In this document: one piece after another, positions 1-64,000 of the stretch
Layout of the letters: every line of letters begins with the position of its first letter
Position numbering within the stretch: the stretch's first letter is position 1
NCBI RefSeq assembly: GCF_964194155.1
Contig: NC_135901.1
Coordinates: 29,636,001 to 29,700,000, forward strand
Source of the DNA: Cetorhinus maximus
Taxonomy: Eukaryota
Direction of reading: 5' to 3'
Length of the DNA stretch: 64,000 nucleotides
Made by a program: the position numbers and the translations under genes
The notes under the pieces: model-generated
Seen by the model: only the letters and a program-made list of their open reading frames with translations
Told to the model about the DNA's origin: nothing
Databases searched by the model: none

Positions 1-181
1 ATGGCCTCTCCCCGGTGTGAACTCGCTGGTGTGTCAGCAGGTTGGATAACTGAGTGAATCCCTTACCACACTCAGAGCAGTTGAATGGCCTCTCCCCAGC
101 GTGAACATGTTGTTCAGTTTCCAGCTCAGATTGGAACCGGAATCCTTTCCCACCATCCCCACATGTTGATGGTTTCTCCAT
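1..181 (-). CDS. C2H2 zinc-finger gene G1, 5' part (runs off the window's left edge); first finger degenerate
   Basis: Hand translation from the ACCATGG ATG at 181: [60 protein letters not shown]. Exon-2 acceptor ttttgcag|G at ~539. Confidence 0.75.
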
Positions 182-1244
182 GGTGCGGGTGTCCTTATTT
201 CTTTGTATGTTTGATGATCAATTGAAGCCTCATCCACACACACAACACGTGTATGGTCTCTCCCTGCAGGGAACGGTGTATTAATTTTTCAGGCTGTGTA
301 ACTGGTGAAAGATCTTTCCACAGTCAGTGCACTGGAACACTCTCACTCAGGTGTGTGTGTGTCTCAGTGCTTTTCCAGTCCCCCTGATGTTTAAAATCTT
401 TTTAAGCAGACAAACAATTCTCCTTAGAGTTTCAATGACCGGTGATATTCAGCTCCTGATGAATTGAGTGATTCCATCAGATCACAACATGGTGTTTAGT
501 TTGAGATATTTGACTGTAAATCCTCCCCTTCTAATATCCTGCAAAAGAAGTTTACAAAAGTCATCACTCTCAGTACAGGATGGAAATTCATAACAGGCAA
601 TTCTAGTTGCTATGGAGCATTCTTTCCTCTCCCACTGCCCCATAGCTGTAAATCTCCAACCCATACACTCTTCCTCCATTCTCACTCTGCTGTACCTAAC
701 ATACACCCTCCCAATTGTCCTGAAGTTGTTGATTGATGCTGATCAACAGACAGATCCGTGTTCACTGCTTCCTGTCCTGGGCACAGGGACCTGAAACTCT
801 TTATGCAGGCTGCTAGCCTATTGGTTTCTAAATTACTGGAATAAAAGTGTGTGTAATACTGTGCACTAGAATTGTGTTACTTGCTTGGAGATGGAGGGAG
901 AATGCAAGGAAGAACTTTCTTTGGGAGCAAGTGGTGATGACCTGGAACTCGCTGCCTATGAGGCTGGTGAAAATGGAGACGATCAATGATTTCAAAATTC
1001 AATTTGATGGGCACTTGGAGGAAATAAACTTACAGGGGAATGGGGATATAGAGGGGGAATGGGACTGACTGGATTGCTTCACAGAGTTGGCAGGAAGTCT
1101 AGTGATGACTCCAGGACTGGAAATATACAATGTAGCTACAGTTCTATATTATAAGACTAGAAATAATAATAAATGAACTTTAGTACAGAACCATGAATAA
1201 TTTATATAAAATATATATCTTATAACAACACTAGACATATCTCT

Positions 1245-1596
1245 AACACAAAAATAAAAATACCTGGAAAAACTCAGCAGGTCTGGTAGCATCTGCGGAG
1301 AGGAACACAGTTAACATTTCGAGTCCGTACGACTCTTCAACAGAACTAAGGAAAAATAGAAAAGAGGTGAAATATAAGCTGGTTTGGGTGGGGGGGGGGG
1401 GGGGGGGTAGAGCTGGATAGAGGGCCAGTGATAGGTGGAGATAGCCAAAAGATGTCATAGACAAAAGGACAAAGAGGTGTTGAAGGTGGTGATATTATCT
1501 AAGAAATGTGCTAATTAAGGGTAGAAAGCAGGACAAGCAAGGTACAGAGAGCCCCAGTGGAGGTGGGGTGGGGTGAAGGAATCGAAATGGGCTAAA
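1245..1596 (-). mobile_element. Penelope-like element (family 1) 3'-end fragment with 13-bp TSD
   Basis: Flanked by tagacatatctct (1232-1244 and 1597-1609). Paralogous sites at ~14157 and ~62851 are empty. Homologous to the 3' end of the GIY-YIG element at 18476-19624. Confidence 0.8.
1309..1347 (-). ncRNA. Minimal hammerhead-ribozyme-like motif (Penelope family 1)
   Basis: Reverse complement reads AGTT-CTGTTGA-A-GAGTC-gtacg-GACTC-GAAAT-GTT-AACT: stem I, variant core, perfect stem II, GAAA. Stem III is decayed. Confidence 0.55.
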
Positions 1597-1629
1597 TAGA
1601 CATATCTCTGTCCGATATTAATTTACTGT

Positions 1630-2420
1630 CCCCTTAAATGTCAGCCATCTCCTGGGGAAACCACCCCTTTCATTGTGAACATTAGGAAAGAGACCATCCT
1701 TTTAGCCAGACAAATACATGTGTCAAGCTGAGGGTGCAAAGGATGTCAATGTCTTTAAGAGAGAGAGAGACCTTGGCAACCTTTCCAGAGTCTGCACCCT
1801 CCATGGGTTCACTTCCTTTCCCTTCAGTTCTTGCAAGTCAACAATTTCCCCCCAGAATGAGAAAAGAAAGGGAAAGGGGGAGAAAAGAAAATGTTTTTCT
1901 CACAGATGTTGTACACAGGAGGAAGTTTTGGTCTGGGTGAAGCTCACTCTTCAGTCACACGAAGCCCGCGCTCTGATTGGCTAGAGGACCAAAGTCCTTC
2001 CGGTCCTCCAAGTCTTCCCATTGGTGAATCCTCCGCATGAAGACAATGAGACAACGGAAGCCTCCGTGAGCTCGTGGGGGTGGGGGGCGGGGGGGGGGAG
2101 GTTGGGGGAAACAATCACGAGTTGAGCGGCTGGCCAATAGGAAACGCCATTCTCTGCACAGGCGCTGGTCCCTTGAACATGCGCAGTCCCGGGCCGCCTG
2201 CCCACTCGGCGGATAGAGCAGTTTCACCAGCGCGGGGGACTGTGGGAGCTGCGGCCGCCATTGCTCATCCGGAGCCCAGTCTCCAAACTCCCGCGACTGG
2301 GATTGAAAGTGGGGGTGGGGGGCGCAGTGACCCCGCCCTGACAACAAGTACATGTGGGTAGTCACTGGATTCGATTGTGACGCTCCCTTAGCAGTTTGTT
2401 GACTTCAGGAGTAAAGATTT
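1630..2420. promoter_or_regulatory. Bidirectional CpG promoter/exon-1 module P1 (drives G1 on the minus strand)
   Basis: Repeated module with gattggc/ccaat, ttccgg (ETS), catgcgca (NRF1-like) and gccgccat (YY1). Minus-strand donor aacatct|gtgaga at ~1903. Confidence 0.75.
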
Positions 2421-3039
2421 GGATCGAAATTGGAGACAGTCAACAGGTCTGGAATCACCTGTGGAGATTAAAAACAGTTAACGGTTCGAGCAGAATATGA
2501 CTCTCTTTCTGTAAAGATGTAGGCAGCTGGGTGACATATTGGGGAGGGCAATAGGCAACAAAGGAGGTCTTGTGGGGCAGTGGGTAGTGTCCCAGCCTCT
2601 AAGCCAGAAACTCCCGTTTCAATTCCCACTCCAAGACTTGATGGCCAAGGAAAGTGTCTTCACGATGCAGCCAAACAGGTTTAGTATCAACTTGTAAAAC
2701 CTTCCAACACACACCAATGGCAGGTGGTAAGAGCAGGAGAGATTCCTTCTCAGCCACATGATGGAAAGAAATTAGCACCGTGACCATCACTCTCCATAGC
2801 TCCAGACTGTAAATTGTCACAGCAACTCCCACTCCTTGGTGGGGCGGGAGGGCGGGTGGAGGCAGTTCGCTCAGGGGTCTGGAAGGTGGGTGTATATCAG
2901 ATCAGTGCCAACAGTCCATCCAGGCTAGGGTAGATTCAGGATCTACCTCCTTGCCCGAACTGTGTTGGAGGTCGTGGATCTGAGGGTCAGAGCTGTCTTT
3001 TGGCAGAGCACGCAAGAAGGAGGAAAAGGAATTCACTCC

Positions 3040-3370
3040 CTCATTGAGCTCGAGTAAGCTCAATACATACATGTGAGCTCACTCTGGAGAGAGGCGGTTC
3101 ACCTGCTCCGTTAGTGGGAATGGAGTCATGCAGTCAGCCAGCATCGAGTTCAGACTGGCGAGAGGCTGATTAAATGTTGCATCTCATCTCCAAACACACC
3201 AGCGAGTTCATGCTTGATTGTACGGGTTGGATTCTGCTGTTATTGCTGCTGCTGATTACATCCAGGACTGAAGCATGTTCAGTTGGGGTCTGTTTCAGCT
3301 GATGTTAATAACCTTTGTAACTGGGCTGGAGTTTAATGCTTTGGATAATTGTCAAATAAATCAGCTTTGT
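3040..3370 (+). pseudogene. Heavily decayed ZNF relic plus 3' UTR (divergent partner of G1)
   Basis: cactctggagagaggcggttcacctgc and cacaccagcgagttca finger scraps, then gggttggattctgctgttattgctgctg 3' UTR and aataaa at ~3355. Homologous to 38700-39150. Confidence 0.65.
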
Positions 3371-4229
3371 TTTGGGCATACAGTTTGTCGAGTCCTTGAT
3401 GTCACTGAGAGAAGAAAAGGTAGGTTTTAAGCAGAACTTAAAGGAGGAGAGAGAAGTGTAGGGGTTCAGGGTGGGGAGTGGGGGAGAAATTCCAGAGCTT
3501 AGGAACCTAGCAGCTGAAGACTGAAAGAGTGTCTCACTGGATTATGGGGGACTCGAGTTTCTGGAGTGGGTACTTGAACCCCCGACCTTCAAACTCAGAG
3601 GCGGGAGTATGAGACTGACTGAGCCCTGGTATTCGGGGAATTGATGTGAAGTCTCAGTTGCCTCATCCTTTCTCTGTCCTCTGCCCCATTCCAGGATCAG
3701 CAGATCGAGCTGAGAAACAATTAAAAGGGGCAAGAAGAAAGATAAGAGAATAAACTTCTTCACCCAGAGAGTGGTGAGCATGTGGAACTCTCTCCCACAG
3801 GGAGTGCTTAAGGGGAGTTGTATAGATGTCTGTAAGGGGGAGCTGGATAAACACATGAGGAAGAAAGGTGGGAGGAGGCTCGTGTACAGTAGAAATGACA
3901 TGGACTGAATGGCCTGGTTCTGTGCTGTACATTGTGTGTGAAGAACTTGTATCATACAACATCTTCCACCCCCTCAGCCAATGAAATACTATTTTAAGAT
4001 GAGGCATTTCAGCTTTTTAAAATTAAGGTCAAGTCGAGGGCTTTTTAACATATAAACCACTCTCAAGTTTAGGTTAAGGATCTTACTGCACAAACAGCCA
4101 CATTTATAAATATCGAGATAGCTGGGAATCAGAGGATAGTGGCTGAAGATCAGGAAATGGTCAAGTTAAAACCTGCCCAGAGCGCAGAAGGACGGGCCGA
4201 ACAAGGTGACGCTGAGCTGAAAGAGGCCA

Positions 4230-4525
4230 GGGTGCACACAGACTCTGATCGAAAGTGCTCTGTGTACACACGGGCTCTGATCGAAAGAGGTCTGCATACA
4301 CACGGGCTCTGATCGAGAGGGGTCTGCGTACACCCGGGCTCTGATCGAAAGGGGTCTACATAGACACAGGCTCTGATTGAAAACGGTTTGCGTACACATC
4401 GGCTCTGATCAAAAAGGGTTTGTGTATACACGGGCTCTGATCGAAAGCGCTTTGCGTACACACGGGCTCTGATCAAAAGGGGTTTGTGTACACATACACA
4501 CAGCCACTGATCAAAAAGCGTTTGT
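4230..4525. repeat. ~30-bp minisatellite (cacgggctctgatcgaaaggggtttgcgta), about 9-10 units
   Basis: Directly visible tandem periodicity. Confidence 0.9.
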
Positions 4526-4554
4526 GTGAGCTGAAGGAATTTCATTTGCATGGA

Positions 4555-4750
4555 CCATGTGCCTGCTGCCAATGTCATTTGAGCTGGTAGAGGTTGTATT
4601 TGGAAGGTGCGGTTGAAGAATCCCTGGCAAGTTGCTATGGTGTATCTTGTAGATGGTACACACTGCAACCACAGTGTTTCAATGGCGGAGGGAGTGCATG
4701 TTAAAGGTGGTCTGAGGAGTGCCAATCAAGTGGGCTGCTTTGTCCTGGAT
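4555..4750 (-). mobile_element. Non-LTR retroelement ORF2 C-terminal fragment (RTE/RTE-X-like)
   Basis: Inverted copy at 16490-16755 translates ...VAAVCT..KMHCRNSPSFLRQHLSNPRSLPPRMTRAA. Related piece at 41170-41330. Confidence 0.45.
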
Positions 4751-5579
4751 GAAACAGACTCTCCAATGTGAAAAGACTGGCTGATAAATAATCATTGTTT
4801 TGGGAAAGCACTGGGACCCAGAAAATTTAAATAATTTCAGTCCGTTTGCTCTTCAAAGTTACGTTGGAACAAATCATATGAGATGTTTGTAGTTGAATGG
4901 AATGCCTTGGCTCCTCACTCGGACACCTGACTGACAAGAGGCAGTGATTGGACAATAGCAGAAAGCAATGAGCTGAAATGTTCTTCTGTGAGTTAAACCG
5001 TTTCCTTTTAACCCAGAATGGGCCATGTCAGAGTTAAAGGCAATACCAGGCTCAAATACATTTAATATACACCACAGAATCAGGCCATTCAGCCCACCCA
5101 ATCCATGGCAGTGTTTATACTTCACTTGAGCCTCCTCCTATGCTTTCTCATCTCACTCTATCAGCGAATCCTTCTGTTCATTTCTCCCCCATGTGTTTAT
5201 CCAGCTTTTCCTTAAATGTATGTATGTTATTCACCTCCACCACTCCCTGTGGTAGCGAGTTCCACATTCTCACCACTCGCTGGTAAAGAGGTTTCTCCTG
5301 AATTTCCAATTAGATTTATCAGTCACTATCTTATGTTGATGGCCTCTAGTTTTGCTCTTCCTCCTACAAGTGGAAACATTCTCTGTGTCTATCAAAACCT
5401 TTCAGAATTATAAAACCTCCATTAGCCCTCAGCCTTGTCTTTCCAAGAGAGAAATGACTCAGCCTATTCATCGTCTTCGGATAGGTTATTCCTACGCTAT
5501 AAATCCCAGTGCCCCAGACATCCCCTCCCACTATTAATTTTAAACCTTATTCATCCTACTATCCTCCTCCTGCCTTTTA

Positions 5580-6470
5580 TCTAGTTCTCCTCCCCTGAAG
5601 GTGCTGACTCTGGGGATCAATTTCACACTCACCTGTTGCCCACCCAAATATGTCACCCAGGTGTCTAAATCTTTACAGCTGAAGTTAACAAACTGTTTTG
5701 CTAAGGGGACGTCACAATCAAACCCAGTGACTACCCACATGTACTTTGTTTCCGGGCGGGGTCACTGCGCCCCCCACCCCCACTTTCCATCCCAGCCCCA
5801 GGAGTTTGGAGACTGGACTCGGGATGAGTAATGGCGCCCGTAGCTCCCACAATACGCGGCGCTGGGGAAACCGCTCTACCCGCCGAGTGGGCGGGCGGCC
5901 CGGGACTGCGCATGTCCGAGGTAGAGGGGAAGCTGCGCATGTGCGGAGAATGGCGTTTCCCATTGACTAACCGCTCATTCCGTCATGAGGGTCAAAGTGT
6001 CTCCCGCGCGCACCTGCTAAGGCTTCCGCTGCCCCATTGTCTTCAGGCGGGGAATCCACCAATGGGGAAAGTTGGAGGACCGGAAGGACTCTGCTCCTCC
6101 AGGCAATCAGAGTGCGGGTTTTGTGTGAACGAAGGTTGAGTTTCACACAGACTAAAACTTCCTCCTGTGTCCAACATCTGTGAGTAAAACACTTTCTTTT
6201 CTCCCCCTTTCCATTTCTTTTCTCATTCTGGGGGGAAATTGTTGACTTGCAGGAACTGAAGGGAAAGGAAGTGAATCCAGGGAGGGTGCAGACTCTGGAA
6301 AGGTTGGCCCAGGTCTCTCTCTCTCTCTCTCTTAAAGACATTGACATCCTTTACTCCCTCAGCTTGACACGTTTATTTGTCTGGCTAAAAGGATGGTCCC
6401 TTTCCTAATGTTCACAATTAAAGGGGTGGTTTCCCCAGGAGATGGCCAGTATTTAACAGGACAGTACACT
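5580..6470. promoter_or_regulatory. Promoter/exon-1 module P2 (drives G2 on the plus strand)
   Basis: Reverse-oriented copy of the module. tgcgcatgt twice, ctcccacaatacgcgg, ccggaag, donor aacatct|gtgagt at 6180. Confidence 0.8.
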
Positions 6471-6475
6471 AATCT

Positions 6476-6960
6476 AAATCGTCACTTGGTAGAATTGAAC
6501 TTCAGTCTTGCTGAAAATGAAACACGTTGAAGCTTTTCATCTTGCATGCATCAGGACATCACAAGAATACCAAATTTCAAAGGGAAGAACATTTTATGTT
6601 GCACGAGGAAATAGGGTGCTGACTGGTTGGCAAGTGTTCTCTGATTGGTCAATGTGTTGCCATGCAAAATGCCCTAGGGTACAGTTACGCCAAAGCTTTT
6701 CATTTAATTCAAAAAATCCAAGTCGACTCTGGCCGGTTGAAACGTGGCATGAGGAGTGCACCAAGGAGCAGTGTCCCCCTTAGCTTTGTTTGATTGAAAA
6801 GGCACAATGCCTGGACAAATTCCTTTTCCCTGCAGAAGACCAGGCCCAATTTCAGATTATCAGCCAGACTCACAGTGTGGCTCACTTACGCTTTCCAGAA
6901 GCTGCATGTATCCAGATACAGGGCACGGTCCGCTGCAGGGAAAAGGAACTTGTCAGGAAG
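6476..6960. mobile_element. Penelope-like element (family 2) 3' end with internal inversion
   Basis: 6845-6960 (+) encodes FQIISQTHSVAHLRFPEAACIQIQGTVRCREKELV, resembling a PLE endonuclease C-terminus. 6476-6845 is the 3' UTR in the opposite orientation, with a hammerhead-like motif at ~6525-6558. Confidence 0.6.
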
Positions 6961-6984
6961 TCTTGCTACAGCTGCACAGGGCAT

Positions 6985-7545
6985 AGGTGAGACCACAACT
7001 TGAGTATTCTGTACAGTCTGAGGCTCCTTCCTTAAGGAGCGATATACTGGCAATGGCACCAGTTCATAGAAGGTTCACTAGGCTGATTCCTACGATGACG
7101 GGTTGTCTTATGAGGAAATGCAGGTTGAGCCTTTACTCATTGGAGTTTAGAAGAATGAAGGGTGATCTTCCAGAAACAAATCGAATTCTGAGGTGGTTTT
7201 GACAGAGTGGATGCTGGGAGGATGTTTCCTCTTGTGGGGGAATCTAGAATGAGGGGACACAGTTTAACAATAAGGGGTCTCATTTTTTAGACACAGATGA
7301 GGAGGAATTTCTTCTCTCAGAATGTTGTTAGTCTTTGGAATTCTCATCCCCAGGGAGCAGTGGAGGCCGGGCCATTGAATATGTTCAAGGTTCAGTTAAA
7401 CGGATTTTTGACCTACAAGGGAGTCAACAGTTATAGAGGGCAGACAGGAAAGTGGAGTTAAGGCCAAGTCAGCCATGATCTTATTGACTGGCAGAACAAG
7501 CTTGATCAGCTAAATGGCCTACTTCTGCTCCTATTTCTGACAATC
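6985..7545 (+). mobile_element. CR1 LINE 3' fragment
   Basis: RPQLEYSVQ..P / LYSLEFRRMKGDL.ET motifs and a tail ending aatggcctacttctgctcctatttc. Confidence 0.85.
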
Positions 7546-8153
7546 TCTGAGTCCAGGACATGAAGCATTGACCATGGTTCTGCCAATCAGCAGGAATCGG
7601 CACCTTCAGGAGAATTGGGAAAGTGTATATTAGGTACAGCAGAATGAGAATGGAAGAGGGGCCGTGGTGTGGGACGGAGATTTACAGCTTTTGGGAATGA
7701 GAGAGGAAAGAATGTTCCATGGAAACCAGAATTGTCTGTTCTGAATTTCTATCTTGTACTGACAGTGATGACTTTAGTAAACTCCTTTTACAGGATATTA
7801 GAAGGGGAGGATTTGCAGACAAATCTCAAACCAAACATCATGTCAAGATCTGACAGAGTCACATGATCCATTGGGAGCTGAATATCATTGGCCTTTGAAT
7901 CTAGAAGGAGAAATGTTTGTCTGTTCTGTCTGCTTCAACGGGTTCTAAACATCAGTGTGACTGGAAAAGCACCGAGACCCACACACCCGAGTGAGAGTGT
8001 TCCAGTGCACTGATTGTGGAAAGAGCTTTAACCAGTTACACAGCGTGAAAAAACATCACCATTCACAGCGGAGAAAGACTGCATGCGTGTTCCACGTGTG
8101 GACGAGTCTTCAACTGATCACCGAACATGGAGAGACACAAGGACACCCGCATC

Positions 8154-8612
8154 ATGGAAAAACTGTGGAAATGTGGGGACTGTGGGAAGGGATTCTTTTT
8201 CCCATCTGCTCTTGAAACTCATCGACGCAGTCACACCAGGGAGAGGCCATTCACCTGCTCCGAGTGTGGGAAGGGATTCACTCACTCATCCGCCCTGCTG
8301 ACACACCAGCGAATTCACACTGGGGAGAGGCCGTTCACCTGCTCCAAGTGTGGGAAGCGATTCAGTGATTCATCCGCCCTGCTCTCACATCAGCGAGTTC
8401 ACACCAGGGAGAAGCCATTCATCTGTTCTGTGTGTGGCAAGGCATTCACTCAGTCAGCCAGCTTGCAGACACACCAAAAAGTTCACACTGGGAAGAGGCC
8501 TTTCACCTGCTCTGACTGTGGGAAGGGATTCAGTGATTCATCCAAACTGCTGAAGCACCAGCGAATTCACACTGGGGAGAAGCCATCCATCTGCTGTGTG
8601 TGTGGGAAGTGA
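8154..8612 (+). CDS. C2H2 zinc-finger gene G2: 5 intact fingers, nonsense codon in finger 6 (ancestral ORF ends at 8828, 8 fingers)
   Basis: ORF track 8127..8612. The frame continues after TGA to cacaagTGA at 8826-8828. Acceptor ttttacag|G at ~7793. Confidence 0.75.
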   Translation: MEKLWKCGDCGKGFFFPSALETHRRSHTRERPFTCSECGKGFTHSSALLTHQRIHTGERPFTCSKCGKRFSDSSALLSHQRVHTREKPFICSVCGKAFTQSASLQTHQKVHTGKRPFTCSDCGKGFSDSSKLLKHQRIHTGEKPSICCVCGK

Positions 8613-9929
8613 TTCAGAGATTCATCTGCTCTGCTGAGACACCAGCGAGTTCACACTGGGAAGAGGCCGTTCACGTGCTCCGTATGTGGGAAGGGCTTCA
8701 CCCAGTCATCCAACCTGCTGAGACATCAGAGAGTTCACACTGGAGAGAAGGCATTCACCTGCTCCGGGTTTGGGAAAGGATTCACTCGGTCACCACACCT
8801 GATGAGACACCAGCGAGTTCACAAGTGATTCCAGGGGTGGGTTCTGCTATTATTGCTGCTGTTAATCACATCCAGGACTGAACTATGTTCATTCTGACAC
8901 TTGGTGAAGTGGGAGGGTCGGAGGGTTTCTTTCTGCAGGACTGGCCGGTCTCACAACTTTGCTTTCAGTGGGCTAATGCTCTTTGAGCCTGGGAGTGCAT
9001 GTTTCCACTGAAACGATCCACAAAAGCTGATGAAGTACATTTATTTTACCCTGGATAATAAATAGTGTTTTATCTGCTTCAGGTAGATATAAAATGAATA
9101 CTGTAGTGTCTGTTCCATTGAGTCAACAGCACAGGGCCGGGAAGAATTTCAAGATTAGATCTTCGAAGACGTGGACTGAAATCCCTCATGAGAGAGGCAG
9201 AGTTTCAGTGAGGTTGGCTGGCTAACAGTGTTACTGACACCTTTGTTGTTGAGAAATCAATGGACTCTGTCTTGGTCACACCTACCGTGTATTTTGTAGT
9301 GTGATGTGCTCGACCACAGTTTGTCTGTTCATTCACATGTACTTCACATTAATTCTGAATGTTAGAACATTTAAAAGACAATGTAAATAGTTTTATCTTT
9401 CTGAATTTGTTTTGTAAACTTTATTTTTTGTTCAAAACCTGTGGAATCTTGGGGCATTATTCTCTGAGCAAGGCCTTGAATCTCAAACTTTGTTAACTTT
9501 AACCCTAACCGGATCCTACCAAAAACTTGGGGGTCTGATCAAGGATCATAACAAAACATACACACATTTTCACTTTAGTTTATGTATAATATACACGTCT
9601 TTGTTGCATAGTTAGAGATATGGGGGGATGTGCAGTGAGTGGTCATGACCAGGAACTCGCTGCCTATGAGGCTGGTGGAAGTGGAGACGATGAATAATTT
9701 CAAAAGAAAATTAGATGGACACTTGAAGGAATTAAGCTTGCAAGGGAACGGGGATATGGAGGGGGAATGGGACTGACTGGATTGCTCTACAGAGTCAGCA
9801 TGGACTGGGGTTACCGAATGGACTCCTTCTGTGCCATAATGACTCAATAACTGGAAATATATAACGTAGCCACTGCACTAAATTGCAAGACGAGATTTTG
9901 ACTGGGTTTTTCTTTGTGACAAATACATC

Positions 9930-10230
9930 AATTGAAAGGAGAATCAGCATTTGTTTTGAAAATGCTTCTGATTTTTTTAGACCCCCAAGTGGATCAATGT
10001 TGGGTCCCTTGTTGGGGGTGGGGGTGGCGGGGGGCGGGGGTGGGGGCGGGGGTGGTGGTGTGCACCCAGACCTGGCCTCAGTGCCACAGGAGGCAAAGCC
10101 GGGGTTCCTGCACCTCACGGTTCCCCCGACTGAGAGGGAGCCGGGTGTCGTATTCATCAAGAATGTGCCCCCCTCATGTCGGTCTCGGAGGGTCATTCAG
10201 GAAATGGTGGCGCCAACATGCAGCCAGTGC
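9930..10230 (-). mobile_element. Decayed Tx1/L1-like LINE fragment (also at 53930-54215)
   Basis: PLGGLKKSEAFSKQMLILL-type ORF2-like peptide. Two near-identical copies in the window. Family assignment is tentative. Confidence 0.4.
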
Positions 10231-10829
10231 CAGGGTGTGAAGGGTGGACACTGAGAGGCTGTTTCCCCCTGGCTGGGGAATCTAGAATACTAGAACACGG
10301 GGCACAGCTTCAGGATAAGGGGCCGATCATTTTAGACTGAGATGAGGAGAAATTTCTTCACTCGGAGGCTAGTGAATCTTTGGAATTCTCTTATCCATCT
10401 GGTTCACCAATGCCTTTCAGGGAAGGAAATCTGCCGCCCTTACCTGGTCTGACCTACATGTGATTCTGGACCCACAGGAATGTAGATGACCCTTAACTGC
10501 CCTCGGAAATGGATGAGCAAGACACACAGTTGGCTCACCACCCTCTTTTCATGGACAATTAGGGATGGGCAATAAACTTTGGCCTTGACAGCGACGCTCA
10601 CATTCTGTGAAAAAATAAAAAAAGCTTCTAGTTCTGACTCACTGCCCATGACAAAGAAGAACAACAAACAGGCCACGCTGCCCCATTCAGTAACTTGAAT
10701 ACACCCATTATCTGTTCACCTCTTCCTGAGCCTGACTGGCTTCTGTTGCCTCGCTCTCTGTGGAGATTCTCACTGAGCGTTTCTGGTCACTTTCCTCTCC
10801 AGGCACCAAACTAGAATGTTACTATCGTG

Positions 10830-12715
10830 ATAGGGACTGTTCGTGTCATAGAGAAATCTGAATGCCCAGTGATTCACTGAAAGAACTACACCACAAAATT
10901 TCACACTTTTAAACGAAAAGAAACTTTATTGTATGTACAAAAACCTAAACTAAGAAAGCACTTATACCTTTACATTATAGTTCATACCTGTGTAAGCTAT
11001 GAATCTAGTTTTCCCTTTACGCTCTCCCTAAGAGTTCCCTTCTCTTTTGAAATCTTGATAGTTCATTCACTTTCTTCAGGGACCAACCCAAAGGTATGCC
11101 ACAGCCCTCTGGAATTTACTTTGATTTCTCCCCAGTTTCCCAGTCTGGCACTCAGACTTCCAGAGTTCTTTCCCTCTGTAAGAATTCCACTGCCTTCTGG
11201 AGCTGACATTGGACAAACCGACTGCTTTTTCCCAGTCGGCTCCCAAAGCTTCTTCACAGCTCTGTCCAAGCTAACGGTTCAAGCTGATTGCCTTCTGCCA
11301 CAAGGCTAACTGCCTTTCACCGTTGTTACAATCACAGCTGATGTTAACTGCTGCACAAACCAAATCCCAGAGGGAAACTTGGCTTACAGGCCATACCCTT
11401 TTTTTGTATTCTGAAAATTAGAAAGTAAACGTACTGATCGCAGCAGCAACAAGTTCAGTAAGAGATTTGGGATTTTAAAAATTAGAAGTAAAAGTTTTAT
11501 TAACAAGAATAAACAAAAACTTATGCACACAAGATTACAGTTGCACAGTTAAAATTAGTCTTACAACACAATCCCCCAAAAGACTCCCTACTTGGTCAGA
11601 CCCATAAGTAAACACCTTCCAGGCAACACTCACTTATAGATGCTGAACTATAAAAATCCAGTAATATTACCCAAGGCAAACTGCTGTAACTTTCATAAAA
11701 GCATACCACATGACCTGTAACTCCCTTCCACTCTGCTGTGGAAATCCAAGCCTTCAGAACAGGACTGTTTGTTGCAGCCCAAGACTTCTCTGGTTTGACT
11801 GGATGCTGATTCAAACTGCCTCTTCCCCCAGCCTAAAGCTACAGCTAACAGCTCTCAGGTCAGTTCCAGCTGCAGCTACAGTAACTCTAAAATACCTTTC
11901 CCCCCACCTTTCACCTCACATTCCATTGTTCTCACACCTCTTTGAACCTCAAATCCTTCCAAATATAAAATCTTTTGTGTTTCTATTTTTTCCTCTGCTT
12001 TTGGGTCAATACAATGTCATATACCCTCTTCTGTTTACCTATGGAACTCCTGCAAAATACAAACATGTTTATCTGCGCCTGACTTCCCTTTGATATTCAA
12101 ACAAACTTAATTTATCTAAAAATGCAAATGTTAGATCCAACCTATTCACTTGTACCTCAAATCTAATGCCTTTATCCTTTCATGTTTTAAACCCCCTCAG
12201 ACAACCTGTCTTCTATTAAATTTTGCTCAGCTTAATTAAATCATCCACAGACTCACCCACACACAGACACCCAGACACACACACACAGACACAGACATAC
12301 ACACAGACACACACACACACAGGCACACACACAGACACCCAGCCTTCACAGAATAACACAATATTCTATAAAAATATGTATATTTTCAAAAACTCCATTC
12401 CTCACACCATTCGGACCACTGGAGATTTCCTCCTCTGGCTTAAAGCTGGGCAAATCGTCCAACTTATTTTCCCCTCACATAAAGTGAAGTGAGCTGTAGC
12501 CTGGACAAGATGAATTCTGTAACTGTCTTCTCTGAGAAACAGGCAGATAAATAAAACAAAAGAAACTTCTAACCTGTACAGCCTATCTCCATGGCAACGT
12601 GGCTTGCTTTGGGAAGTTCCAAACAGAAAAGCAAATAAATGTATTTTACCTTTAAAACACCATGATCCATATGAAATATGAACCAATATATTCGCAAGGT
12701 TGAAAGAGCATAAGT
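10830..12715 (-). mobile_element. Nested LTR-like insertions interrupting the G3 3' UTR
   Basis: 12400-12715 is homologous (inverted) to 22500-22650/23480-23640, which sits at the same 3' UTR position in G4. No coding capacity. Confidence 0.4.
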
Positions 12716-12859
12716 TCACTGGAAGCAAAGTCGTGAGACTGGCCTGTCCAGCAAAAAGAAACCCTCTGACCCTCCCACTTCACCAACTGTCAGAATGAAC
12801 ATGGTTCAGTCCTGGATGTGATCAACAGAAGTAATAATAGCAGAATCCAACCTCTGTAA

Positions 12860-13282
12860 TCACTTGTGTACTCGCTGGTGTCTCAGCAAGTGTGGTGAAT
12901 GAGTGAATCCCTTCCCACACAGGGAGCAGGTGAATGGCCTCTCCCCAATGTGAATTCGCTGGTGGGTCAGCAGATTGGATGAAGCACAGAATCCCTTCCC
13001 ACACTCAGAGCAGGTAAATGGCCTCTCCCCGGTGTGAACCCGCTGGTGTTGCAGAAGATTCGATAAGTGTTTTAATCGCTTTCCACACATGGAGCAGGTG
13101 AATGGCCTTTCCCCGGTGTGAACTCGTTGGTGTGTCTGCAGGTGGGATAATCGACTGAATCCCTTCCCACACACAGAGCAGGTGAACGGCCTCTCCCCGG
13201 TGTGACTGCGTAGATGAGTTTTCAGCGCAGATGGGAACCGGAATCTTTTCCCACAGTCCCCGCATTTCCACGGTTTCTCCAT
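12860..13282 (-). CDS. C2H2 zinc-finger gene G3, 5 fingers, intact ORF (140 aa)
   Basis: [10 protein letters not shown]...HQRVHK*, TGERP linkers, ACCATGG start, conserved 3' UTR. Confidence 0.88.
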
Positions 13283-14189
13283 GGTGCAGGTGTCCTTGTG
13301 ACTCTGCAGGTTTGATGATCAGTTGATGCCTTGTCCACACACACAGAACACGTGTACAGTCTCTCCCCGCTGTGAATGGTGTGATATGTTTATCAGGCTG
13401 TGGAACTGGTTAAGGCTCTTTCAACGGTCACTGCACTGGAACACTCTCACTCGGGTGTGTGTGCTTTTCCAGTCATACTGATGTTTAAAACCTTTTGAAG
13501 CAGACAAACCTTTCTCTTTCTAGAAACAAAAGTCAATGATATTTAGGTCCTGCTAAATCGAGTGACTCTGTCAGGTTCTGGCCTGACATTTGGTTTGAGA
13601 TTTCTGTCTGCAAATCCTCAGCTTCCAATTTCCTGTAAAAGGTGTTTACAAAAGTCATCTCTGTCAGTGCAGGATAGAAATTCAGAACACACAATTCTAG
13701 TTTCTATAGGACATTCTTTCTTCTCTTCTTTCATTTGCCCACCGAATGGAAATAATGGCTGTATCACTGGTCTTAAAATGGGTGTAATCTACAGGAGTGT
13801 TTCACTGGGTTAAGATGCAGGCAATGCAAGGAAGAACATTGTTTAGGTAGCAAATGATCATGACCTGGAACCCGCTCCCTACGAGGGTGGTGGAATCAGA
13901 GAATTGAGTGGGCACTTGAAGCAAATAAACTTGCAGGTGAACGGGGATATAGAGGGGGAATGGGACTGACTGGATTGCTCTGCAGGGAATCGGCATGGAC
14001 TCAAGTTCCCACATGGACTTCTTCTGAGCTGCAATGACTATGACTGGAAATATGTAACGCAGCTACAGTAATATATTAGAAGACTACAAATAACAATCAA
14101 TGCACTTTATTACAGAACCATAAATAACATATCTAATATGTACCATATAACAACACTAGACATATCTCTGTCCTATATTCATTTACTTC

Positions 14190-15070
14190 CCCCTTAAACG
14201 TCAGCCATCTCCTGGGGAAACCACCCCTTTAATTGTGAACATTAGGAAAGGGACCATCCTTTTAGCCAGACAAATAAACGTGTCAAGCTGAGGGAGTAAA
14301 GGATGTCAATGTCTTTAAGAGAGAGAGAGAGAGAGACCTGGGCCAACCTTTCCAGAGTCTGCACCCTCCCTGGATTCACTTCCTTTCCCTTCAGTTCCTG
14401 CAAGTCAACAATTTCCCCCCAGAATGAGAAAAGAAATGGGAAGGGGGCGGGGAAATAAAGTGTTTTACTCAAAGATGTTCGACACAGGAGGAAGTTTTAG
14501 TTTGTGTGAAGCTCAATTTTCATTCACACAAATCTGATTGGCTGGAGGACTAGAGTCCTTCCGGTCCTCCAATTCACGCCATTGGTCAGTCTGCCGCATA
14601 AAGACAATGGAGCAGCGGAAGCCTTCGCAGATGCGGGACCCATTCTGACCCCAAGTTGAATGGAGTGGCTGGCCAATGGCAACGCCATTATCTGCACATG
14701 CGCAGCTTCCCCTCTCCCTCGGACATGCAGTCATGGGCCGCCCGCCCGTGCGGCGGGTAGAGCGGTTTCCCCAGCGCGGGGGGTTGTGGGTGCTACAGCC
14801 GCCATTACTCATACGGAGCCCAGTCCTCGAACTCCTGGAACTGGAATGGAAAGTGAGGGTTGCGGACGAAGTGGACCCCGCCCTGACACAAAGTACATGT
14901 GGGTAGTCACTGGATTTGATTGTGACTCCCCCTTACCAAAACAGTTTGTTAACTTCAGGTGTAAAGATTTAGACACCTGGGTGACATATTGGGGAGGTGA
15001 GTGTGAAACTGAACCCGAGAGTCAGCACTTTCAAGGGAGGAGAATTGGGGAAAAAACGGGAGGAAGATAG
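14190..15070. promoter_or_regulatory. Promoter/exon-1 module P3 (drives G3); exon-1 donor mutated GT to TT
   Basis: Module homology. actcaaagatg at ~14468 instead of actcacagatg. Confidence 0.75.
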
Positions 15071-15149
15071 TAGTATGAATTAGGGTTATACAATCAAAAT
15101 TGGGAGGGACTGCCTGGGGCACAGGGATTTATAGCTTGAGAGGTGGATC

Positions 15150-15440
15150 CATAGGGGCATTGTCACTGAACAAGTATTCCAGTGACCCCAGGTAATGCTC
15201 TGGGGACCCGGGTTTCTTTTCACCACAGCATATGGTGAAATTTGAATTCAACAAAACCCTGGAATTTAAGGTTTGATGTTGGCCATGAAACCATTGGTTA
15301 CAAAAACCCATCTGGTTCTATAAAGAAACCTGCCATCCTTACCTGGTCTGGCCCAGACACACAGCAATGTTCTAAATGCCCGCTGAACAAGGGAATTTTA
15401 GTATGAGCCTTCCACATCCCATGAACGAATGAAAACAGGG
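15150..15440 (+). mobile_element. tRNA-derived SINE (family also at 10395-10625, 54358-54640, 56405-56765)
   Basis: Shared aaaacccatctggttc...ctgccatccttacctggtctgg...cacatcccatgaacgaat body. The 56405 copy keeps a B-box-like ggttcaaatcc. Confidence 0.65.
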
Positions 15441-18400
15441 AGTAGGATGCCCGAGTTTTAGTTTGATGTTATGAACTTTTGTCGCTATCTGTTTCGAAAT
15501 GCTCCTTGGGACCTTGAACTTGAACCCACGATGGATGATGTCAGAGTTGAAGGCAATGCCGGGTTCAATTACATTGAAAATACAGCACACAAATAGGACG
15601 TTTTGTTACATTTTGTTACATTAAAGGCGCTATATAAATACAGGTTGTTGCTTTATTGAAGGCTGCCACTTGAACTTCCTCACTGCCCCGCAACTCCAAG
15701 AGCCCTATCCTGAACAGTTTGATCAGCCATCTCATTCTCATAGCATAGCCCAGCCCAGCCATTCTCAGTGAATCTCCTCTTCTCAGGCTCCCTTGTGACT
15801 CTGTCCTTGCTCTCTCACTGTGCGGAGTTCAGGTGTGAACAAAGCATTTTTGTCTTCAGATTTTCACTCTGAAAAGTTTAACGTATCAGGAGAAGATGAA
15901 TAGGCTGGGTCACTTCTCTCTTGGAAAGGCAAGGCTGAGGGCTAATGGAGGCTTTTAAAATTAGGAAAAGTTTTGACTCAGAGAATATTTCCACCTGTAG
16001 GGGGACGAGCAAAACTAGAGGCCATCAGCATAAGATAGTGACTGATAAATCTAATCGGGAATTCAGGAGAAACTTCTTTATCAGAGAGTGGTGAGAATGT
16101 GAAACTCGCTACCACAGGGAGTGGTGGAGGTGAATAACATAGATACATTTAAATGGAAGCTGGCATGGATTGGGTGGGCTGAATGGCCTGTTTCTGTGCT
16201 GTATATTCAATGTAAGCCTGGTATTGCCTTTAACACTGACATAGTCAATTCCGGGCTAAAGAGAAACAGTTTCTCTCACAGAAGAACATTTCATCTCATT
16301 GTTTCCAGCTATTGTCCAATCACTGCCTCTTGTCAGTCAAGTGTCCGAGGAGCCAAGGCATTCAATTCAACTACAAACATCTCAAGGGCAAACGGTCTGA
16401 AATTATTTAAATTTACTGGGTTGCAGTCCTTCCCTAAAACAATTATTATTTATCAGCCAGTCGTTTTCGAACTGGAGAGCCTGTTTCATCCAGGACAAAG
16501 CAGCCCACTTGATTGGCACCCCATCCATCAACCGAAACATTCACATCTTCCACACCACCAACGTACAGTGGCAGCAGTGTGTACTGCAGGACTGCACAAA
16601 ATGCACTGCAGGAACTCACCAAGTTTCCTTCGACAGCACCTTTCAAACCCACGATCTCTACCACCTAGGATGACAAGGGCAGCAGACATATGGGAAGCTC
16701 ACCACCTGGATGTTCCCCTCTGAGTGACACACCATCCTGACTTGGAACTATTTTGCTCAGGGTCTGGGTGTATGAAACCCCTTTCAGATCAAGATCTGTG
16801 TGCAGAGTCTGCGTGCAAACCTCTACAGTTCAGAGTTTGTGTGTACGCCAACCTCTTTAGCTTGGGGTCTGTGTGTACGCAAACCTCGTTAGATTAGAGT
16901 CTGTGCATACCCGAGCCCCTTTTAGATCAGTGTCCTTATGCTCAGCCCGTCCTGCTGCGTTCTGGGCAGGTTTGAATTTGACCATTTCCTGATCTTTAGC
17001 CACTATCCTCTGATTCCCAGTTATCTCTATATTTAGAAGTGTGACTGTTTGTGCAGTAAGATCCCGAACCTAAACTTGGGAGTCGTTTATATGTTCAAAA
17101 CACCTCATCTCAAAGTAAGTTTAAAAAATGTTGAAATGCTGAGGGGGTGGAAGATGTTGTATGATACAAGTTCTTCACACACAATGTACAGCACAGAATC
17201 AGGCCATTCAGTCCATCTCATTTATACTGTACACGAGACTCCTCCCACTTTACTTCATCAAGCCCCACCTTTCTTCTTCCTGAACATATCCGGATGCCCA
17301 TAAATGGATCTATGTTATTTGTCTCAGCCACTCTGTGTGGGAGCGAGTTCCACATTCCCACCACTCTCTGGGTGAAGAAGTTTATTTTCCAAACTTTCTT
17401 CTTGCCCCTGTTAATTCTTTCCCAGTTTCTCAGCTCGATCTGTTGACCCTGGAATGGGGAAAAAGACAGAGAAAGGATGAGCCAACTGAGACTTCACATC
17501 ACTTCCCCGAACACCAGGGCTCAGTCAGCCTCATACACTCGCCTCTGAGTCTGAAGGTCGTGGGTTCAAGTCCCCACTCCAGAGACTCGAGTCCCCCATA
17601 ATCCAGGGCTGACACTCTTTCAGTTTTCAGTTGCCAGGTTCCTAAACTCTGGAATTCCATCCCTTAACCCCTCCGCTTCTCTCTCCTTCTATAAGTCTCT
17701 GCTTAAAACCGACCTTTTCTTCTCTCAGTGACATCAAGGACTTGACAAGTTGTGTCCAAAACAAAGCTGATTGATTTGACATTTACCCAGAATATTAAAC
17801 TCCCCGGTGTGAGCTCACACATATGTAATCGAGCTCAATGAGGGAGGCACTCCCTTCCCCTTCTTCAATTTGGCCCACAGCATCATGACCTGCCCCACGG
17901 GTTGGGAAAGGAGGCAGATCCCAAATCCACCCCAGCCGGATCGATCCCCGTGCTGTTCACACCAATCTGATCAACACTCACCATTCAGATGACTGAGCCA
18001 ACCCCCCCACCGCCCCACGGCCAAGGAGTGGGAGTTGCTGCAGCAACATACACTGTTACACGCAAGTTCTGGTCTGGAGCAATGGACAGTTATCTATTAC
18101 CCTCTGTTATCTATTGCCCTCCCCAATATGTCATCCAGGCGTCAACATCTTTAATGAAGGAGAGTCATATTCAACCCGAAATGTTAACTCTATTTCTCTC
18201 TCCACAGATGACTCCAGACCTGCTGCGTGTCTCCAGCACTTTCTGTTTTAATTTTTGGCTAAGTCTCTTCACCTGAAGTTAACAAACTGTTTTGCTAACG
18301 GGGTGTCACAATCAAATCCAGTGACTACCAACATGTACTTTGTGTCAGGGCAGGGTCACTGCGCCTCCCAACCCACTTTCCATCCCAGTCCCAGGAGTTT

Positions 18401-18475
18401 GGAGACTGGGCTCCGGATGAGTAATGGCAGCCGCTGGTCCCACAATCCCCCGCGCTGGGGAAACAGCTCTATTCA

Positions 18476-19624
18476 GAGATAAAAACAAAAAACTGCGGAT
18501 GCTGGAAATCCAAAACAAAAACAGAAATACCTGGAAAAACTCAGCAGGTCTGGCAGCATCGGCGGAGAGTTTTTTTCGCCAACTCCAGCATGATGCCACA
18601 CCAAACACATCTTCCCTTCACCCCCCCTGGTGGCATTCCATAGGGATCGTTCCCTCCGTGACACCCTGGTCCACTCCTCCATCACCCCCTACTCCTCAAC
18701 CCCCACCTACGGCACCTCCCCATGCATACGCAAAATATGCAACACCTGTCCCTCCACTTCCTCTCTCCTCACCGATCAAGGGCCCAAACACTCCTTTCAA
18801 GTGAAGCAGCATTTCACTTGCATTTCCCCCAACTTAGTCTACTGCATTCATTGCTCCCAATGCGGTCTCCTCTACATTGGAGAGACCAAACTCAGACTGG
18901 GCGACTGCTTTGCAGAACACCTTCGGTCTGTCCGCAAGAGTGACCCAGACCTCCCTGTCGCTTGCCATTTTAACACTCCACCCTGCTCTCTTGCCCACAT
19001 GTCTGTCCTGAGCTTGCTGCATTGTTCCAGTGAAGCTCAACGCAAATTGGAGGAATAGCACCTCATCTTCCGACTAGGCACTTTACAGCCTTCCGGACTG
19101 AATATTGAGTTCAACAACTTTAGATCTTGAACTCCCTTCTCCATCCCCACCCCCTTTCCGTTTCTTCCCCCTCCCTTTTGTTTTTTCCAATAATTTATAT
19201 GGATTTTTCTTTTCCCACCTATTTCCATTATTTTTAAATCTATACCATTTATGCCCTTTTGGTCTTATTTCACCCCACCCCCACTAGAGCTATCTGTACC
19301 TTGAGTGTCCTGCCATCCATTCTTAATTAACACATTCTTTTAGATAATATCACCACCTTCAACACCTCTTTATTATTTTGTCTGTGACATCTTTTGATTA
19401 TCTGCTCCTATCACTGCTTGCTTGTCCCTACAACCACCCCCCCCCACCCCCAACTTCTCTCCCCCCACCACCCCACCTTAAACCAGCTTATATTTCACCC
19501 CTCTCCTATTTTTACTTAGTTCTGTTGAAGGGTCATGAGGACTCGAAACGTCAACTGTGCTCTTCTCCGCCGATGCTGCCAGATCTGCTGAGTTTTTCCA
19601 GGTGTTTCTGTTTTTGTTTTGATT
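18476..19624 (+). mobile_element. Penelope-like retroelement (family 1), 5'-truncated, GIY-YIG endonuclease remnant, inverted copy of its 3' end at the 5' side
   Basis: ORF 18630-19058 includes HFTCISPNLVYCIHCSQCGLLYIGETKLRLGDCFAEHLRSV...PVACHFN. 18510-18570 is the reverse complement of 19563-19620. tattc duplicated at both ends. Confidence 0.88.
19518..19556 (+). ncRNA. Minimal type-I hammerhead ribozyme motif at the Penelope 3' end
   Basis: AGTT-CTGTTGA-A-GGGTC-atgag-GACTC-GAAAC-GTC-AACT. Palindromic ACGT stem III, predicted GUC cleavage after 19552. Core is CUGUUGA rather than CUGAUGA. Confidence 0.65.
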
Positions 19625-20099
19625 TATTCGCCGCGCGGGCGGGCGGCCGGGGACTGCGCATGTCCAAGGGAGAGGGGGGAAGTGCGCATGTGCGGAGAAT
19701 GGATTTTTTTTTCCCATTGGCCAACCGCTCAGTTCGTGATCGGCCCCCCCCCACCCCCCGCCCCCTGCGCTCACGAAGGCGTCCACTGACCCATTGTCTT
19801 CATGCGGGAGATTGACCAATGGGAAGAGTTGGAGGACCGGAAGGACTCTGGTCTTCCAGCTAATCAGAGTGCGGGCTTGGTGTGAATGAAGATTGAGCTT
19901 CACACAGACTAAAATTTCTTCCTGTGTCCAACATCTGTGAGGAAAACACTTTCTTTTCTCCCCCTTTCCATTTCTTTTCTCATTCTGGGGGGAAATTTTT
20001 GACTTGCAGGAACTGAGGGGAAAGGAAGTGAATCCAGGGAGGGTGCAGACTCTGGAAATGTTGGCCCAGGTCTCTCGCTCTCTCTCTTAAAGACATTGA

Positions 20100-21180
20100 C
20101 ACTAAAAGACTAATAAGGAGGGAAAAATTAGAGTATGAGGGAATGCTAGCCAGAAATATAAAACCAGAAAGTACGAGTTTTTAAAAATAAATATTTAAAA
20201 ATGAAAAGAGTTAACAAAGTGAGCGTTGTTCATATGGAAAGTGAGTCTGGGGAATTGATAATGGAAAGTAAGGAGATGGCAGATGAATTGAACAGGTATT
20301 TTGCATCAGTTTTCACTAAAGAGGACACAAGTAACATCTCAAGCAGTTATAAACCAGTAAATGAAAGCGGAGAAGGAAATCAGGATAATTACAAGTGGTA
20401 CTGAGTAAATGGTCAGAGCTGTGGGCTGACAAGAGCCCAGGTCCCGATGGACTTCATCCAAGGGTCTTAAAAGAATTGTTTAGTGAGATAGTTTTTGCAT
20501 TGGTTTTAATTTTCCTAAACTCCCTAGATTCGGAGAAGGTCCCATTAGATTAGGCAAGGGAGGAGATAGCAGGGGCTCTGACCCAAATTTTTAATTCCTC
20601 TCTGGCCACGGGGGAGGTGCCAGAGGTCTAGAGAACAGCTAATGTGATTCCGCTATTTAAGAAGGGTTGTATAGAGAAGCCAGGGAACTACAGGCCAGTG
20701 AGTCTCACGTCAGTGGGAGGGAAACTATTGGAGAAAATTCTGAAGGAGAGAATTTATCTCCACTTGGTGAGGCAAGGTTTGATCAGGGATAGGCAGCATA
20801 GCTTTGTCAGAGGGAGGTTGTACCTAACAAATTTGATTGAATTTTTTGAGGAGGTGACCAGGTGTGTAGATGCTAGAGAAAGCTATTATTAAAGAAGTTA
20901 TAGCAGGGCACTTGGATAAGATCAAGGTCATCAGGAAGAGCCAACATGGTTTTGTGAAGGGAAATCATGTTTAACCAACTTACTAGAGTTCTTTGAGGAA
21001 GTAACATGTGCTGTGGATACAGGGGAACCAGTGGATGTGCTACACTTAGATTTCCAGAAGGCATTTGATAAAGTGACACATCAAAGTTTATTGCAGAACG
21101 TAAAAGCTCGTGGTATAGGGGTGACAAATTGGCATGGATAGAAGATTGGCTGGCTAACAGGAAGCAGAGAGTAGGCACAG
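20100..21180 (+). mobile_element. CR1 LINE ORF2 (RT) fragments, composite
   Basis: MADELNRYFASVFT, PGNYRPVSLTSVGGKLLE, CLTNLLEFFEEVT, LDFQKAFDKV motifs. Confidence 0.88.
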
Positions 21181-21998
21181 GAGGAGTCCATTCGGCAACT
21201 GAAGACCACGCCAACTCACGGTAGAGCAATCAAGTTACTCCCATTCCCCCTCGATATCCCCGTCTCTCTGCAAGTTTATTTCCTTCAAGTGATCATCCAA
21301 TTTCATTTTGAAGTAATTGACTATCTCCACTTCCACCAGCCTTGTAGGCAGCGGGTTCCAGGTCAACACCACTTGCTGCCAAAATGAAGTTCTCCCTCAC
21401 AGCCCCATATATCTTTAATCATGTAATAGAGTACTGTGTATGACACACATTTTTAGCGCATTACTGTTGGGTGTATATTAGGTACAGCAGGGTGAGAATG
21501 GAGGGAGGGCGTGTTGGGGACAGAGATTTACAGCTTTGGGGGAATGAGAGGGGAAAGAATGTTCCATAGGAACTAGAAGTGTCTGTTCTGAATTTCTATT
21601 CTGTACTGATAGTGATGACTTTTGCAAGTCCTTTTACAGGATATTAGAAAGGGAGAATTTACAGACAGAAATCTCAAACCAAACATCACGCTCAGACCTG
21701 ATTCATTTGACTTATGCGACCTGAATATCACCGGCCTTTGAATCTAGAAGGAGAAATGCTTGTCTGTTCTATCTGTTTGAAGAGCTTTTAAACATCTGCG
21801 TGACCATAAAAGTACCAAGACACACACACCCGAGTGAGAGTGTTCCAGTGCACTGACTGTGGAAAGAGCTTTAACCAGTTACAGAGTCTGAAAAAACATC
21901 ACACTGTTCACAACCGGGAGGGACCGTAGCTGTGTTCTGCATGTGGATGAGGCTTCAACTGATCATTGAACCTGGAGAGACACGAGGCTAACCGAACC

Positions 21999-22280
21999 AT
22001 GGAGAAACTTTGGAAATGTGGGGACTGTGGGACGGGATTCAAATCCCCATCTGAACTGGAGATTCATCGACGCAGTCACAGTGGGGAGAGGCCGTTCACC
22101 TGCTCTGTGTGTGGGCAGGGATTCACTCATTCATCCTCGCTACTGACACACCAGCGAGTTCACACGGGGGAGAGGCCGTTCATCTGCTTCGAGTGTGGGA
22201 AGGGATTCTGTGATTCATCCAACCTGCTGATGCACCAGCGAATTCACAGCAGAGGAAGGTGGTTCACCTGCTCTGAGTGA
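21999..22280 (+). CDS. C2H2 zinc-finger gene G4: 3 intact fingers, TGT to TGA in finger 4 (ancestral stop 22335-22337)
   Basis: ORF track 21966..22280. ACCATGG at 21999. Acceptor ttttacag|G at ~21639. Confidence 0.65.
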
Positions 22281-22500
22281 GGGAAGGGATTTACTCAGTC
22301 ATCCCACCTGCTGAGACACCAGCGAATTCACAAGTGATTTACAGGGGTTGGATTCTGCTGTTATTACTGTTGTTAATCACATCCAGGACTGAAACATGTT
22401 CATTCTGAAAGTTGGTGAAGTGGGAGGGTCGGAGGGTTTCTTTCTGTTGGGCTGGCTGGTCTCACGACTTTCTTTCCAAGCTGCTGATGTTTTTTGAGCT

Positions 22501-24295
22501 TTGTTCAGAAAATGTAGTTTCAAATTTTATATGGATCACCAAAGCAAAGGGTGTTTTTAAGGTAAAAGGTAGTTACCTTTCATTTCTGTTTGGAACATCC
22601 AAAGAATGCCATGTTGCCATGGAGATGGACTGTGGGGTTTAGAAGGATTTTATGAACATATATGAACATAGGAATTAGGAGCAGGAGTAGGCCACTCAGC
22701 CCCTCAAGCCTGCTCCACTATTCAATAAGATCATGGCTGATTTGAATGTAACCTCAACGCCATGCTCCTGACTATCCCCGATAACCTTTCACCCCCTTGT
22801 AAATCAAGAATCTATCTAGCTCTGCCTTAAAAATATTCAATGACTCTACCTCCACCGCCTTTTGAGGAAGAGAGTTCCAAAGACTCACAACCCTCTGAGA
22901 GAAAAAATGTCTCTTCATCTCTGTCTTAACTGAGCGACCCCTTATTTTTAAACTGTGACCCCTAGTACTAGATTCTCCCACAAGAGGAAACATCCTCTCC
23001 ACATCCACCCTGTCAAGACCCCGCAGGATCTTAAAGTTTCAAGTAAGTCACCTCTTACTCTTCTAAACTCCAGTGGATACAAGCCCAGCTTGAACAGCCT
23101 TTACTGATAAGACAACCCACCCATTCCTGGTATTAGCCGAGTAAACCTTCTCTGAACTGCTTCTAATGCATTTACACCTTTCTTTAAATAAGGAGATCAG
23201 CACTGTACACAGTACTCCAGATGTGGTCTCACCAATGCCTTGTACAACTAAAGCATTACCTCACTAATTTGGCATTCAATTCCCCTCGCAATAAATAATA
23301 ACATTCTATTAGCATTCCTAATTATCTGTTGTACTTGCAGACTAACCTTTTGTGATTCATGCACTAGGACACCTAGATCCCTCTGAATCTCAGAGCTCTG
23401 CAATCTTTCACCATTTAGATAAAAAGCTTCTTTTTTATCCTTCCTGCCAAAATGAATGATTCCACATTTTCCCACATCAGACTCTTGTTGAATTTATCTG
23501 GGTGCTTCTCACAGAAAACAGTTACAAAATTGATTGTGCCGTTTGCAGCTAATTTGGAATTGTTGAGGGGAAAAGAAGCTGAAAGATCTGCCTAGCTTGG
23601 AGCTAGAGGAGGAAAACTACAGAGACCCTCCCGGTGAAAGTCTTCCGGGTGTACGAAATCGGAGCAGAAGTTGGCCACCCGGCTCCTCGAGCCTGCTTCA
23701 CCTTTCAATATGGTCATGGCTGATCTGTTTGTATTTCAAGTTCCACATTCCCATCGTGTAGCAGAAAGCAGTCAGCTTGAACATTTAGCTTGGAAAGAGC
23801 AGTGAAGAAGCTGTGGGCGCAGGCTGGGAAAAGCAGTCAGACTGTCCAAAGTCAGGGCCAGAAAGCAGTGAGGCTCAATCTTGAACAGAGGAACCCACAG
23901 TCATGAGGCCTTAAAGAAAGGTTGGAGGGTCAATTAGCCAAAAGCTCATGGAAAGATGCCGAGGGATCCTTGGACATCAAAGAGTAGCTGGAACACAGGA
24001 GAAATCAAAGTGAATTCCAGAGGGCTGTGGCATATTTTTAGGTTTGTCCCAGGAAAGGTAAATAAACCTTCAGGATCTCATAGGGAACTCTTGGGTGGAA
24101 CTAAAATGTAAAACAGACTTTAGAACAGAAGTAATTACACAATATAGTGTTCGGTTAGCCGTGCTTAGTTTCTTTTTTTAAAATTTACATGAAAGTTTGT
24201 GTCAGGCGTGGAATCTTGTGGTGTAGTTCTTTCAGTTAATTACTAGGTTCGGATTTCTCTTGAAACATTGACAGTCCCGATCGGGATCCTTACAG
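22501..24295 (+). mobile_element. LTR-like insertion (tg...ca) splitting the G4 3' UTR, containing a nested CR1 (22660-23480, minus strand)
   Basis: The 3' UTR stops at tttgagct (22500) and resumes at gggagtgcacatttccactg (~24299). The nested piece encodes CR1 motifs (QRDLGVLV, FSQRVVSLWNSLP). Confidence 0.55.
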
Positions 24296-25265
24296 TCCGG
24301 GAGTGCACATTTCCACTGGAATGAATCACAAAAGCTGACGAAGGACATTTATTTTATCCTGGATAGTAAATAGTTTTTCCTACCACTACAGGTAGATCTA
24401 AAATAAATACATTTGTCTCTGTTCCATTGAGTCTACAGCACAGGGCCAGGCCAGTGGGCTCAATTGGTCTCTGTCAATATTTATGCTCCACATGAGCCTC
24501 CACCCACCCCTCTTCATCTGCCCCATCAGCATATCCTTCTATTCCTTTCTCTCTCATGTATGTATCTAGCTTCCCCTTAAATGTATTCATGCTATTCACC
24601 TCAACCACTCGTTGTGGTAGTGAGTTCCACATTCTCACCACTCGCTGGGCAAAGAGGTTTCTCATGAAATCCCTATTGGATGATTGAAACCCTTCATAAC
24701 CTTAAAGACTTCCACCAGGTTAACCTTCAGTCTTCTCTTTTCTAGAGAAAAGCAGCCCCAGCCTTTCCTGAGGGTTAAATGCTGTCAGTTCTGGTATTAT
24801 TCTTGTGAATCTTTGTTGCCCCTTCTCCAGTGCCTCTATTTCCTTTTTCTAAATAGAGATGACAAATGTTGACAGTACTCCCAGTGCAGTCTAACCATGG
24901 TTCGAAACAAGTTGAACATAACCTCCCTGCTTTTCAATTCTATCCCTCTAGAAAGGAACCTGATATCTGGGCCCCACACTTTAAGAAAATGTGAAGTTCT
25001 TAGGGTGCCGAGGAGATTGACGAGAATGGCACCAGGGATGAAGAGACTTGGAGCCAGATTCAGTCATGGTTTTCAACAGAGAATTGGATCATTATCTGAA
25101 GAGGAGAAATTGGCAGGGTTATGGGGAAAAGGTGGGGGAGTGGGTCTGGGTGAGTTGCTGTTGCAGAGAGCTGGCACAGACACAATGGGCTGAATGGCCT
25201 CCTTCAGTGTTGTAACCATTCCATGATTCTAGAACACCAGCTCGCTGATTCTATTCAACACGGCA

Positions 25266-25720
25266 TGATGGTGGGTAGCACTCTCGCCTCTGAGTCAGGA
25301 GGTGGGGGGGTTCGAATCCCCACTCCAGAGATCCGAGCCCCTATAATCCAGGGCCCGTACTCCCAGTGCCAGTACTGAGGGAGAGCCGTCCTGTCGGAGG
25401 GACCATCTTTCAAATGAGATATTAACCAAGGGCCCCGTCTGCCCTCTCAGATGAATGTACAAGACTGAATGGTCACAATTGGAAGGAGAGCAGGAGGGGG
25501 AGGAGTTCATCCCCGGTGTCCTGGGGCCCAATATTTATACCCCAACCAACAGCAGTAAAAACATGATCTGGTCATCATCACATTGCTGTCTGTGGGATTT
25601 TGCTGTGCACAAATTGGCTGCCACGTTTCCTATCGTGTCTACACTTCAGAAAGAGCTTCATTGGCAGTGAAACGCATTGAGATACCCTAGGGTAGTGAAA
25701 GGCGCTATATAAATGCAGGT
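25266..25720 (+). mobile_element. tRNA-derived Deu-SINE (SacSINE1-like) with L2-type tail
   Basis: ggtagcactctcgcctctgagtcag...ggttcgaatcc head, Deu-like core, tail gaaaggcgctatataaatgcag. Other copies or heads at 41440-41760 (-), 3540-3610 (-), 17525-17615 (+), 39310-39380 (-). Confidence 0.75.
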
Positions 25721-25979
25721 TTCTTTTTATACTGACACACTCCTATCCTCACAGGCAGTTTGTCCAGCAGGAGCACGAGCCAGCACGAGCCAGCTGACTG
25801 GGGGGCAGGAACTCCCGGTGTGGACCGAAGCTGCTTCCCTTCAGAGGCTACTGAATCCATTGTAGGAAGTGGCCATTTAAAGAGGGAGCCTTGACTTGCC
25901 GGCCTGAGAATCCAGCCCTTTTCCCCCTGTGTAATGCTGGCTGAGAATAGACATCAGGGCTGCTCAATGTACTGAAAGT

Positions 25980-26540
25980 ATCTCTGCCACTGAAGATGGG
26001 CGGAGGTAATGTTTTCATCCCTGTTATTCTGTTTGTCTGTAAACAATTTATCTCACAAACTAACGGATGGATTTTAATAAAACTCAGAACGTTGACAGGA
26101 TATGGCCCACGGAAGAATTGATTTGTTTTTAGCGAAGATCCAAATCCTGGAATTTTTGAAGGGATCCATTCACATTGGGAGATCGGGAGAATTGGCCTTT
26201 TCTTTTTGATTGTTGTAGTTTGTTTTATTTCGAATGTTGATTGTTTTCGAATGTTGTGGATTGTCTCCGCTGCTGGGGTGGAATTTGTCACAGCTGTCAA
26301 AATGTGAGCAGAGTTTTCAGAGCCAGTTATTAGAGTAGAGATGGATGCTGTTAATAAACACGTTTTTTTTCTGCTTTGCAGCTACAGATCATGTTTTCAT
26401 CCCTGTTTGTCTGTCTGAAATACACCTGAAGAACTAACAGATGAATTTGAACAAGCGTGGTACACAAATATGGTCTGGCCCAAGGAAGAAATGACTATAT
26501 TTGGTGAAGATGTGGACCAGATCCAGATCCTGGAATCTTT
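25980..26540 (+). mobile_element. Helentron-associated (HINE/DINE-1-like) non-autonomous element(s)
   Basis: 5' hairpin ctctgcc..ggcggagg followed by taatgttttcatccctgtt, ctgtttgtctgt, ggatggatttt and gatcc motifs. A second internal copy starts at ~26390. Confidence 0.5.
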
Positions 26541-26544
26541 TGTA

Positions 26545-26815
26545 CTCGTTCACAGAGCCCAGTCCTCTGCAGGCAAAAGTAATTTGTCCAGGCATTTCAC
26601 CTTTTCAATTAAACAAAAGCTTGGGGGACAATTATTCCCTGGTGCATTCCCCAAGGCAACCCCTCAACCAATCAGAGTCCATGTGCCAACCAATCAACAC
26701 CCTGCTTTTCAGTCAATATAAATTGTTGTTCCCTTTGACATTTGGTATTCTTGCATCTGTCCTGAAGAGTGCAAGACAAAAAACTTCAACAGCATGTCTC
26801 GTTTTTCAGAAATCC
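26545..26815 (+). mobile_element. Penelope family-2 3' end with decayed hammerhead motif (inverted copy at 48455-48715)
   Basis: gcccagtcctctgcaggcaaaag...tgtcCTGAAGAgtgcaagacaaaaaacttcaaca. Confidence 0.55.
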
Positions 26816-27549
26816 TCGAATTTTTAAAAGCATTTGTTAACATTGGGAGATTAAGTCACCCAATTTTTTTTTCTCCACAACAATTTATTGGAAACAATGA
26901 TAACAAAATGTCATTGCAAAAGTCACATACATTTGCACTAGCAAATTTATTAATTTTAGTGGTAAATGTTCCAGATCCAGATCATTTTCCAGATCTGAAG
27001 ATCAATTCTGTACATGTAGTTAAAAATTCTGTTTACAAACTCACACAAACAAATGTTTCTGCTCACTGCACAATGATAAATCAATGTGCAGCCGTCAGCT
27101 AATCCCACACTCCCAATGAAGTCTCTAGTCTGGTGTCAGCTGATTGTGGAATCACAAACATGCTGATGTCATCTTATGACATCATCACAATAGAATGCAA
27201 CGACATCAGATGATTGTGCAATCCCAATGGAACGCGACGACGTCAGCTTGATTTTAGACATAAGCGGTGTGATGGGAAATGTACAGAACTGGACCAGTTT
27301 TCTTCAATAGAGAAACTCTGCTGCCCGTCTCCCAATTCACACTCAGTCCCGTTCACCTATCGCCTTCTGTGCTCACTGACCGACACTGGCTCCCACTCAA
27401 GCAATTCCTCCATTTTAAAATTCTCCTCCTTGGGCCCAATTTACCTCTGTAAAAGTGAATGGGATGTTGATTGAGCTAAATTCTGGCCCATTCTTTTCAA
27501 ATCCCTCCATGGCCTCCTTTTTTTCAAATCATCACGTGGTCTCACACAC

Positions 27550-27890
27550 TCTCCCCATCTCTGTAATCTTCTCCATTCCTACAACCCTCCGAGATATCTG
27601 TGCTCCACTAATCCTGGCCTCTCCACCATCCCCGGTTTCAATTGCACAGCCACTGGGGACCGTGTCTTCAACTGCCTGGGCCCCACGCTCTGGAATTCCC
27701 TCCCTAAACCTCTCTACCCCTCGATCTTTTGTGCTCCTTCAGGACACTCCTTAAACCTGCCTCTCTGAGCAAGCTACTGGTCATCTGAGCTAATATCTCT
27801 TTATGTGGCTCGGTGTCAACTTCTGTTTTGAAATTGCTCCTGTGAATCTCCTTGGGATGTTTAAAGGTACTATATAAATGCAGGTTGTTT
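27550..27890 (+). mobile_element. L2 LINE 3' fragment (inverted copy at ~47390-47730)
   Basis: G.RVF.CLGPTLWNSLP motif and a tail of the tatataaatgcaggttgttt type. Confidence 0.65.
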
Positions 27891-28534
27891 TTGTTGTAGT
27901 GTTTGAATTATTTTCAGGGGATGCCGCTATCGTTAAGCAGTCAAACACTTTCTAGCTGCATCCAGAAAGAGCTACTGGAAGGCTGTTGGCTATAGTCAGC
28001 CATGCAAGGCTTTGTTCCATGTTTAAATATACAGAGGAGTGGTGACATTGTTATATCGGTCACTCAGAGCTGAACAGAAACCCGTCTCTTTAAATACACA
28101 TACAGGGAAGAGGCTGAAATGAAATCTGTCCCTTTTAACGTGCACAAAAGCAGGAGACTCAGGGTCACAGGCTGCAGAAGGAGTCCATTCTGCCCATTGT
28201 GCCCCTACCATCTCTTTGAAAGGACTCTCTAATTGATCCAACTGCTCTGCTTTTTCCCCTTGGCCCTGCAAATTGCCAGTTACCTCAGAGGGACTCACTT
28301 TCTGTTAAAGAGCAAGCCAACCCCTCTCACCCACTTTCCCGAAAGTGCAGAAAACTAATCATGAAAAATCCAGAAAAATCAAATATTTTTACTGATATAA
28401 GTTTATTGATAAAACAGAACAAGGTTAAAAGAAAACAGAAAATTACTTGAGGATCAAAGACAACCAGAGTAAAAGGATGTGCACAATGTTTTGGACCCAA
28501 ATGGTTTCTCTTTAATTCATCTGTCCCCTGTTCC

Positions 28535-29135
28535 CTGCCCTCTTTGTGGAACACCTCCACTCAGTCCACAAGCATGACCCTGACCTTCCAATTGCTGCCA
28601 TTATAATTCATCACCTTGCTCTCATGCTCACATTTCTGTCCTCGGCCTGCTGCAATGTTCCCGAGAGGCCCAGCACAAGCTGGACGAACAGCACCTCATC
28701 CTCCGATGAGACACTTTACAGCCTTCTGGACTCAACATTGAGTTCAACAACTTCAGACCGTCAACTCTGTCCTCTGTTTTGATTCTGTTTTGCCAAGTGC
28801 CAGTCTGCATCTTCTTTTCATGATTTTTGCTTTCAGACAGAGCTGTCCTTTATTCTGCCATTAGTACTTACTCTGGACCAATGCTTTGTTTCTTTACTAC
28901 AACCATTATCACTCCCTTTGCCTTTTCTTCCTTGATATATTTGTTATCTAATCTCGCCCGCCCTCTAACCAATCCCTGACTTTCCCTTTTCTTCTACTGG
29001 GCCCTCCCCACTTTCTCAACAGTTTCAAACCCCCTCTGAAATTCTGGAGGAGTCATATTGGACTCGAAACATTTACTCTGTTTCTCTCTCCAAAGATGCT
29101 GCCAGACCTGCTGAGTTTTTCCAGCACGTTCTGTA
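28535..29135 (+). mobile_element. Penelope family-1 3' fragment abutting the G5 poly(A) signal (inverted, internally deleted copy at 46535-46745)
   Basis: EHLHSVHKHDPDLP GIY-YIG remnant, decayed hammerhead at ~29040-29078, gatgctgccagacctgctgag end. Confidence 0.75.
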
Positions 29136-29393
29136 TTTATTTTAGATCTACCTTGTAATGGTAGCAAAATACACTATTTACTATCCGGGATAAAATAAAT
29201 GTCCATCATCAGCTTTTGTGGATCATTTCAGTGGAAATGTGCACTCCCAGGCTCAAAGAGCATCAGCCACTGGAAGCAAAGTTGTGAGACCGGCCTGTCC
29301 AGCAGAAAGAAACCCTCCGACCCTCCCACTTCACCAAGTGTCAGAATGAACATGGTTCAGTCCTGGATTAAAAGCAGAATCCAACTCCTGGAA

Positions 29394-30152
29394 TCACTTG
29401 TGAACTTGTTGGTGTCTCAGCCGGCTAGATAAATGAGTGAATCCCTTCCCACACTCAGAGCAGGTGAATGGCCTCTCTCCAGTGTGAATTCGCTGGTGTG
29501 CCTGCAGGTGGGATAACTGAGTGAATCCCTTCCCACACTCGGAGCAGGTGAACGGCCTCTCCCCGGTGTGAACTCGCTGGTGTGTCAGCAGGGTGGATGA
29601 AACAGTAAATCCCTTCCCACACTCGGAGCAGATGAAGGGTCTCTCCCCTGTGTGAACCGCCTTGTGTTTTTTAAGGTCAGATGAATTACTGAATCCTTTC
29701 CCACACTCGGAGCAGGTGAATGGTCTCTCCCCTGTGTGAACTCGCTGATGTCTCAGTAGGTTGGATGATTCAGTGAATGCCTTGCCACACACAGAGCAGA
29801 TGAACGGCCTCTCCCCGGTGTGAACTCGCTGATGTGTCAGTAGGTGGGTTGAATTACTGAATCCCTTCCCACAATCGAGGCAGATGAATGGCCTCTCCCC
29901 CATGTGAACTCGCTGGTGTGTCAGCAGAGAGGATGAATGAGTGAATCCCTTCCCACACTCGTAGCACGTGAACGGCCTCTCCCTGGTGTGAACTTGCTGG
30001 TGTCTCAGTAATGTAGATGAATGAGTGAATCTCTTCATACACGCAGGGCAGGTGAACGGCCTCTCCACAGTGTGACTGTGTCGATGAATCTCCATCTCAG
30101 ATGGGGATTTGAATCCCTTCCCACAGTCACCACATTTCCACGGTTTCTCCAT
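29394..30152 (-). CDS. C2H2 zinc-finger gene G5, 9 fingers, intact ORF (252 aa)
   Basis: ORF track 29394..30185. Conserved ACCATGG at 30152, nine 28-aa fingers, conserved 3' UTR with AATAAA at ~29136-29141 (-). Confidence 0.9.
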
Positions 30153-31729
30153 GGTGCAGGTGTCCTTGTGTCTCTCCAGTTCCAATGATTAGTTGAAACC
30201 TCGTCCTCACGCAGAACATATATAATGTCTCCCCTCACTGTGAATGGTGTAATGTTTTTTCAGTCTGTGTAACTGGTGAAAGCTCTTTCCACAGTCAGTG
30301 CACCAGAACACTCTCACTCGGGTGTGTGGGTCTCAGTGCTTTTTTGGTCAAAATGTTGTTTAAAATTTCTCGAAGCAGGCAGAACAGACAAACACTTCTT
30401 CTAGATTTAAAGGCCAATGATATTCAGGTCGCGATGAACCGAGTGACTCTGTCAGATCTTGATGTAAAGTTTGTTTTAAGATTTGCAAATCCTCCCCTTC
30501 TAATATCCTGTAAAAGGAGTTTACTCTCAGTACAGGATAGACATTCAGAACAGGCAATTCTAGTTTCTAAGGAACGTTCTTTCCTCTCTCGTTCCCCAAA
30601 AACTGTAAATCTGCTTCACACACACTCTCCCTCCATTCTCACTCTGCTGTATCTAACATACACCCAGCAGGGCTGCACTAAAAATGTGTGTAATATACAG
30701 TGTTAGGGTCGAAACAGTGAACTGTCAAGGAGTGTTTCAGTTGGTAATTGTAGCTTAATTGACAAGTATCTCACTGGGTGTATCTAAAGGGGAAACAGGT
30801 GAGATAATGTGTGTGTAGAATTGTGCGTGTGCTGAAATAAAACTCTGCTTGAAGAAGCAAAGTCCTGGTTTCTGTGTTTATTATCAAGCAGCCATCGGAG
30901 CTTAACATACAGTGCTCCATTACTTGATTAGGGACAGATGGGTCTGTTAGGGAGAACTTTATTTCGCCAGTGAGTGCTGATGACCTGGATCTCACTGTCT
31001 ACGAGGGTGGTGGGAGCAGAGACCGTCAATAATTTCAAAACAAAATTGGATGAACAGACGAAGGAAATAATCTTGCAGGGGAACAGGGATATAGAGGGGG
31101 AATGGGACTGAGTGAATTGCTCTGCAGAGAGTCGGCATGGGCTCAAGTTGCAGAATGGACTCCTTCTGTGCTGTAATGATTCTATGACTGGATATTCATA
31201 ACGTAGCTACAGTACTGTAGGAACTGGGAATAGGAATGATAGTAAATAAACTCTTTTACAGAACCAGAATTAATATATTTAAAATGTTTCCCATCACAGC
31301 ATTAGACATATCTATGTCCTATATTATTGTATTGTCCAGGGGGCAGAACTCTTACAAAATAAAATAAGGAACACGTCAGCCATGGGGCTGGAGGCATGGC
31401 TGGGGTTGTGGTGCTGGTGACCAAGAGAGCAGTTTGTTGGGGGTTGCGGATTTCAATATGAGAAGGGCTGGGGAGAAGGGGTCTTGAGATAATAATAGTG
31501 GGAGGGGTGGAGGTTAAAGTTAACCAAAACTTACAACTTATTTTGTTCGGTCAGAATATCATCATCTCCCTGCTGGCCAACTCACTCACTTGCCGTCTCA
31601 CTTAAACTCAGTCTGGAGACTCCCGGGGTCAGTTTCCCACCAGCTGTCCTAGAAATACGGGGCAAAAGGCAAAATAAGGGGCAATCTCTTAAAATACAGG
31701 ACAGTTAATTACCCTGAAATTGTCCCCTT

Positions 31730-32640
31730 AAATGTCAGCCATCTCCTGGGGAAACCACCCCTTAAATTGTGAACATTAGGAAAGAGACCATCCTTTTAGC
31801 CAGACAAATAAATGTGTCAAGCTGAGGGAACAAAGGATGTCAATGTCTTTAAGAGAGAGAGAGAGAGACCTGGGCCAACCTTTCCAGAGTCTGCACCCTC
31901 CCTGGATTCAATTCCTTTCCCTTCAGTTCCTGCAAGTCAACAATTTCCCCCCAGAATGAGAAAAGAAATGGAAAGGGGGATAAAAGAAAGTGTTTTACTC
32001 ACAGATGTTGGACACAGGAGAAAGTTTTAGTCTGTGTGAAGCTCAATCTTCATTCACACAAAGCTCACGCACTGTTTGGCTGGAGGACCAGAGTCCTTCC
32101 GGTCCTCCAACTCTTCCCAATGGTCAATCTCCAGCATGAGGACAATGGAGCAGCGGAAGCCGTCGTGGGCGCCGGGGACCCTCGTGACGGATGAGGGCTT
32201 GGTCAATGGGCAATCCGCCTCTGCACATGCGCAGCTTCCCCTCTCCCTCGGACTTGCGCAGCTTCCCCTCTCCTTCGGACATGCGCAGCTGCCCCTCTCC
32301 CTCGGACATGCGCAGTCATAGGCCGCCCGCCAGCGCGGCGGACAGAGCGGTTTCTCCAGCGCGGGGTATTGTGGGAGCTTCTGCCGCCATTACTCATCCG
32401 GAGCCCAGTCCCCAAACTCCTGGGACTGGGATGGAAAGTGGGGGTGGGGGACGCAGTGACCCCGCCCTGTCACAAAGTACATGGAGGTAGTCACTGGATT
32501 TGATTGTGACATCCTCTTAGCAACACAGTTTGTTAACTTCAGGTGTAAAAATTTAGACACCTGGGTGACATATTGGGGAGGGCAATAGGTGAGTGTGAAA
32601 CTGAACCCGAGAGTCAGCACCTTAAAGGAGGAGAACTGGG
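31730..32640. promoter_or_regulatory. Promoter/exon-1 module P5 (drives G5), with a triplicated 27-bp NRF1-site unit
   Basis: Module homology. catgcgcagcttcccctctccctcgga three times at 32226-32306. Divergent donor caatag|gtgagt at 32589. Confidence 0.8.
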
Positions 32641-33049
32641 GGAAAAGCCGGAGGAGGATAGTAGCATCAATTAGGGTTACAATGAATAGGGAGGAAGGAG
32701 TGTGAGGGGGGCAAAGATTTATAGTTAGAGAAGGAGAAGGATTCTGCTGTTATTGCTGCTGTTTTCCAGATTCAGGAGCAAACCATGACCGTTGGGGTTT
32801 ATTTCTGCTCATGTTAATAACCCCTGTAACTGAGCTGGAGTTTAATGTTCTGAATGTAAGTGGAATTAATCAGCTTTGGATTGAACACCCTGTGTCATAT
32901 CCTTGATGTGGGATAGGTTGGGACTGCTGATTTGCTGGGTGAGCAGTGTCTCTTTATGAACTGCTGTTTGTGATCTCTCCTCATTCCTTCAGGTACTCTC
33001 AGCTGAAATTATTTTCCAATAAAACAGTTCACTTTCAGCACCACATCCT

Positions 33050-33295
33050 AAGGTTAGGTTTAGCGTTAAGTTCAGGTTAGGTTTAAGTTTAGGGTTATGG
33101 TTAGGCTTAGGGTTAGGACTATGGCTGGGTTTAGGGTTATGATTAGGTTTAGCGTTAGGTTTAGAGTTATGGTTAACGTTAGTGTTATGGGTAGGTTCAG
33201 GGTTAGGTTTAGGTTTAGGGTTACCGTTTGGGTTATGGTTAGGTTCTGGGTTAGGTTTAGGTTTAGGATTAGGGTTAGTGTTAGTGTTAGGTTAA
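33050..33295 (+). repeat. Degenerate telomere-like array (TTAGGG/TTAGGT/TTATGG), G-rich on the plus strand
   Basis: Direct inspection. Confidence 0.9.
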
Positions 33296-35489
33296 GGACA
33301 TATGCTTCAAGCAACAGATCAAGCATGGATGTAAAAGATTCTCCAGCTCTCTCCTTACCTCTGTCCAACTTGTGGACAGTTCTCACTCAGTATTATTTCT
33401 CCCAAGCCCTTAATTGTCCTAATCCAAATTTTTTATCACTTTTACTTCAGTTTTACTCACTTTGTGACCATGACCAGTGTGTTTAATTCTATCCTGACTA
33501 TTTTAAAGTCAATTTCTCTCTGGAGTGTGTGTCAGTGCCTTGATGATGTCAAAATGTTCTCATTCCTCTGGCCACATTAACCATTTGACGTCATGCTGTT
33601 TGTCAAGTAGCTGTGTATGTTTGGGACCCATCCCTCAGTGCATTTCACCAGGAATTTCCCAGTATTATTTGGTTACCATGTAATGATTCACATCTGCACA
33701 CTATAGCACGTTACACATTCTTGCCTTTCAGGCCATCTTATCAAAAGGTCAAAGTGGATGTCTGTCTCGAGATCATCACTTATCTCTCCCAACATGGTCC
33801 TGATATTTCAGGCAGTGGCCAGGCTCTCAAATGTGCTTTACTTTTAAAAAATAAGTTCACAGGCAAAGGATACAAATATAGGCAACAGAAAGTGATCAGC
33901 TTATTCATTTCACCTATAATTTCACTGGAATGTAGGCGGATACCAAGTTGATATATTCCACTGAACGAAACCCAAGGTGAGTTATTCTGATTACTTTACC
34001 GTCCAGTACAATATTTTTAGAATATCTTGAAACAGAAATTAAACATTCCCATTGCATTTCAGTTATTAACATATTCTGTTTGTATGTCCTTTATTTTAAA
34101 TGACAGACCGGGGTTATTCTCCTTGGAGCAAAGGAGGTTGAGGGGAGATTTGATGGAGGTGTACAAGATTATGACAGGTTTAGATAAGGTGGACAAAGAA
34201 AAGCTGTTCCCGTTAGCTGATGGCTCAAGACGAGGGGACACAGAGTGATGTTTCTCGGCAGGAGATGCAGGGAGGAGGTGAGGAAGCACATTTCTACACA
34301 GTGAGTGGTAATGAGCTGGAACTCACTGTCTGTGAGGATTGAGGATGGTGCAATTGGAGAAGATGACTGATTTCAAAGGGAAATTGGATGGGCACCTGCA
34401 AGGAATAAACTTTCACGGATAGGGTAATAGAATGAGGCAATTGGGCTGACTGCTTTCCTCTACAGAGTTGGCATTCACTCGATGGGCTGAATGGCCTATT
34501 CCTCTCCCCTCATGACTTTGTGATCAAAAAAGCGAAATTTCAGCTGCTCCAGTCTCTCTAACTAACTGAAGTCCCTCATCCCTGGTGCCATTCTTGTAAA
34601 TCTCTTCTGCACCCTCTCGAAGAACTTCATATCTTTTCCAAAGTGTGGAGCCCAGATATAGGGTTCCATTCTAGAGAGGTAGAATTGAAAAGCAGGGAGG
34701 TTATGTTCAACTTGTTTCGAACCATGGTTAGACTACACTGGGAGTACTGTCAACATTTGTCATCTCCATTTAGAAAAAGGAAATAGAGGCATTGGAGAAG
34801 GGGCAACAAAGATTCACAAGTGTAATCCCAGAACTGAGAGCATTTAACCCTCAGGAAAGGCTGGGGCTGCTTTTCTCTAGAAAAGAGAAGACTGAAGGGT
34901 GACCTGATGGAAGTCCTTAATATTATGAAGAGGTTCAATAATCCAATAGGGATTTCATGAGAAACCTCTTTACCCAGCGAGTGGTGAGAACGTGGAACTC
35001 ACTACCACAGCGAGTGATTGAGGTGAATAGCTTGAATACATTTAAGGGGAAGCTAGATACATACATGAGGGAGAAAGGAATAGAAGGATATTCTGATGGG
35101 GGGAGATGAAGAGGGGTGGGTGGAGGCTCTTGCGTAGCATAAATACTGACAAAGACCAATTGAGCCGACTGGCCTGGCCCTGTGCTGTAGACTCAATGGA
35201 ACAGAGACAAATATATTTATTTTAGATCTACCTGTGGTGGTAGGAAAAACACTATGTACTGTCCAGGATAAAATAAATGTACTTCATCAGCTTTTGTGGG
35301 TCATTTCAGTGGAAATGTCCACTTCCAGACTCAAAGAACATCAGCCACTGGAAGCAAAGTCATGAGACCAGCCAGTCCAGCAGAAAGAAACCCTCCGACC
35401 CTCCCACTTTGCCAACTGTCTGAATGAACATGCTTCAGACCTGGATGTAATTAACAGCAGCAGTAACAGCAGAATCCAACCCCTGGAAT

Positions 35490-36156
35490 CACTTTCACCT
35501 GGTGTCTCAGCAGGTTGGATAAATGAGTAAATCCCTTCCCACAACAGAGCAGGTGAACGGCATCTCCCCAGTGTGAACTCGCTGGTGTCTCAGCAGGCCG
35601 GGTAAAATCATTGAATCCCTTCCCACACTCAGCAGCTGACAGGTCTCTCCTCAGTGTGAATGCGCTGGTGGCTCTCCAGTTCCTGAGAGCTTTTGAAGCC
35701 ACTTCCACAGTCTGATCATTTAAACGGTCTCTCATTCGTGTGAGTGACATGGTGTCGTAGGAGGTGGGAAAATTGCTTGAATCCCATTGCACACTCAGAG
35801 CAGGTGAATGGCCTTTTCCCGGTCTGAACTCATTGCTGTGTCAGTAGGTGGGATGAATCTCTGAATCCCTTCCCACACTCAGAGCAGGTGAATGGCCTCT
35901 CCCCGCTGTGAACTCGCTGGTGTGTCAGCAGGATGGATAACTGAGTGAATCCCTTCCCACACGCAGAGCAGATGAATGGCCACTCCCCAGAGTGAACTTG
36001 ACAGTGCCTCCACAGGGCAGATGAATCACTGAATCCTTTCCCACACTCAGAGCAGATGACCGGCCTGTTCCCAGTGTGACTACGTCGATGAGTTTCCAGC
36101 TTGAATGGGTACTTGAATCCCTTCCCACTGTCCCCACATGTCCACGGTTTCTCCAT
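35490..36156 (-). pseudogene. ZNF pseudogene G6 (stop at 35830, frameshifts downstream)
   Basis: ORF track 35830..36192. First finger lacks a Cys. Decayed fingers to ~35490, then the conserved 3' UTR. Paralogue of G11. Confidence 0.75.
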
Positions 36157-36992
36157 GGTGCGCCTGTCCTTGTGTCTTTCAAGGTTTGACAATCAGATGT
36201 AGCATTGTTTGCACACAGAACATGTGTACAGTCTCTTCCCGCTGGGAATGGTGAGGTTTTTTCAGGCTGTGTAACTGGTTAAAGCTCTTTCCACAGTCAG
36301 TGCACTGGAAACACTCTCACTCAGGTGTGTGTGCCTCTCGGTGCTTTTCCAGTCACACTGGTGTTTAAAACCGTTCAAAGCGGACAGAGCAGACAAACAT
36401 TTCCCCTTCGAGATTCAAAGGCTGATGATGTTTTCATTCCCCAAAAGCTGTAAATCTCCAACCCACACACTCTCCCTCCATTCTCACTCTGCTGTACCTC
36501 ACATAACCCCTCCCAATTCTCCGAAAGGTGCTGATTCATGCTGATCGACAGATCAATGCTGATTGCTTGTTCCCCCTGGACACAGAGATCTGAAAATCTT
36601 CCTGCATCATCATTGGGACAGTATCACTTGGTTAAGACACAGGGGCGATGTGAAGAAGCAGGTGGTCATGACCTTGAACTCGCGGCCTACGAGGATGGTG
36701 GAAGCAGAGACAATCAATGATTTCAAAATCAAACTGGGTGGACACTTGAAGGAAATAAACTTGCAGGGGATTAGGGATATAGAGGGGCAATGGGACTGAC
36801 TGGATCGCTCTGCAGAGAGTCAGCATGGATTCAGTTGCCAAATGGACTCCTTCTATGCCGTAATGACTCTGACTGAAAATATATAACCTAGTTACAGTAC
36901 TATATTACAAGATTAGAAATAATAATAAAATGTATCTTATTACTGAACCATAAATAATATATCTAATATGTACCATATAACATTAGCCATAT

Positions 36993-37122
36993 TGAAAGAG
37001 TCAAAAGGACTCGAAACGCTAACTTTTTTTTCTCCACAGATGCTGTTAGACTTGCTAAGTTTTTCCAGAATTTTCTGTTTTTCTTTCAGATTTCTAGCAA
37101 CCGCAGTATTTTGCTTCTATCT
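36993..37122 (+). mobile_element. Short Penelope family-1 terminal fragment in intron 1 of G6
   Basis: gagtcaaaaggactcgaaacgctaac...gatgctgttagacttgctaagtttttccag. Imperfect TSD ttagccatat/ttagacattt. Confidence 0.6.
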
Positions 37123-37159
37123 TAGACATTTCTCTGTCCTACATTAATTTACTGTCCCC

Positions 37160-37945
37160 TTAAATGTCAGCCATCTCCTGGGGAAACCACCCCTTTCATT
37201 GTCAACATTAGGAAAGAGACCATCCTTTTAGCCAGACAAATAAATGTGTCAAGCTGAGCGAGCAAAGGATGTCAATGTCTTTAAGAGAGAGAGAGAGACT
37301 TGGGCCAACCTTTCCAGAGTCTGCACCCTCCCTGGATTCACTTCCTTTCCCTTCAGTTCCTGCAAGTCAACAATTTGCCCCCAGAATGAGAAAAGAAATG
37401 GAAAGGGGGAGAAAAGAAAGTGTTTTACTCACAGATGTTGGACACAGGAGGAAGTTTTAGTCTGTGTGAAGCTCAATCTTCATTCACACAAAGCCCGCGC
37501 TCTGATTGGCTGGAAGACCAGAGTCCTTCCGGTCCTCCAATTCTTCCCACTGGTCGATTCCTCAGCATGAAGAGAATGGGGAAATTGGAGGAAGAGGGGT
37601 GGGGGGGTGCGGGAAGGCGGCTCTGCACCGCACATGCGCAGCTTCCCCTCTCCTTGGACTTGCGCAGACCCGGGCCGCCCACCCGCGCGGCGGATAGAGC
37701 GGTGTCCTCAGCGCGGGGCATTGTGGGATCTACGGCCGCCATTACTTATCCGGAGCCCATTCTCCAAACTCCTGGGACTGGGATGGAAAGTGGGGGTGGG
37801 GGGCGCAGTGACCCCACCCTGACACAAAGTACATGTGGGTAGTTGCTGGATTTGATCGTGATGCTCCCTTCGCAAAGCAGTTTGTTAACTTCAGGTGTGA
37901 AGGTTTAGACACCTGGGTGACATACTGAGCAGGGCAACAGGTGAA
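37160..37945. promoter_or_regulatory. Bidirectional promoter module P6 between G6 (-) and G7 (+)
   Basis: Staf/ZNF143-consensus TCCCACAATGCCCCGCG (rc ~37712-37729), gcacatgcgca, gccgccatt. Donors on both strands (~37431 minus, 37941 plus). Confidence 0.8.
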
Positions 37946-38267
37946 TTAGGGTTACAATCAATCGGGAGGAGGGACTGTATGGGGTGTGGGGAAGGTGAAT
38001 TTTAACAGCACAGAAGGAGGCTATTCGGCCCATCGTGTCTGCACCAGCTCTCCAAATGAGTATCATGACCTAGTGCCATTGCTCAGCCTTTTCCCAGTAC
38101 CCCTGCGCATTGTTACAATCCATAAGGAGTGAATGTTGTTGTGGTGTTGGGGGAAGTGCAGAGATTTTTAGTTTGAGAGGGAGAAGGATGTCCTGTGAGA
38201 ACTGGAATCGACAGTCCTGGTTTTCCACCCTTTACTTCTGTAATCGTTTCTAATCTCCGTTTACAAG

Positions 38268-39150
38268 GCATTAATAGGGAGGATTTGTAGACAGGAAATG
38301 CAAACCAAACATCATGTCACGATCTGATAGCATCGCTCAACTTATCAGGGCCTGACTATTATCAGCCTTTGAATGCAGAACGAAAAATTATTTGTCTATC
38401 TACTGAAAAGTTTTCAGCTATCAGTGTGAAGCTTCAACTGTCACCCGACAGGAGGTGAACTATATAAGCATGGCAGTGGGAGAGCTTTGAGAAAGCAAAC
38501 CAAGCTGGAAACTCAACCGTGCAGTCACAGTGGGGAGAAGCCATTCACCTGCTCCATGTGTGGGAAGGGATTCGTTTGCTCATGCACCCTGCTTAATCAC
38601 TGACTAGTTCACACTGTGGAGAGGCCCTTTGCTCGCTCCCAGTGTGTGAAGAGATTCAGGGATTCCTCTCACCTGCTGGGACACCACGAGAGGCCAGTCA
38701 CCTGCTCTGAATGTTGGAAGGGATTCACTCACTCATTGAGCTTGATAACATATCAATGAGCTCACTCTGGAGAGAGACCAGTCACCTGATCTAACTCGGA
38801 AGGGATTCACTCAGTCAGCCAAGCTGCTGGCACACCAGTGAATTCACATTGGGGAGAGACATTTAAATGTTCCATGTGTGGGAAGGAATTCAGCCAATCC
38901 TACAGCCTGTTGACACACCAGGAAGTTCACACCAGGGAAAGGCTGTTTGAAAGTTCACTCGCTCGTCCCATCTCCTGACACACCAGCGAGTTCATGTTTG
39001 ACTGCAGGGGTTGGATTCTGCTGTTATTGCTGCTGCTAATCACATCCAGGACTGAACCATGTTCATTCAGTTGGGGTCTGTTTCTGCTGATGTGAATAAT
39101 CCCTGTAACTGGGCTGGAGTTTAATATTCTGGGTAAATGACAAATAAATC
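38268..39150 (+). pseudogene. ZNF pseudogene G7 (divergent partner of G6) with acceptor, fossil acidic leader, about 6 broken fingers and 3' UTR
   Basis: tttacaag|gcattaatagggaggatttgtagacaggaaatgcaaaccaaacatc is homologous to the exon-2 start of the other genes. Many stops and indels. aataaa at ~39143. Confidence 0.75.
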
Positions 39151-39934
39151 AGTTTTGTTTTGGACACACAGTTTGTCAAGTCCTGGTGTCACTGAGATAA
39201 GAAAAGATGGCTTTTCAGCAGAGTCTAAAAGGAGGGGATAGAAGTGAAGGGGTTAAGGGAGGGAATTCCAGAATTTAGGAACCTGCCAGCTAAAGTCTGA
39301 AAGAGTGTGAGCCCTGGATTATGGGGGACTCGAATCTCTGGAGTGGGGACTTGAACCCACGACCTTCAGACTCAGAGGCGGGAGTATGGGACGGACTGAG
39401 CCCTGCTGTTCGGGGAAGTGATGTGAAGTCTCAGTTGCCTCATCCTTTCTCTATCCTTTGCCCCTTTCCAGGATCAGCAGATCGAGCTGAGAACCTGAGC
39501 AACAATTAAAAGGGGCAAGAAAAGAGTTAAGAGAATAAACTTCTTCACCCAGAGAGTGGTGAGAATGAGAATCTCGCTCCCACGGGAGGTGGGTGAGGTG
39601 AATAGGATAGATGTCTGTAAGGGGAAGCTGGATAAACACATGAAGGAGAAAGAAACAGAAGTGGTGGGACTTGATGAAGTAAATTGGGAGGAGGCTCCCC
39701 ATTTTCAACATTTTTATTTTAGGTGAGGAGTTTTGAACATTTGAACCACTTTCAAGGTTACGTTCCAGCTGTTAATGTGCAAACAGGACATGGATATTGG
39801 AATAGCTGGAAATCAGAGGATAGTAGGTAAAGAGCAGGAAACGGCCAAGATAAACCCTACCCAGAATGCAGCAGGATGGGCTGAGTTAGGAGATGCTGAG
39901 CTCAAGGGAGTTTGAAGACCCGGCAATAAAAGAG

Positions 39935-40189
39935 GCTTGTGTATTCACTGACTCAGAGGTAAAGGGGTTTGTGTATAAACTGGCCCGGAGATAAAGGGAC
40001 TTGTAGATACGCTGACCCGGAGATAAAGGGGCTTGTGTATACACTGACCGGAGATAAAAGGACTTGTGTACACACTGACCGGAGATAAAGGGGCTTGTGT
40101 ATATGTGGACTCAGAGATAAAGGGGCTTGTGTATACAATGACCCAGAGATAAAGGGTATTGTGTATGCACAAACTCGGAAATAAAGGGG
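39935..40189. repeat. ~30-bp minisatellite (gacccggagataaaggggcttgtgtataca), about 8 units
   Basis: Direct periodicity. Positionally homologous to the 4230-4525 minisatellite. Confidence 0.9.
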
Positions 40190-41062
40190 CCTAACCCTAA
40201 CCCTAATCCCTAACCCCTAACCTTAACCCTAAACCTAACCATACCCCTAAACCTAACAATACCCGTAAGCCTAAACACAACCGTAAACCTAACCCTAAAC
40301 TTAACCCTAAACCTAACCATAACCTTAAACCTAACCCTAACCCTAAACCTAACCCTAACCATAAACCTAAACATAACCCTAAACCTAACCTTAACCATAA
40401 ACCTAATTCCTAACAATAAACCAAACTCTAAACTTAACTCTAACCCCAAACCCTCACTATAAACCTAACCATAACCCAAAACCTAACCGTAATCCTAACC
40501 CTATCCACAACCCTGAACCTAACCCGAAAGGTAACCATAACCATATACCTAACCAAAACCCTAAACCTAGCCATGACCGAGCCCTAACCCTAAACCTAAC
40601 CATAACCCTAAACCTAACCATAACCCTAAACCTAACCATGAATCAAACCATAACACCAACCCTAACCCTAAACCGAGCCTAACTGTAACGCTAATTCTAA
40701 CCGTAAACCTAACCCTAACCCTAGCCCTAAACCAAACCATAACCCTAAACCTAACCATGAATGTAACCATAACCCCAACCCTAACCCTAAACCTAACACT
40801 AAACCTAACCGTAACCCTAAATCTAACCATAACCCTAACCCTAAACCTAACCATAGCCCTAAACCTAACCATAAAGCTAACCATAACCCTACCCGTAACG
40901 ATAACCCTAAACACAACCCTACCCCTAACCTTAACCCTAAACCTAGCCATAGCCCTAAACCTTACCATAACCCTAAACCTAACTCTAAACCTAACCATAA
41001 TGCCTAACCTAACCATAACACTAACCCGAACCCTAACACTAAACCCAACACTAACCCTAACC
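40190..41062 (-). repeat. Degenerate telomere-like array (CCCTAA/ACCTAA/CCATAA), C-rich on the plus strand, ~870 bp
   Basis: Direct inspection. Frequent 18-bp unit aaccctaaacctaaccat. Confidence 0.92.
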
Positions 41063-42179
41063 GGGAATATACGCTAACCTGTAAATAAACCTAATGCTAA
41101 CTGGGGATCCCAGAGCTTCTCCTGAATCACGTGGTGTCTTGTAGATTGTGGACAGACTTTGCAAATTCGGCACCTTCCAAATCCGTGACCCCTCCCACCT
41201 AGAAGGACAAGGGCAGCAGATGCATGGGAACACCACCACCTGCAAGTTCCCCTCCAAGCCACTCACCATCCAGACTCGGAACCATATCACAATTCCTTCA
41301 CTGTCACCGGGTCAAAACCCTGGAACACCCTTCCCAATATTTCCCCACATTATGCTCCATCTGCAAATGTTCTCCCACTCACTTAACCTACCTGTATCTT
41401 TTTGCAGACTCTCTAGCTCCTCTGGACAATTTACAAGGTCCCTCAAACAGCAACGTGGTAATGACCAGATGATAAGTTTTTGTGATGTTGATTGAGGGAT
41501 AAATGTTGACCGGGACACCGAAGAGAACTGCCCTGCTCTTCTTCCAGAATAATGAAGTGGGATATTTTTCATCCACCCGAGCAGGCAAATGAGGCCTCGG
41601 TGTAGCATCTCACTTGAAAGACGGCACATCCAACACGGCAGCACTCCCTTAGTACTGCACTGGAGGGTCAAATGTGAGTTTTGTGCTCAATTCCTGATTG
41701 GGGGCATGAGCCCAGAAGCTTGGGACTTAGAGGCATGAGTGTTACCCACTGAGCCCCGACTGACAATGAGGTGAAGAGGAGTGGGAGGAGGCATGTGTGG
41801 AGAACAAAAAACATCACAGATCAGGTGACCCGATTGGTTTGGTCCTTTGATGTTAATTCTATGTAATTTCAATAAGTAGAACATTTCAGACACGGATTAG
41901 TTGATTTCACACGAAAGATTTGTTTGGGTGAGATGCTGAAAGGGACCTGTTTTATTGTAAAATAATGTCTGCTGAGAGTCTCTGAATGAATGAGGAGAGA
42001 TCACACGCAGCAGTTCTTAAAGAGACACTGCTCATTCAGCAAATCAGCAATCCCAATTTATCCCACATCAAGGACATGACATAGGGTGTTCAATCCAAAG
42101 CTGATTCATTCCACTTACATCCAGAATAATAAACTCCAGGTCAGTTACAGGGGTCCTTAACATGAGCAGAAGTAAACCC

Positions 42180-43020
42180 CCTAATTCCCCTCCCCTGAAG
42201 GTGCTGACTCTAGGCCTCAGTTTCACATTCACCCGTTGCCCTCCCCGATCTGTCACCCAGGTGTCTGAATCTTTACACCTGAAGTTAACAAACTGTTTTG
42301 CTAAGCGGGCGTCACAATCAAATCCACTGACTACTCACATGTACTTTGTGTCAGGGCGGGGTCACTGTGCCCCGCCACCTCACTTTCCATCCCAGTCCCA
42401 GGAGTTTGGAGATTGGGCTCCAGAAGAGTAATGGCGGCCGCAGCTCCCACAATCGCCCGCGTTGGGGAAACCATTCTATCCGCCGCGCGGGCAGGCGGCC
42501 CGGGACTGCGCATGTGCCGAGTCTGCCGCACAGATGCGCATGTGCGGCTCCTGCCAGGTGGTCGCGCGAAGGCTTTTCCCGTGTCCGCGCGCCTGGCCTG
42601 CAGACTGGGACCCGAGGACGTCACCGCGGAGCAGAGTGATTCCTATTGGCTGATTCAGTCAGGGTTCCATTGTGGACGTCACAATGCGGAAGTTGGACAA
42701 TGAGCTTCAGACTAAAACTTCCTCCTGTGTCCAACATCTGTGAGGAAATCAATGTTTCCCCCTTTCCATTTCTTTTCTCATTCTGGGGGGAAATTGTTGA
42801 CTTGTAGGAACTGAAGGGAAAAGAAGTGAATCCAGGGAGGGTGCAGACTCTGGAAAGGTTGGCCCAGGTTTCTCTCTCTGTCTCTCTCTTAAAGGCATTG
42901 ACATCCTTTGCTCCCTCAGATTGACACGTTTATTTGTCTGGCTAAAAGGATGATCTCTTTCCTAATGTTCACAATTAAAGGGGTGGTTTCCCCAGGAAAT
43001 GGTTGACATTGAAGGGGACA
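42180..43020. promoter_or_regulatory. Promoter/exon-1 module P7, variant B (drives G8)
   Basis: Module homology with a different proximal part (gacgtcac, attggctgattc). ATG at 42684, donor at 42740. Confidence 0.8.
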
Positions 43021-43528
43021 ATTTCAGGGTGATTAACTGTCCTGTGTTTTCAGGGGTTGCTCCTTATTTTGCCTTTTGTCCCATATTTCGAGGACAGCCT
43101 GTGGGAAACTGATCCCAGGAGTCTCCAGAGTGAGTTTGAGTGATTCGAGTGGGACAGCAAGTGAGTGAGTCAGCCAGGCAGAGAGATGATGATGTTGCGA
43201 ATGAACAAGATAAGTTGTAAGTTTTAGTTGATTTTAAACCCCACCACCCCTCCCACTATTATCGTCTCAAGACTCCTCCTCCCCATCACCTCTCATATTG
43301 AAACACAAACACCCGCCCTCAACCCTCTCCCATGGTCACCAGCATTCCACCACCACCCTCCCTTGGTCCCAAGGTTGAAGTGTCCCTTCTTTTATTTCAT
43401 AAGAGTGCTGCCCCCTGGACAATACAGTAATAGAGAACTTCAAGATGTCTAACGTTGTGATAGGGGACATTTTAGCATGTTATTTATGGTTCTGTAATTA
43501 AGTTCATTTATTCATGTTTCTAGTTTTG

Positions 43529-43767
43529 CTGAAAAAAGAGACATGTCAAAGCTTTTCATCCTGCACTCATCAGGACATTTCGCAAGAATATCTGTACCTA
43601 TCAGAGTCCACTTGCCAACTAATCAGCACTGTCTACACAGACAGTATAAATTGTTGTTTTCCCCTTAAATTTGTCTTTTTGCAAGGTGTCCTGATGAGTG
43701 CAAAATGAAAAGCTTCAACATGTATCTTTTTTCAGCAATATTCAAGTTCTGTACTACCAAATGACTA
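43529..43767. mobile_element. Penelope family-2 mini-element with two inverted hammerhead-like motifs and a 12-bp TSD
   Basis: tttctagttttg at 43517-43528 and 43768-43779. ~50-bp inverted repeats each contain tgtcCTGATGAgtgca..atGAAAAGCTT. Confidence 0.7.
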
Positions 43768-44672
43768 TTTCTAGTTTTGTAATATAGTACTGCAACGATG
43801 TTTTATATTTCTAGTCATATATTCATTAAAAACACAGAAGGAGCCCATTTGGCAACTTGAGCACATGCCGACTCTCTTTGGAGCAATCCAGTCAGTCCCA
43901 TTCCCCCTCTATATCCCCATTCCTGTGCAAGCTTATTTCCTTCAAGTGCCCTTCCAATTTCATTTTGAAATCATTAATCATCTCTGCTTTCATCACCCTC
44001 GTAGGCAGTGAGTTCCAGGTCATCACAACTCTCTGCTGAAATACAGTTCTCCCTCACACCCCATGTGTCTCTGATTATGTAATGGAGTACTGTACATTTT
44101 AAGTACAGTATGATTGGGTATATACTGGGTAGATTAGATTTAGAATGGAGAGAGTGTAGCAGAGTAAGAATACAGGGACTGTGTGTGAGATGGAGATTTA
44201 CAGCTTTTGGGGAACAAGAGAGGAAAGAGTGTGCTGTAGAAACTAGAATTGTCTGTTCTGAATTTATATTCAGGACTGACAATAATGATTTTTGTAAACT
44301 CCTTTTGCAGGATATTATAAGTAGAGGATTTGCAGACGGAAATCTCAAACTAAACTCCACGTCGTGATCTGACAGAATCACTCGATTCACCGGGACCTGA
44401 ATATTATTGGCCTTTGAATCTAGAAGGAGAAATGTTTGTCTGTTCTGTCTTCTTCGAAAGCTTTTAAATATCACTGTGACTGGAAAAGCACCAAGACACA
44501 CACACCCAAGTGAGGGTGTTCCAGTGCACTGACTGTGGAAAGAGCTTTAACCAGTTACACAGCCTGAAAGAAACATCGCACCATTCACAGTGAGGAGAGA
44601 CATTATACACGTTCTGTGTGTGGACAAGGCTTCGCTGATTGTTGGACCTGGAGATACAAGGACACCCGCACC

Positions 44673-46259
<1,587 letters not shown>

Positions 46260-49175
46260 TTACCGGGGCTGGATTCTGCTGTTATTGCTGCTGTTAATCT
46301 CATCCAGAACTAAACCATGTTCATTCTGACACTTGGTGAAGTGGGAGGGTCAGAGGGTTTCTTTCTGCTGGATTGTCCGGTCTCACGTCTTTGCTTCCAG
46401 TGGCTGATGCTTTTTGAGCCTGGGAGTGCACATTTCCACTGAAATGATCCACAAAAGCTGATGAAGGACATTTATTTTATCCTGGACAGTACATAGTGTT
46501 TTTCCTACCACTACTGGATCTAAAATAAATTCAAGAAGTTTAGGAAAAATCAGCAGGTCTGGCAGCATCTGTGAAGAGAGAGAAACAGAGTGAACTTTTC
46601 CAGTCCAATATGACTCTTCCTCAGAATTTCAGAGAGGGAGAAATGTGATGGGTTTGATGCTGTTGAGAAAGGTGGGGGGTGGGGTCAGGTAGAATAAAAG
46701 GTCAGGGTCATGCTTGTGGACTGAGTGGAGGTGTTCCACAAAGAGGGCAGCGAACAGGGGACAGATGAAATAATGAGAAACCATTTGGGTCGAGAACATT
46801 GTGCACATCCTTTTACTCTGGTTGTCTTTGATCCACAAATAATTTTCTGTTTTTTAACCATGTTCTGTTTCATTAATAAACTTTTATCAGTAAAAATATT
46901 TGATTTTTCTGGATTTTTCAGGATTAGATATCTGCACTTTAGGGAAAGTGGGTGAGAGGGGTTGGCAGGCTCTTTAGCAGAGAGTGAGTCCCTCTAAGGT
47001 AATTGGCAATTTGCAGGGCCAAGGGGAAAAAGCAGAGCAGTTAGATGAATCAGAAAGTCCTTTCAAAGAGATGGCAGGGGCACGATGGGCTGAATGGACT
47101 CCTTCTGCCTGTGAATCTGAGCCTCCTGCTTTTGTGCAGGTTAAAAGGGACAGATTTCATTTCAGCCTCTTCCCTGTATGTGTATTTAAAGAGACGGGTT
47201 TCTGTTCAGCTCTGAGTGACCGATATAACAATGTCCCAACTCCTCTGTATATTTAAACATGGAACAAAGCCTTGCATGGCCGATTAAAGTGAACAGCCTT
47301 CCTGTAGCTCTCTCTGGACGCAGCAAAAAAGTGTTTGACTGCTTAACAAGAGCAGTGTCCCCTGAAAATAATTCAAACACCTCAACAAAAACAACCTGCA
47401 TTTATGTAGCATCTTTAAACATCCCAGGGAGCTTCACAGGAGCAATTACCAAGCAGAAGTTGACACTGAGCCACATTAAGAGATATTAGCTCAGATGACC
47501 AGTAGCTTGGTCAGAGAGGTAGGTTGAAGAAGTGTCCTGAAGGAGCAAAAAAATCGAGGAGCAGAGAGGTTTAGGGAGGGAATTCCAGAGCGTAGGGCCC
47601 AGGCAGCTGAAGACACGGCCCCCAGTGGTTCTGCAATTGAAACCGGGGATCATGAAGAGGCCAGAATTAGTGGAGCTCAGATATCTTGGAGGATTGTAGG
47701 GATGGAGAAGATTACAGAGATGGGGGGAGTGAGTGACCATGTGGTGATTTGAAAAAAAGGAGGCCGTGGAGGGATTTGAAAAGAATGAGCCAGAATTTAG
47801 CTCAATCAACATCCCATTCACTTTTACAGAGGTAAATTGGGCCCAAGAAGGAGAATCCTAAAATTGAGGCATTGCTTGAGTGGGAGCCAATGTCGGTCAG
47901 TGAGCACAGGGGGTGATAGGTGAACGGGACTGAGTGTGAGTTGGGAGACAGGCAGCAGAGTTTCTCTATTGAAGAAAATTAGTCCCGTTCTGTACATTTC
48001 CCATCACACCGCTTATGTCTAAGATCAAGCTGACATCATCGCATTCCATTGGGATTGCGCAATCTGCTGATGTCATCACATTCTATTGTGACGGTGTCAT
48101 AAGATGACATCAGCATGTTTGTGATTCCACAATCGGCTGACACCAGACTATAGGCTTCATTGGGAGTGTGGGATTAGCTGATGGTTGCACATTGCTTTAT
48201 CATTGTGCAGTGAGCAGAAACATTCGTTTGTAAACAGAATTTTTAACTACGTGTACAGAATTGATCTTCAGATCTGGAAAATGATCTGGATCTGGAACAT
48301 TTACCACTAAAATTAACAAATTTGCTTGTGCAAATGTATGTGACTTTTTTGAGGACAGTTTGTTATCATTGTTTACAATAAGTTGTTGTGGAGAAAAAAA
48401 CATTGGGTGAAATAATCTCCCAATGTTAACAAACGCTTTTAAAATTTTGAGTATTTCTGAAAAACGAGACATGCTGTTGAAGTTTTTTGTCTTGCATTCA
48501 TCAGGACAGATGCAAGAACACTAAATGTCAAAGGGAACAACAATTTATACTGACTGAGAAACAGGGTGTTGATTGGTTGGCACATGTACTCTGATTGGTT
48601 GAGGGGTTTCCATGGGGAATGCACCAGGGAATAATTGTCCACCAAACTTTTGTTTAATTGAAAAGGTGAAATGCCTGGTCAAATTCCTTTTGCCTGCAGA
48701 GGACCGGGCTCTGCATACAAATACAAAAGATTCCAAGATCTGGATCTGGTTCGCATCTTCACCAAATGTAATCATTTCTTCCTTGGGCCATATCATATTT
48801 GCATACTATGCTTGTTCAAATCCAACTGTTCATTTTTGAGATGTATTAAAGACAGACAATCAAGGATGAAAACATGCTCTGTATCTGCAAAGCAGAAAAA
48901 TATTAATGTATTTATTAACAGCATCCATCTGCACACCCAACAACCTGTTCTGAAAACTCTGCTCACATTTTGACAGCTGTGACAAATTCCACCCCAGCAG
49001 CAGAGACAATCCACAACATTCGAAAACAATCAACATTTGAAATAAAGCAAACTACAACAATCGAAAAGAAAAGGTTGATTCTCCTGATCTTCCAATGTGA
49101 ACGGATCCCTTCAAAAATTCCAGGATTCGGATCTTCACCAAAAACAAATTAGTTCTTCCGTGGGCCATATCCTGT

Positions 49176-51438
49176 CGGAAACAATGACGATAACATGGTA
49201 GAATTTAGCATTCAGTTTGAGAGTGAGAAACTTGGGTTGGAAACAGCGGTGCTAAACTTAAATAAGGGAATCACAAGGGAATGAGGGCAGAGTTGACTGG
49301 AGTGGACTGGGGAAGGAGTTTAGCAGAAAAGATGGTTGATGAACAATGGCAGACGTTTAAGAAAATAGTTCATGACTCACAACAAAGATACATCCCAGTG
49401 AGGAAGAAGGATTCTAGGAAGGGGATAAACCAACCATGGTTAACCAAGGCAGTTCATGGTAGTATCAAATTGAAAGAAAAAACGTACAATATGGCAAGGA
49501 TTAGTGGTAAACCAGAAGATTGGGAAAGTTTTAAAAACCAACAAAAGATTACCAAAAAAAAGAGAGAAAATAAACTTTGTGGGTAAACTAGCAAGTAACA
49601 TAAAGACGGACAGTAAGAGCCTCTCTACGTATATGAAAAGGAAGAGAGAGGGAAAAGTGAACAGAGACCCCTAAGAGAATGAGGCTTGGGAGATAATAAT
49701 GGGGAACCAGGAAATGGCAGAGGAGTTGAATACATACTTTGCCTCAGTCTTCACGGTAGAAGACACTAACAGCATTCCAAAAATACTAAATCATCAAGGG
49801 GCAAAGCCGGTGGGGGGTGGTGTTGGGGGAGGAAATAAATACAAAAACTATCACCAGAGAAAAAGTACTAGAGGAACTAATGGGGCTAAAGGCCGATAAA
49901 TCCCCTGGACCTGATGGGTTGCATCCTAGGATATTAAAGGAAGTAGCTACAGAGATGGTGGATGCAGTGGTAGTGATCTTCCAAGAGTTCTCAGATTCTG
50001 GAAAAGTCCCAAAGGATTAGAAAATTGCCAATGTAACACCCTTATTCAAAATGGGAGGGAGACAAAAAAAAGGAAGCTATTTGCTTAACATCTGTCATTG
50101 AGAAAATATTAGAGTCTATTATAAAGGATGTAATAGCAGAGCATTTAGAAATACATTATATAATCAAGCAGAGTCAGCATGGCTTCATGAAGGGGAAATC
50201 ATGCCTGACAAATTTATTTGAATTCTTTGAAGAGCTAACAAGCAGGATAGATAAAGGGGAGCCAGTAGATGTGATATATTTGGATTTCCAAAATGTATTT
50301 GATAAGGTACCACACATAAGGCTAATTAATAAGATAAGAGCCCATGGTGTTGGCATGGATAGAGGATTGGGTAACTAATAGAAGACAGAGAGTTGGGATA
50401 AGGGGGGAATTTTCAGGATGGCAACTTGTAACTAATGGGGTGCCAAAGGGATTGGTGCCGCAATTATTTACAACATATATTAATGAGTTGGATGAGGGAA
50501 GTGAATGTAATATCGCCAAGTTTACGGATGACGCAAAAATAGGTAGGAAGGCAATTGGTGAGGATGACACAAAGAGTCTACAGAGGGATATAGACAGGTT
50601 AGGTGAGTGGGCAAAAACTTGGCAGATGGAATGTAATGTAGGAAAATGTGAGGCTATATACTTTGGCAGGAAGAATAGAGGAGTTGAATATTATTTAAAT
50701 ATCGAAAGACAACAGAAAGCTGCGCAGAGGGACTTGGGGGTCCTTATGCATGAATCACAAAAAGCTTACATACAAGATCAACAGGTAATAGGGAAGGCAA
50801 ATGGAATGTTGGCCTTTATTTCAAAGGGAATGGAGTATAAACATAGGGAAGTCTTGCTAAAATGATACAAGGCACTAGTTAGACCACACCTAGAATACTG
50901 TGAACAGTTTTGGTCCCCTTATCTAAGGAAAGATATACTGGCATGGGATTCAGTCCAGAGAATTGCTAGGTTGATCCCGGGTATGGAGGGATTTTCTTAT
51001 GAGGAGAGATTGAGTCGGTTGGGCCTGTACTCATTGGAGTTTAGAAGAATGAGAGGTGACCTTATTGAAACATATAAGATTCTTAGGAGGCTTGACAGGG
51101 TAGATGCTGAGAGGTTGTTGCCCTTTGTGGGAGAGTCTAGGACTAGAGGGCACAATCTCAGAGTAAGGGGTCGTCCATTTAAGACAGAGATGAGGACGAA
51201 TTTCTTCTCTCAGAGGGTAGTCAATCTGTGGAATTCTTTACCGCAGAGGGCTGTAGAGGCTGGGTCATTAAGTATATTCAAGGCTGGGATAGACATATTT
51301 AATCAATAAGGGAATCAAGGGTTATGGGGGAAACGGCAGGAAAGTGCAGTTGAGGATTATCAGATCAGCCATGATCTCATTGAAATGCGGAGCAGACCCA
51401 ATGGGCTGAATGGCCTACTTCTGCTCCTCCGTCTTATG
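49176..51438 (+). mobile_element. CR1 LINE, 5'-truncated ~2.3 kb, disrupted ORF2 (RT)
   Basis: KSPGPDGLHPRILKE, GKSCLTNLFEFFEE, NGVPKG, AKFTDD, QRDLGV, FFSQRVVNLWNSLP. 3' tail tgaatggcctacttctgctcct. Confidence 0.93.
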
Positions 51439-51599
51439 GATCTCCAATTAGTGTGGCTTTATACTCTTTTGATTAAACAAATTAAACTAAATTAACAAAT
51501 CAGGAACAAAGTGAAAAGTAGCCCCTTAAAGGGATACTGCAAAAAGAAAAACTAATCTTAAAGGAAACTTACAGCCTCAAATTAAAATGTGATTCGAGG

Positions 51600-51842
51600 G
51601 GTCAATACAGCACCCCAGTCCCCACTGTGACCACCGGGCACGGAAGGCCTCGATGGTGCCGGCAGACACCGCGTCTCCCTCTCCAGGGACACCCGGCCGT
51701 GAACGTAGCCGCGGAAAAGGGGCAGACAGGCCGGACGACCCCCTCGATCGCCCACTGCCTGGACCTGTTGATGGCCACCTTGGCCAGGCCCAGCAGCAGG
51801 CTTATGAGGAGATCCTCCTCCCTCCTCACACCCCTCCACACA
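51600..51842 (-). mobile_element. Tx1/L1-like LINE ORF2 C-terminal fragment
   Basis: EEDLLISLLLGLAKVAINRSRQWA...GRVSLERE peptide. Confidence 0.55.
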
Positions 51843-51965
51843 GCGCGAGTGTTGTTTCATACGTGCTCAAGTAAGCATCTAATCAATGCCCTCCACCTGT
51901 ATATACTTATCCTCAATTGATACAATTAACAGCCATAGTCTGAACAGAAGGCTCTCTGATCGGGG

Positions 51966-53050
51966 TGATTGCCATGGTGTCTCAGTCGGTCGGATGACTC
52001 TGTGAATCCCTTTCCACATTCACAGCAGATGAACGGCCTCTCTCCTCCGTGTGTGGTTGCCTGTGCTTCTGCAACCTGGATGAATCCGCGAATCCCTTCC
52101 CAAACTCAGAGCAGGTGAACGGCCTCTCCCCAGTGTGAACTCGCTCATGTCTCCCGAGGCTGGAGAAATCCCCGAAGCCCTTCCCACACTTGAAGCAGAT
52201 GAACGGCCTTTCTCCACTGTGAACTCGCTGGTGTGTTAGCAGATTGGTTGACCGAGTAAATCGTTTTCCACACACGGAGCAGGGGAATGGTCTCTCTCTG
52301 GTGTGAACCGCCTGGTGTTGCAGCGGGGTTGACAACTGAATGAATGCTTTCCCACACAAGGAACAGGTGAATGATCTCTCCCCAGTGTGAACTCTCTCAT
52401 GCACCAGCAGGTTGGATGAATGACTGAATCCCTTCCCACACTCAGAGCAGGTGCATAGCACCTTCCCAGTGTGAACTCGCTGGTGATTCTGCAGGGCAGA
52501 TGAATTAGTGAATCCCTTCCCACACTCAGAGCTGGTGAACAGCTTCTCCCTGGTGTGTATTCGCTGGTGTCTCCACAGGTTGGATGAAAGAGTTTCTTCC
52601 ACAAAGGAAACATTAGAATGACCTCACCCCAGTATGAACTCGCTGGTGTCTCGCGAGGCTGGATGAATCGCCGAATCCCTTCCCACACACAGAGCAGGTG
52701 AATGGCCTTTCCCCGGTGTGAACTCGCTGGTATGTCAGCAGACTGGGTGATCTAGTAAATCCCTTGCCACACTCAGAGCAGGTGAATGGCCTCCCTCCAG
52801 TGTGAACTGCCTGGTGTCGCAGCAGGGGTGATAACTGAGTGAATCCCTTCCCACAAATGGAGCAGGTGAATGGCCCCTCCCCGGTATGAACCTGCATGTG
52901 CACCAGCAAGTTGAATGACTGAGTCAATCCCTTCCCACACTCGGAGCAGGTGAATGGCCTTTCCACGGTGTCAGTGCGTCGATGTGTTTCCAGCTCAGAC
53001 GGGGCTTTGAATCCCTTCCCACAATACCCACATTTTCTGGGTTTCTCCAT
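51966..53050 (-). pseudogene. ZNF G9 (about 12-13 fingers; stop at 52613 then frameshift; acceptor and standard 3' UTR missing)
   Basis: ORF track 52613..53059 and 51982..52602. ACCATGG at 53050. Confidence 0.8.
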
Positions 53051-53224
53051 GGTGCGCATGTCCTTGTGTCTCTTTAGGTTCTACAATCAAATGAAGACTC
53101 ATCCACACAGAACATGTGCATGGTCTCTCCTCACTGTGGATAGCGATGTTTTTTCAGGCTGTGTAACTGGTTAAAGCTGTTTCCACAGTCAGTGCACTGG
53201 AAAAACTCTCACTCGAGTGTCACA

Positions 53225-53930
53225 GTGTCTTTAAGAGAGAGAGAGAGAGAGACCTGGGCCAATCTTTCCAGAGACTGCACCCTCCCTGGATTCACTTCCT
53301 TTCCCTTCAGTTCCTGCAAGTCAACAATTTCCCCCCAGAATGAGAAAAGAAATGGAAAAGGGGAAACATTGATTTCCTCACAATGTTGCCCAGAGGAGGA
53401 AGTTTCAATCTGAAGCTCATTGTCCAACTTCTGCATTGTGACGTCAAAATGGAACCGTGCCTGAATCAGCCAATAGGAATCACGGTGTTCTGCGATGACG
53501 TCCTCGGGTTCCAGTCTGTAGGCCAGGCGTTCGGACACGGGAGCCCCGCCCCCACCCATTGTTCCCCCTCCACCTCCTCGAGCCAAGGTTTCCAGACAAC
53601 CGGCTGACGGCTCCGGCCAGGGCGAGAAGCCGCTTGTCGAACTCGGGAGAGGGGAAGCTGCGCATGTGCGGGGTAGATCCCGCCCCTTCCCTTCATGCTG
53701 AGGGATTGACCAACAGGAAGAGTTGGAGGACCGGAAGGACTCTAGTCCACCAGCCAATCAGAGCGCGAGCTTTGTGTGAATGAAGATTGAGCTTCACGCA
53801 GACGAAAACTTCCTCCTGTTTCCAACATCTGTGAGTAAAACACTTTCTTTTCTCCCCCTTTCCATTTCTTTTCTCATTCTGGGGGCAAATTGTTGACTTG
53901 CAGGAACTGAAGGGAAAGGAAGTGAATCCA
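53225..53930. promoter_or_regulatory. Composite head-to-head promoter P8: variant-B exon 1 (minus, G9) fused to variant-A exon 1 (plus, G10)
   Basis: The left half matches the reverse complement of 42590-42900. The right half matches 5925-6280. Plus-strand donor aacatct|gtgagt at 53831. Confidence 0.8.
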
Positions 53931-55398
53931 TTTAAAGGAGAATTAGCATTTGTTTTGAAAATGCTTCTGATTTTTTTAGACCCCAAGGTGATCAATGTTG
54001 GGTCCCTGGTATCTGCCCGGGTGGGGGGAGGGGCACCAGACCTGGCCTCAGTGCCACAGGAGGCAAAGCCGGGGTTCCTGCTCCTCACGGTGATCCCCCG
54101 GCTGGGAGGGGCCTTAGGTCTTATTCATCAAGAATGTGCCCCCCTCACGTCGCTCCCGGAGGGTCAATCGGCAAATGGTGTAGCCAACGTGCAGCCAGTG
54201 CCAGGGTGTGAAGGGTGGACACTGAGAGGCTGTTTCCCCCGGCTGGGGAATCTAGAACACGGGGGCACAGTCTCAGGATAAGGGGCCGATCATTTCAGAC
54301 TGAGATGAGGAGTAATTTCTTCACTCAGAGGCTTGTGAATTTTTGGAATTCTCTTATCCATCTGGTTCACCAATACCTTTCAGGGAAGGAAATCTGCTGC
54401 CCTTACCTGGTCTGACCTACATGTGAATCTGGACCCACAGTGATGTGGCTGACCCTTAACTGCCCTCGTAAATGGCCGAGCAAGACACTCAGTTGAACCA
54501 AACCGCGACAGAAAAGTCGGACCTGATGGACTGCAGAGGTTCACAAGGTGGCTCAGCCCCAACTTTTCAAGGGCAACTAGGGAGGGGCAACAACTATTGG
54601 CCTTGCCTGTCACGCCTACATTACATGAAATGATAATAAAAATCCCAGCATGTTGTGGGTGCCCAGTCACTGAGTATCTTCAAGAGAGAGAATGATAGCT
54701 TTTTGAATATTATAGGATGAACGGATTTGGGGACAGTGCAGGTCAGGCATGATCTTACTGAATGACAAAATAGGCTTGAGGGGCAGAATGGCTTCTTCCT
54801 GCTCCTATTTCTTATGTTCTTATGTTACCAGGATCATCAGGAGAGAATGGGAATAATTAACACATCGAGTAATCATTGAGGACAGAAGGAGGGAGGGGAG
54901 TGAGTGTGGGTGGGTGGATGGGTGGGGAGGATTTACAGATGAGATGGGCGAACAATTGAATCCAATCAAGGATTATCTGTTCTGAATTTCTAATCTGTAC
55001 CCACAGTGATGTCTTTTGTAAACTCCTTTTACAGGACATTAGAAGGGGAGGATTCACAGACAGAACTTACAAATGAAACGTGACGTCAGGATCTGATAGA
55101 ATCACTCGATTCATCAGGAGCTGAATATCATCGGCCTTTGAATCTAGAAGGAGAAATTTTTGTCTGTTCTGCCTCTTTCAAAAGATTTTAAACATAAGTG
55201 TCACTGAAAAAGCATTGAGACACACACACCTGAGTGGAGAGTATTCCAGTACACTGACTGTGGAAAGAGCTTTAACCAGTTACACAGACTGAAAAACATC
55301 ACACCATTCACAGCGGAGAGAGACCGCTCATGCATTCGCTGTGAGGACGAGGCATGAACTGATCGTCGAATCTGGAGAGACACAAGGATACTCACACC

Positions 55399-55989
55399 AT
55401 GGAGAGATCGTGGAAATGTGGGAACTGTGGGAAGGGATTCAAAGTCCCATCTGAGCTAGAAACTCATCGGCGCATTCATACCGGGGAGAGGCCGTTCACC
55501 TGCTCTGAGTGTGGGAAGGGATTCACACAGTTATCCCACCTGCAGATACACCAGCGAGTTCACACTGGAGAGAGGCCATTCACCTGCTCTGGGTGTGGGA
55601 AAGGATTCACTAATTCATCCAACCTCCTGACACACCAGCGAGTTCACACTGGGGAGAGGCCATTCGCCTGCTCTGAGTGTGGGAAGGGATTCAGTGATTC
55701 ATCCACCCTACGAACACACCAGCGAGTTCACACTGGGGAAAAGCCATTCACCTGCTCTGAGTGTGGAAAGGGATTCACTCAGTTATCCAACCTGCGGAAG
55801 CACCGGCGACTTCACACCGGGGAGAGGCCGTACACCTGCTCTGAGTGTGGGAAGGGATTCAGTGATTTATCCAACCTGCTGGCGCATGAGCGAGTTCACA
55901 CTGGAGAGAGGCCGTTCACCTGCCCTGTGTGTGGGAAGAGATTCACTCAGTCATGCCACCTGCTGAGACACCAGCGAGTTCACAAGTGA
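55399..55989 (+). CDS. C2H2 zinc-finger gene G10, 7 fingers, intact ORF (196 aa)
   Basis: ORF track. ACCATGG start, acceptor ttttacag|G at ~55033, 3' UTR with AATAAA at 56257. Confidence 0.92.
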
Positions 55990-56270
55990 TTCCAGGGGTT
56001 GGATTCTGCTGTTTTTGCTGCTGTTAATCACATCCAGGACTGAACCATGTTCATTCTGACAGTTGGTGAAGTGGGAGGGTCGGAGGGTTTCTTTCTGCCG
56101 GACTGGCCGGTCTCACGACTTTGCTTTCAGTGGCTGATACTCTTTGAGCCTGGGAGTGCACATTTCCACTGAAATGATCCACAAAAGCTGATGAAAGACA
56201 ATTATTTTATCCTGGATAGTAAATAGTGTTTTTCCTACCACTACAGGTAGATTTCCAATAAATACATCTG
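55990..56270 (+). other. Conserved ZNF 3' UTR element (also after G2, G3, G4, G5, G6, G8, G11)
   Basis: ggggttggattctgctg...cacatccaggactgaaccatgttcattctgac...gggagtgcacatttccactgaaatgatccacaaaagctgatgaa...caggtagat..aataaa. Confidence 0.85.
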
Positions 56271-59200
56271 TGAGAAATGAGACATTGAATGAATGATACT
56301 TTTCAGCATAGATATAGAATTCTTACAGAATTTGTTGTGTTACATAACTCTGAATTTAAAAAACACATAGTCTCTAGAAACAGGCTCGGGTTCGATGAGA
56401 TGATAGTGTAGTGGTAATGTCACTGGATCCGGAGGCCCAGCCTAATGCTCTGGGGACATGGGTTCAAATCCCACTGTGGCCCGTTATGTGAATTTGATTA
56501 ATTATATTTGGAATATAAAACTAGTCTCAGTCATGGTGACCATGAAAGTATCATTGGTTGTTGTAAAAACCCATCTGGTTCACTAATGTCCTTTAGGGAA
56601 GAAAATCTGCCGTCCTTATGTGGTCTGGTCTGTCTGTGACGACGGGGCCACAGCAATGTGGTTGACCCTTTACTGCCCTCTGGAATATTGTGTCCAGGAG
56701 GTATTAGGAATGAACAACAAATGCTGTCCTTGTCAGCAACACCCACATCCCATGAAGGAATTTTTGACATGTCCCTGGAAATGTCGAGATCTCCTGTTTC
56801 AGGTTTCCATGTCAACATTCCTCAGTGGATAGGACAGCGTCTTGTTGCCTTTTCTCTGTACAAGTGCCTGGGAAGAGCTAACAAATGGCCCTCAGCAGGA
56901 GATAAACTCAAAGTGTTGCTGAAAAGAAAGACATTTCGAAGCTTTTCGTCTGGCATTCAGCAACATTTGAGCAGCAGCTGAAGCTCGCCGTTTCACGCTG
57001 CTGCTATGCAGTAGCAACACGAGTGGTATTCACTGAAATTCATATACCAGTCGCTCACTTGTGTGATAGGCGGAATGTCTTTTTGCCTTGACAGCAGCAT
57101 CCTGTTAGTGGGGAATACCACTCAAGTTGCTACTGAATAGTTCTGTCCTACCAAATGACTATTTGCTCCTATTTCCTTTTTCTACATGGAGGTCACAAAT
57201 GTTAACAGTACACCCAGTGGAGTCTAACTATGGAATGAATCAGGTGAAGCATAACTTCCCTGCTTTTCAAATCTTTCCTTTTCAAAATGAACACTTTTAT
57301 GGACACCTCAGTCACTGAAGCTAATAACGAAAACTCCAGTATAAATGACATGTTTTTGACAGACAAATGTTGAAGTTTTAGTTTCGCGCCACAAGTTTCA
57401 ACTTCCCATTTGAGCCTCCAGCACCATTCTGTCTCCCTATTGCTCATGTCAGCGACAGCCAGGTGACGGAGCTGAGAGCTGAATTTAGCTGAGAATAATG
57501 GGGCCTGCGCCCCAGTTGGGAAACTGCCATGGGCGTCGCACTGACAGAGAGACAGGAAAGTGCTGGAGAACTGACTGGGAAATGGGCCTCCAACCAATCG
57601 GGACACGGGAGGGGGTGACCGGAGCTGATGGTGACACAACCCCCGGGGTTCAGTGCCCCTGTGTCCAAAGCGGGAGTCACAGGAACAGGGTACAGAGGAG
57701 CTGAAGAGAAACCATTTGAGTCCAGAATATTGTGCACATCCTTTTACTCTGGTTCTCTTCGGAATTTTCTGTTTTTTTAACCATGTTCTGTTTCATTAAT
57801 AAACTTTTATCAGTAAAAATATTTGATTTTTCTGGACTTTTCATGATTAGATTTCTGCAGTACAGGGAAAGTGGGTGCGAGGGGTTGGCAGGCTCTTGAA
57901 CAGAAAGTGAGTCCCTCTAAGATAATTGGCAAAGGAGCCAGAGGGGGAGTTGAGTTTTTATTTTTGACACAGTGATGTTAGAAAATGGGGGTCAGGGAGT
58001 CAATTAACCCTTTATCCCCTTTCCCAAACTCTGAAATGATTCACAGTGATAACCCTTATTGGTGACAGTGGTTAGATTTTATTCAGTATAAATAAGACCT
58101 GACACATGCTCATGTCTGAGCAGTAGTATCAAAGTGCAGCAGCATTACCGTTACACTCTGGGTAGAAGCACCATCTCCACATAAATGCTCCCTGCTCTGC
58201 CCCAGATGCCATGGCACCAGTCAAGGCAATATGTAAAACCACTACAAATCTCTGTGCTTGGGGAATCCGTTGTGATACTTTCTTACATCACAAAGTCTAT
58301 GAAGACTGATTTAACCCAGTCATTGCTGAGCTAACATTTGAACGGACCAATTACAAAACCTGTCATTGAACCATCTGTACCCGCCCAAGCCACGTCAAAC
58401 TCTCAAACAATTGGCTTCCCACCCTCCGTCCCCGGTACAGGGAGTCAGCATTCCCATGCCAAGCAGTGAAAACATGGTGGCCTTGACACCCATGTGTCGT
58501 CTAGGATTCAAGGCACTCTTGTTTTCTCTGTCCTCTGGGAGCTGTTCATCTCCCTGTTCCCACATAGCAAGTCGTCTGTTCTCAGCACTGCCAGATTTCT
58601 GCTGAGTTTTGGCCCCTTTTACACCTTTCAGATCAATAAAACATTTGGTCAATGAAGACCCAAACCACAATTTCCCATCCTGTCACCTGTCGACCATCCT
58701 CACCCAGAGAGTAATCACAACAGGAATAAAAACAGGAGAAGTGTAACAATCAGATTAAAAATAAATACACAGCCTGTCATAGTTTTTAATTTAGTTTTCA
58801 CTAATTAGCAAGAAAACCTGGGGTCTCCCAGGATTCTTACAGTCCACATCTTGAGGGGGAGGACAACTCTCTCTCTGACCCCTCACTCTATTTCACTCTG
58901 TTATTTTCCAGTTCTGATCTGGCCCCGCCTGGGGTAACATCTACTCAAACTTTTCTTCTCCTGAAGGAGCACCGTGAGTTCTAGGTTACTAGGAAATAAG
59001 GACATATGGTTCAAGCAACAGATCAAGCATGGATGTAAAAGATTCTCCACCTCTCTCCTTACCCCTGTCCAACATGTGGCAGTTCTCACTCAGTATTATT
59101 TCTCCCAAGCCCTTAATTGTCCTAATCCAAATGTTTATCTCTGTCACTTCAATTTTACTCATTTTGTGATCATGACCAGTGTGTTTAATTCTACACTGAT

Positions 59201-59809
59201 TATTTTAAAGTCAATTTCTCTCTGGATTGTGTGTCAATACTTTGATAATGTCAAAATATTGTCTCATTCTGGTCACATTAACCATTTCATGTCATGCTGT
59301 TTGTTAAATAGCTGTGTATGTTTGGGACCCATTCCTCAGTCCACTTCACCATGAATTTACGCATCCTATTGTCTTCACATGCAACAAATCACATCTGCAC
59401 ACTCACACCGGTATCCCAATGTCAGGCCACATATTCTGACCTTTCAGGTGTGCTTATCAAAAGATCAAAGTGAGTGTCTGTCTTTGCTTATCTCCCCCTG
59501 TTATAGTCCTGATATTTCGGGTCATGGCCAGACTGTCAAATGTGGTTTTCTTTAAAACAAAATTCATAGGTAAGAATGTAAATATCTCCCAGAGAAATCT
59601 ATCAACTTATTCATCTCATCTACACCTCCCTGACTTTCACTAGAATGTAGGTGGATACCAGATTGATGCATTCCACTGATCACTCGGGTGAGTTACTCCA
59701 ATTCCTTCACTGTCCAATACAATATATTCATCATGTCTTTAAAACAGAAATCAAACATTCCCAATTGATTTCAAGCATTAACATATTTTTTTTGCTCTTT
59801 ATTGTAGAT

Positions 59810-60790
59810 GTCAAGCTGGGATTGTTCTCCTTGGAGCAAAGGAGGTTGAGGGGAGATTTGATGGAGGTGTACAAGATTATGACAGGTTTAGATAAGGTGG
59901 ACAAAGAAAAGCTGTTCCCATTCGCTGATGGTACAAGGATGAGGGGGACAGAGTTAAGGTTTTGGGCAGGAGATGCAGGGGGGATGTGAGGAGGAATATT
60001 TTCACACAGTGAGTGGCAATGACCTGGAACTTGCTGCCTATGAGGGGGGTGGAAGCAGAGACGATTAACAATTTAAAAAGGCAATTGGATGGATACTTGA
60101 AAGAATATGGACTTGATGGGCTGAATGGTCTCCTTGTGAGTTCTCAAGACTCCATGATCCAAAGAGAGAAATTTCAGCTGCTCCAGTCTCTCCAACTTAC
60201 TGAAGTCCCTCATCCCTGGTGCCAATCTCGTAAATCTCCTCTGCACCCTCTCTAAGAACTTCACATCTTTCCAAAAGTGTAGGGTCCAGATATAGGGTTC
60301 CATTCTCAAGGGATAGAATTGAAAAGCAGGGAGCAGGCAGTTATGTTCAACTTGTTTTGAATCATGGTTAGACTACACTGGGAGTACTGTCAACATCTGT
60401 GATCTCCATTAAGAAAGAGGAAATAGAGGCACTGGAGAAGGGGCAACAAAGATTCACAAGAATAACACCAGAACTGAGAGCATTTAACCCTCAGGAAAGG
60501 CTGGGGCTGCTTTTCTCTAGAAAAGAGAAGACTGAAGGGTGACCTGATGGATGACTTTAAGATGATGAAGGGGTTCAATAATCCAATTGGGATTTCATGA
60601 GAAACTTCTTTACCCAGAGAGTGGTGAGAATGTGGAACTCGCTACCATAGCGAGTGGTTGAGATGAATAACATGAATATATTTAAGGGGAAGCTAGATAC
60701 ATACATGAGGGAGAAAGGAATAGAAGGATATGCTGATGGGGAGAGATGAAGAGGGGTGGGCGGAGGCTCATGTGGAGCATAAATACTGTC
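59810..60790. mobile_element. Cluster of CR1 3' fragments in both orientations (paralogous to 34105-35150 and inverted 24470-25230)
   Basis: LGLFSLEQRRLRGDLMEVYKIM and related motifs. Confidence 0.8.
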
Positions 60791-61130
60791 AGAAACCAAT
60801 TGGCCGACTGGCCTAGCCCTGTGCTGTAGACTCAATGGAACTGAGACAAATGTATTTATTTTAGATCTACCTGTAGTGGTAGGAAAAACACTATTTACTA
60901 TCCAGGATAAAATAAATGTCCTTCATCAGCTTTTGTGGATCGTTTCAGTGGAAATGTGCACTCCCAGGCTCAAAGAGCATCAGCCACTGGAAGCAAAGTT
61001 GTGAGACCGGACAATCCAGCAGAAAGAAACCCACCGACCCTCCCACTTCACCAAGTGTCAGAATGAACATGGTTCAGTCCTGGATGTGATTAACAGCAGC
61101 AATAACAGCAGAATCCAACCCCTGGAATCA

Positions 61131-61223
<93 letters not shown>

Positions 61224-61475
61224 CTACTGGTGTGTCCACAGGTGGGATGGCCTTTTAAACCTCTTTGCACAGTGAGAACAGGTGAATGGTCTCTCCTCAG
61301 TGTGAATCCTCTGGTGGAACATGAGATTCATAGAGTTTTTAATGCCACCGCCACAATCAGAGCATTTAAAAGGTCTCTCATTGGTGTGAGTGCTCTGGTG
61401 TCTCAGCAGGCTGGATGACTGAGTGAATCCCTTCCCACAGGCAGAGCAGGTGAATGGCCTCTCCCCGGTGTGAAC

Positions 61476-62054
61476 TCACTGGTGTGTCTGCAGGTTGGAT
61501 GATGTTCGAAATCTCTTTGCACAGTGAGAGCAGCTGAATAGCCTCTCCTCAGTGTGAATGCGCTGGTGGAACATCAGGTCTGCAGTGCTTTTAAAGCCAC
61601 TCCCACACTCATAGCGTTGCAAGGGTTTCTCATTGGTGTGACTGCCCTGGTGTCTCAGCAGGTTGGATGACTGAGTGAATCCCTTTCCACACACGGAGCA
61701 GGTGAACGGTCTTTCCCCAGTGTGACTTTGCTGGTGTCTCAGCAGGTTGGATAACTGAGTGAATCCCTTCCCACAATCAGAGCAGGTGAATGGCCTCTCC
61801 CCGGTGTGAACTCGCTGGTGTTTACGCTGGGCAGATGAATCACTGAATCCCTTCCCACACTCAGAGCAGGTGAACAGCCTCTCTCCAGTGTGAACTTGCT
61901 GGTGATTTTGCAGGATGACTAACTGAGTGAATCCGTTCCCACACTTGGAGCAGGTGAATGGTTTCTCCCCGGTGTGACTGCGTCGATGAATTTCCAGCTC
62001 ACTTGGGGATCTGAATCCCTTCCCACAGTCTCCACATTTCCACGGTTTCTCCAT
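61476..62054 (-). CDS. C2H2 zinc-finger gene G11, truncated in finger 7 (ancestral 11-finger frame ends at 61128; second stop at ~61225)
   Basis: ORF track 61476..62054. The frame continues to cacaagTGA at 61128-61130, followed by the 3' UTR. Confidence 0.7.
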   Translation of the reverse strand: MEKPWKCGDCGKGFRSPSELEIHRRSHTGEKPFTCSKCGNGFTQLVILQNHQQVHTGERLFTCSECGKGFSDSSAQRKHQRVHTGERPFTCSDCGKGFTQLSNLLRHQQSHTGERPFTCSVCGKGFTQSSNLLRHQGSHTNEKPLQRYECGSGFKSTADLMFHQRIHTEERLFSCSHCAKRFRTSSNLQTHQ

Positions 62055-62879
62055 GGTGCGGGTGTCCTTGTGTCTCTCCAGATTCGATGATCAGTTGAAG
62101 CCTCATCCACTCATGACAACACGCTTAAAGTTTCTCCCCACTGTGAATGGTACGATGTTTTTTTCAGGCTGTGTAACTGGTTAAATCTCTTTCCACAGTC
62201 AGTGCACTGGAACACTCTCACTCGGGTGTGTGCTTTTCCAGTCACACTCTTGTTTAAAATGTTTTGACACAGACAGAACAGATATTTTTCCTTCTAGTTT
62301 CAAAGACCAATGATGCTCTGTCAGATCTCGATATGATGTTTACTTGGAGATTTCTCTCTAGCAAGTCCTCCCCTTCCAATATCCTGTAAAAGGAGTTGGC
62401 AAAAGTCATCACTGTCAGTACAGGATAGAAATTCAGTACAGACAATTCGAGTTTCTAAGAAACATTCTTTCCTCTCTCATTCCCCAAAAGCTATAAATCT
62501 CCGTACCACACGCTCTCCCTCTATTCTCACTCTGCTGTAACGAACATACATCCTCCCAATTTATGTGGTTATCTCCTGGAACTCACTGCCGCTGATTGTG
62601 GTGGGAGCAGAGACAATCAGTTATCTCAAAATAAAATTGTATGGACACTTGCAGTGGAACGGTGATATAGAGGGGGAATGGGACTGACTGGATCGTTCTG
62701 AGTCGGCATGGACTCGAGTTGTGCTGTAAGGACCATGACTGGAAAAATATAACATAGTGATCTACTGTATTAGAAGAGTAGAATCAATTATAAATGTACT
62801 TTATTACAGAACTATCAATAATCTATCTAATATGTACCATATAACAACACTAGACATATCTCTGTCCGATATTAATTCA

Positions 62880-63690
62880 CTGTCCCCTTAAATGTCAGCC
62901 TTCTCCAGGGGAAACTACCCCTTTAATTGTGAACATGAAGAAAGAGATCATCCTTTTAGCCAGACAAATAAATATGTCAAGCTGAGGGAGCAAAGGATGT
63001 CGACGTCTTTAAGAGAGAGAGACCTGGGCCAACCTTTCCAGAGTCTGCACCCTCCCTGGATTCACTTCCTTTCCCTTCAGTTCCTGCAAGTCAACAATTT
63101 CCCCCAGAATGAGAAAAGAAATGGAAAGGGGGAGAAAAGAAAGTGTTTTACTCGCAGATGTTGGACACAGGAGGAAGTTTTAGTCTGTGTGAAGCTCAAT
63201 CTTCATTCACACAAAGCCCGCGCTCTGATTGGCTGGAGGACAAGGCTCCTTCCGGTCCTCCAATTCTTCCCATTGGTCCATCCCTCAGGATGAAGGGAAG
63301 GGGGGTGGGCTCTGCCCGCACATGCGCAGCTTCACCGTTCCCTTCGACAACGCAGTCCCGGGCCGCCCGCTTGCGCGGCGGGTAGAGCGGTTTCCCCAGC
63401 GCGGAGGATTGTGGGAGCTGCGGCCGCCATTACTCATTCAGAGCCCAGTCTCCAAACTCTTGGGACTGGAATGGAAAGTGGGGGTGGGGGGCGGAGTGAC
63501 CTCACCCTGACACAAAGTATATGTGGGTAGTGACTGGATTTGATTGTGACGTCCCCTTAGCCAAACAGTTTGTTAACTTCAGGTGTAAAGATTTAGACAC
63601 CTGGGTGACATATTGGGGAGGGCCATAGGTGAGTGTGAAACTGAACCTTCAGGAGAGGAGAATTGTGGAAAAGCAGGAGGAGGATAGTAG
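62880..63690. promoter_or_regulatory. Promoter/exon-1 module P9 (drives G11)
   Basis: Module homology. gcacatgcgca, attgtgggagctgcggccgccatt, divergent donor catag|gtgagt at ~63629. Minus-strand donor is GC (actcgcagatg). Confidence 0.78.
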
Positions 63691-64000
63691 GAAGAATTAG
63701 TGTTAAATTCAATAGGGAGAAGGAGTTGAATTGTGGGGTGGCAGATATTTATAATTTGAAAGGGGAAGAAACATGATTTTTTGATAATTAGAATTGTCAT
63801 TTCTGAGCTTCTATCCTGTACTAACAGTGATGACTTGATAACATCAAACCTGTTGCACCTATTCATAACCTGGAGGTCCTTTCTCAGGTCAACCCTCAGC
63901 CTTGATTTCCCCAGACTGTTCACTCTACCCTGTAACTTAAACACTCTTAGTTCTGATATCATCCTTGTGAATCTTTCTTGCATCTCTTCGATATTCTCTA

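Follow-up and report, generated by a model that had tools for sequence, protein, structure and literature searches.

A tandem zinc-finger gene cluster of Cetorhinus maximus and a CpG-island promoter module that likely descends from a head-to-head gene pair

The 64,000-nucleotide stretch of Cetorhinus maximus DNA analysed here (64 kb; the window) holds, in tandem, a cluster of short elasmobranch C2H2 zinc-finger (ZNF) genes that lack KRAB. Eleven genes or gene relics (G1–G11) are interspersed with LINE, SINE-like and telomere-like repeats; one reverse transcriptase fragment was confirmed by Pfam. The ORFs start at a good ATG immediately 5' of the first intact finger. Full-length ORFs of the family are found in G3 (140 aa), G5 (252 aa) and G10 (196 aa), and the remaining ORFs stop early. 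A Pfam search of the G5 and G10 ORFs returned neither KRAB nor any other effector domain, which agrees with a remark in a whale shark paper (PMC8455134) that KRAB families are absent in cartilaginous fishes. Nine protein matches were obtained for G5, eight of them named, the best being shark and ray ZNFs (53–75% identity). Elasmobranch 'zinc finger protein 239-like' and uncharacterised ZNF models (P0001–P0007 and P0009; 53–75% identity to G5) share the finger style and the start segment with this family, a likeness known from proteins alone.

The genes facing the left side of the promoter module described below are referred to as left-type. In these genes the ZNF exon opens with ~360 nt (e.g., 55035–55398 and 7794–8153) in which a degenerate linker is accompanied by two dead fingers whose stops are shared among copies; this part apparently now forms a 5'UTR ahead of the downstream ATG. 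Exon 1, candidate exon 2 and the linker would share a reading frame, which may be a trace of a lost N-terminal peptide or of a uORF. A CpG-rich patch outside the modules, downstream of G9 (51501–51950), gave no Pfam match.

The promoter module is a CpG island represented in the window by ten left arms and eight right arms. All ten left arms face a left-type ZNF exon located ~1–2.5 kb away in the matching orientation. Complete modules (left arm, core and right arm) are present at P1–P7 and P9, with an identity of 79–93% in blocks. The original prediction placed the module at nine loci. Eight of these were recovered, and the ninth, P8 (53223–53930, no single strand), consists of two left arms back to back and has no right arm.

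P1 (module 1597–2560, whole feature 1597–3867, plus strand) carries a repeat inserted in the right exon and has lost donor 2, the rightward splice donor; a G7-type finger scrap and a right-type 3'UTR lie at ~3020–3396 (plus strand). P4 (20101–19625 and 18472–18101, feature 17235–20101, minus strand) shares the right-exon insertion and the loss of donor 2 and retains a G7-type scrap at ~17737–17840. This module is split by a 1.1-kb insertion (18477–19620) located between the NRF1-like sites and the Staf site. An ORF of the insertion (18594–19058) resembles, by eye, a GIY-YIG/Penelope fragment and gave no Pfam match. P2 (5450–6476, minus strand) drives G2; its donor 2 is intact at 5632 and its right intron is truncated before any acceptor. 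P3 (module 14157–15135, feature 14157–15140, plus strand) serves G3, with donor 1 mutated, donor 2 intact at 14997 and the right intron truncated. P5 (module 31721–32742, feature 31721–32909, plus strand) drives the intact 252-aa ORF of G5; both donors are intact, and the part of the right gene lying between its intron and its 3'UTR is deleted. P6 (module 37123–37990, plus strand) serves G6 on the left and the G7 relic on the right. P7 (module 43020–42181, feature 42071–43020, minus strand) has a left promoter of a second type (type B), the donor 2 form CGG/GTGAAT and a right-type 3'UTR scrap. P9 (62851–63836, plus strand) serves G11, and its donor 2 is intact at 63629. The right tails of P5 and P6 are followed directly downstream by degenerate telomere-like (TAACCC-type) arrays (32989–33400 and 40190–41100).

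Progressively smaller ZNF scraps had been predicted beside P1, P4, P5 and P7 (3040–3370, 17745–17840, 32740–32890 and 42090–42180). The positions proved right and the scraps are homologous to the 3' end of G7, but they do not form a graded series. They are the products of separate deletions in two sub-lineages, the second of which comprises P5 and P7, whose deletions differ from those of P1 and P4. Trees of the right arm, the left arm and the left gene contained no supported fork.

The anatomy of the module is described here for P6. Its left-type gene, G6 (35173–36432, minus strand), is damaged: the first finger is broken, and a 108-aa ORF starts at the ATG at 36156. The acceptor of G6 has been deleted (36432–36590), the acceptor region of G10 finding no match there and the similarity beginning inside the exon. 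The left arm (minus strand) includes a conserved block 3' of candidate exon 2 (37153–37309, mean pairwise difference 7.8%), a candidate second leader exon of 50 nt with a YAG acceptor and a weak AAG/GT donor (37310–37359), a short intron (37360–37432) running from donor 1 (TCT/GTGAGT) and the putative exon 1 of the left gene (37433–37500), placed by sequence plus a weak step in contig depth and with an approximate start site. The left promoter of type A (37505–37532, minus strand) contains CCAAT at 37505–37509 and an ETS site at 37526–37532, both conserved in position. It is followed by two NRF1-like sites of a 27-bp unit (37630–37667, plus strand), a Staf/ZNF143-like 18-mer (37712–37729, minus strand) and the YY1-like sequence GCCGCCAT (37735–37742, plus strand).

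The right arm (37746–37940, plus strand) would be the 5' exon of the dead right-type gene. It ends at donor 2 (CAG/GTGAAT, GT at 37941), a weaker form created by deletion. The right intron (37941–38267, plus strand) has been shortened by a P6-specific deletion and holds a SINE-like repeat (~37997–38106); its 3' part is homologous to the acceptor region of left-type genes. The acceptor of G7 is degraded at 38266–38267, where the homologous CAG reads CAA and an AAG follows one base later. G7 itself (38268–39000, plus strand) is a right-type ZNF pseudogene with about six finger remnants, stops and frameshifts, lacking the start-codon segment of left-type genes. The right-type 3'UTR (39001–39184, plus strand) has AATAAA at 39143–39148. 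A distance of 509 bp separates donor 1 from donor 2, and each donor leads from a predicted start site to a ZNF exon, the two exons lying on opposite strands. The second donor had been expected to lead to an acceptor at ~38268 and a full ZNF relic; position and homology bear this out, but the acceptor is degraded and the donor is of the weaker form. With the G6 acceptor lost and G7 a pseudogene, both P6 genes are damaged.

The eight cores have a GC content of 0.57–0.61 and a CpG observed/expected ratio of 0.64–0.86, compared with 0.35 for the window, and are thus CpG islands. Mirror composition (a plus strand rich in G+T on the right and in C+A on the left) was measured in five of the eight modules, where G+T is 0.46–0.49 on the left and 0.48–0.55 on the right, a small difference. 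The sites that we assign by consensus sequence to NRF1, ETS/GABPA, YY1 and CCAAT factors are conserved in position across copies, which are not independent of each other. The predicted list of shared motifs holds for three of them by window counts: the NRF1-like 11-mer occurs nine times, always in modules (0.02 expected), the YY1-like 8-mer six times, always in modules (1.35 expected), and the ETS 7-mer ten times, eight in modules and two elsewhere (5.9 expected). It does not hold for CCAAT, the count of which is at background (160 seen versus 134 expected). The module counts result from duplication of one ancestor, not from independent gains. The 27-bp NRF1-like unit has been tandemly amplified to four copies at P5 (32218–32315), where the left gene G5 is intact. 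The Staf/ZNF143-like site was judged by a published core rule (CCCR at positions 3–6 and C at 12, PMC3082894), which is short and carries no matrix score. All eight right arms have CCCR and 7/8 have C12, so that the site stands as predicted; the exact 17-mer, however, occurs once, at P6.

Promoter type B has two TGACGTC CRE-like sites and CCAAT. At P7 (42550–42720) and in the left half of P8 (53400–53560) it stands upstream of donor 1 in the place of type A. At P7 the left promoter alone was swapped, while the core and the right arm were retained, which suggests that the promoter halves are separable. The two genes of the ancestral pair may have shared one promoter or had two that abutted.

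Human bidirectional CpG-island promoters carry ZNF143/Staf, GABPA, NRF1, NF-Y and YY1 sites according to Anno et al. (2011, PMC3082894), and the original claim that this motif set is typical of vertebrate bidirectional promoters is thereby upheld. The shark module is similar to those promoters in its motif set, CpG island, predicted starts well under 1 kb apart and divergent gene pair. Unlike the promoters described in that text, it is a many-copy paralogous unit of a ZNF cluster with one partner dead, and the RRACTACA motif found beside the Staf site there is not evident in it. Judged by these features, the module would be a human-type ZNF143/GABPA/NRF1/YY1 bidirectional promoter, a class that is itself already well known.

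The introns between the left arm and the left ZNF exon are homologous among copies (18% different). The duplicated unit was consequently the gene with its promoter, not a promoter inserted beside genes. It could be supposed instead that the module represents a mobile element, a dispersed transposon or solo LTR, inserted beside ZNF genes and supplying promoter motifs, since copies of the left arm differ far less from one another than the ZNF exons do and a 23-nt inverted match brackets P5 (31618–31640, in the left intron and also at P7, versus 32593–32615 at the start of the right intron). Contig data could be read in the same way. Contigs of four of 24 runs were examined. Three are RNA-labelled, each with a different species label that is not that of the window, and the fourth is probably DNA; the contigs are unstranded and the matches are dominated by finger paralogues. 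Tens of distinct contigs carry the left arm in the DNA run. Nevertheless, a transposon origin is extremely improbable: in 10/10 cases the left arm has a ZNF gene in the matching orientation as its neighbour, the flanking introns are homologous, the module ends are ragged, and neither an Rfam or tRNA match nor, by Pfam, any coding capacity was found. Common terminal repeats were looked for at P5, P6 and P9 and not found. The 23-nt match was rejected as terminal inverted repeats, being unseen at P6 and P9 and lying in the flank shared by P5 and P7. Within the window, then, the module showed none of the hallmarks of a transposable element (terminal repeats, target-site duplications, unrelated insertion sites). 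The distinct contigs, counted in tens for each arm (82 with a letter other than that of P6 at 37515, 37 at 37719), indicate that the family extends well beyond the window.

A head-to-head origin of the module is supported by both sides of the island. At P6 the right intron runs unbroken into sequence homologous to the acceptor region and the first exon part of left-type genes (E = 8e-18 to G2). At P9, a locus that the original prediction did not adduce, it reaches the sequence upstream of a ZNF acceptor (E = 3e-11 to G2 and G11) and breaks off ~19 nt before the AG. Between core and acceptor there is no room for another promoter. The right-type 3'UTR was found five times, always to the right of a module (5/5), and the left-type 3'UTR behind eight left genes and never to the right of a module. 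G7 is an outgroup to the left genes in the acceptor region, with 35–43% difference compared with 21–22% among left genes. The intron homology at P6 and P9, together with the two 3'UTR types, implies that two old subfamilies faced away from one island. The module thus likely descends from a head-to-head pair of a left-type and a right-type ZNF gene, as originally proposed, and its homologous left introns and the missing transposon hallmarks point the same way. The anatomy and the homology of this pair are observed directly. The duplication unit would have been a divergent left-type/right-type pair with first exons ~250 bp apart, placed on one TATA-less CpG island with ETS, CCAAT, NRF1, ZNF143 and YY1 sites; the binding of these factors and the start sites are predictions from sequence.

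The right arm might never have been the 5' end of G7, if G7's own promoter was deleted and the end of its intron became fused to the flank of the left promoter. A comparable fusion exists at P8, where a left arm is joined straight to the inside of the G9 exon; the resemblance between the right intron and left introns weakens upstream, from ~150 nt onwards; and no RNA with a joint between donor 2 and the acceptor was seen in contigs, among the 15 of 331 joints listed. Such a fusion is nonetheless very unlikely, as a strong donor stands exactly at the start of the intron homology, where ~0.01 would be expected per 300 nt (from 4.15 per window; a post hoc figure), and likeness to G1/G2 intron sequence is seen by eye close to the donor. 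Equivocal evidence of the same tendency comes from a horn shark ZNF model (P0001), the N-terminus of which (residues 59–94) resembles the rightward translation of the NRF1–Staf–YY1 core. Against the plus strand of the Staf–YY1 core it gives a 17-residue ungapped match with nine identical residues (E = 0.002 for one comparison), and the segment matches all eight right-arm cores, with 0/300 shuffles reaching its score. P0001 was picked by eye from nine proteins, a control segment taken from a low-complexity protein region reached equally high scores (42.7/44.6 versus 44.9/42.3), and 2/108 non-module tiles reached 86 compared with 75–106 for modules with P0001. With controls thus equivocal, the horn shark gene may read through a similar core rightward into a ZNF exon.

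The right partner of the ancestral pair died, as had been proposed. One finger carries the same three lesions in G7 and in the scraps of P1 and P4: a His-to-Tyr change of its first zinc-binding His, a stop and a Val-to-Ala change. The combination occurs three times in the window, in G7 and these two scraps only, compared with 34 intact instances. The stop alone recurs three times elsewhere, so that it is the combination which counts. The shared lesions place the death of the partner before P1, P4 and P6 diverged from each other, and what G7 preserves is therefore a gene that was dead by then. This dating covers P1/P4/P6, the finger having been lost at P2, P3, P5, P7 and P9. The common right-exon insertion of P1 and P4, both devoid of donor 2, was noted above. 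The original acceptor survives at P6 alone, in degraded form. AATAAA is intact in 2/5 right-type tails, and the idea that deletions spared the poly(A) signal was rejected on this count.

Splice donors pointing both ways were found in most copies. Donor 1 has GT in 8/10 left arms (TT at P3 and GC at P9), and donor 2 has GT in 6/8 right arms; the exact predicted form caatag/gtgagt occurs once, at P5. The claim that the partner's exon 1 and donor are kept in most copies is correct for the donor count, but neutral drift predicts the same: at 6–10% change per lineage the probability of at least six of eight donor-2 GTs is 0.82–0.94. In P1/P4/P6, where the compared pairs are not independent, the right exon shows 60/477 differences (12.6%) versus 183/1313 (13.9%) in the dead downstream flank (Fisher p = 0.48), and the left arm 40/573 (p = 9e-6). 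Conservation of donor 2 and the right exon above neutral was thus not found. The right exon, with a mean difference of 12.4%, has diverged less than the left introns (18%; 199/1143 and p = 0.017 for P1/P4/P6), which could result from weak constraint, conversion or CpG-island protection.

Selection on the partner's exon 1 and donor after its death, either for spliced divergent non-coding RNAs or because the donor tunes promoter output, would accord with this lower divergence. It would also accord with donor 2 being a strong AG/GTGAGT in four copies, which make up four of the six such sites in the window, and with pyrimidine-rich AG sites less than 1 kb from donor 2 in 4/6 donor-bearing copies, candidate acceptors counted with no chance control. 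In human reporter assays, ZNF143 sites suffice by themselves for output in both directions (PMC3082894). Right-arm sequence is present in RNA-labelled contigs, with the NRF1–Staf core thinnest, as two outward starts would give; this is a weak hint. Such selection is nevertheless unlikely. Neutral retention suffices for donor 2, which was lost in P1 and P4 after the insertion into the exon, and the acceptors and poly(A) signals of the right side are mostly gone.

No joint at donor 1 or donor 2 was seen in contigs among the 15 of 331 joints, 24 of 2326 loose ends and 32 of 34818 pieces listed, a search that had no positive control. One RNA-labelled contig (record 4 of run X1) covers 37757–37944 and extends four bases into the right intron; it stops where P6's own deletion ends the match and so fits an unspliced molecule or DNA. 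Right-arm coverage is low in all three RNA-labelled runs. Relative to the DNA run, depth is 0.24/0.14/0.07 in the left exon-1 bin, 0.0002–0.046 in right-arm bins and 0.007–0.035 in repeat bins, a hint of left-biased output, as contig depth cannot rank parts and the runs bear other species labels. Contigs with the right-type 3'UTR are abundant in RNA-labelled runs. There are thus probably intact, expressed right-type genes at other loci, which may belong to pairs that are still complete. A changed letter at 37359 is found in run X8, in 19 contigs that make up 97% of the depth, and is absent from the three remaining runs, suggesting lineage-specific homogenisation or expansion of the family. The proposal that the modules may now produce spliced divergent non-coding RNAs is not supported, given neutral donor retention, the state of the right-hand signals, a partner broken before at least three of the copies arose and the joints listed, although some divergent RNA may exist. 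The module looks less like an origin of new RNAs than like an ordinary two-way promoter whose partner gene on one side is dead.

The most uniform parts of the unit are the left leader region (37153–37500, 3–9% difference) and the left 3'UTR (8.3%, e.g., 55990–56240), compared with 16–17% in the promoter, 18% in the introns and 16–24% in the fingers. The 50-nt block 37310–37359 (3.1%) is the most conserved piece of the whole unit. A consensus RNA structure of the left arm had 0/100 pairs with a compensatory change, and no structured RNA is therefore claimed. Coding by the left arm or the degenerate linker was also rejected: protein searches were empty (11 and 19 candidates, none scored, which is weak evidence), and Pfam found nothing. 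Selection on RNA elements or gene conversion may have kept the left leader and left 3'UTR uniform.

P8 differs from the other loci. Around one NRF1-like site it has a type B arm towards G9 (minus strand) and a type A arm towards G10 (plus strand), with donors 450 bp apart. The type B arm is the one fused directly to the inside of the G9 exon, and G9 has lost its acceptor; the G10 gene is intact, although its candidate exon 2 is cut. P8 is a second, younger head-to-head ZNF pair rebuilt from two left arms, not the cassette of P1–P7 and P9. Mammalian ZNF clusters hold many head-to-head pairs. P8 may be a better place to look for live two-way transcription, despite the damage to the G9 acceptor and G10 exon 2.

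Taken together, the history of the divergent pair is best read as follows. The right gene was pseudogenised early, at least before the P1/P4/P6 split, as the shared lesions show, and the unit went on being copied along with the left gene, as the homologous left introns show; separate deletions and repeat insertions then eroded the right gene. The right 5' arm would hitch-hike because it abuts, and partly is, the promoter. The module today is most likely mainly the promoter of the left gene, and any rightward output probably amounts to what promoters of this kind commonly give, short divergent transcripts that are not under selection. Ectopic exchange between copies would shuffle parts (promoter B at P7 and P8, the P8 inversion) and may help to keep the left leader uniform. 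To this reading as a whole, an ancestral divergent pair amplified, its right partner dead early and the module now mainly a left-gene promoter, we assign a probability of roughly two in three.

Promoter-derived novel non-coding transcripts (PINTs) of bidirectional promoters (Gotea et al. 2013, PMC3583895) offer a comparison. Common features are a coding anchor, a possible, poorly conserved spliced divergent partner and repeats piling up on the upstream side. PINTs arise from previously untranscribed DNA, and <5% hold duplicated gene sequence, whereas any divergent RNA of the shark module would descend from a dead paralogue. Tandem ZNF birth-and-death is described for tetrapods (mammalian KRAB-ZNF) and for cyprinid FiNZ-ZNF genes in Wells et al. 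(2023, PMC10547256), the main text of which does not mention sharks. The shark locus is similar to those clusters in its tandem C2H2 arrays, many pseudogenes and subfamilies sharing promoter architecture. Unlike the KRAB-ZNF and FiNZ-ZNF genes of that text, the shark genes have neither KRAB nor a recognised effector domain, their ORFs beginning at the fingers. No description of a shark ZNF promoter cassette was found in the literature searched, the scope of which did not extend to subscription journals and supplements.

Shark ZNF clusters are essentially undescribed in the literature searched, and the window records both the amplification and the decay of a divergent pair, in which the promoter carries with it the 5' end of the dead partner. 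The eight right arms, each decayed to its own degree, and the rebuilt pair at P8 provide a natural series for following the fate of the second direction after gene death. The lead most worth following is why the left leader and left 3'UTR are so uniform. A broader and speculative reading, which we consider improbable at present, is that an elasmobranch-wide ZNF family expands as a head-to-head cassette, with a core conserved to horn sharks and intact pairs elsewhere. The donor arms of dead partners would be recycled into spliced divergent RNAs, and the homogenised 350-nt leader and 250-nt 3'UTR would give one post-transcriptional programme to fast-diversifying, effector-less finger arrays. If this were true, the promoter and the UTRs, not the protein, would be the conserved identity of the family.

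Follow-up and report, generated by a model that had tools for sequence, protein, structure and literature searches.

The window, that is, the whole 64-kb stretch of DNA analysed here, lies on a 65-Mb contig of the 4-Gb Cetorhinus maximus genome and holds ten copies of a two-exon C2H2 zinc-finger gene. The finger ORF of each copy is opened by an ATG in the context A(C/T)CATGG. All ten ATG sites that a sequence-only reading had proposed are present in that context and align column to column. The word AYCATGG occurs 28 times in the window against 25.8 expected, which is no enrichment, and the signal is its fixed aligned position.

The focal gene is on the forward strand and has a head-to-head partner. 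The pair shares a CpG-rich promoter region, seen in the sequence at 53450..53760 (unstranded, boundaries approximate), with motifs that we take to be CCAAT, NRF1-like and ETS-like. Inverted conserved exon-1/intron blocks at 53287-53405 and 53806-53930 flank this common promoter, and the arrangement recurs in the cluster. Exon 1 (53760..53830, 5′ end approximate) is placed by its donor GTGAGT at 53831, kept in most of the 75 exon-1 matches, and by splice joints in contigs from presumed RNA. It has no effector-coding frame, and its ATG at 53780 is out of frame and in weak context. The commonest exon-1 type, which includes this one, carries in most copies a putative 8-codon upstream ORF (uORF) 51 nt before the donor.

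The intron (53831..55034, GT...AG by sequence and splice joints) contains repeat fragments and ends in the acceptor TACAG, the last letter of which is 55034. Exon 2 starts at 55035. Its first 364 nt form the leader, in which a 40-codon segment precedes three dead fingers, and ACCATGG follows at 55399. The segment (N-segment, 55035..55155) is now non-coding, with an omega of 0.74 against 0.75 for the intron, and is common to a sister subfamily described below. Dead finger 1 (F1, 55156..55236) has its first Cys codon at 55165 and a TAA at 55189-55191, F2 (55237..55318, end approximate) is frameshifted in this copy, and F3 (55319..55398) has a TGA at 55360-55362, which is CGA in the sister subfamily, and has lost its second His.

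The putative start codon (55399..55401), picked out by ATG retention across copies, falls as proposed on the Gly position of a finger linker. The ORF from it (55399..55989) translates to 196 aa with seven intact C2H2 fingers and nothing else. These have the C-x2-C-x12-H-x3-H repeats, the TGEKP-type linkers and the purifying selection expected of C2H2 proteins. A candidate poly(A) signal, AATAAA, follows at 56257..56262. The first live finger (F4, 55417-55480 and its paralogs) has a fixed unusual motif, in which W precedes the first Cys and the helix has P at position 1, S at 2 and E at 5.

Three other copies are also on the forward strand, with leader and ATG at 7794..8156 (ATG 8154, 152 aa, 5 fingers), 21640..22001 (ATG 21999, 93 aa, 3 fingers) and 44311..44675 (ATG 44673, 109 aa, 3 fingers, then a frameshift). 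The reverse strand has six, at 179..545 (ATG 181, leader start approximate, ORF running off the window), 13280..13632 (ATG 13282, 140 aa, 5 fingers), 30150..30507 (ATG 30152, 252 aa, 9 fingers), 36154..36432 (ATG 36156, without the N-segment, 108 aa, 2 fingers), 53048..53220 (ATG 53050, 145 aa, 3 fingers) and 62052..62383 (ATG 62054, 192 aa, 5 fingers). The one at 53048..53220 is the partner of the focal gene; its N-segment and F1 are deleted and its ATG is kept.

The window also contains, at 38503-39068, a finger array in heavy decay whose leader is truncated and which has no MEKP start. Degenerate hexamer arrays resembling telomeric repeats, with low-complexity ORFs, lie between genes at 32992-33483 and 40570-41073. 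Broken LINE reverse-transcriptase fragments are at 49266-51306 and about 20600-21000, one of them inside an intron.

The finger-1 TAA had been taken as common to the copies. This holds in nine of the ten window copies (7946, 21789, 44465 and 55189 on the forward strand; 393, 13487, 30362, 36367 and 62256 on the reverse), the tenth, at 53050, having lost the part that would hold it. In the wider sample, however, the TAA is subfamily-specific, being present in 57 of 84 copies and replaced by CAA in 15. A second F1 position, four codons after the TAA, is a stop in 68 of 84 copies and TCA in the focal one; genome-wide it is TGA in 96 of the first 100 listed of 491 matches. The finger-3 stop is found in all ten window copies, in nine by pattern and in the focal one as the TGA at 55360, and its position is a stop in 79 of 83 sampled copies. 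The family-wide stops are the two TGAs and not the finger-1 TAA, which corrects the earlier reading.

The family extends far beyond the window. The leader as a query returned 3592 candidates in the genome, with 37 of the best 40 on the window's contig. An exact 26-nt start pattern has 737 matches, so at least 737 copies share the start of this subfamily, which we call MEKP. Because the pattern catches only 40 of 85 sampled copies, the total extrapolates to roughly 1,500 copies, a figure that counts pseudogenes and may count assembly duplicates. One gene has near-identical copies at 0.9, 3.4, 6.3 and 13.5 Mb of C24 and on three small contigs (L018-L022, L025, L027), which point to recent large segmental duplications or assembly duplicates.

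Our sample spans 1.33 Mb with 182 exon-start anchors, 85 of which entered the MEKP alignment, while 23 of 29 entered that of the sister subfamily. A further 62 were unclassified and used only in the upstream-anchor survey and in counting ATG retention and upstream ATGs (uATGs). The motif used to choose the 85 MEKP copies itself contains the ATG and the first Cys. Among 100 copies chosen regardless of the ATG, 94 retain it, 90 of these with A at −3. Four or more intact fingers follow the ATG in frame in 54 of the 85 copies, fewer than four in 31 and none in 13, so many copies are pseudogenes, and this spread is as expected of a birth-and-death family.

We measured rates in 42 disjoint nearest pairs among the 85 aligned MEKP copies. 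Frameshift indels per kb-pair number 7.41 in the intron, 6.89 in the leader and 1.11 downstream, and the net frame from acceptor to ATG is random across the 85 copies (29:30:26). With 0.75 as the intron null, omega is 0.74 in the N-segment, 1.04 in F1, 0.51 in F2, 0.63 in F3, 0.44 in F4 and 0.46 in F5. The structural-codon pN/pS is 0.59, 0.45 and 0.93 in F1, F2 and F3 versus 0.16, 0.02 and 0.16 in F4, F5 and F6. All four zinc ligands are present in 29/70, 35/72 and 7/77 versus 74/84, 78/81 and 73/84 copies, respectively. These rates show that the leader decays like the intron and that the constraint begins at the ATG. The earlier claim that fingers are better preserved 3′ of the ATG thus holds quantitatively in indels, structural codons and ligands alike, and the decay on the two sides, equality of which had been named as its refutation, is sharply different.

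The contact residues behave differently on the two sides as well. The ratio of contact to structural pN is 0.99 (0.76–1.25) in the dead fingers and 8.53 (5.4–13.7) in the live ones. The contact-residue pattern falls short of demonstrating positive selection, because contact-site pN tops the regional pS only in F6 (1.39), being 0.77 of it in F4 and 0.93 in F5.

The leader appears in transcripts. Contigs from presumed-RNA runs of two studies join 53831 to 55038, 55039 and 55044, and the letters between are exactly the missing exon-2 letters from 55035. For a second gene, the contigs of three runs extend from the dead fingers F1–F3 into the ATG, with GT–AG ends in 0 of 15 joints displayed of 100. 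The contigs are the relatives', at 82% likeness or more, from runs only guessed to be RNA, and the displayed joints are 15 of 114 for the first gene. Exon 1 splices to the leader in the relatives' transcripts, which is not proof for the focal copy. The joints, the indels and the random frame together bear out that the decayed upstream region is exonic and evolves as non-coding sequence. The transcript joints, upstream frames and protein models contain no effector-coding exon spliced onto the MEKPW finger, which the sequence-only reading had named as its other refutation.

A sister subfamily, MEGK, is new here. Its exon starts in the same way and reads N-M-E-G-K-S-T-(I/V)-H-S-G-E-K-P-Y-T-C. It is without F1–F2 and has an intact F3, an H-T/N-G-E-K-P-W-K-C linker and the same F4, so that it starts one finger earlier than MEKP. 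Its start pattern has 795 matches, giving at least 795 copies. Its loci include 0.5, 21, 34.6, 35.7, 60 and 63.4 Mb of G000:C24 (e.g. L077:8465-8764 and L151). No MEGK copy was found in the sampled 27–31 Mb cluster around the window, which is pure MEKP.

In MEGK, F3 is constrained, with a structural pN/pS of 0.11 and all ligands in 17 of 23 copies. MEGK has CGA and Gly at the diagnostic codons where MEKP has TGA and ATG, and the genome-wide patterns are 149 CGA+Gly, 2 TGA+Gly, 3 CGA+ATG (identical matches) and 262 TGA+ATG. Because the sister keeps F3 alive with CGA and Gly, the direction of change is fixed from finger to leader. Between the subfamilies, the F3 region has 4 synonymous and 17 nonsynonymous changes and F4 has 4 and 1, the WKCGDC...PS.LE finger being almost unchanged.

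In 16 of 25 MEGK genes with an upstream anchor, the nearest anchor is an extra copy of the leader segment, mostly 1–5 kb upstream (e.g. G000:C24:59962089, 21098819 and 34689712), and several such copies are tandem doubles ending at a donor-like GTAAGC. As some of them include finger 1 with its TGA, this stop may predate the MEKP/MEGK split. The joints at L166:6241-6499 come from transcript contigs in which a MEGK-like start is fused directly to the F4 linker, a further finger deletion. A loose-end consensus among the transcript contigs prompted a pattern search for a third type, which would combine a MEKP-like F3 with an intact linker, and this gave no match.

A tree of the N-segment alone splits the two subfamilies by one branch with support of 100, and it is unrooted. 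The F4–F5 tree does not recover the subfamilies (8 changes), and a single clade is not rejected there (p-AU 0.24). Another tree included the diagnostic columns and hence is not independent of the subfamily characters. With the tree unrooted, a single origin of the ATG rests on the N-segment split and the character states. Both favor the earlier proposal that the start arose once. Its further point, that the gene was amplified afterwards, is supported too.

The ancestor would have had the N-segment, F1, F2, F3, F4 and so on. In the MEGK lineage, F1–F2 would have been deleted, as suggested by an orphan finger tail that follows MEGK, and the start would be at codon 37. In the MEKP lineage, a CpG hit would have turned CGA into TGA in F3, and the linker would have gained its ATG through two substitutions in GGG or, alternatively, through a 2-nt slip of the out-of-frame ATG in CAC AAT GGA GAG. 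This variant is common among the CGA+Gly matches listed, and a pattern search for recurrence of the slip in MEGK genes gave none. Both subfamilies would then have multiplied by local duplication of whole units of promoter, intron and exon, with the dead fingers as passengers.

The named relatives of the leader are shark models, and its relics occur in models from four shark orders beyond the C. maximus genome. The tally of species left out protein matches possibly not independent of the C. maximus assembly. Sawshark and horn shark models end at the same F1 stop (FQTSV; P0001-P0003). MEKP-type starts or context are seen in bamboo sharks, smooth-hound and horn shark, and MEGK-type models in sawshark, horn shark, zebra shark, smooth-hound and whale shark. 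Since the relics span sharks of both superorders, both layouts predate the superorder split, which is over 200 million years old.

The same order of segment, MEGK-like junction, F3 (here degenerate) and F4 is seen in a sawfish model, with 33% identity over 88 aa (E 8e-13). Thus, by this likeness, the MEGK layout probably predates sharks and rays. No MEKP type was seen in rays by a search with little power. A skate match, P0033, was rejected as an unrelated zinc-finger protein (ZNF). A search for relatives with intact F1–F2 turned up, among 40 candidates, only generic ZNFs with no more than 49% identity, and this evidence is weak.

Upstream of the fingers, no KRAB, SCAN, BTB or SET domain was found, in agreement with the sequence-only reading. 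In Pfam searches, the 24 sense frames lying upstream of 8 genes matched nothing but finger remnants and a LINE reverse transcriptase, and the 37 protein models matched no families other than zinc-finger-type or weak, spurious ones. The N-segment itself has no Pfam match, and an atlas comparison (recognition 1117) gave nothing above a score of 0.81. A profile search of it against 1.84 billion representatives gave 37 proteins, which are shark-type models with mutually unrelated upstream parts and one moth mucin repeat, and none of the 37 reads through F1–F3 intact. Of these matches, 20 were looked up, with 17 named and 16 of them sharks; four further matches are named as sharks.

In its strong form, the earlier reading held that a true ancestral effector or linker domain was encoded by the 40-codon segment with exon 1 and that its loss began the expansion. 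The segment's reading frame is open and keeps register with the fingers, for which the chance is 0.046 given one natural copy's composition. Some exon-1 types supply an in-frame ATG, namely one type in about ten copies, 56 nt ahead of the donor, and three of seven distal exon 1s, at 50 nt, and the catshark model P0065 reads such an exon 1 into the segment. However, about 61 of 74 full exon-1 matches have no in-frame ATG, and exon 1 varies from subgroup to subgroup. The 6.5 synonymous and 11.5 nonsynonymous changes in the segment between the subfamilies are, by estimate, too few to separate from neutral. Outside sharks the profile found only the moth repeat among the matches named, and the upstream parts of the models bear no relation to one another.

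Moreover, the segment is neutral in MEKP, and 18 of 21 MEGK copies have a stop in it. Its loss therefore either preceded the MEKP ATG or was independent of it. The segment probably coded once, an effector role for it is considerably less probable than that, and the strong form as a whole seems rather doubtful. The lost N-terminal module does not stand as an effector, for it has no recognizable effector domain and is equally non-coding in the sister that starts one finger earlier. Being effector-less is hence a property of both subfamilies and not an outcome of the MEKP start shift, and the demonstrable loss in MEKP is that of fingers.

Somewhat less probable still is that the start shifted in the same way but the leader is kept for a function, with its stops and short uORFs or its finger-coding RNA tuning translation, export or chromatin. 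Finger-coding RNA is reported to affect polyadenylation and export in human cells (PMC6242934). A uATG precedes F1 in 57 of the 85 leaders, and on this reading its short uORF, closed by the stops of finger 1, would be among the elements kept. About 12% of pairs differ at the F3 stop, against a median of 23% for non-CpG leader codons, but the other F1 stop differs in 24%, equal to the median. F2 is the least diverged leader part and its omega (0.41–0.64) is below the intron null, but its non-CpG divergence of 0.082 overlaps the intron's 0.107, as do those of all leader parts, and the leader indel rate equals that of the intron. The divergence thus lends a regulatory role of the leader no support.

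Strong-context ATGs are rarer in the leaders (9/306) than inside the ORF (31/279), whereas the ATG density is equal (3.68 versus 3.28). A depletion of uATGs in the leader, with a mean of 3.6 against 7.5 expected, was rejected on this equality. The copies at 36156 and 53050 lost parts of the leader and keep the ATG and the ORF.

It is improbable that the family amounts mostly to pseudogenes in a neutral or selfish tandem repeat, without any function as proteins. The many copies short of four fingers and the near-identical blocks recurring along the chromosome would suit it. Against it, structural codons are strongly constrained downstream only, the CpG codon is kept 149:2 where its finger codes, and spliced transcripts exist, as presumed-RNA contigs of relatives. 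Readthrough or editing of the stops (TGA to Trp or Sec), by which the upstream fingers would still be translated, is very improbable, for although the two TGAs are nearly fixed and one subfamily has a TGA at a Cys codon (16/81), the frame is not kept across the stop, frameshifts accrue as in the intron, the ligands are lost and the TGA traces to the CGA of the sister.

With good confidence, then, we regard these genes as copies of one ancestral shark C2H2 gene in which three dead fingers have become an untranslated leader and translation likely starts from a newer ATG. Ribosomes may skip weak ATGs by leaky scanning or reinitiate after short uORFs. The main ATG is in strong context in 83 of 85 copies and the uATGs are so only in the 9 of 306 across the 85 leaders. 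Speaking against this account, a uORF overlaps the main ATG in 42 of 85 leaders, in strong context in 4. In the spliced focal leader, none of the four uATGs has a strong context and each of their uORFs terminates before 55399. Ribosomes would pass the weak uATGs, or reinitiate after the short uORFs, and then start at the sole strong-context ATG. Leaky scanning with some reinitiation would be the simplest account of MEKP translation. The protein likely starts at the newer linker ATG and would consist of DNA-reading fingers only.

As to function, the proteins would be sequence-specific DNA binders with diversifying contact residues that act without a separate effector domain; the contact-to-structural ratio of the live fingers is high, with contact pN/pS above 1 only in F6. 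They would probably aim at repeats and transposons, by analogy with the KRAB and FiNZ proteins. We give this joint reading about even chances. The first live finger, barely different between the subfamilies, is a candidate protein-interaction finger.

A bolder and distinctly speculative idea is that sharks defend their genome with thousands of ZNF genes that lack any effector domain, that this first live finger does the job of KRAB, and that the family expanded in two waves, both of them begun when the start codon retreated into the finger array. The start shift with its sister control is well supported by the sequence comparisons; initiation and function are inferred.

Cartilaginous fishes have more than 1000 tandem ZNF ORFs in several genomes, yet their KRAB-bearing families are reported lost (PMC10547256, PMC8455134). 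The supplement of Wells et al. 2023 counts 3586 ZNF ORFs in S. canicula, 1851 in C. carcharias and 1223 in A. radiata, and the whale shark paper reports that the families which cartilaginous fishes have lost show an enrichment for KRAB (PMC8455134). Wells et al. count the elasmobranch ORFs without describing them, the word 'shark' being absent from their main text (PMC10547256). ZNF clusters on two catshark chromosomes receive a mention only (PMC11979771). NCBI shark models named 'zinc finger protein 239-like' or 'uncharacterized' belong to the same family and some start with MEKPWKC, but the names come without a family definition and many models run into the dead leader with unrelated N-termini. 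The N-termini of such pipeline models are inconsistent because these genes carry a dead-finger leader before the start.

The literature searched, with most subscription papers and some supplement files of PMC10547256 outside it, held no prior account of the MEKP/MEGK family, and so the family is apparently undescribed. Two main shark ZNF subfamilies are now defined, neither with a recognizable effector domain. They provide a clean case of coding sequence turned into leader with a living sister as control. Their shared start contexts make a family-wide translation block feasible, as for the zebrafish FiNZ genes, and it would test the silencing of transposons by fingers alone.

The human ZNF252 (Lorenz et al. 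2010, PMC2865497) is the single-gene precedent for an N-terminal domain lost to the leader, as there, too, a stop-broken N-terminal coding sequence is left upstream of the ORF within the last exon. It differs in that a KRAB was lost and the dead fingers are 3′, whereas the shark dead fingers are 5′ and the truncated form founded many hundreds of genes.

The KRAB-ZNF clusters of sarcopterygians are alike in the tandem layout, the one finger exon, the constrained ligands, the fast contact residues and the frequent pseudogenes (PMC10380595, PMC11603059). They differ by the upstream KRAB, and none was found in the shark family. Indeed, membership in the KRAB, SCAN, BTB or PRDM9 types takes an upstream effector spliced in frame, and the shark genes have no Pfam effector and a random-frame leader instead.

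The FiNZ-ZNFs of cyprinid fish resemble the shark genes as a lineage-specific expansion of hundreds of clustered two-exon tandem C2H2 genes with one conserved start region (PMC10547256). They are defined by a conserved 28-aa acidic domain from the upstream exon, whereas in the shark genes neither exon 1 nor the opening 364 nt of exon 2 codes, and the front that they share is a relic of dead fingers; the shark genes are set apart by this description rather than by FiNZ sequences. By analogy, the MEKP and MEGK genes would work like the clustered, fast-diversifying KRAB repertoires of tetrapods and FiNZ repertoires of cyprinids, while standing outside both by membership.
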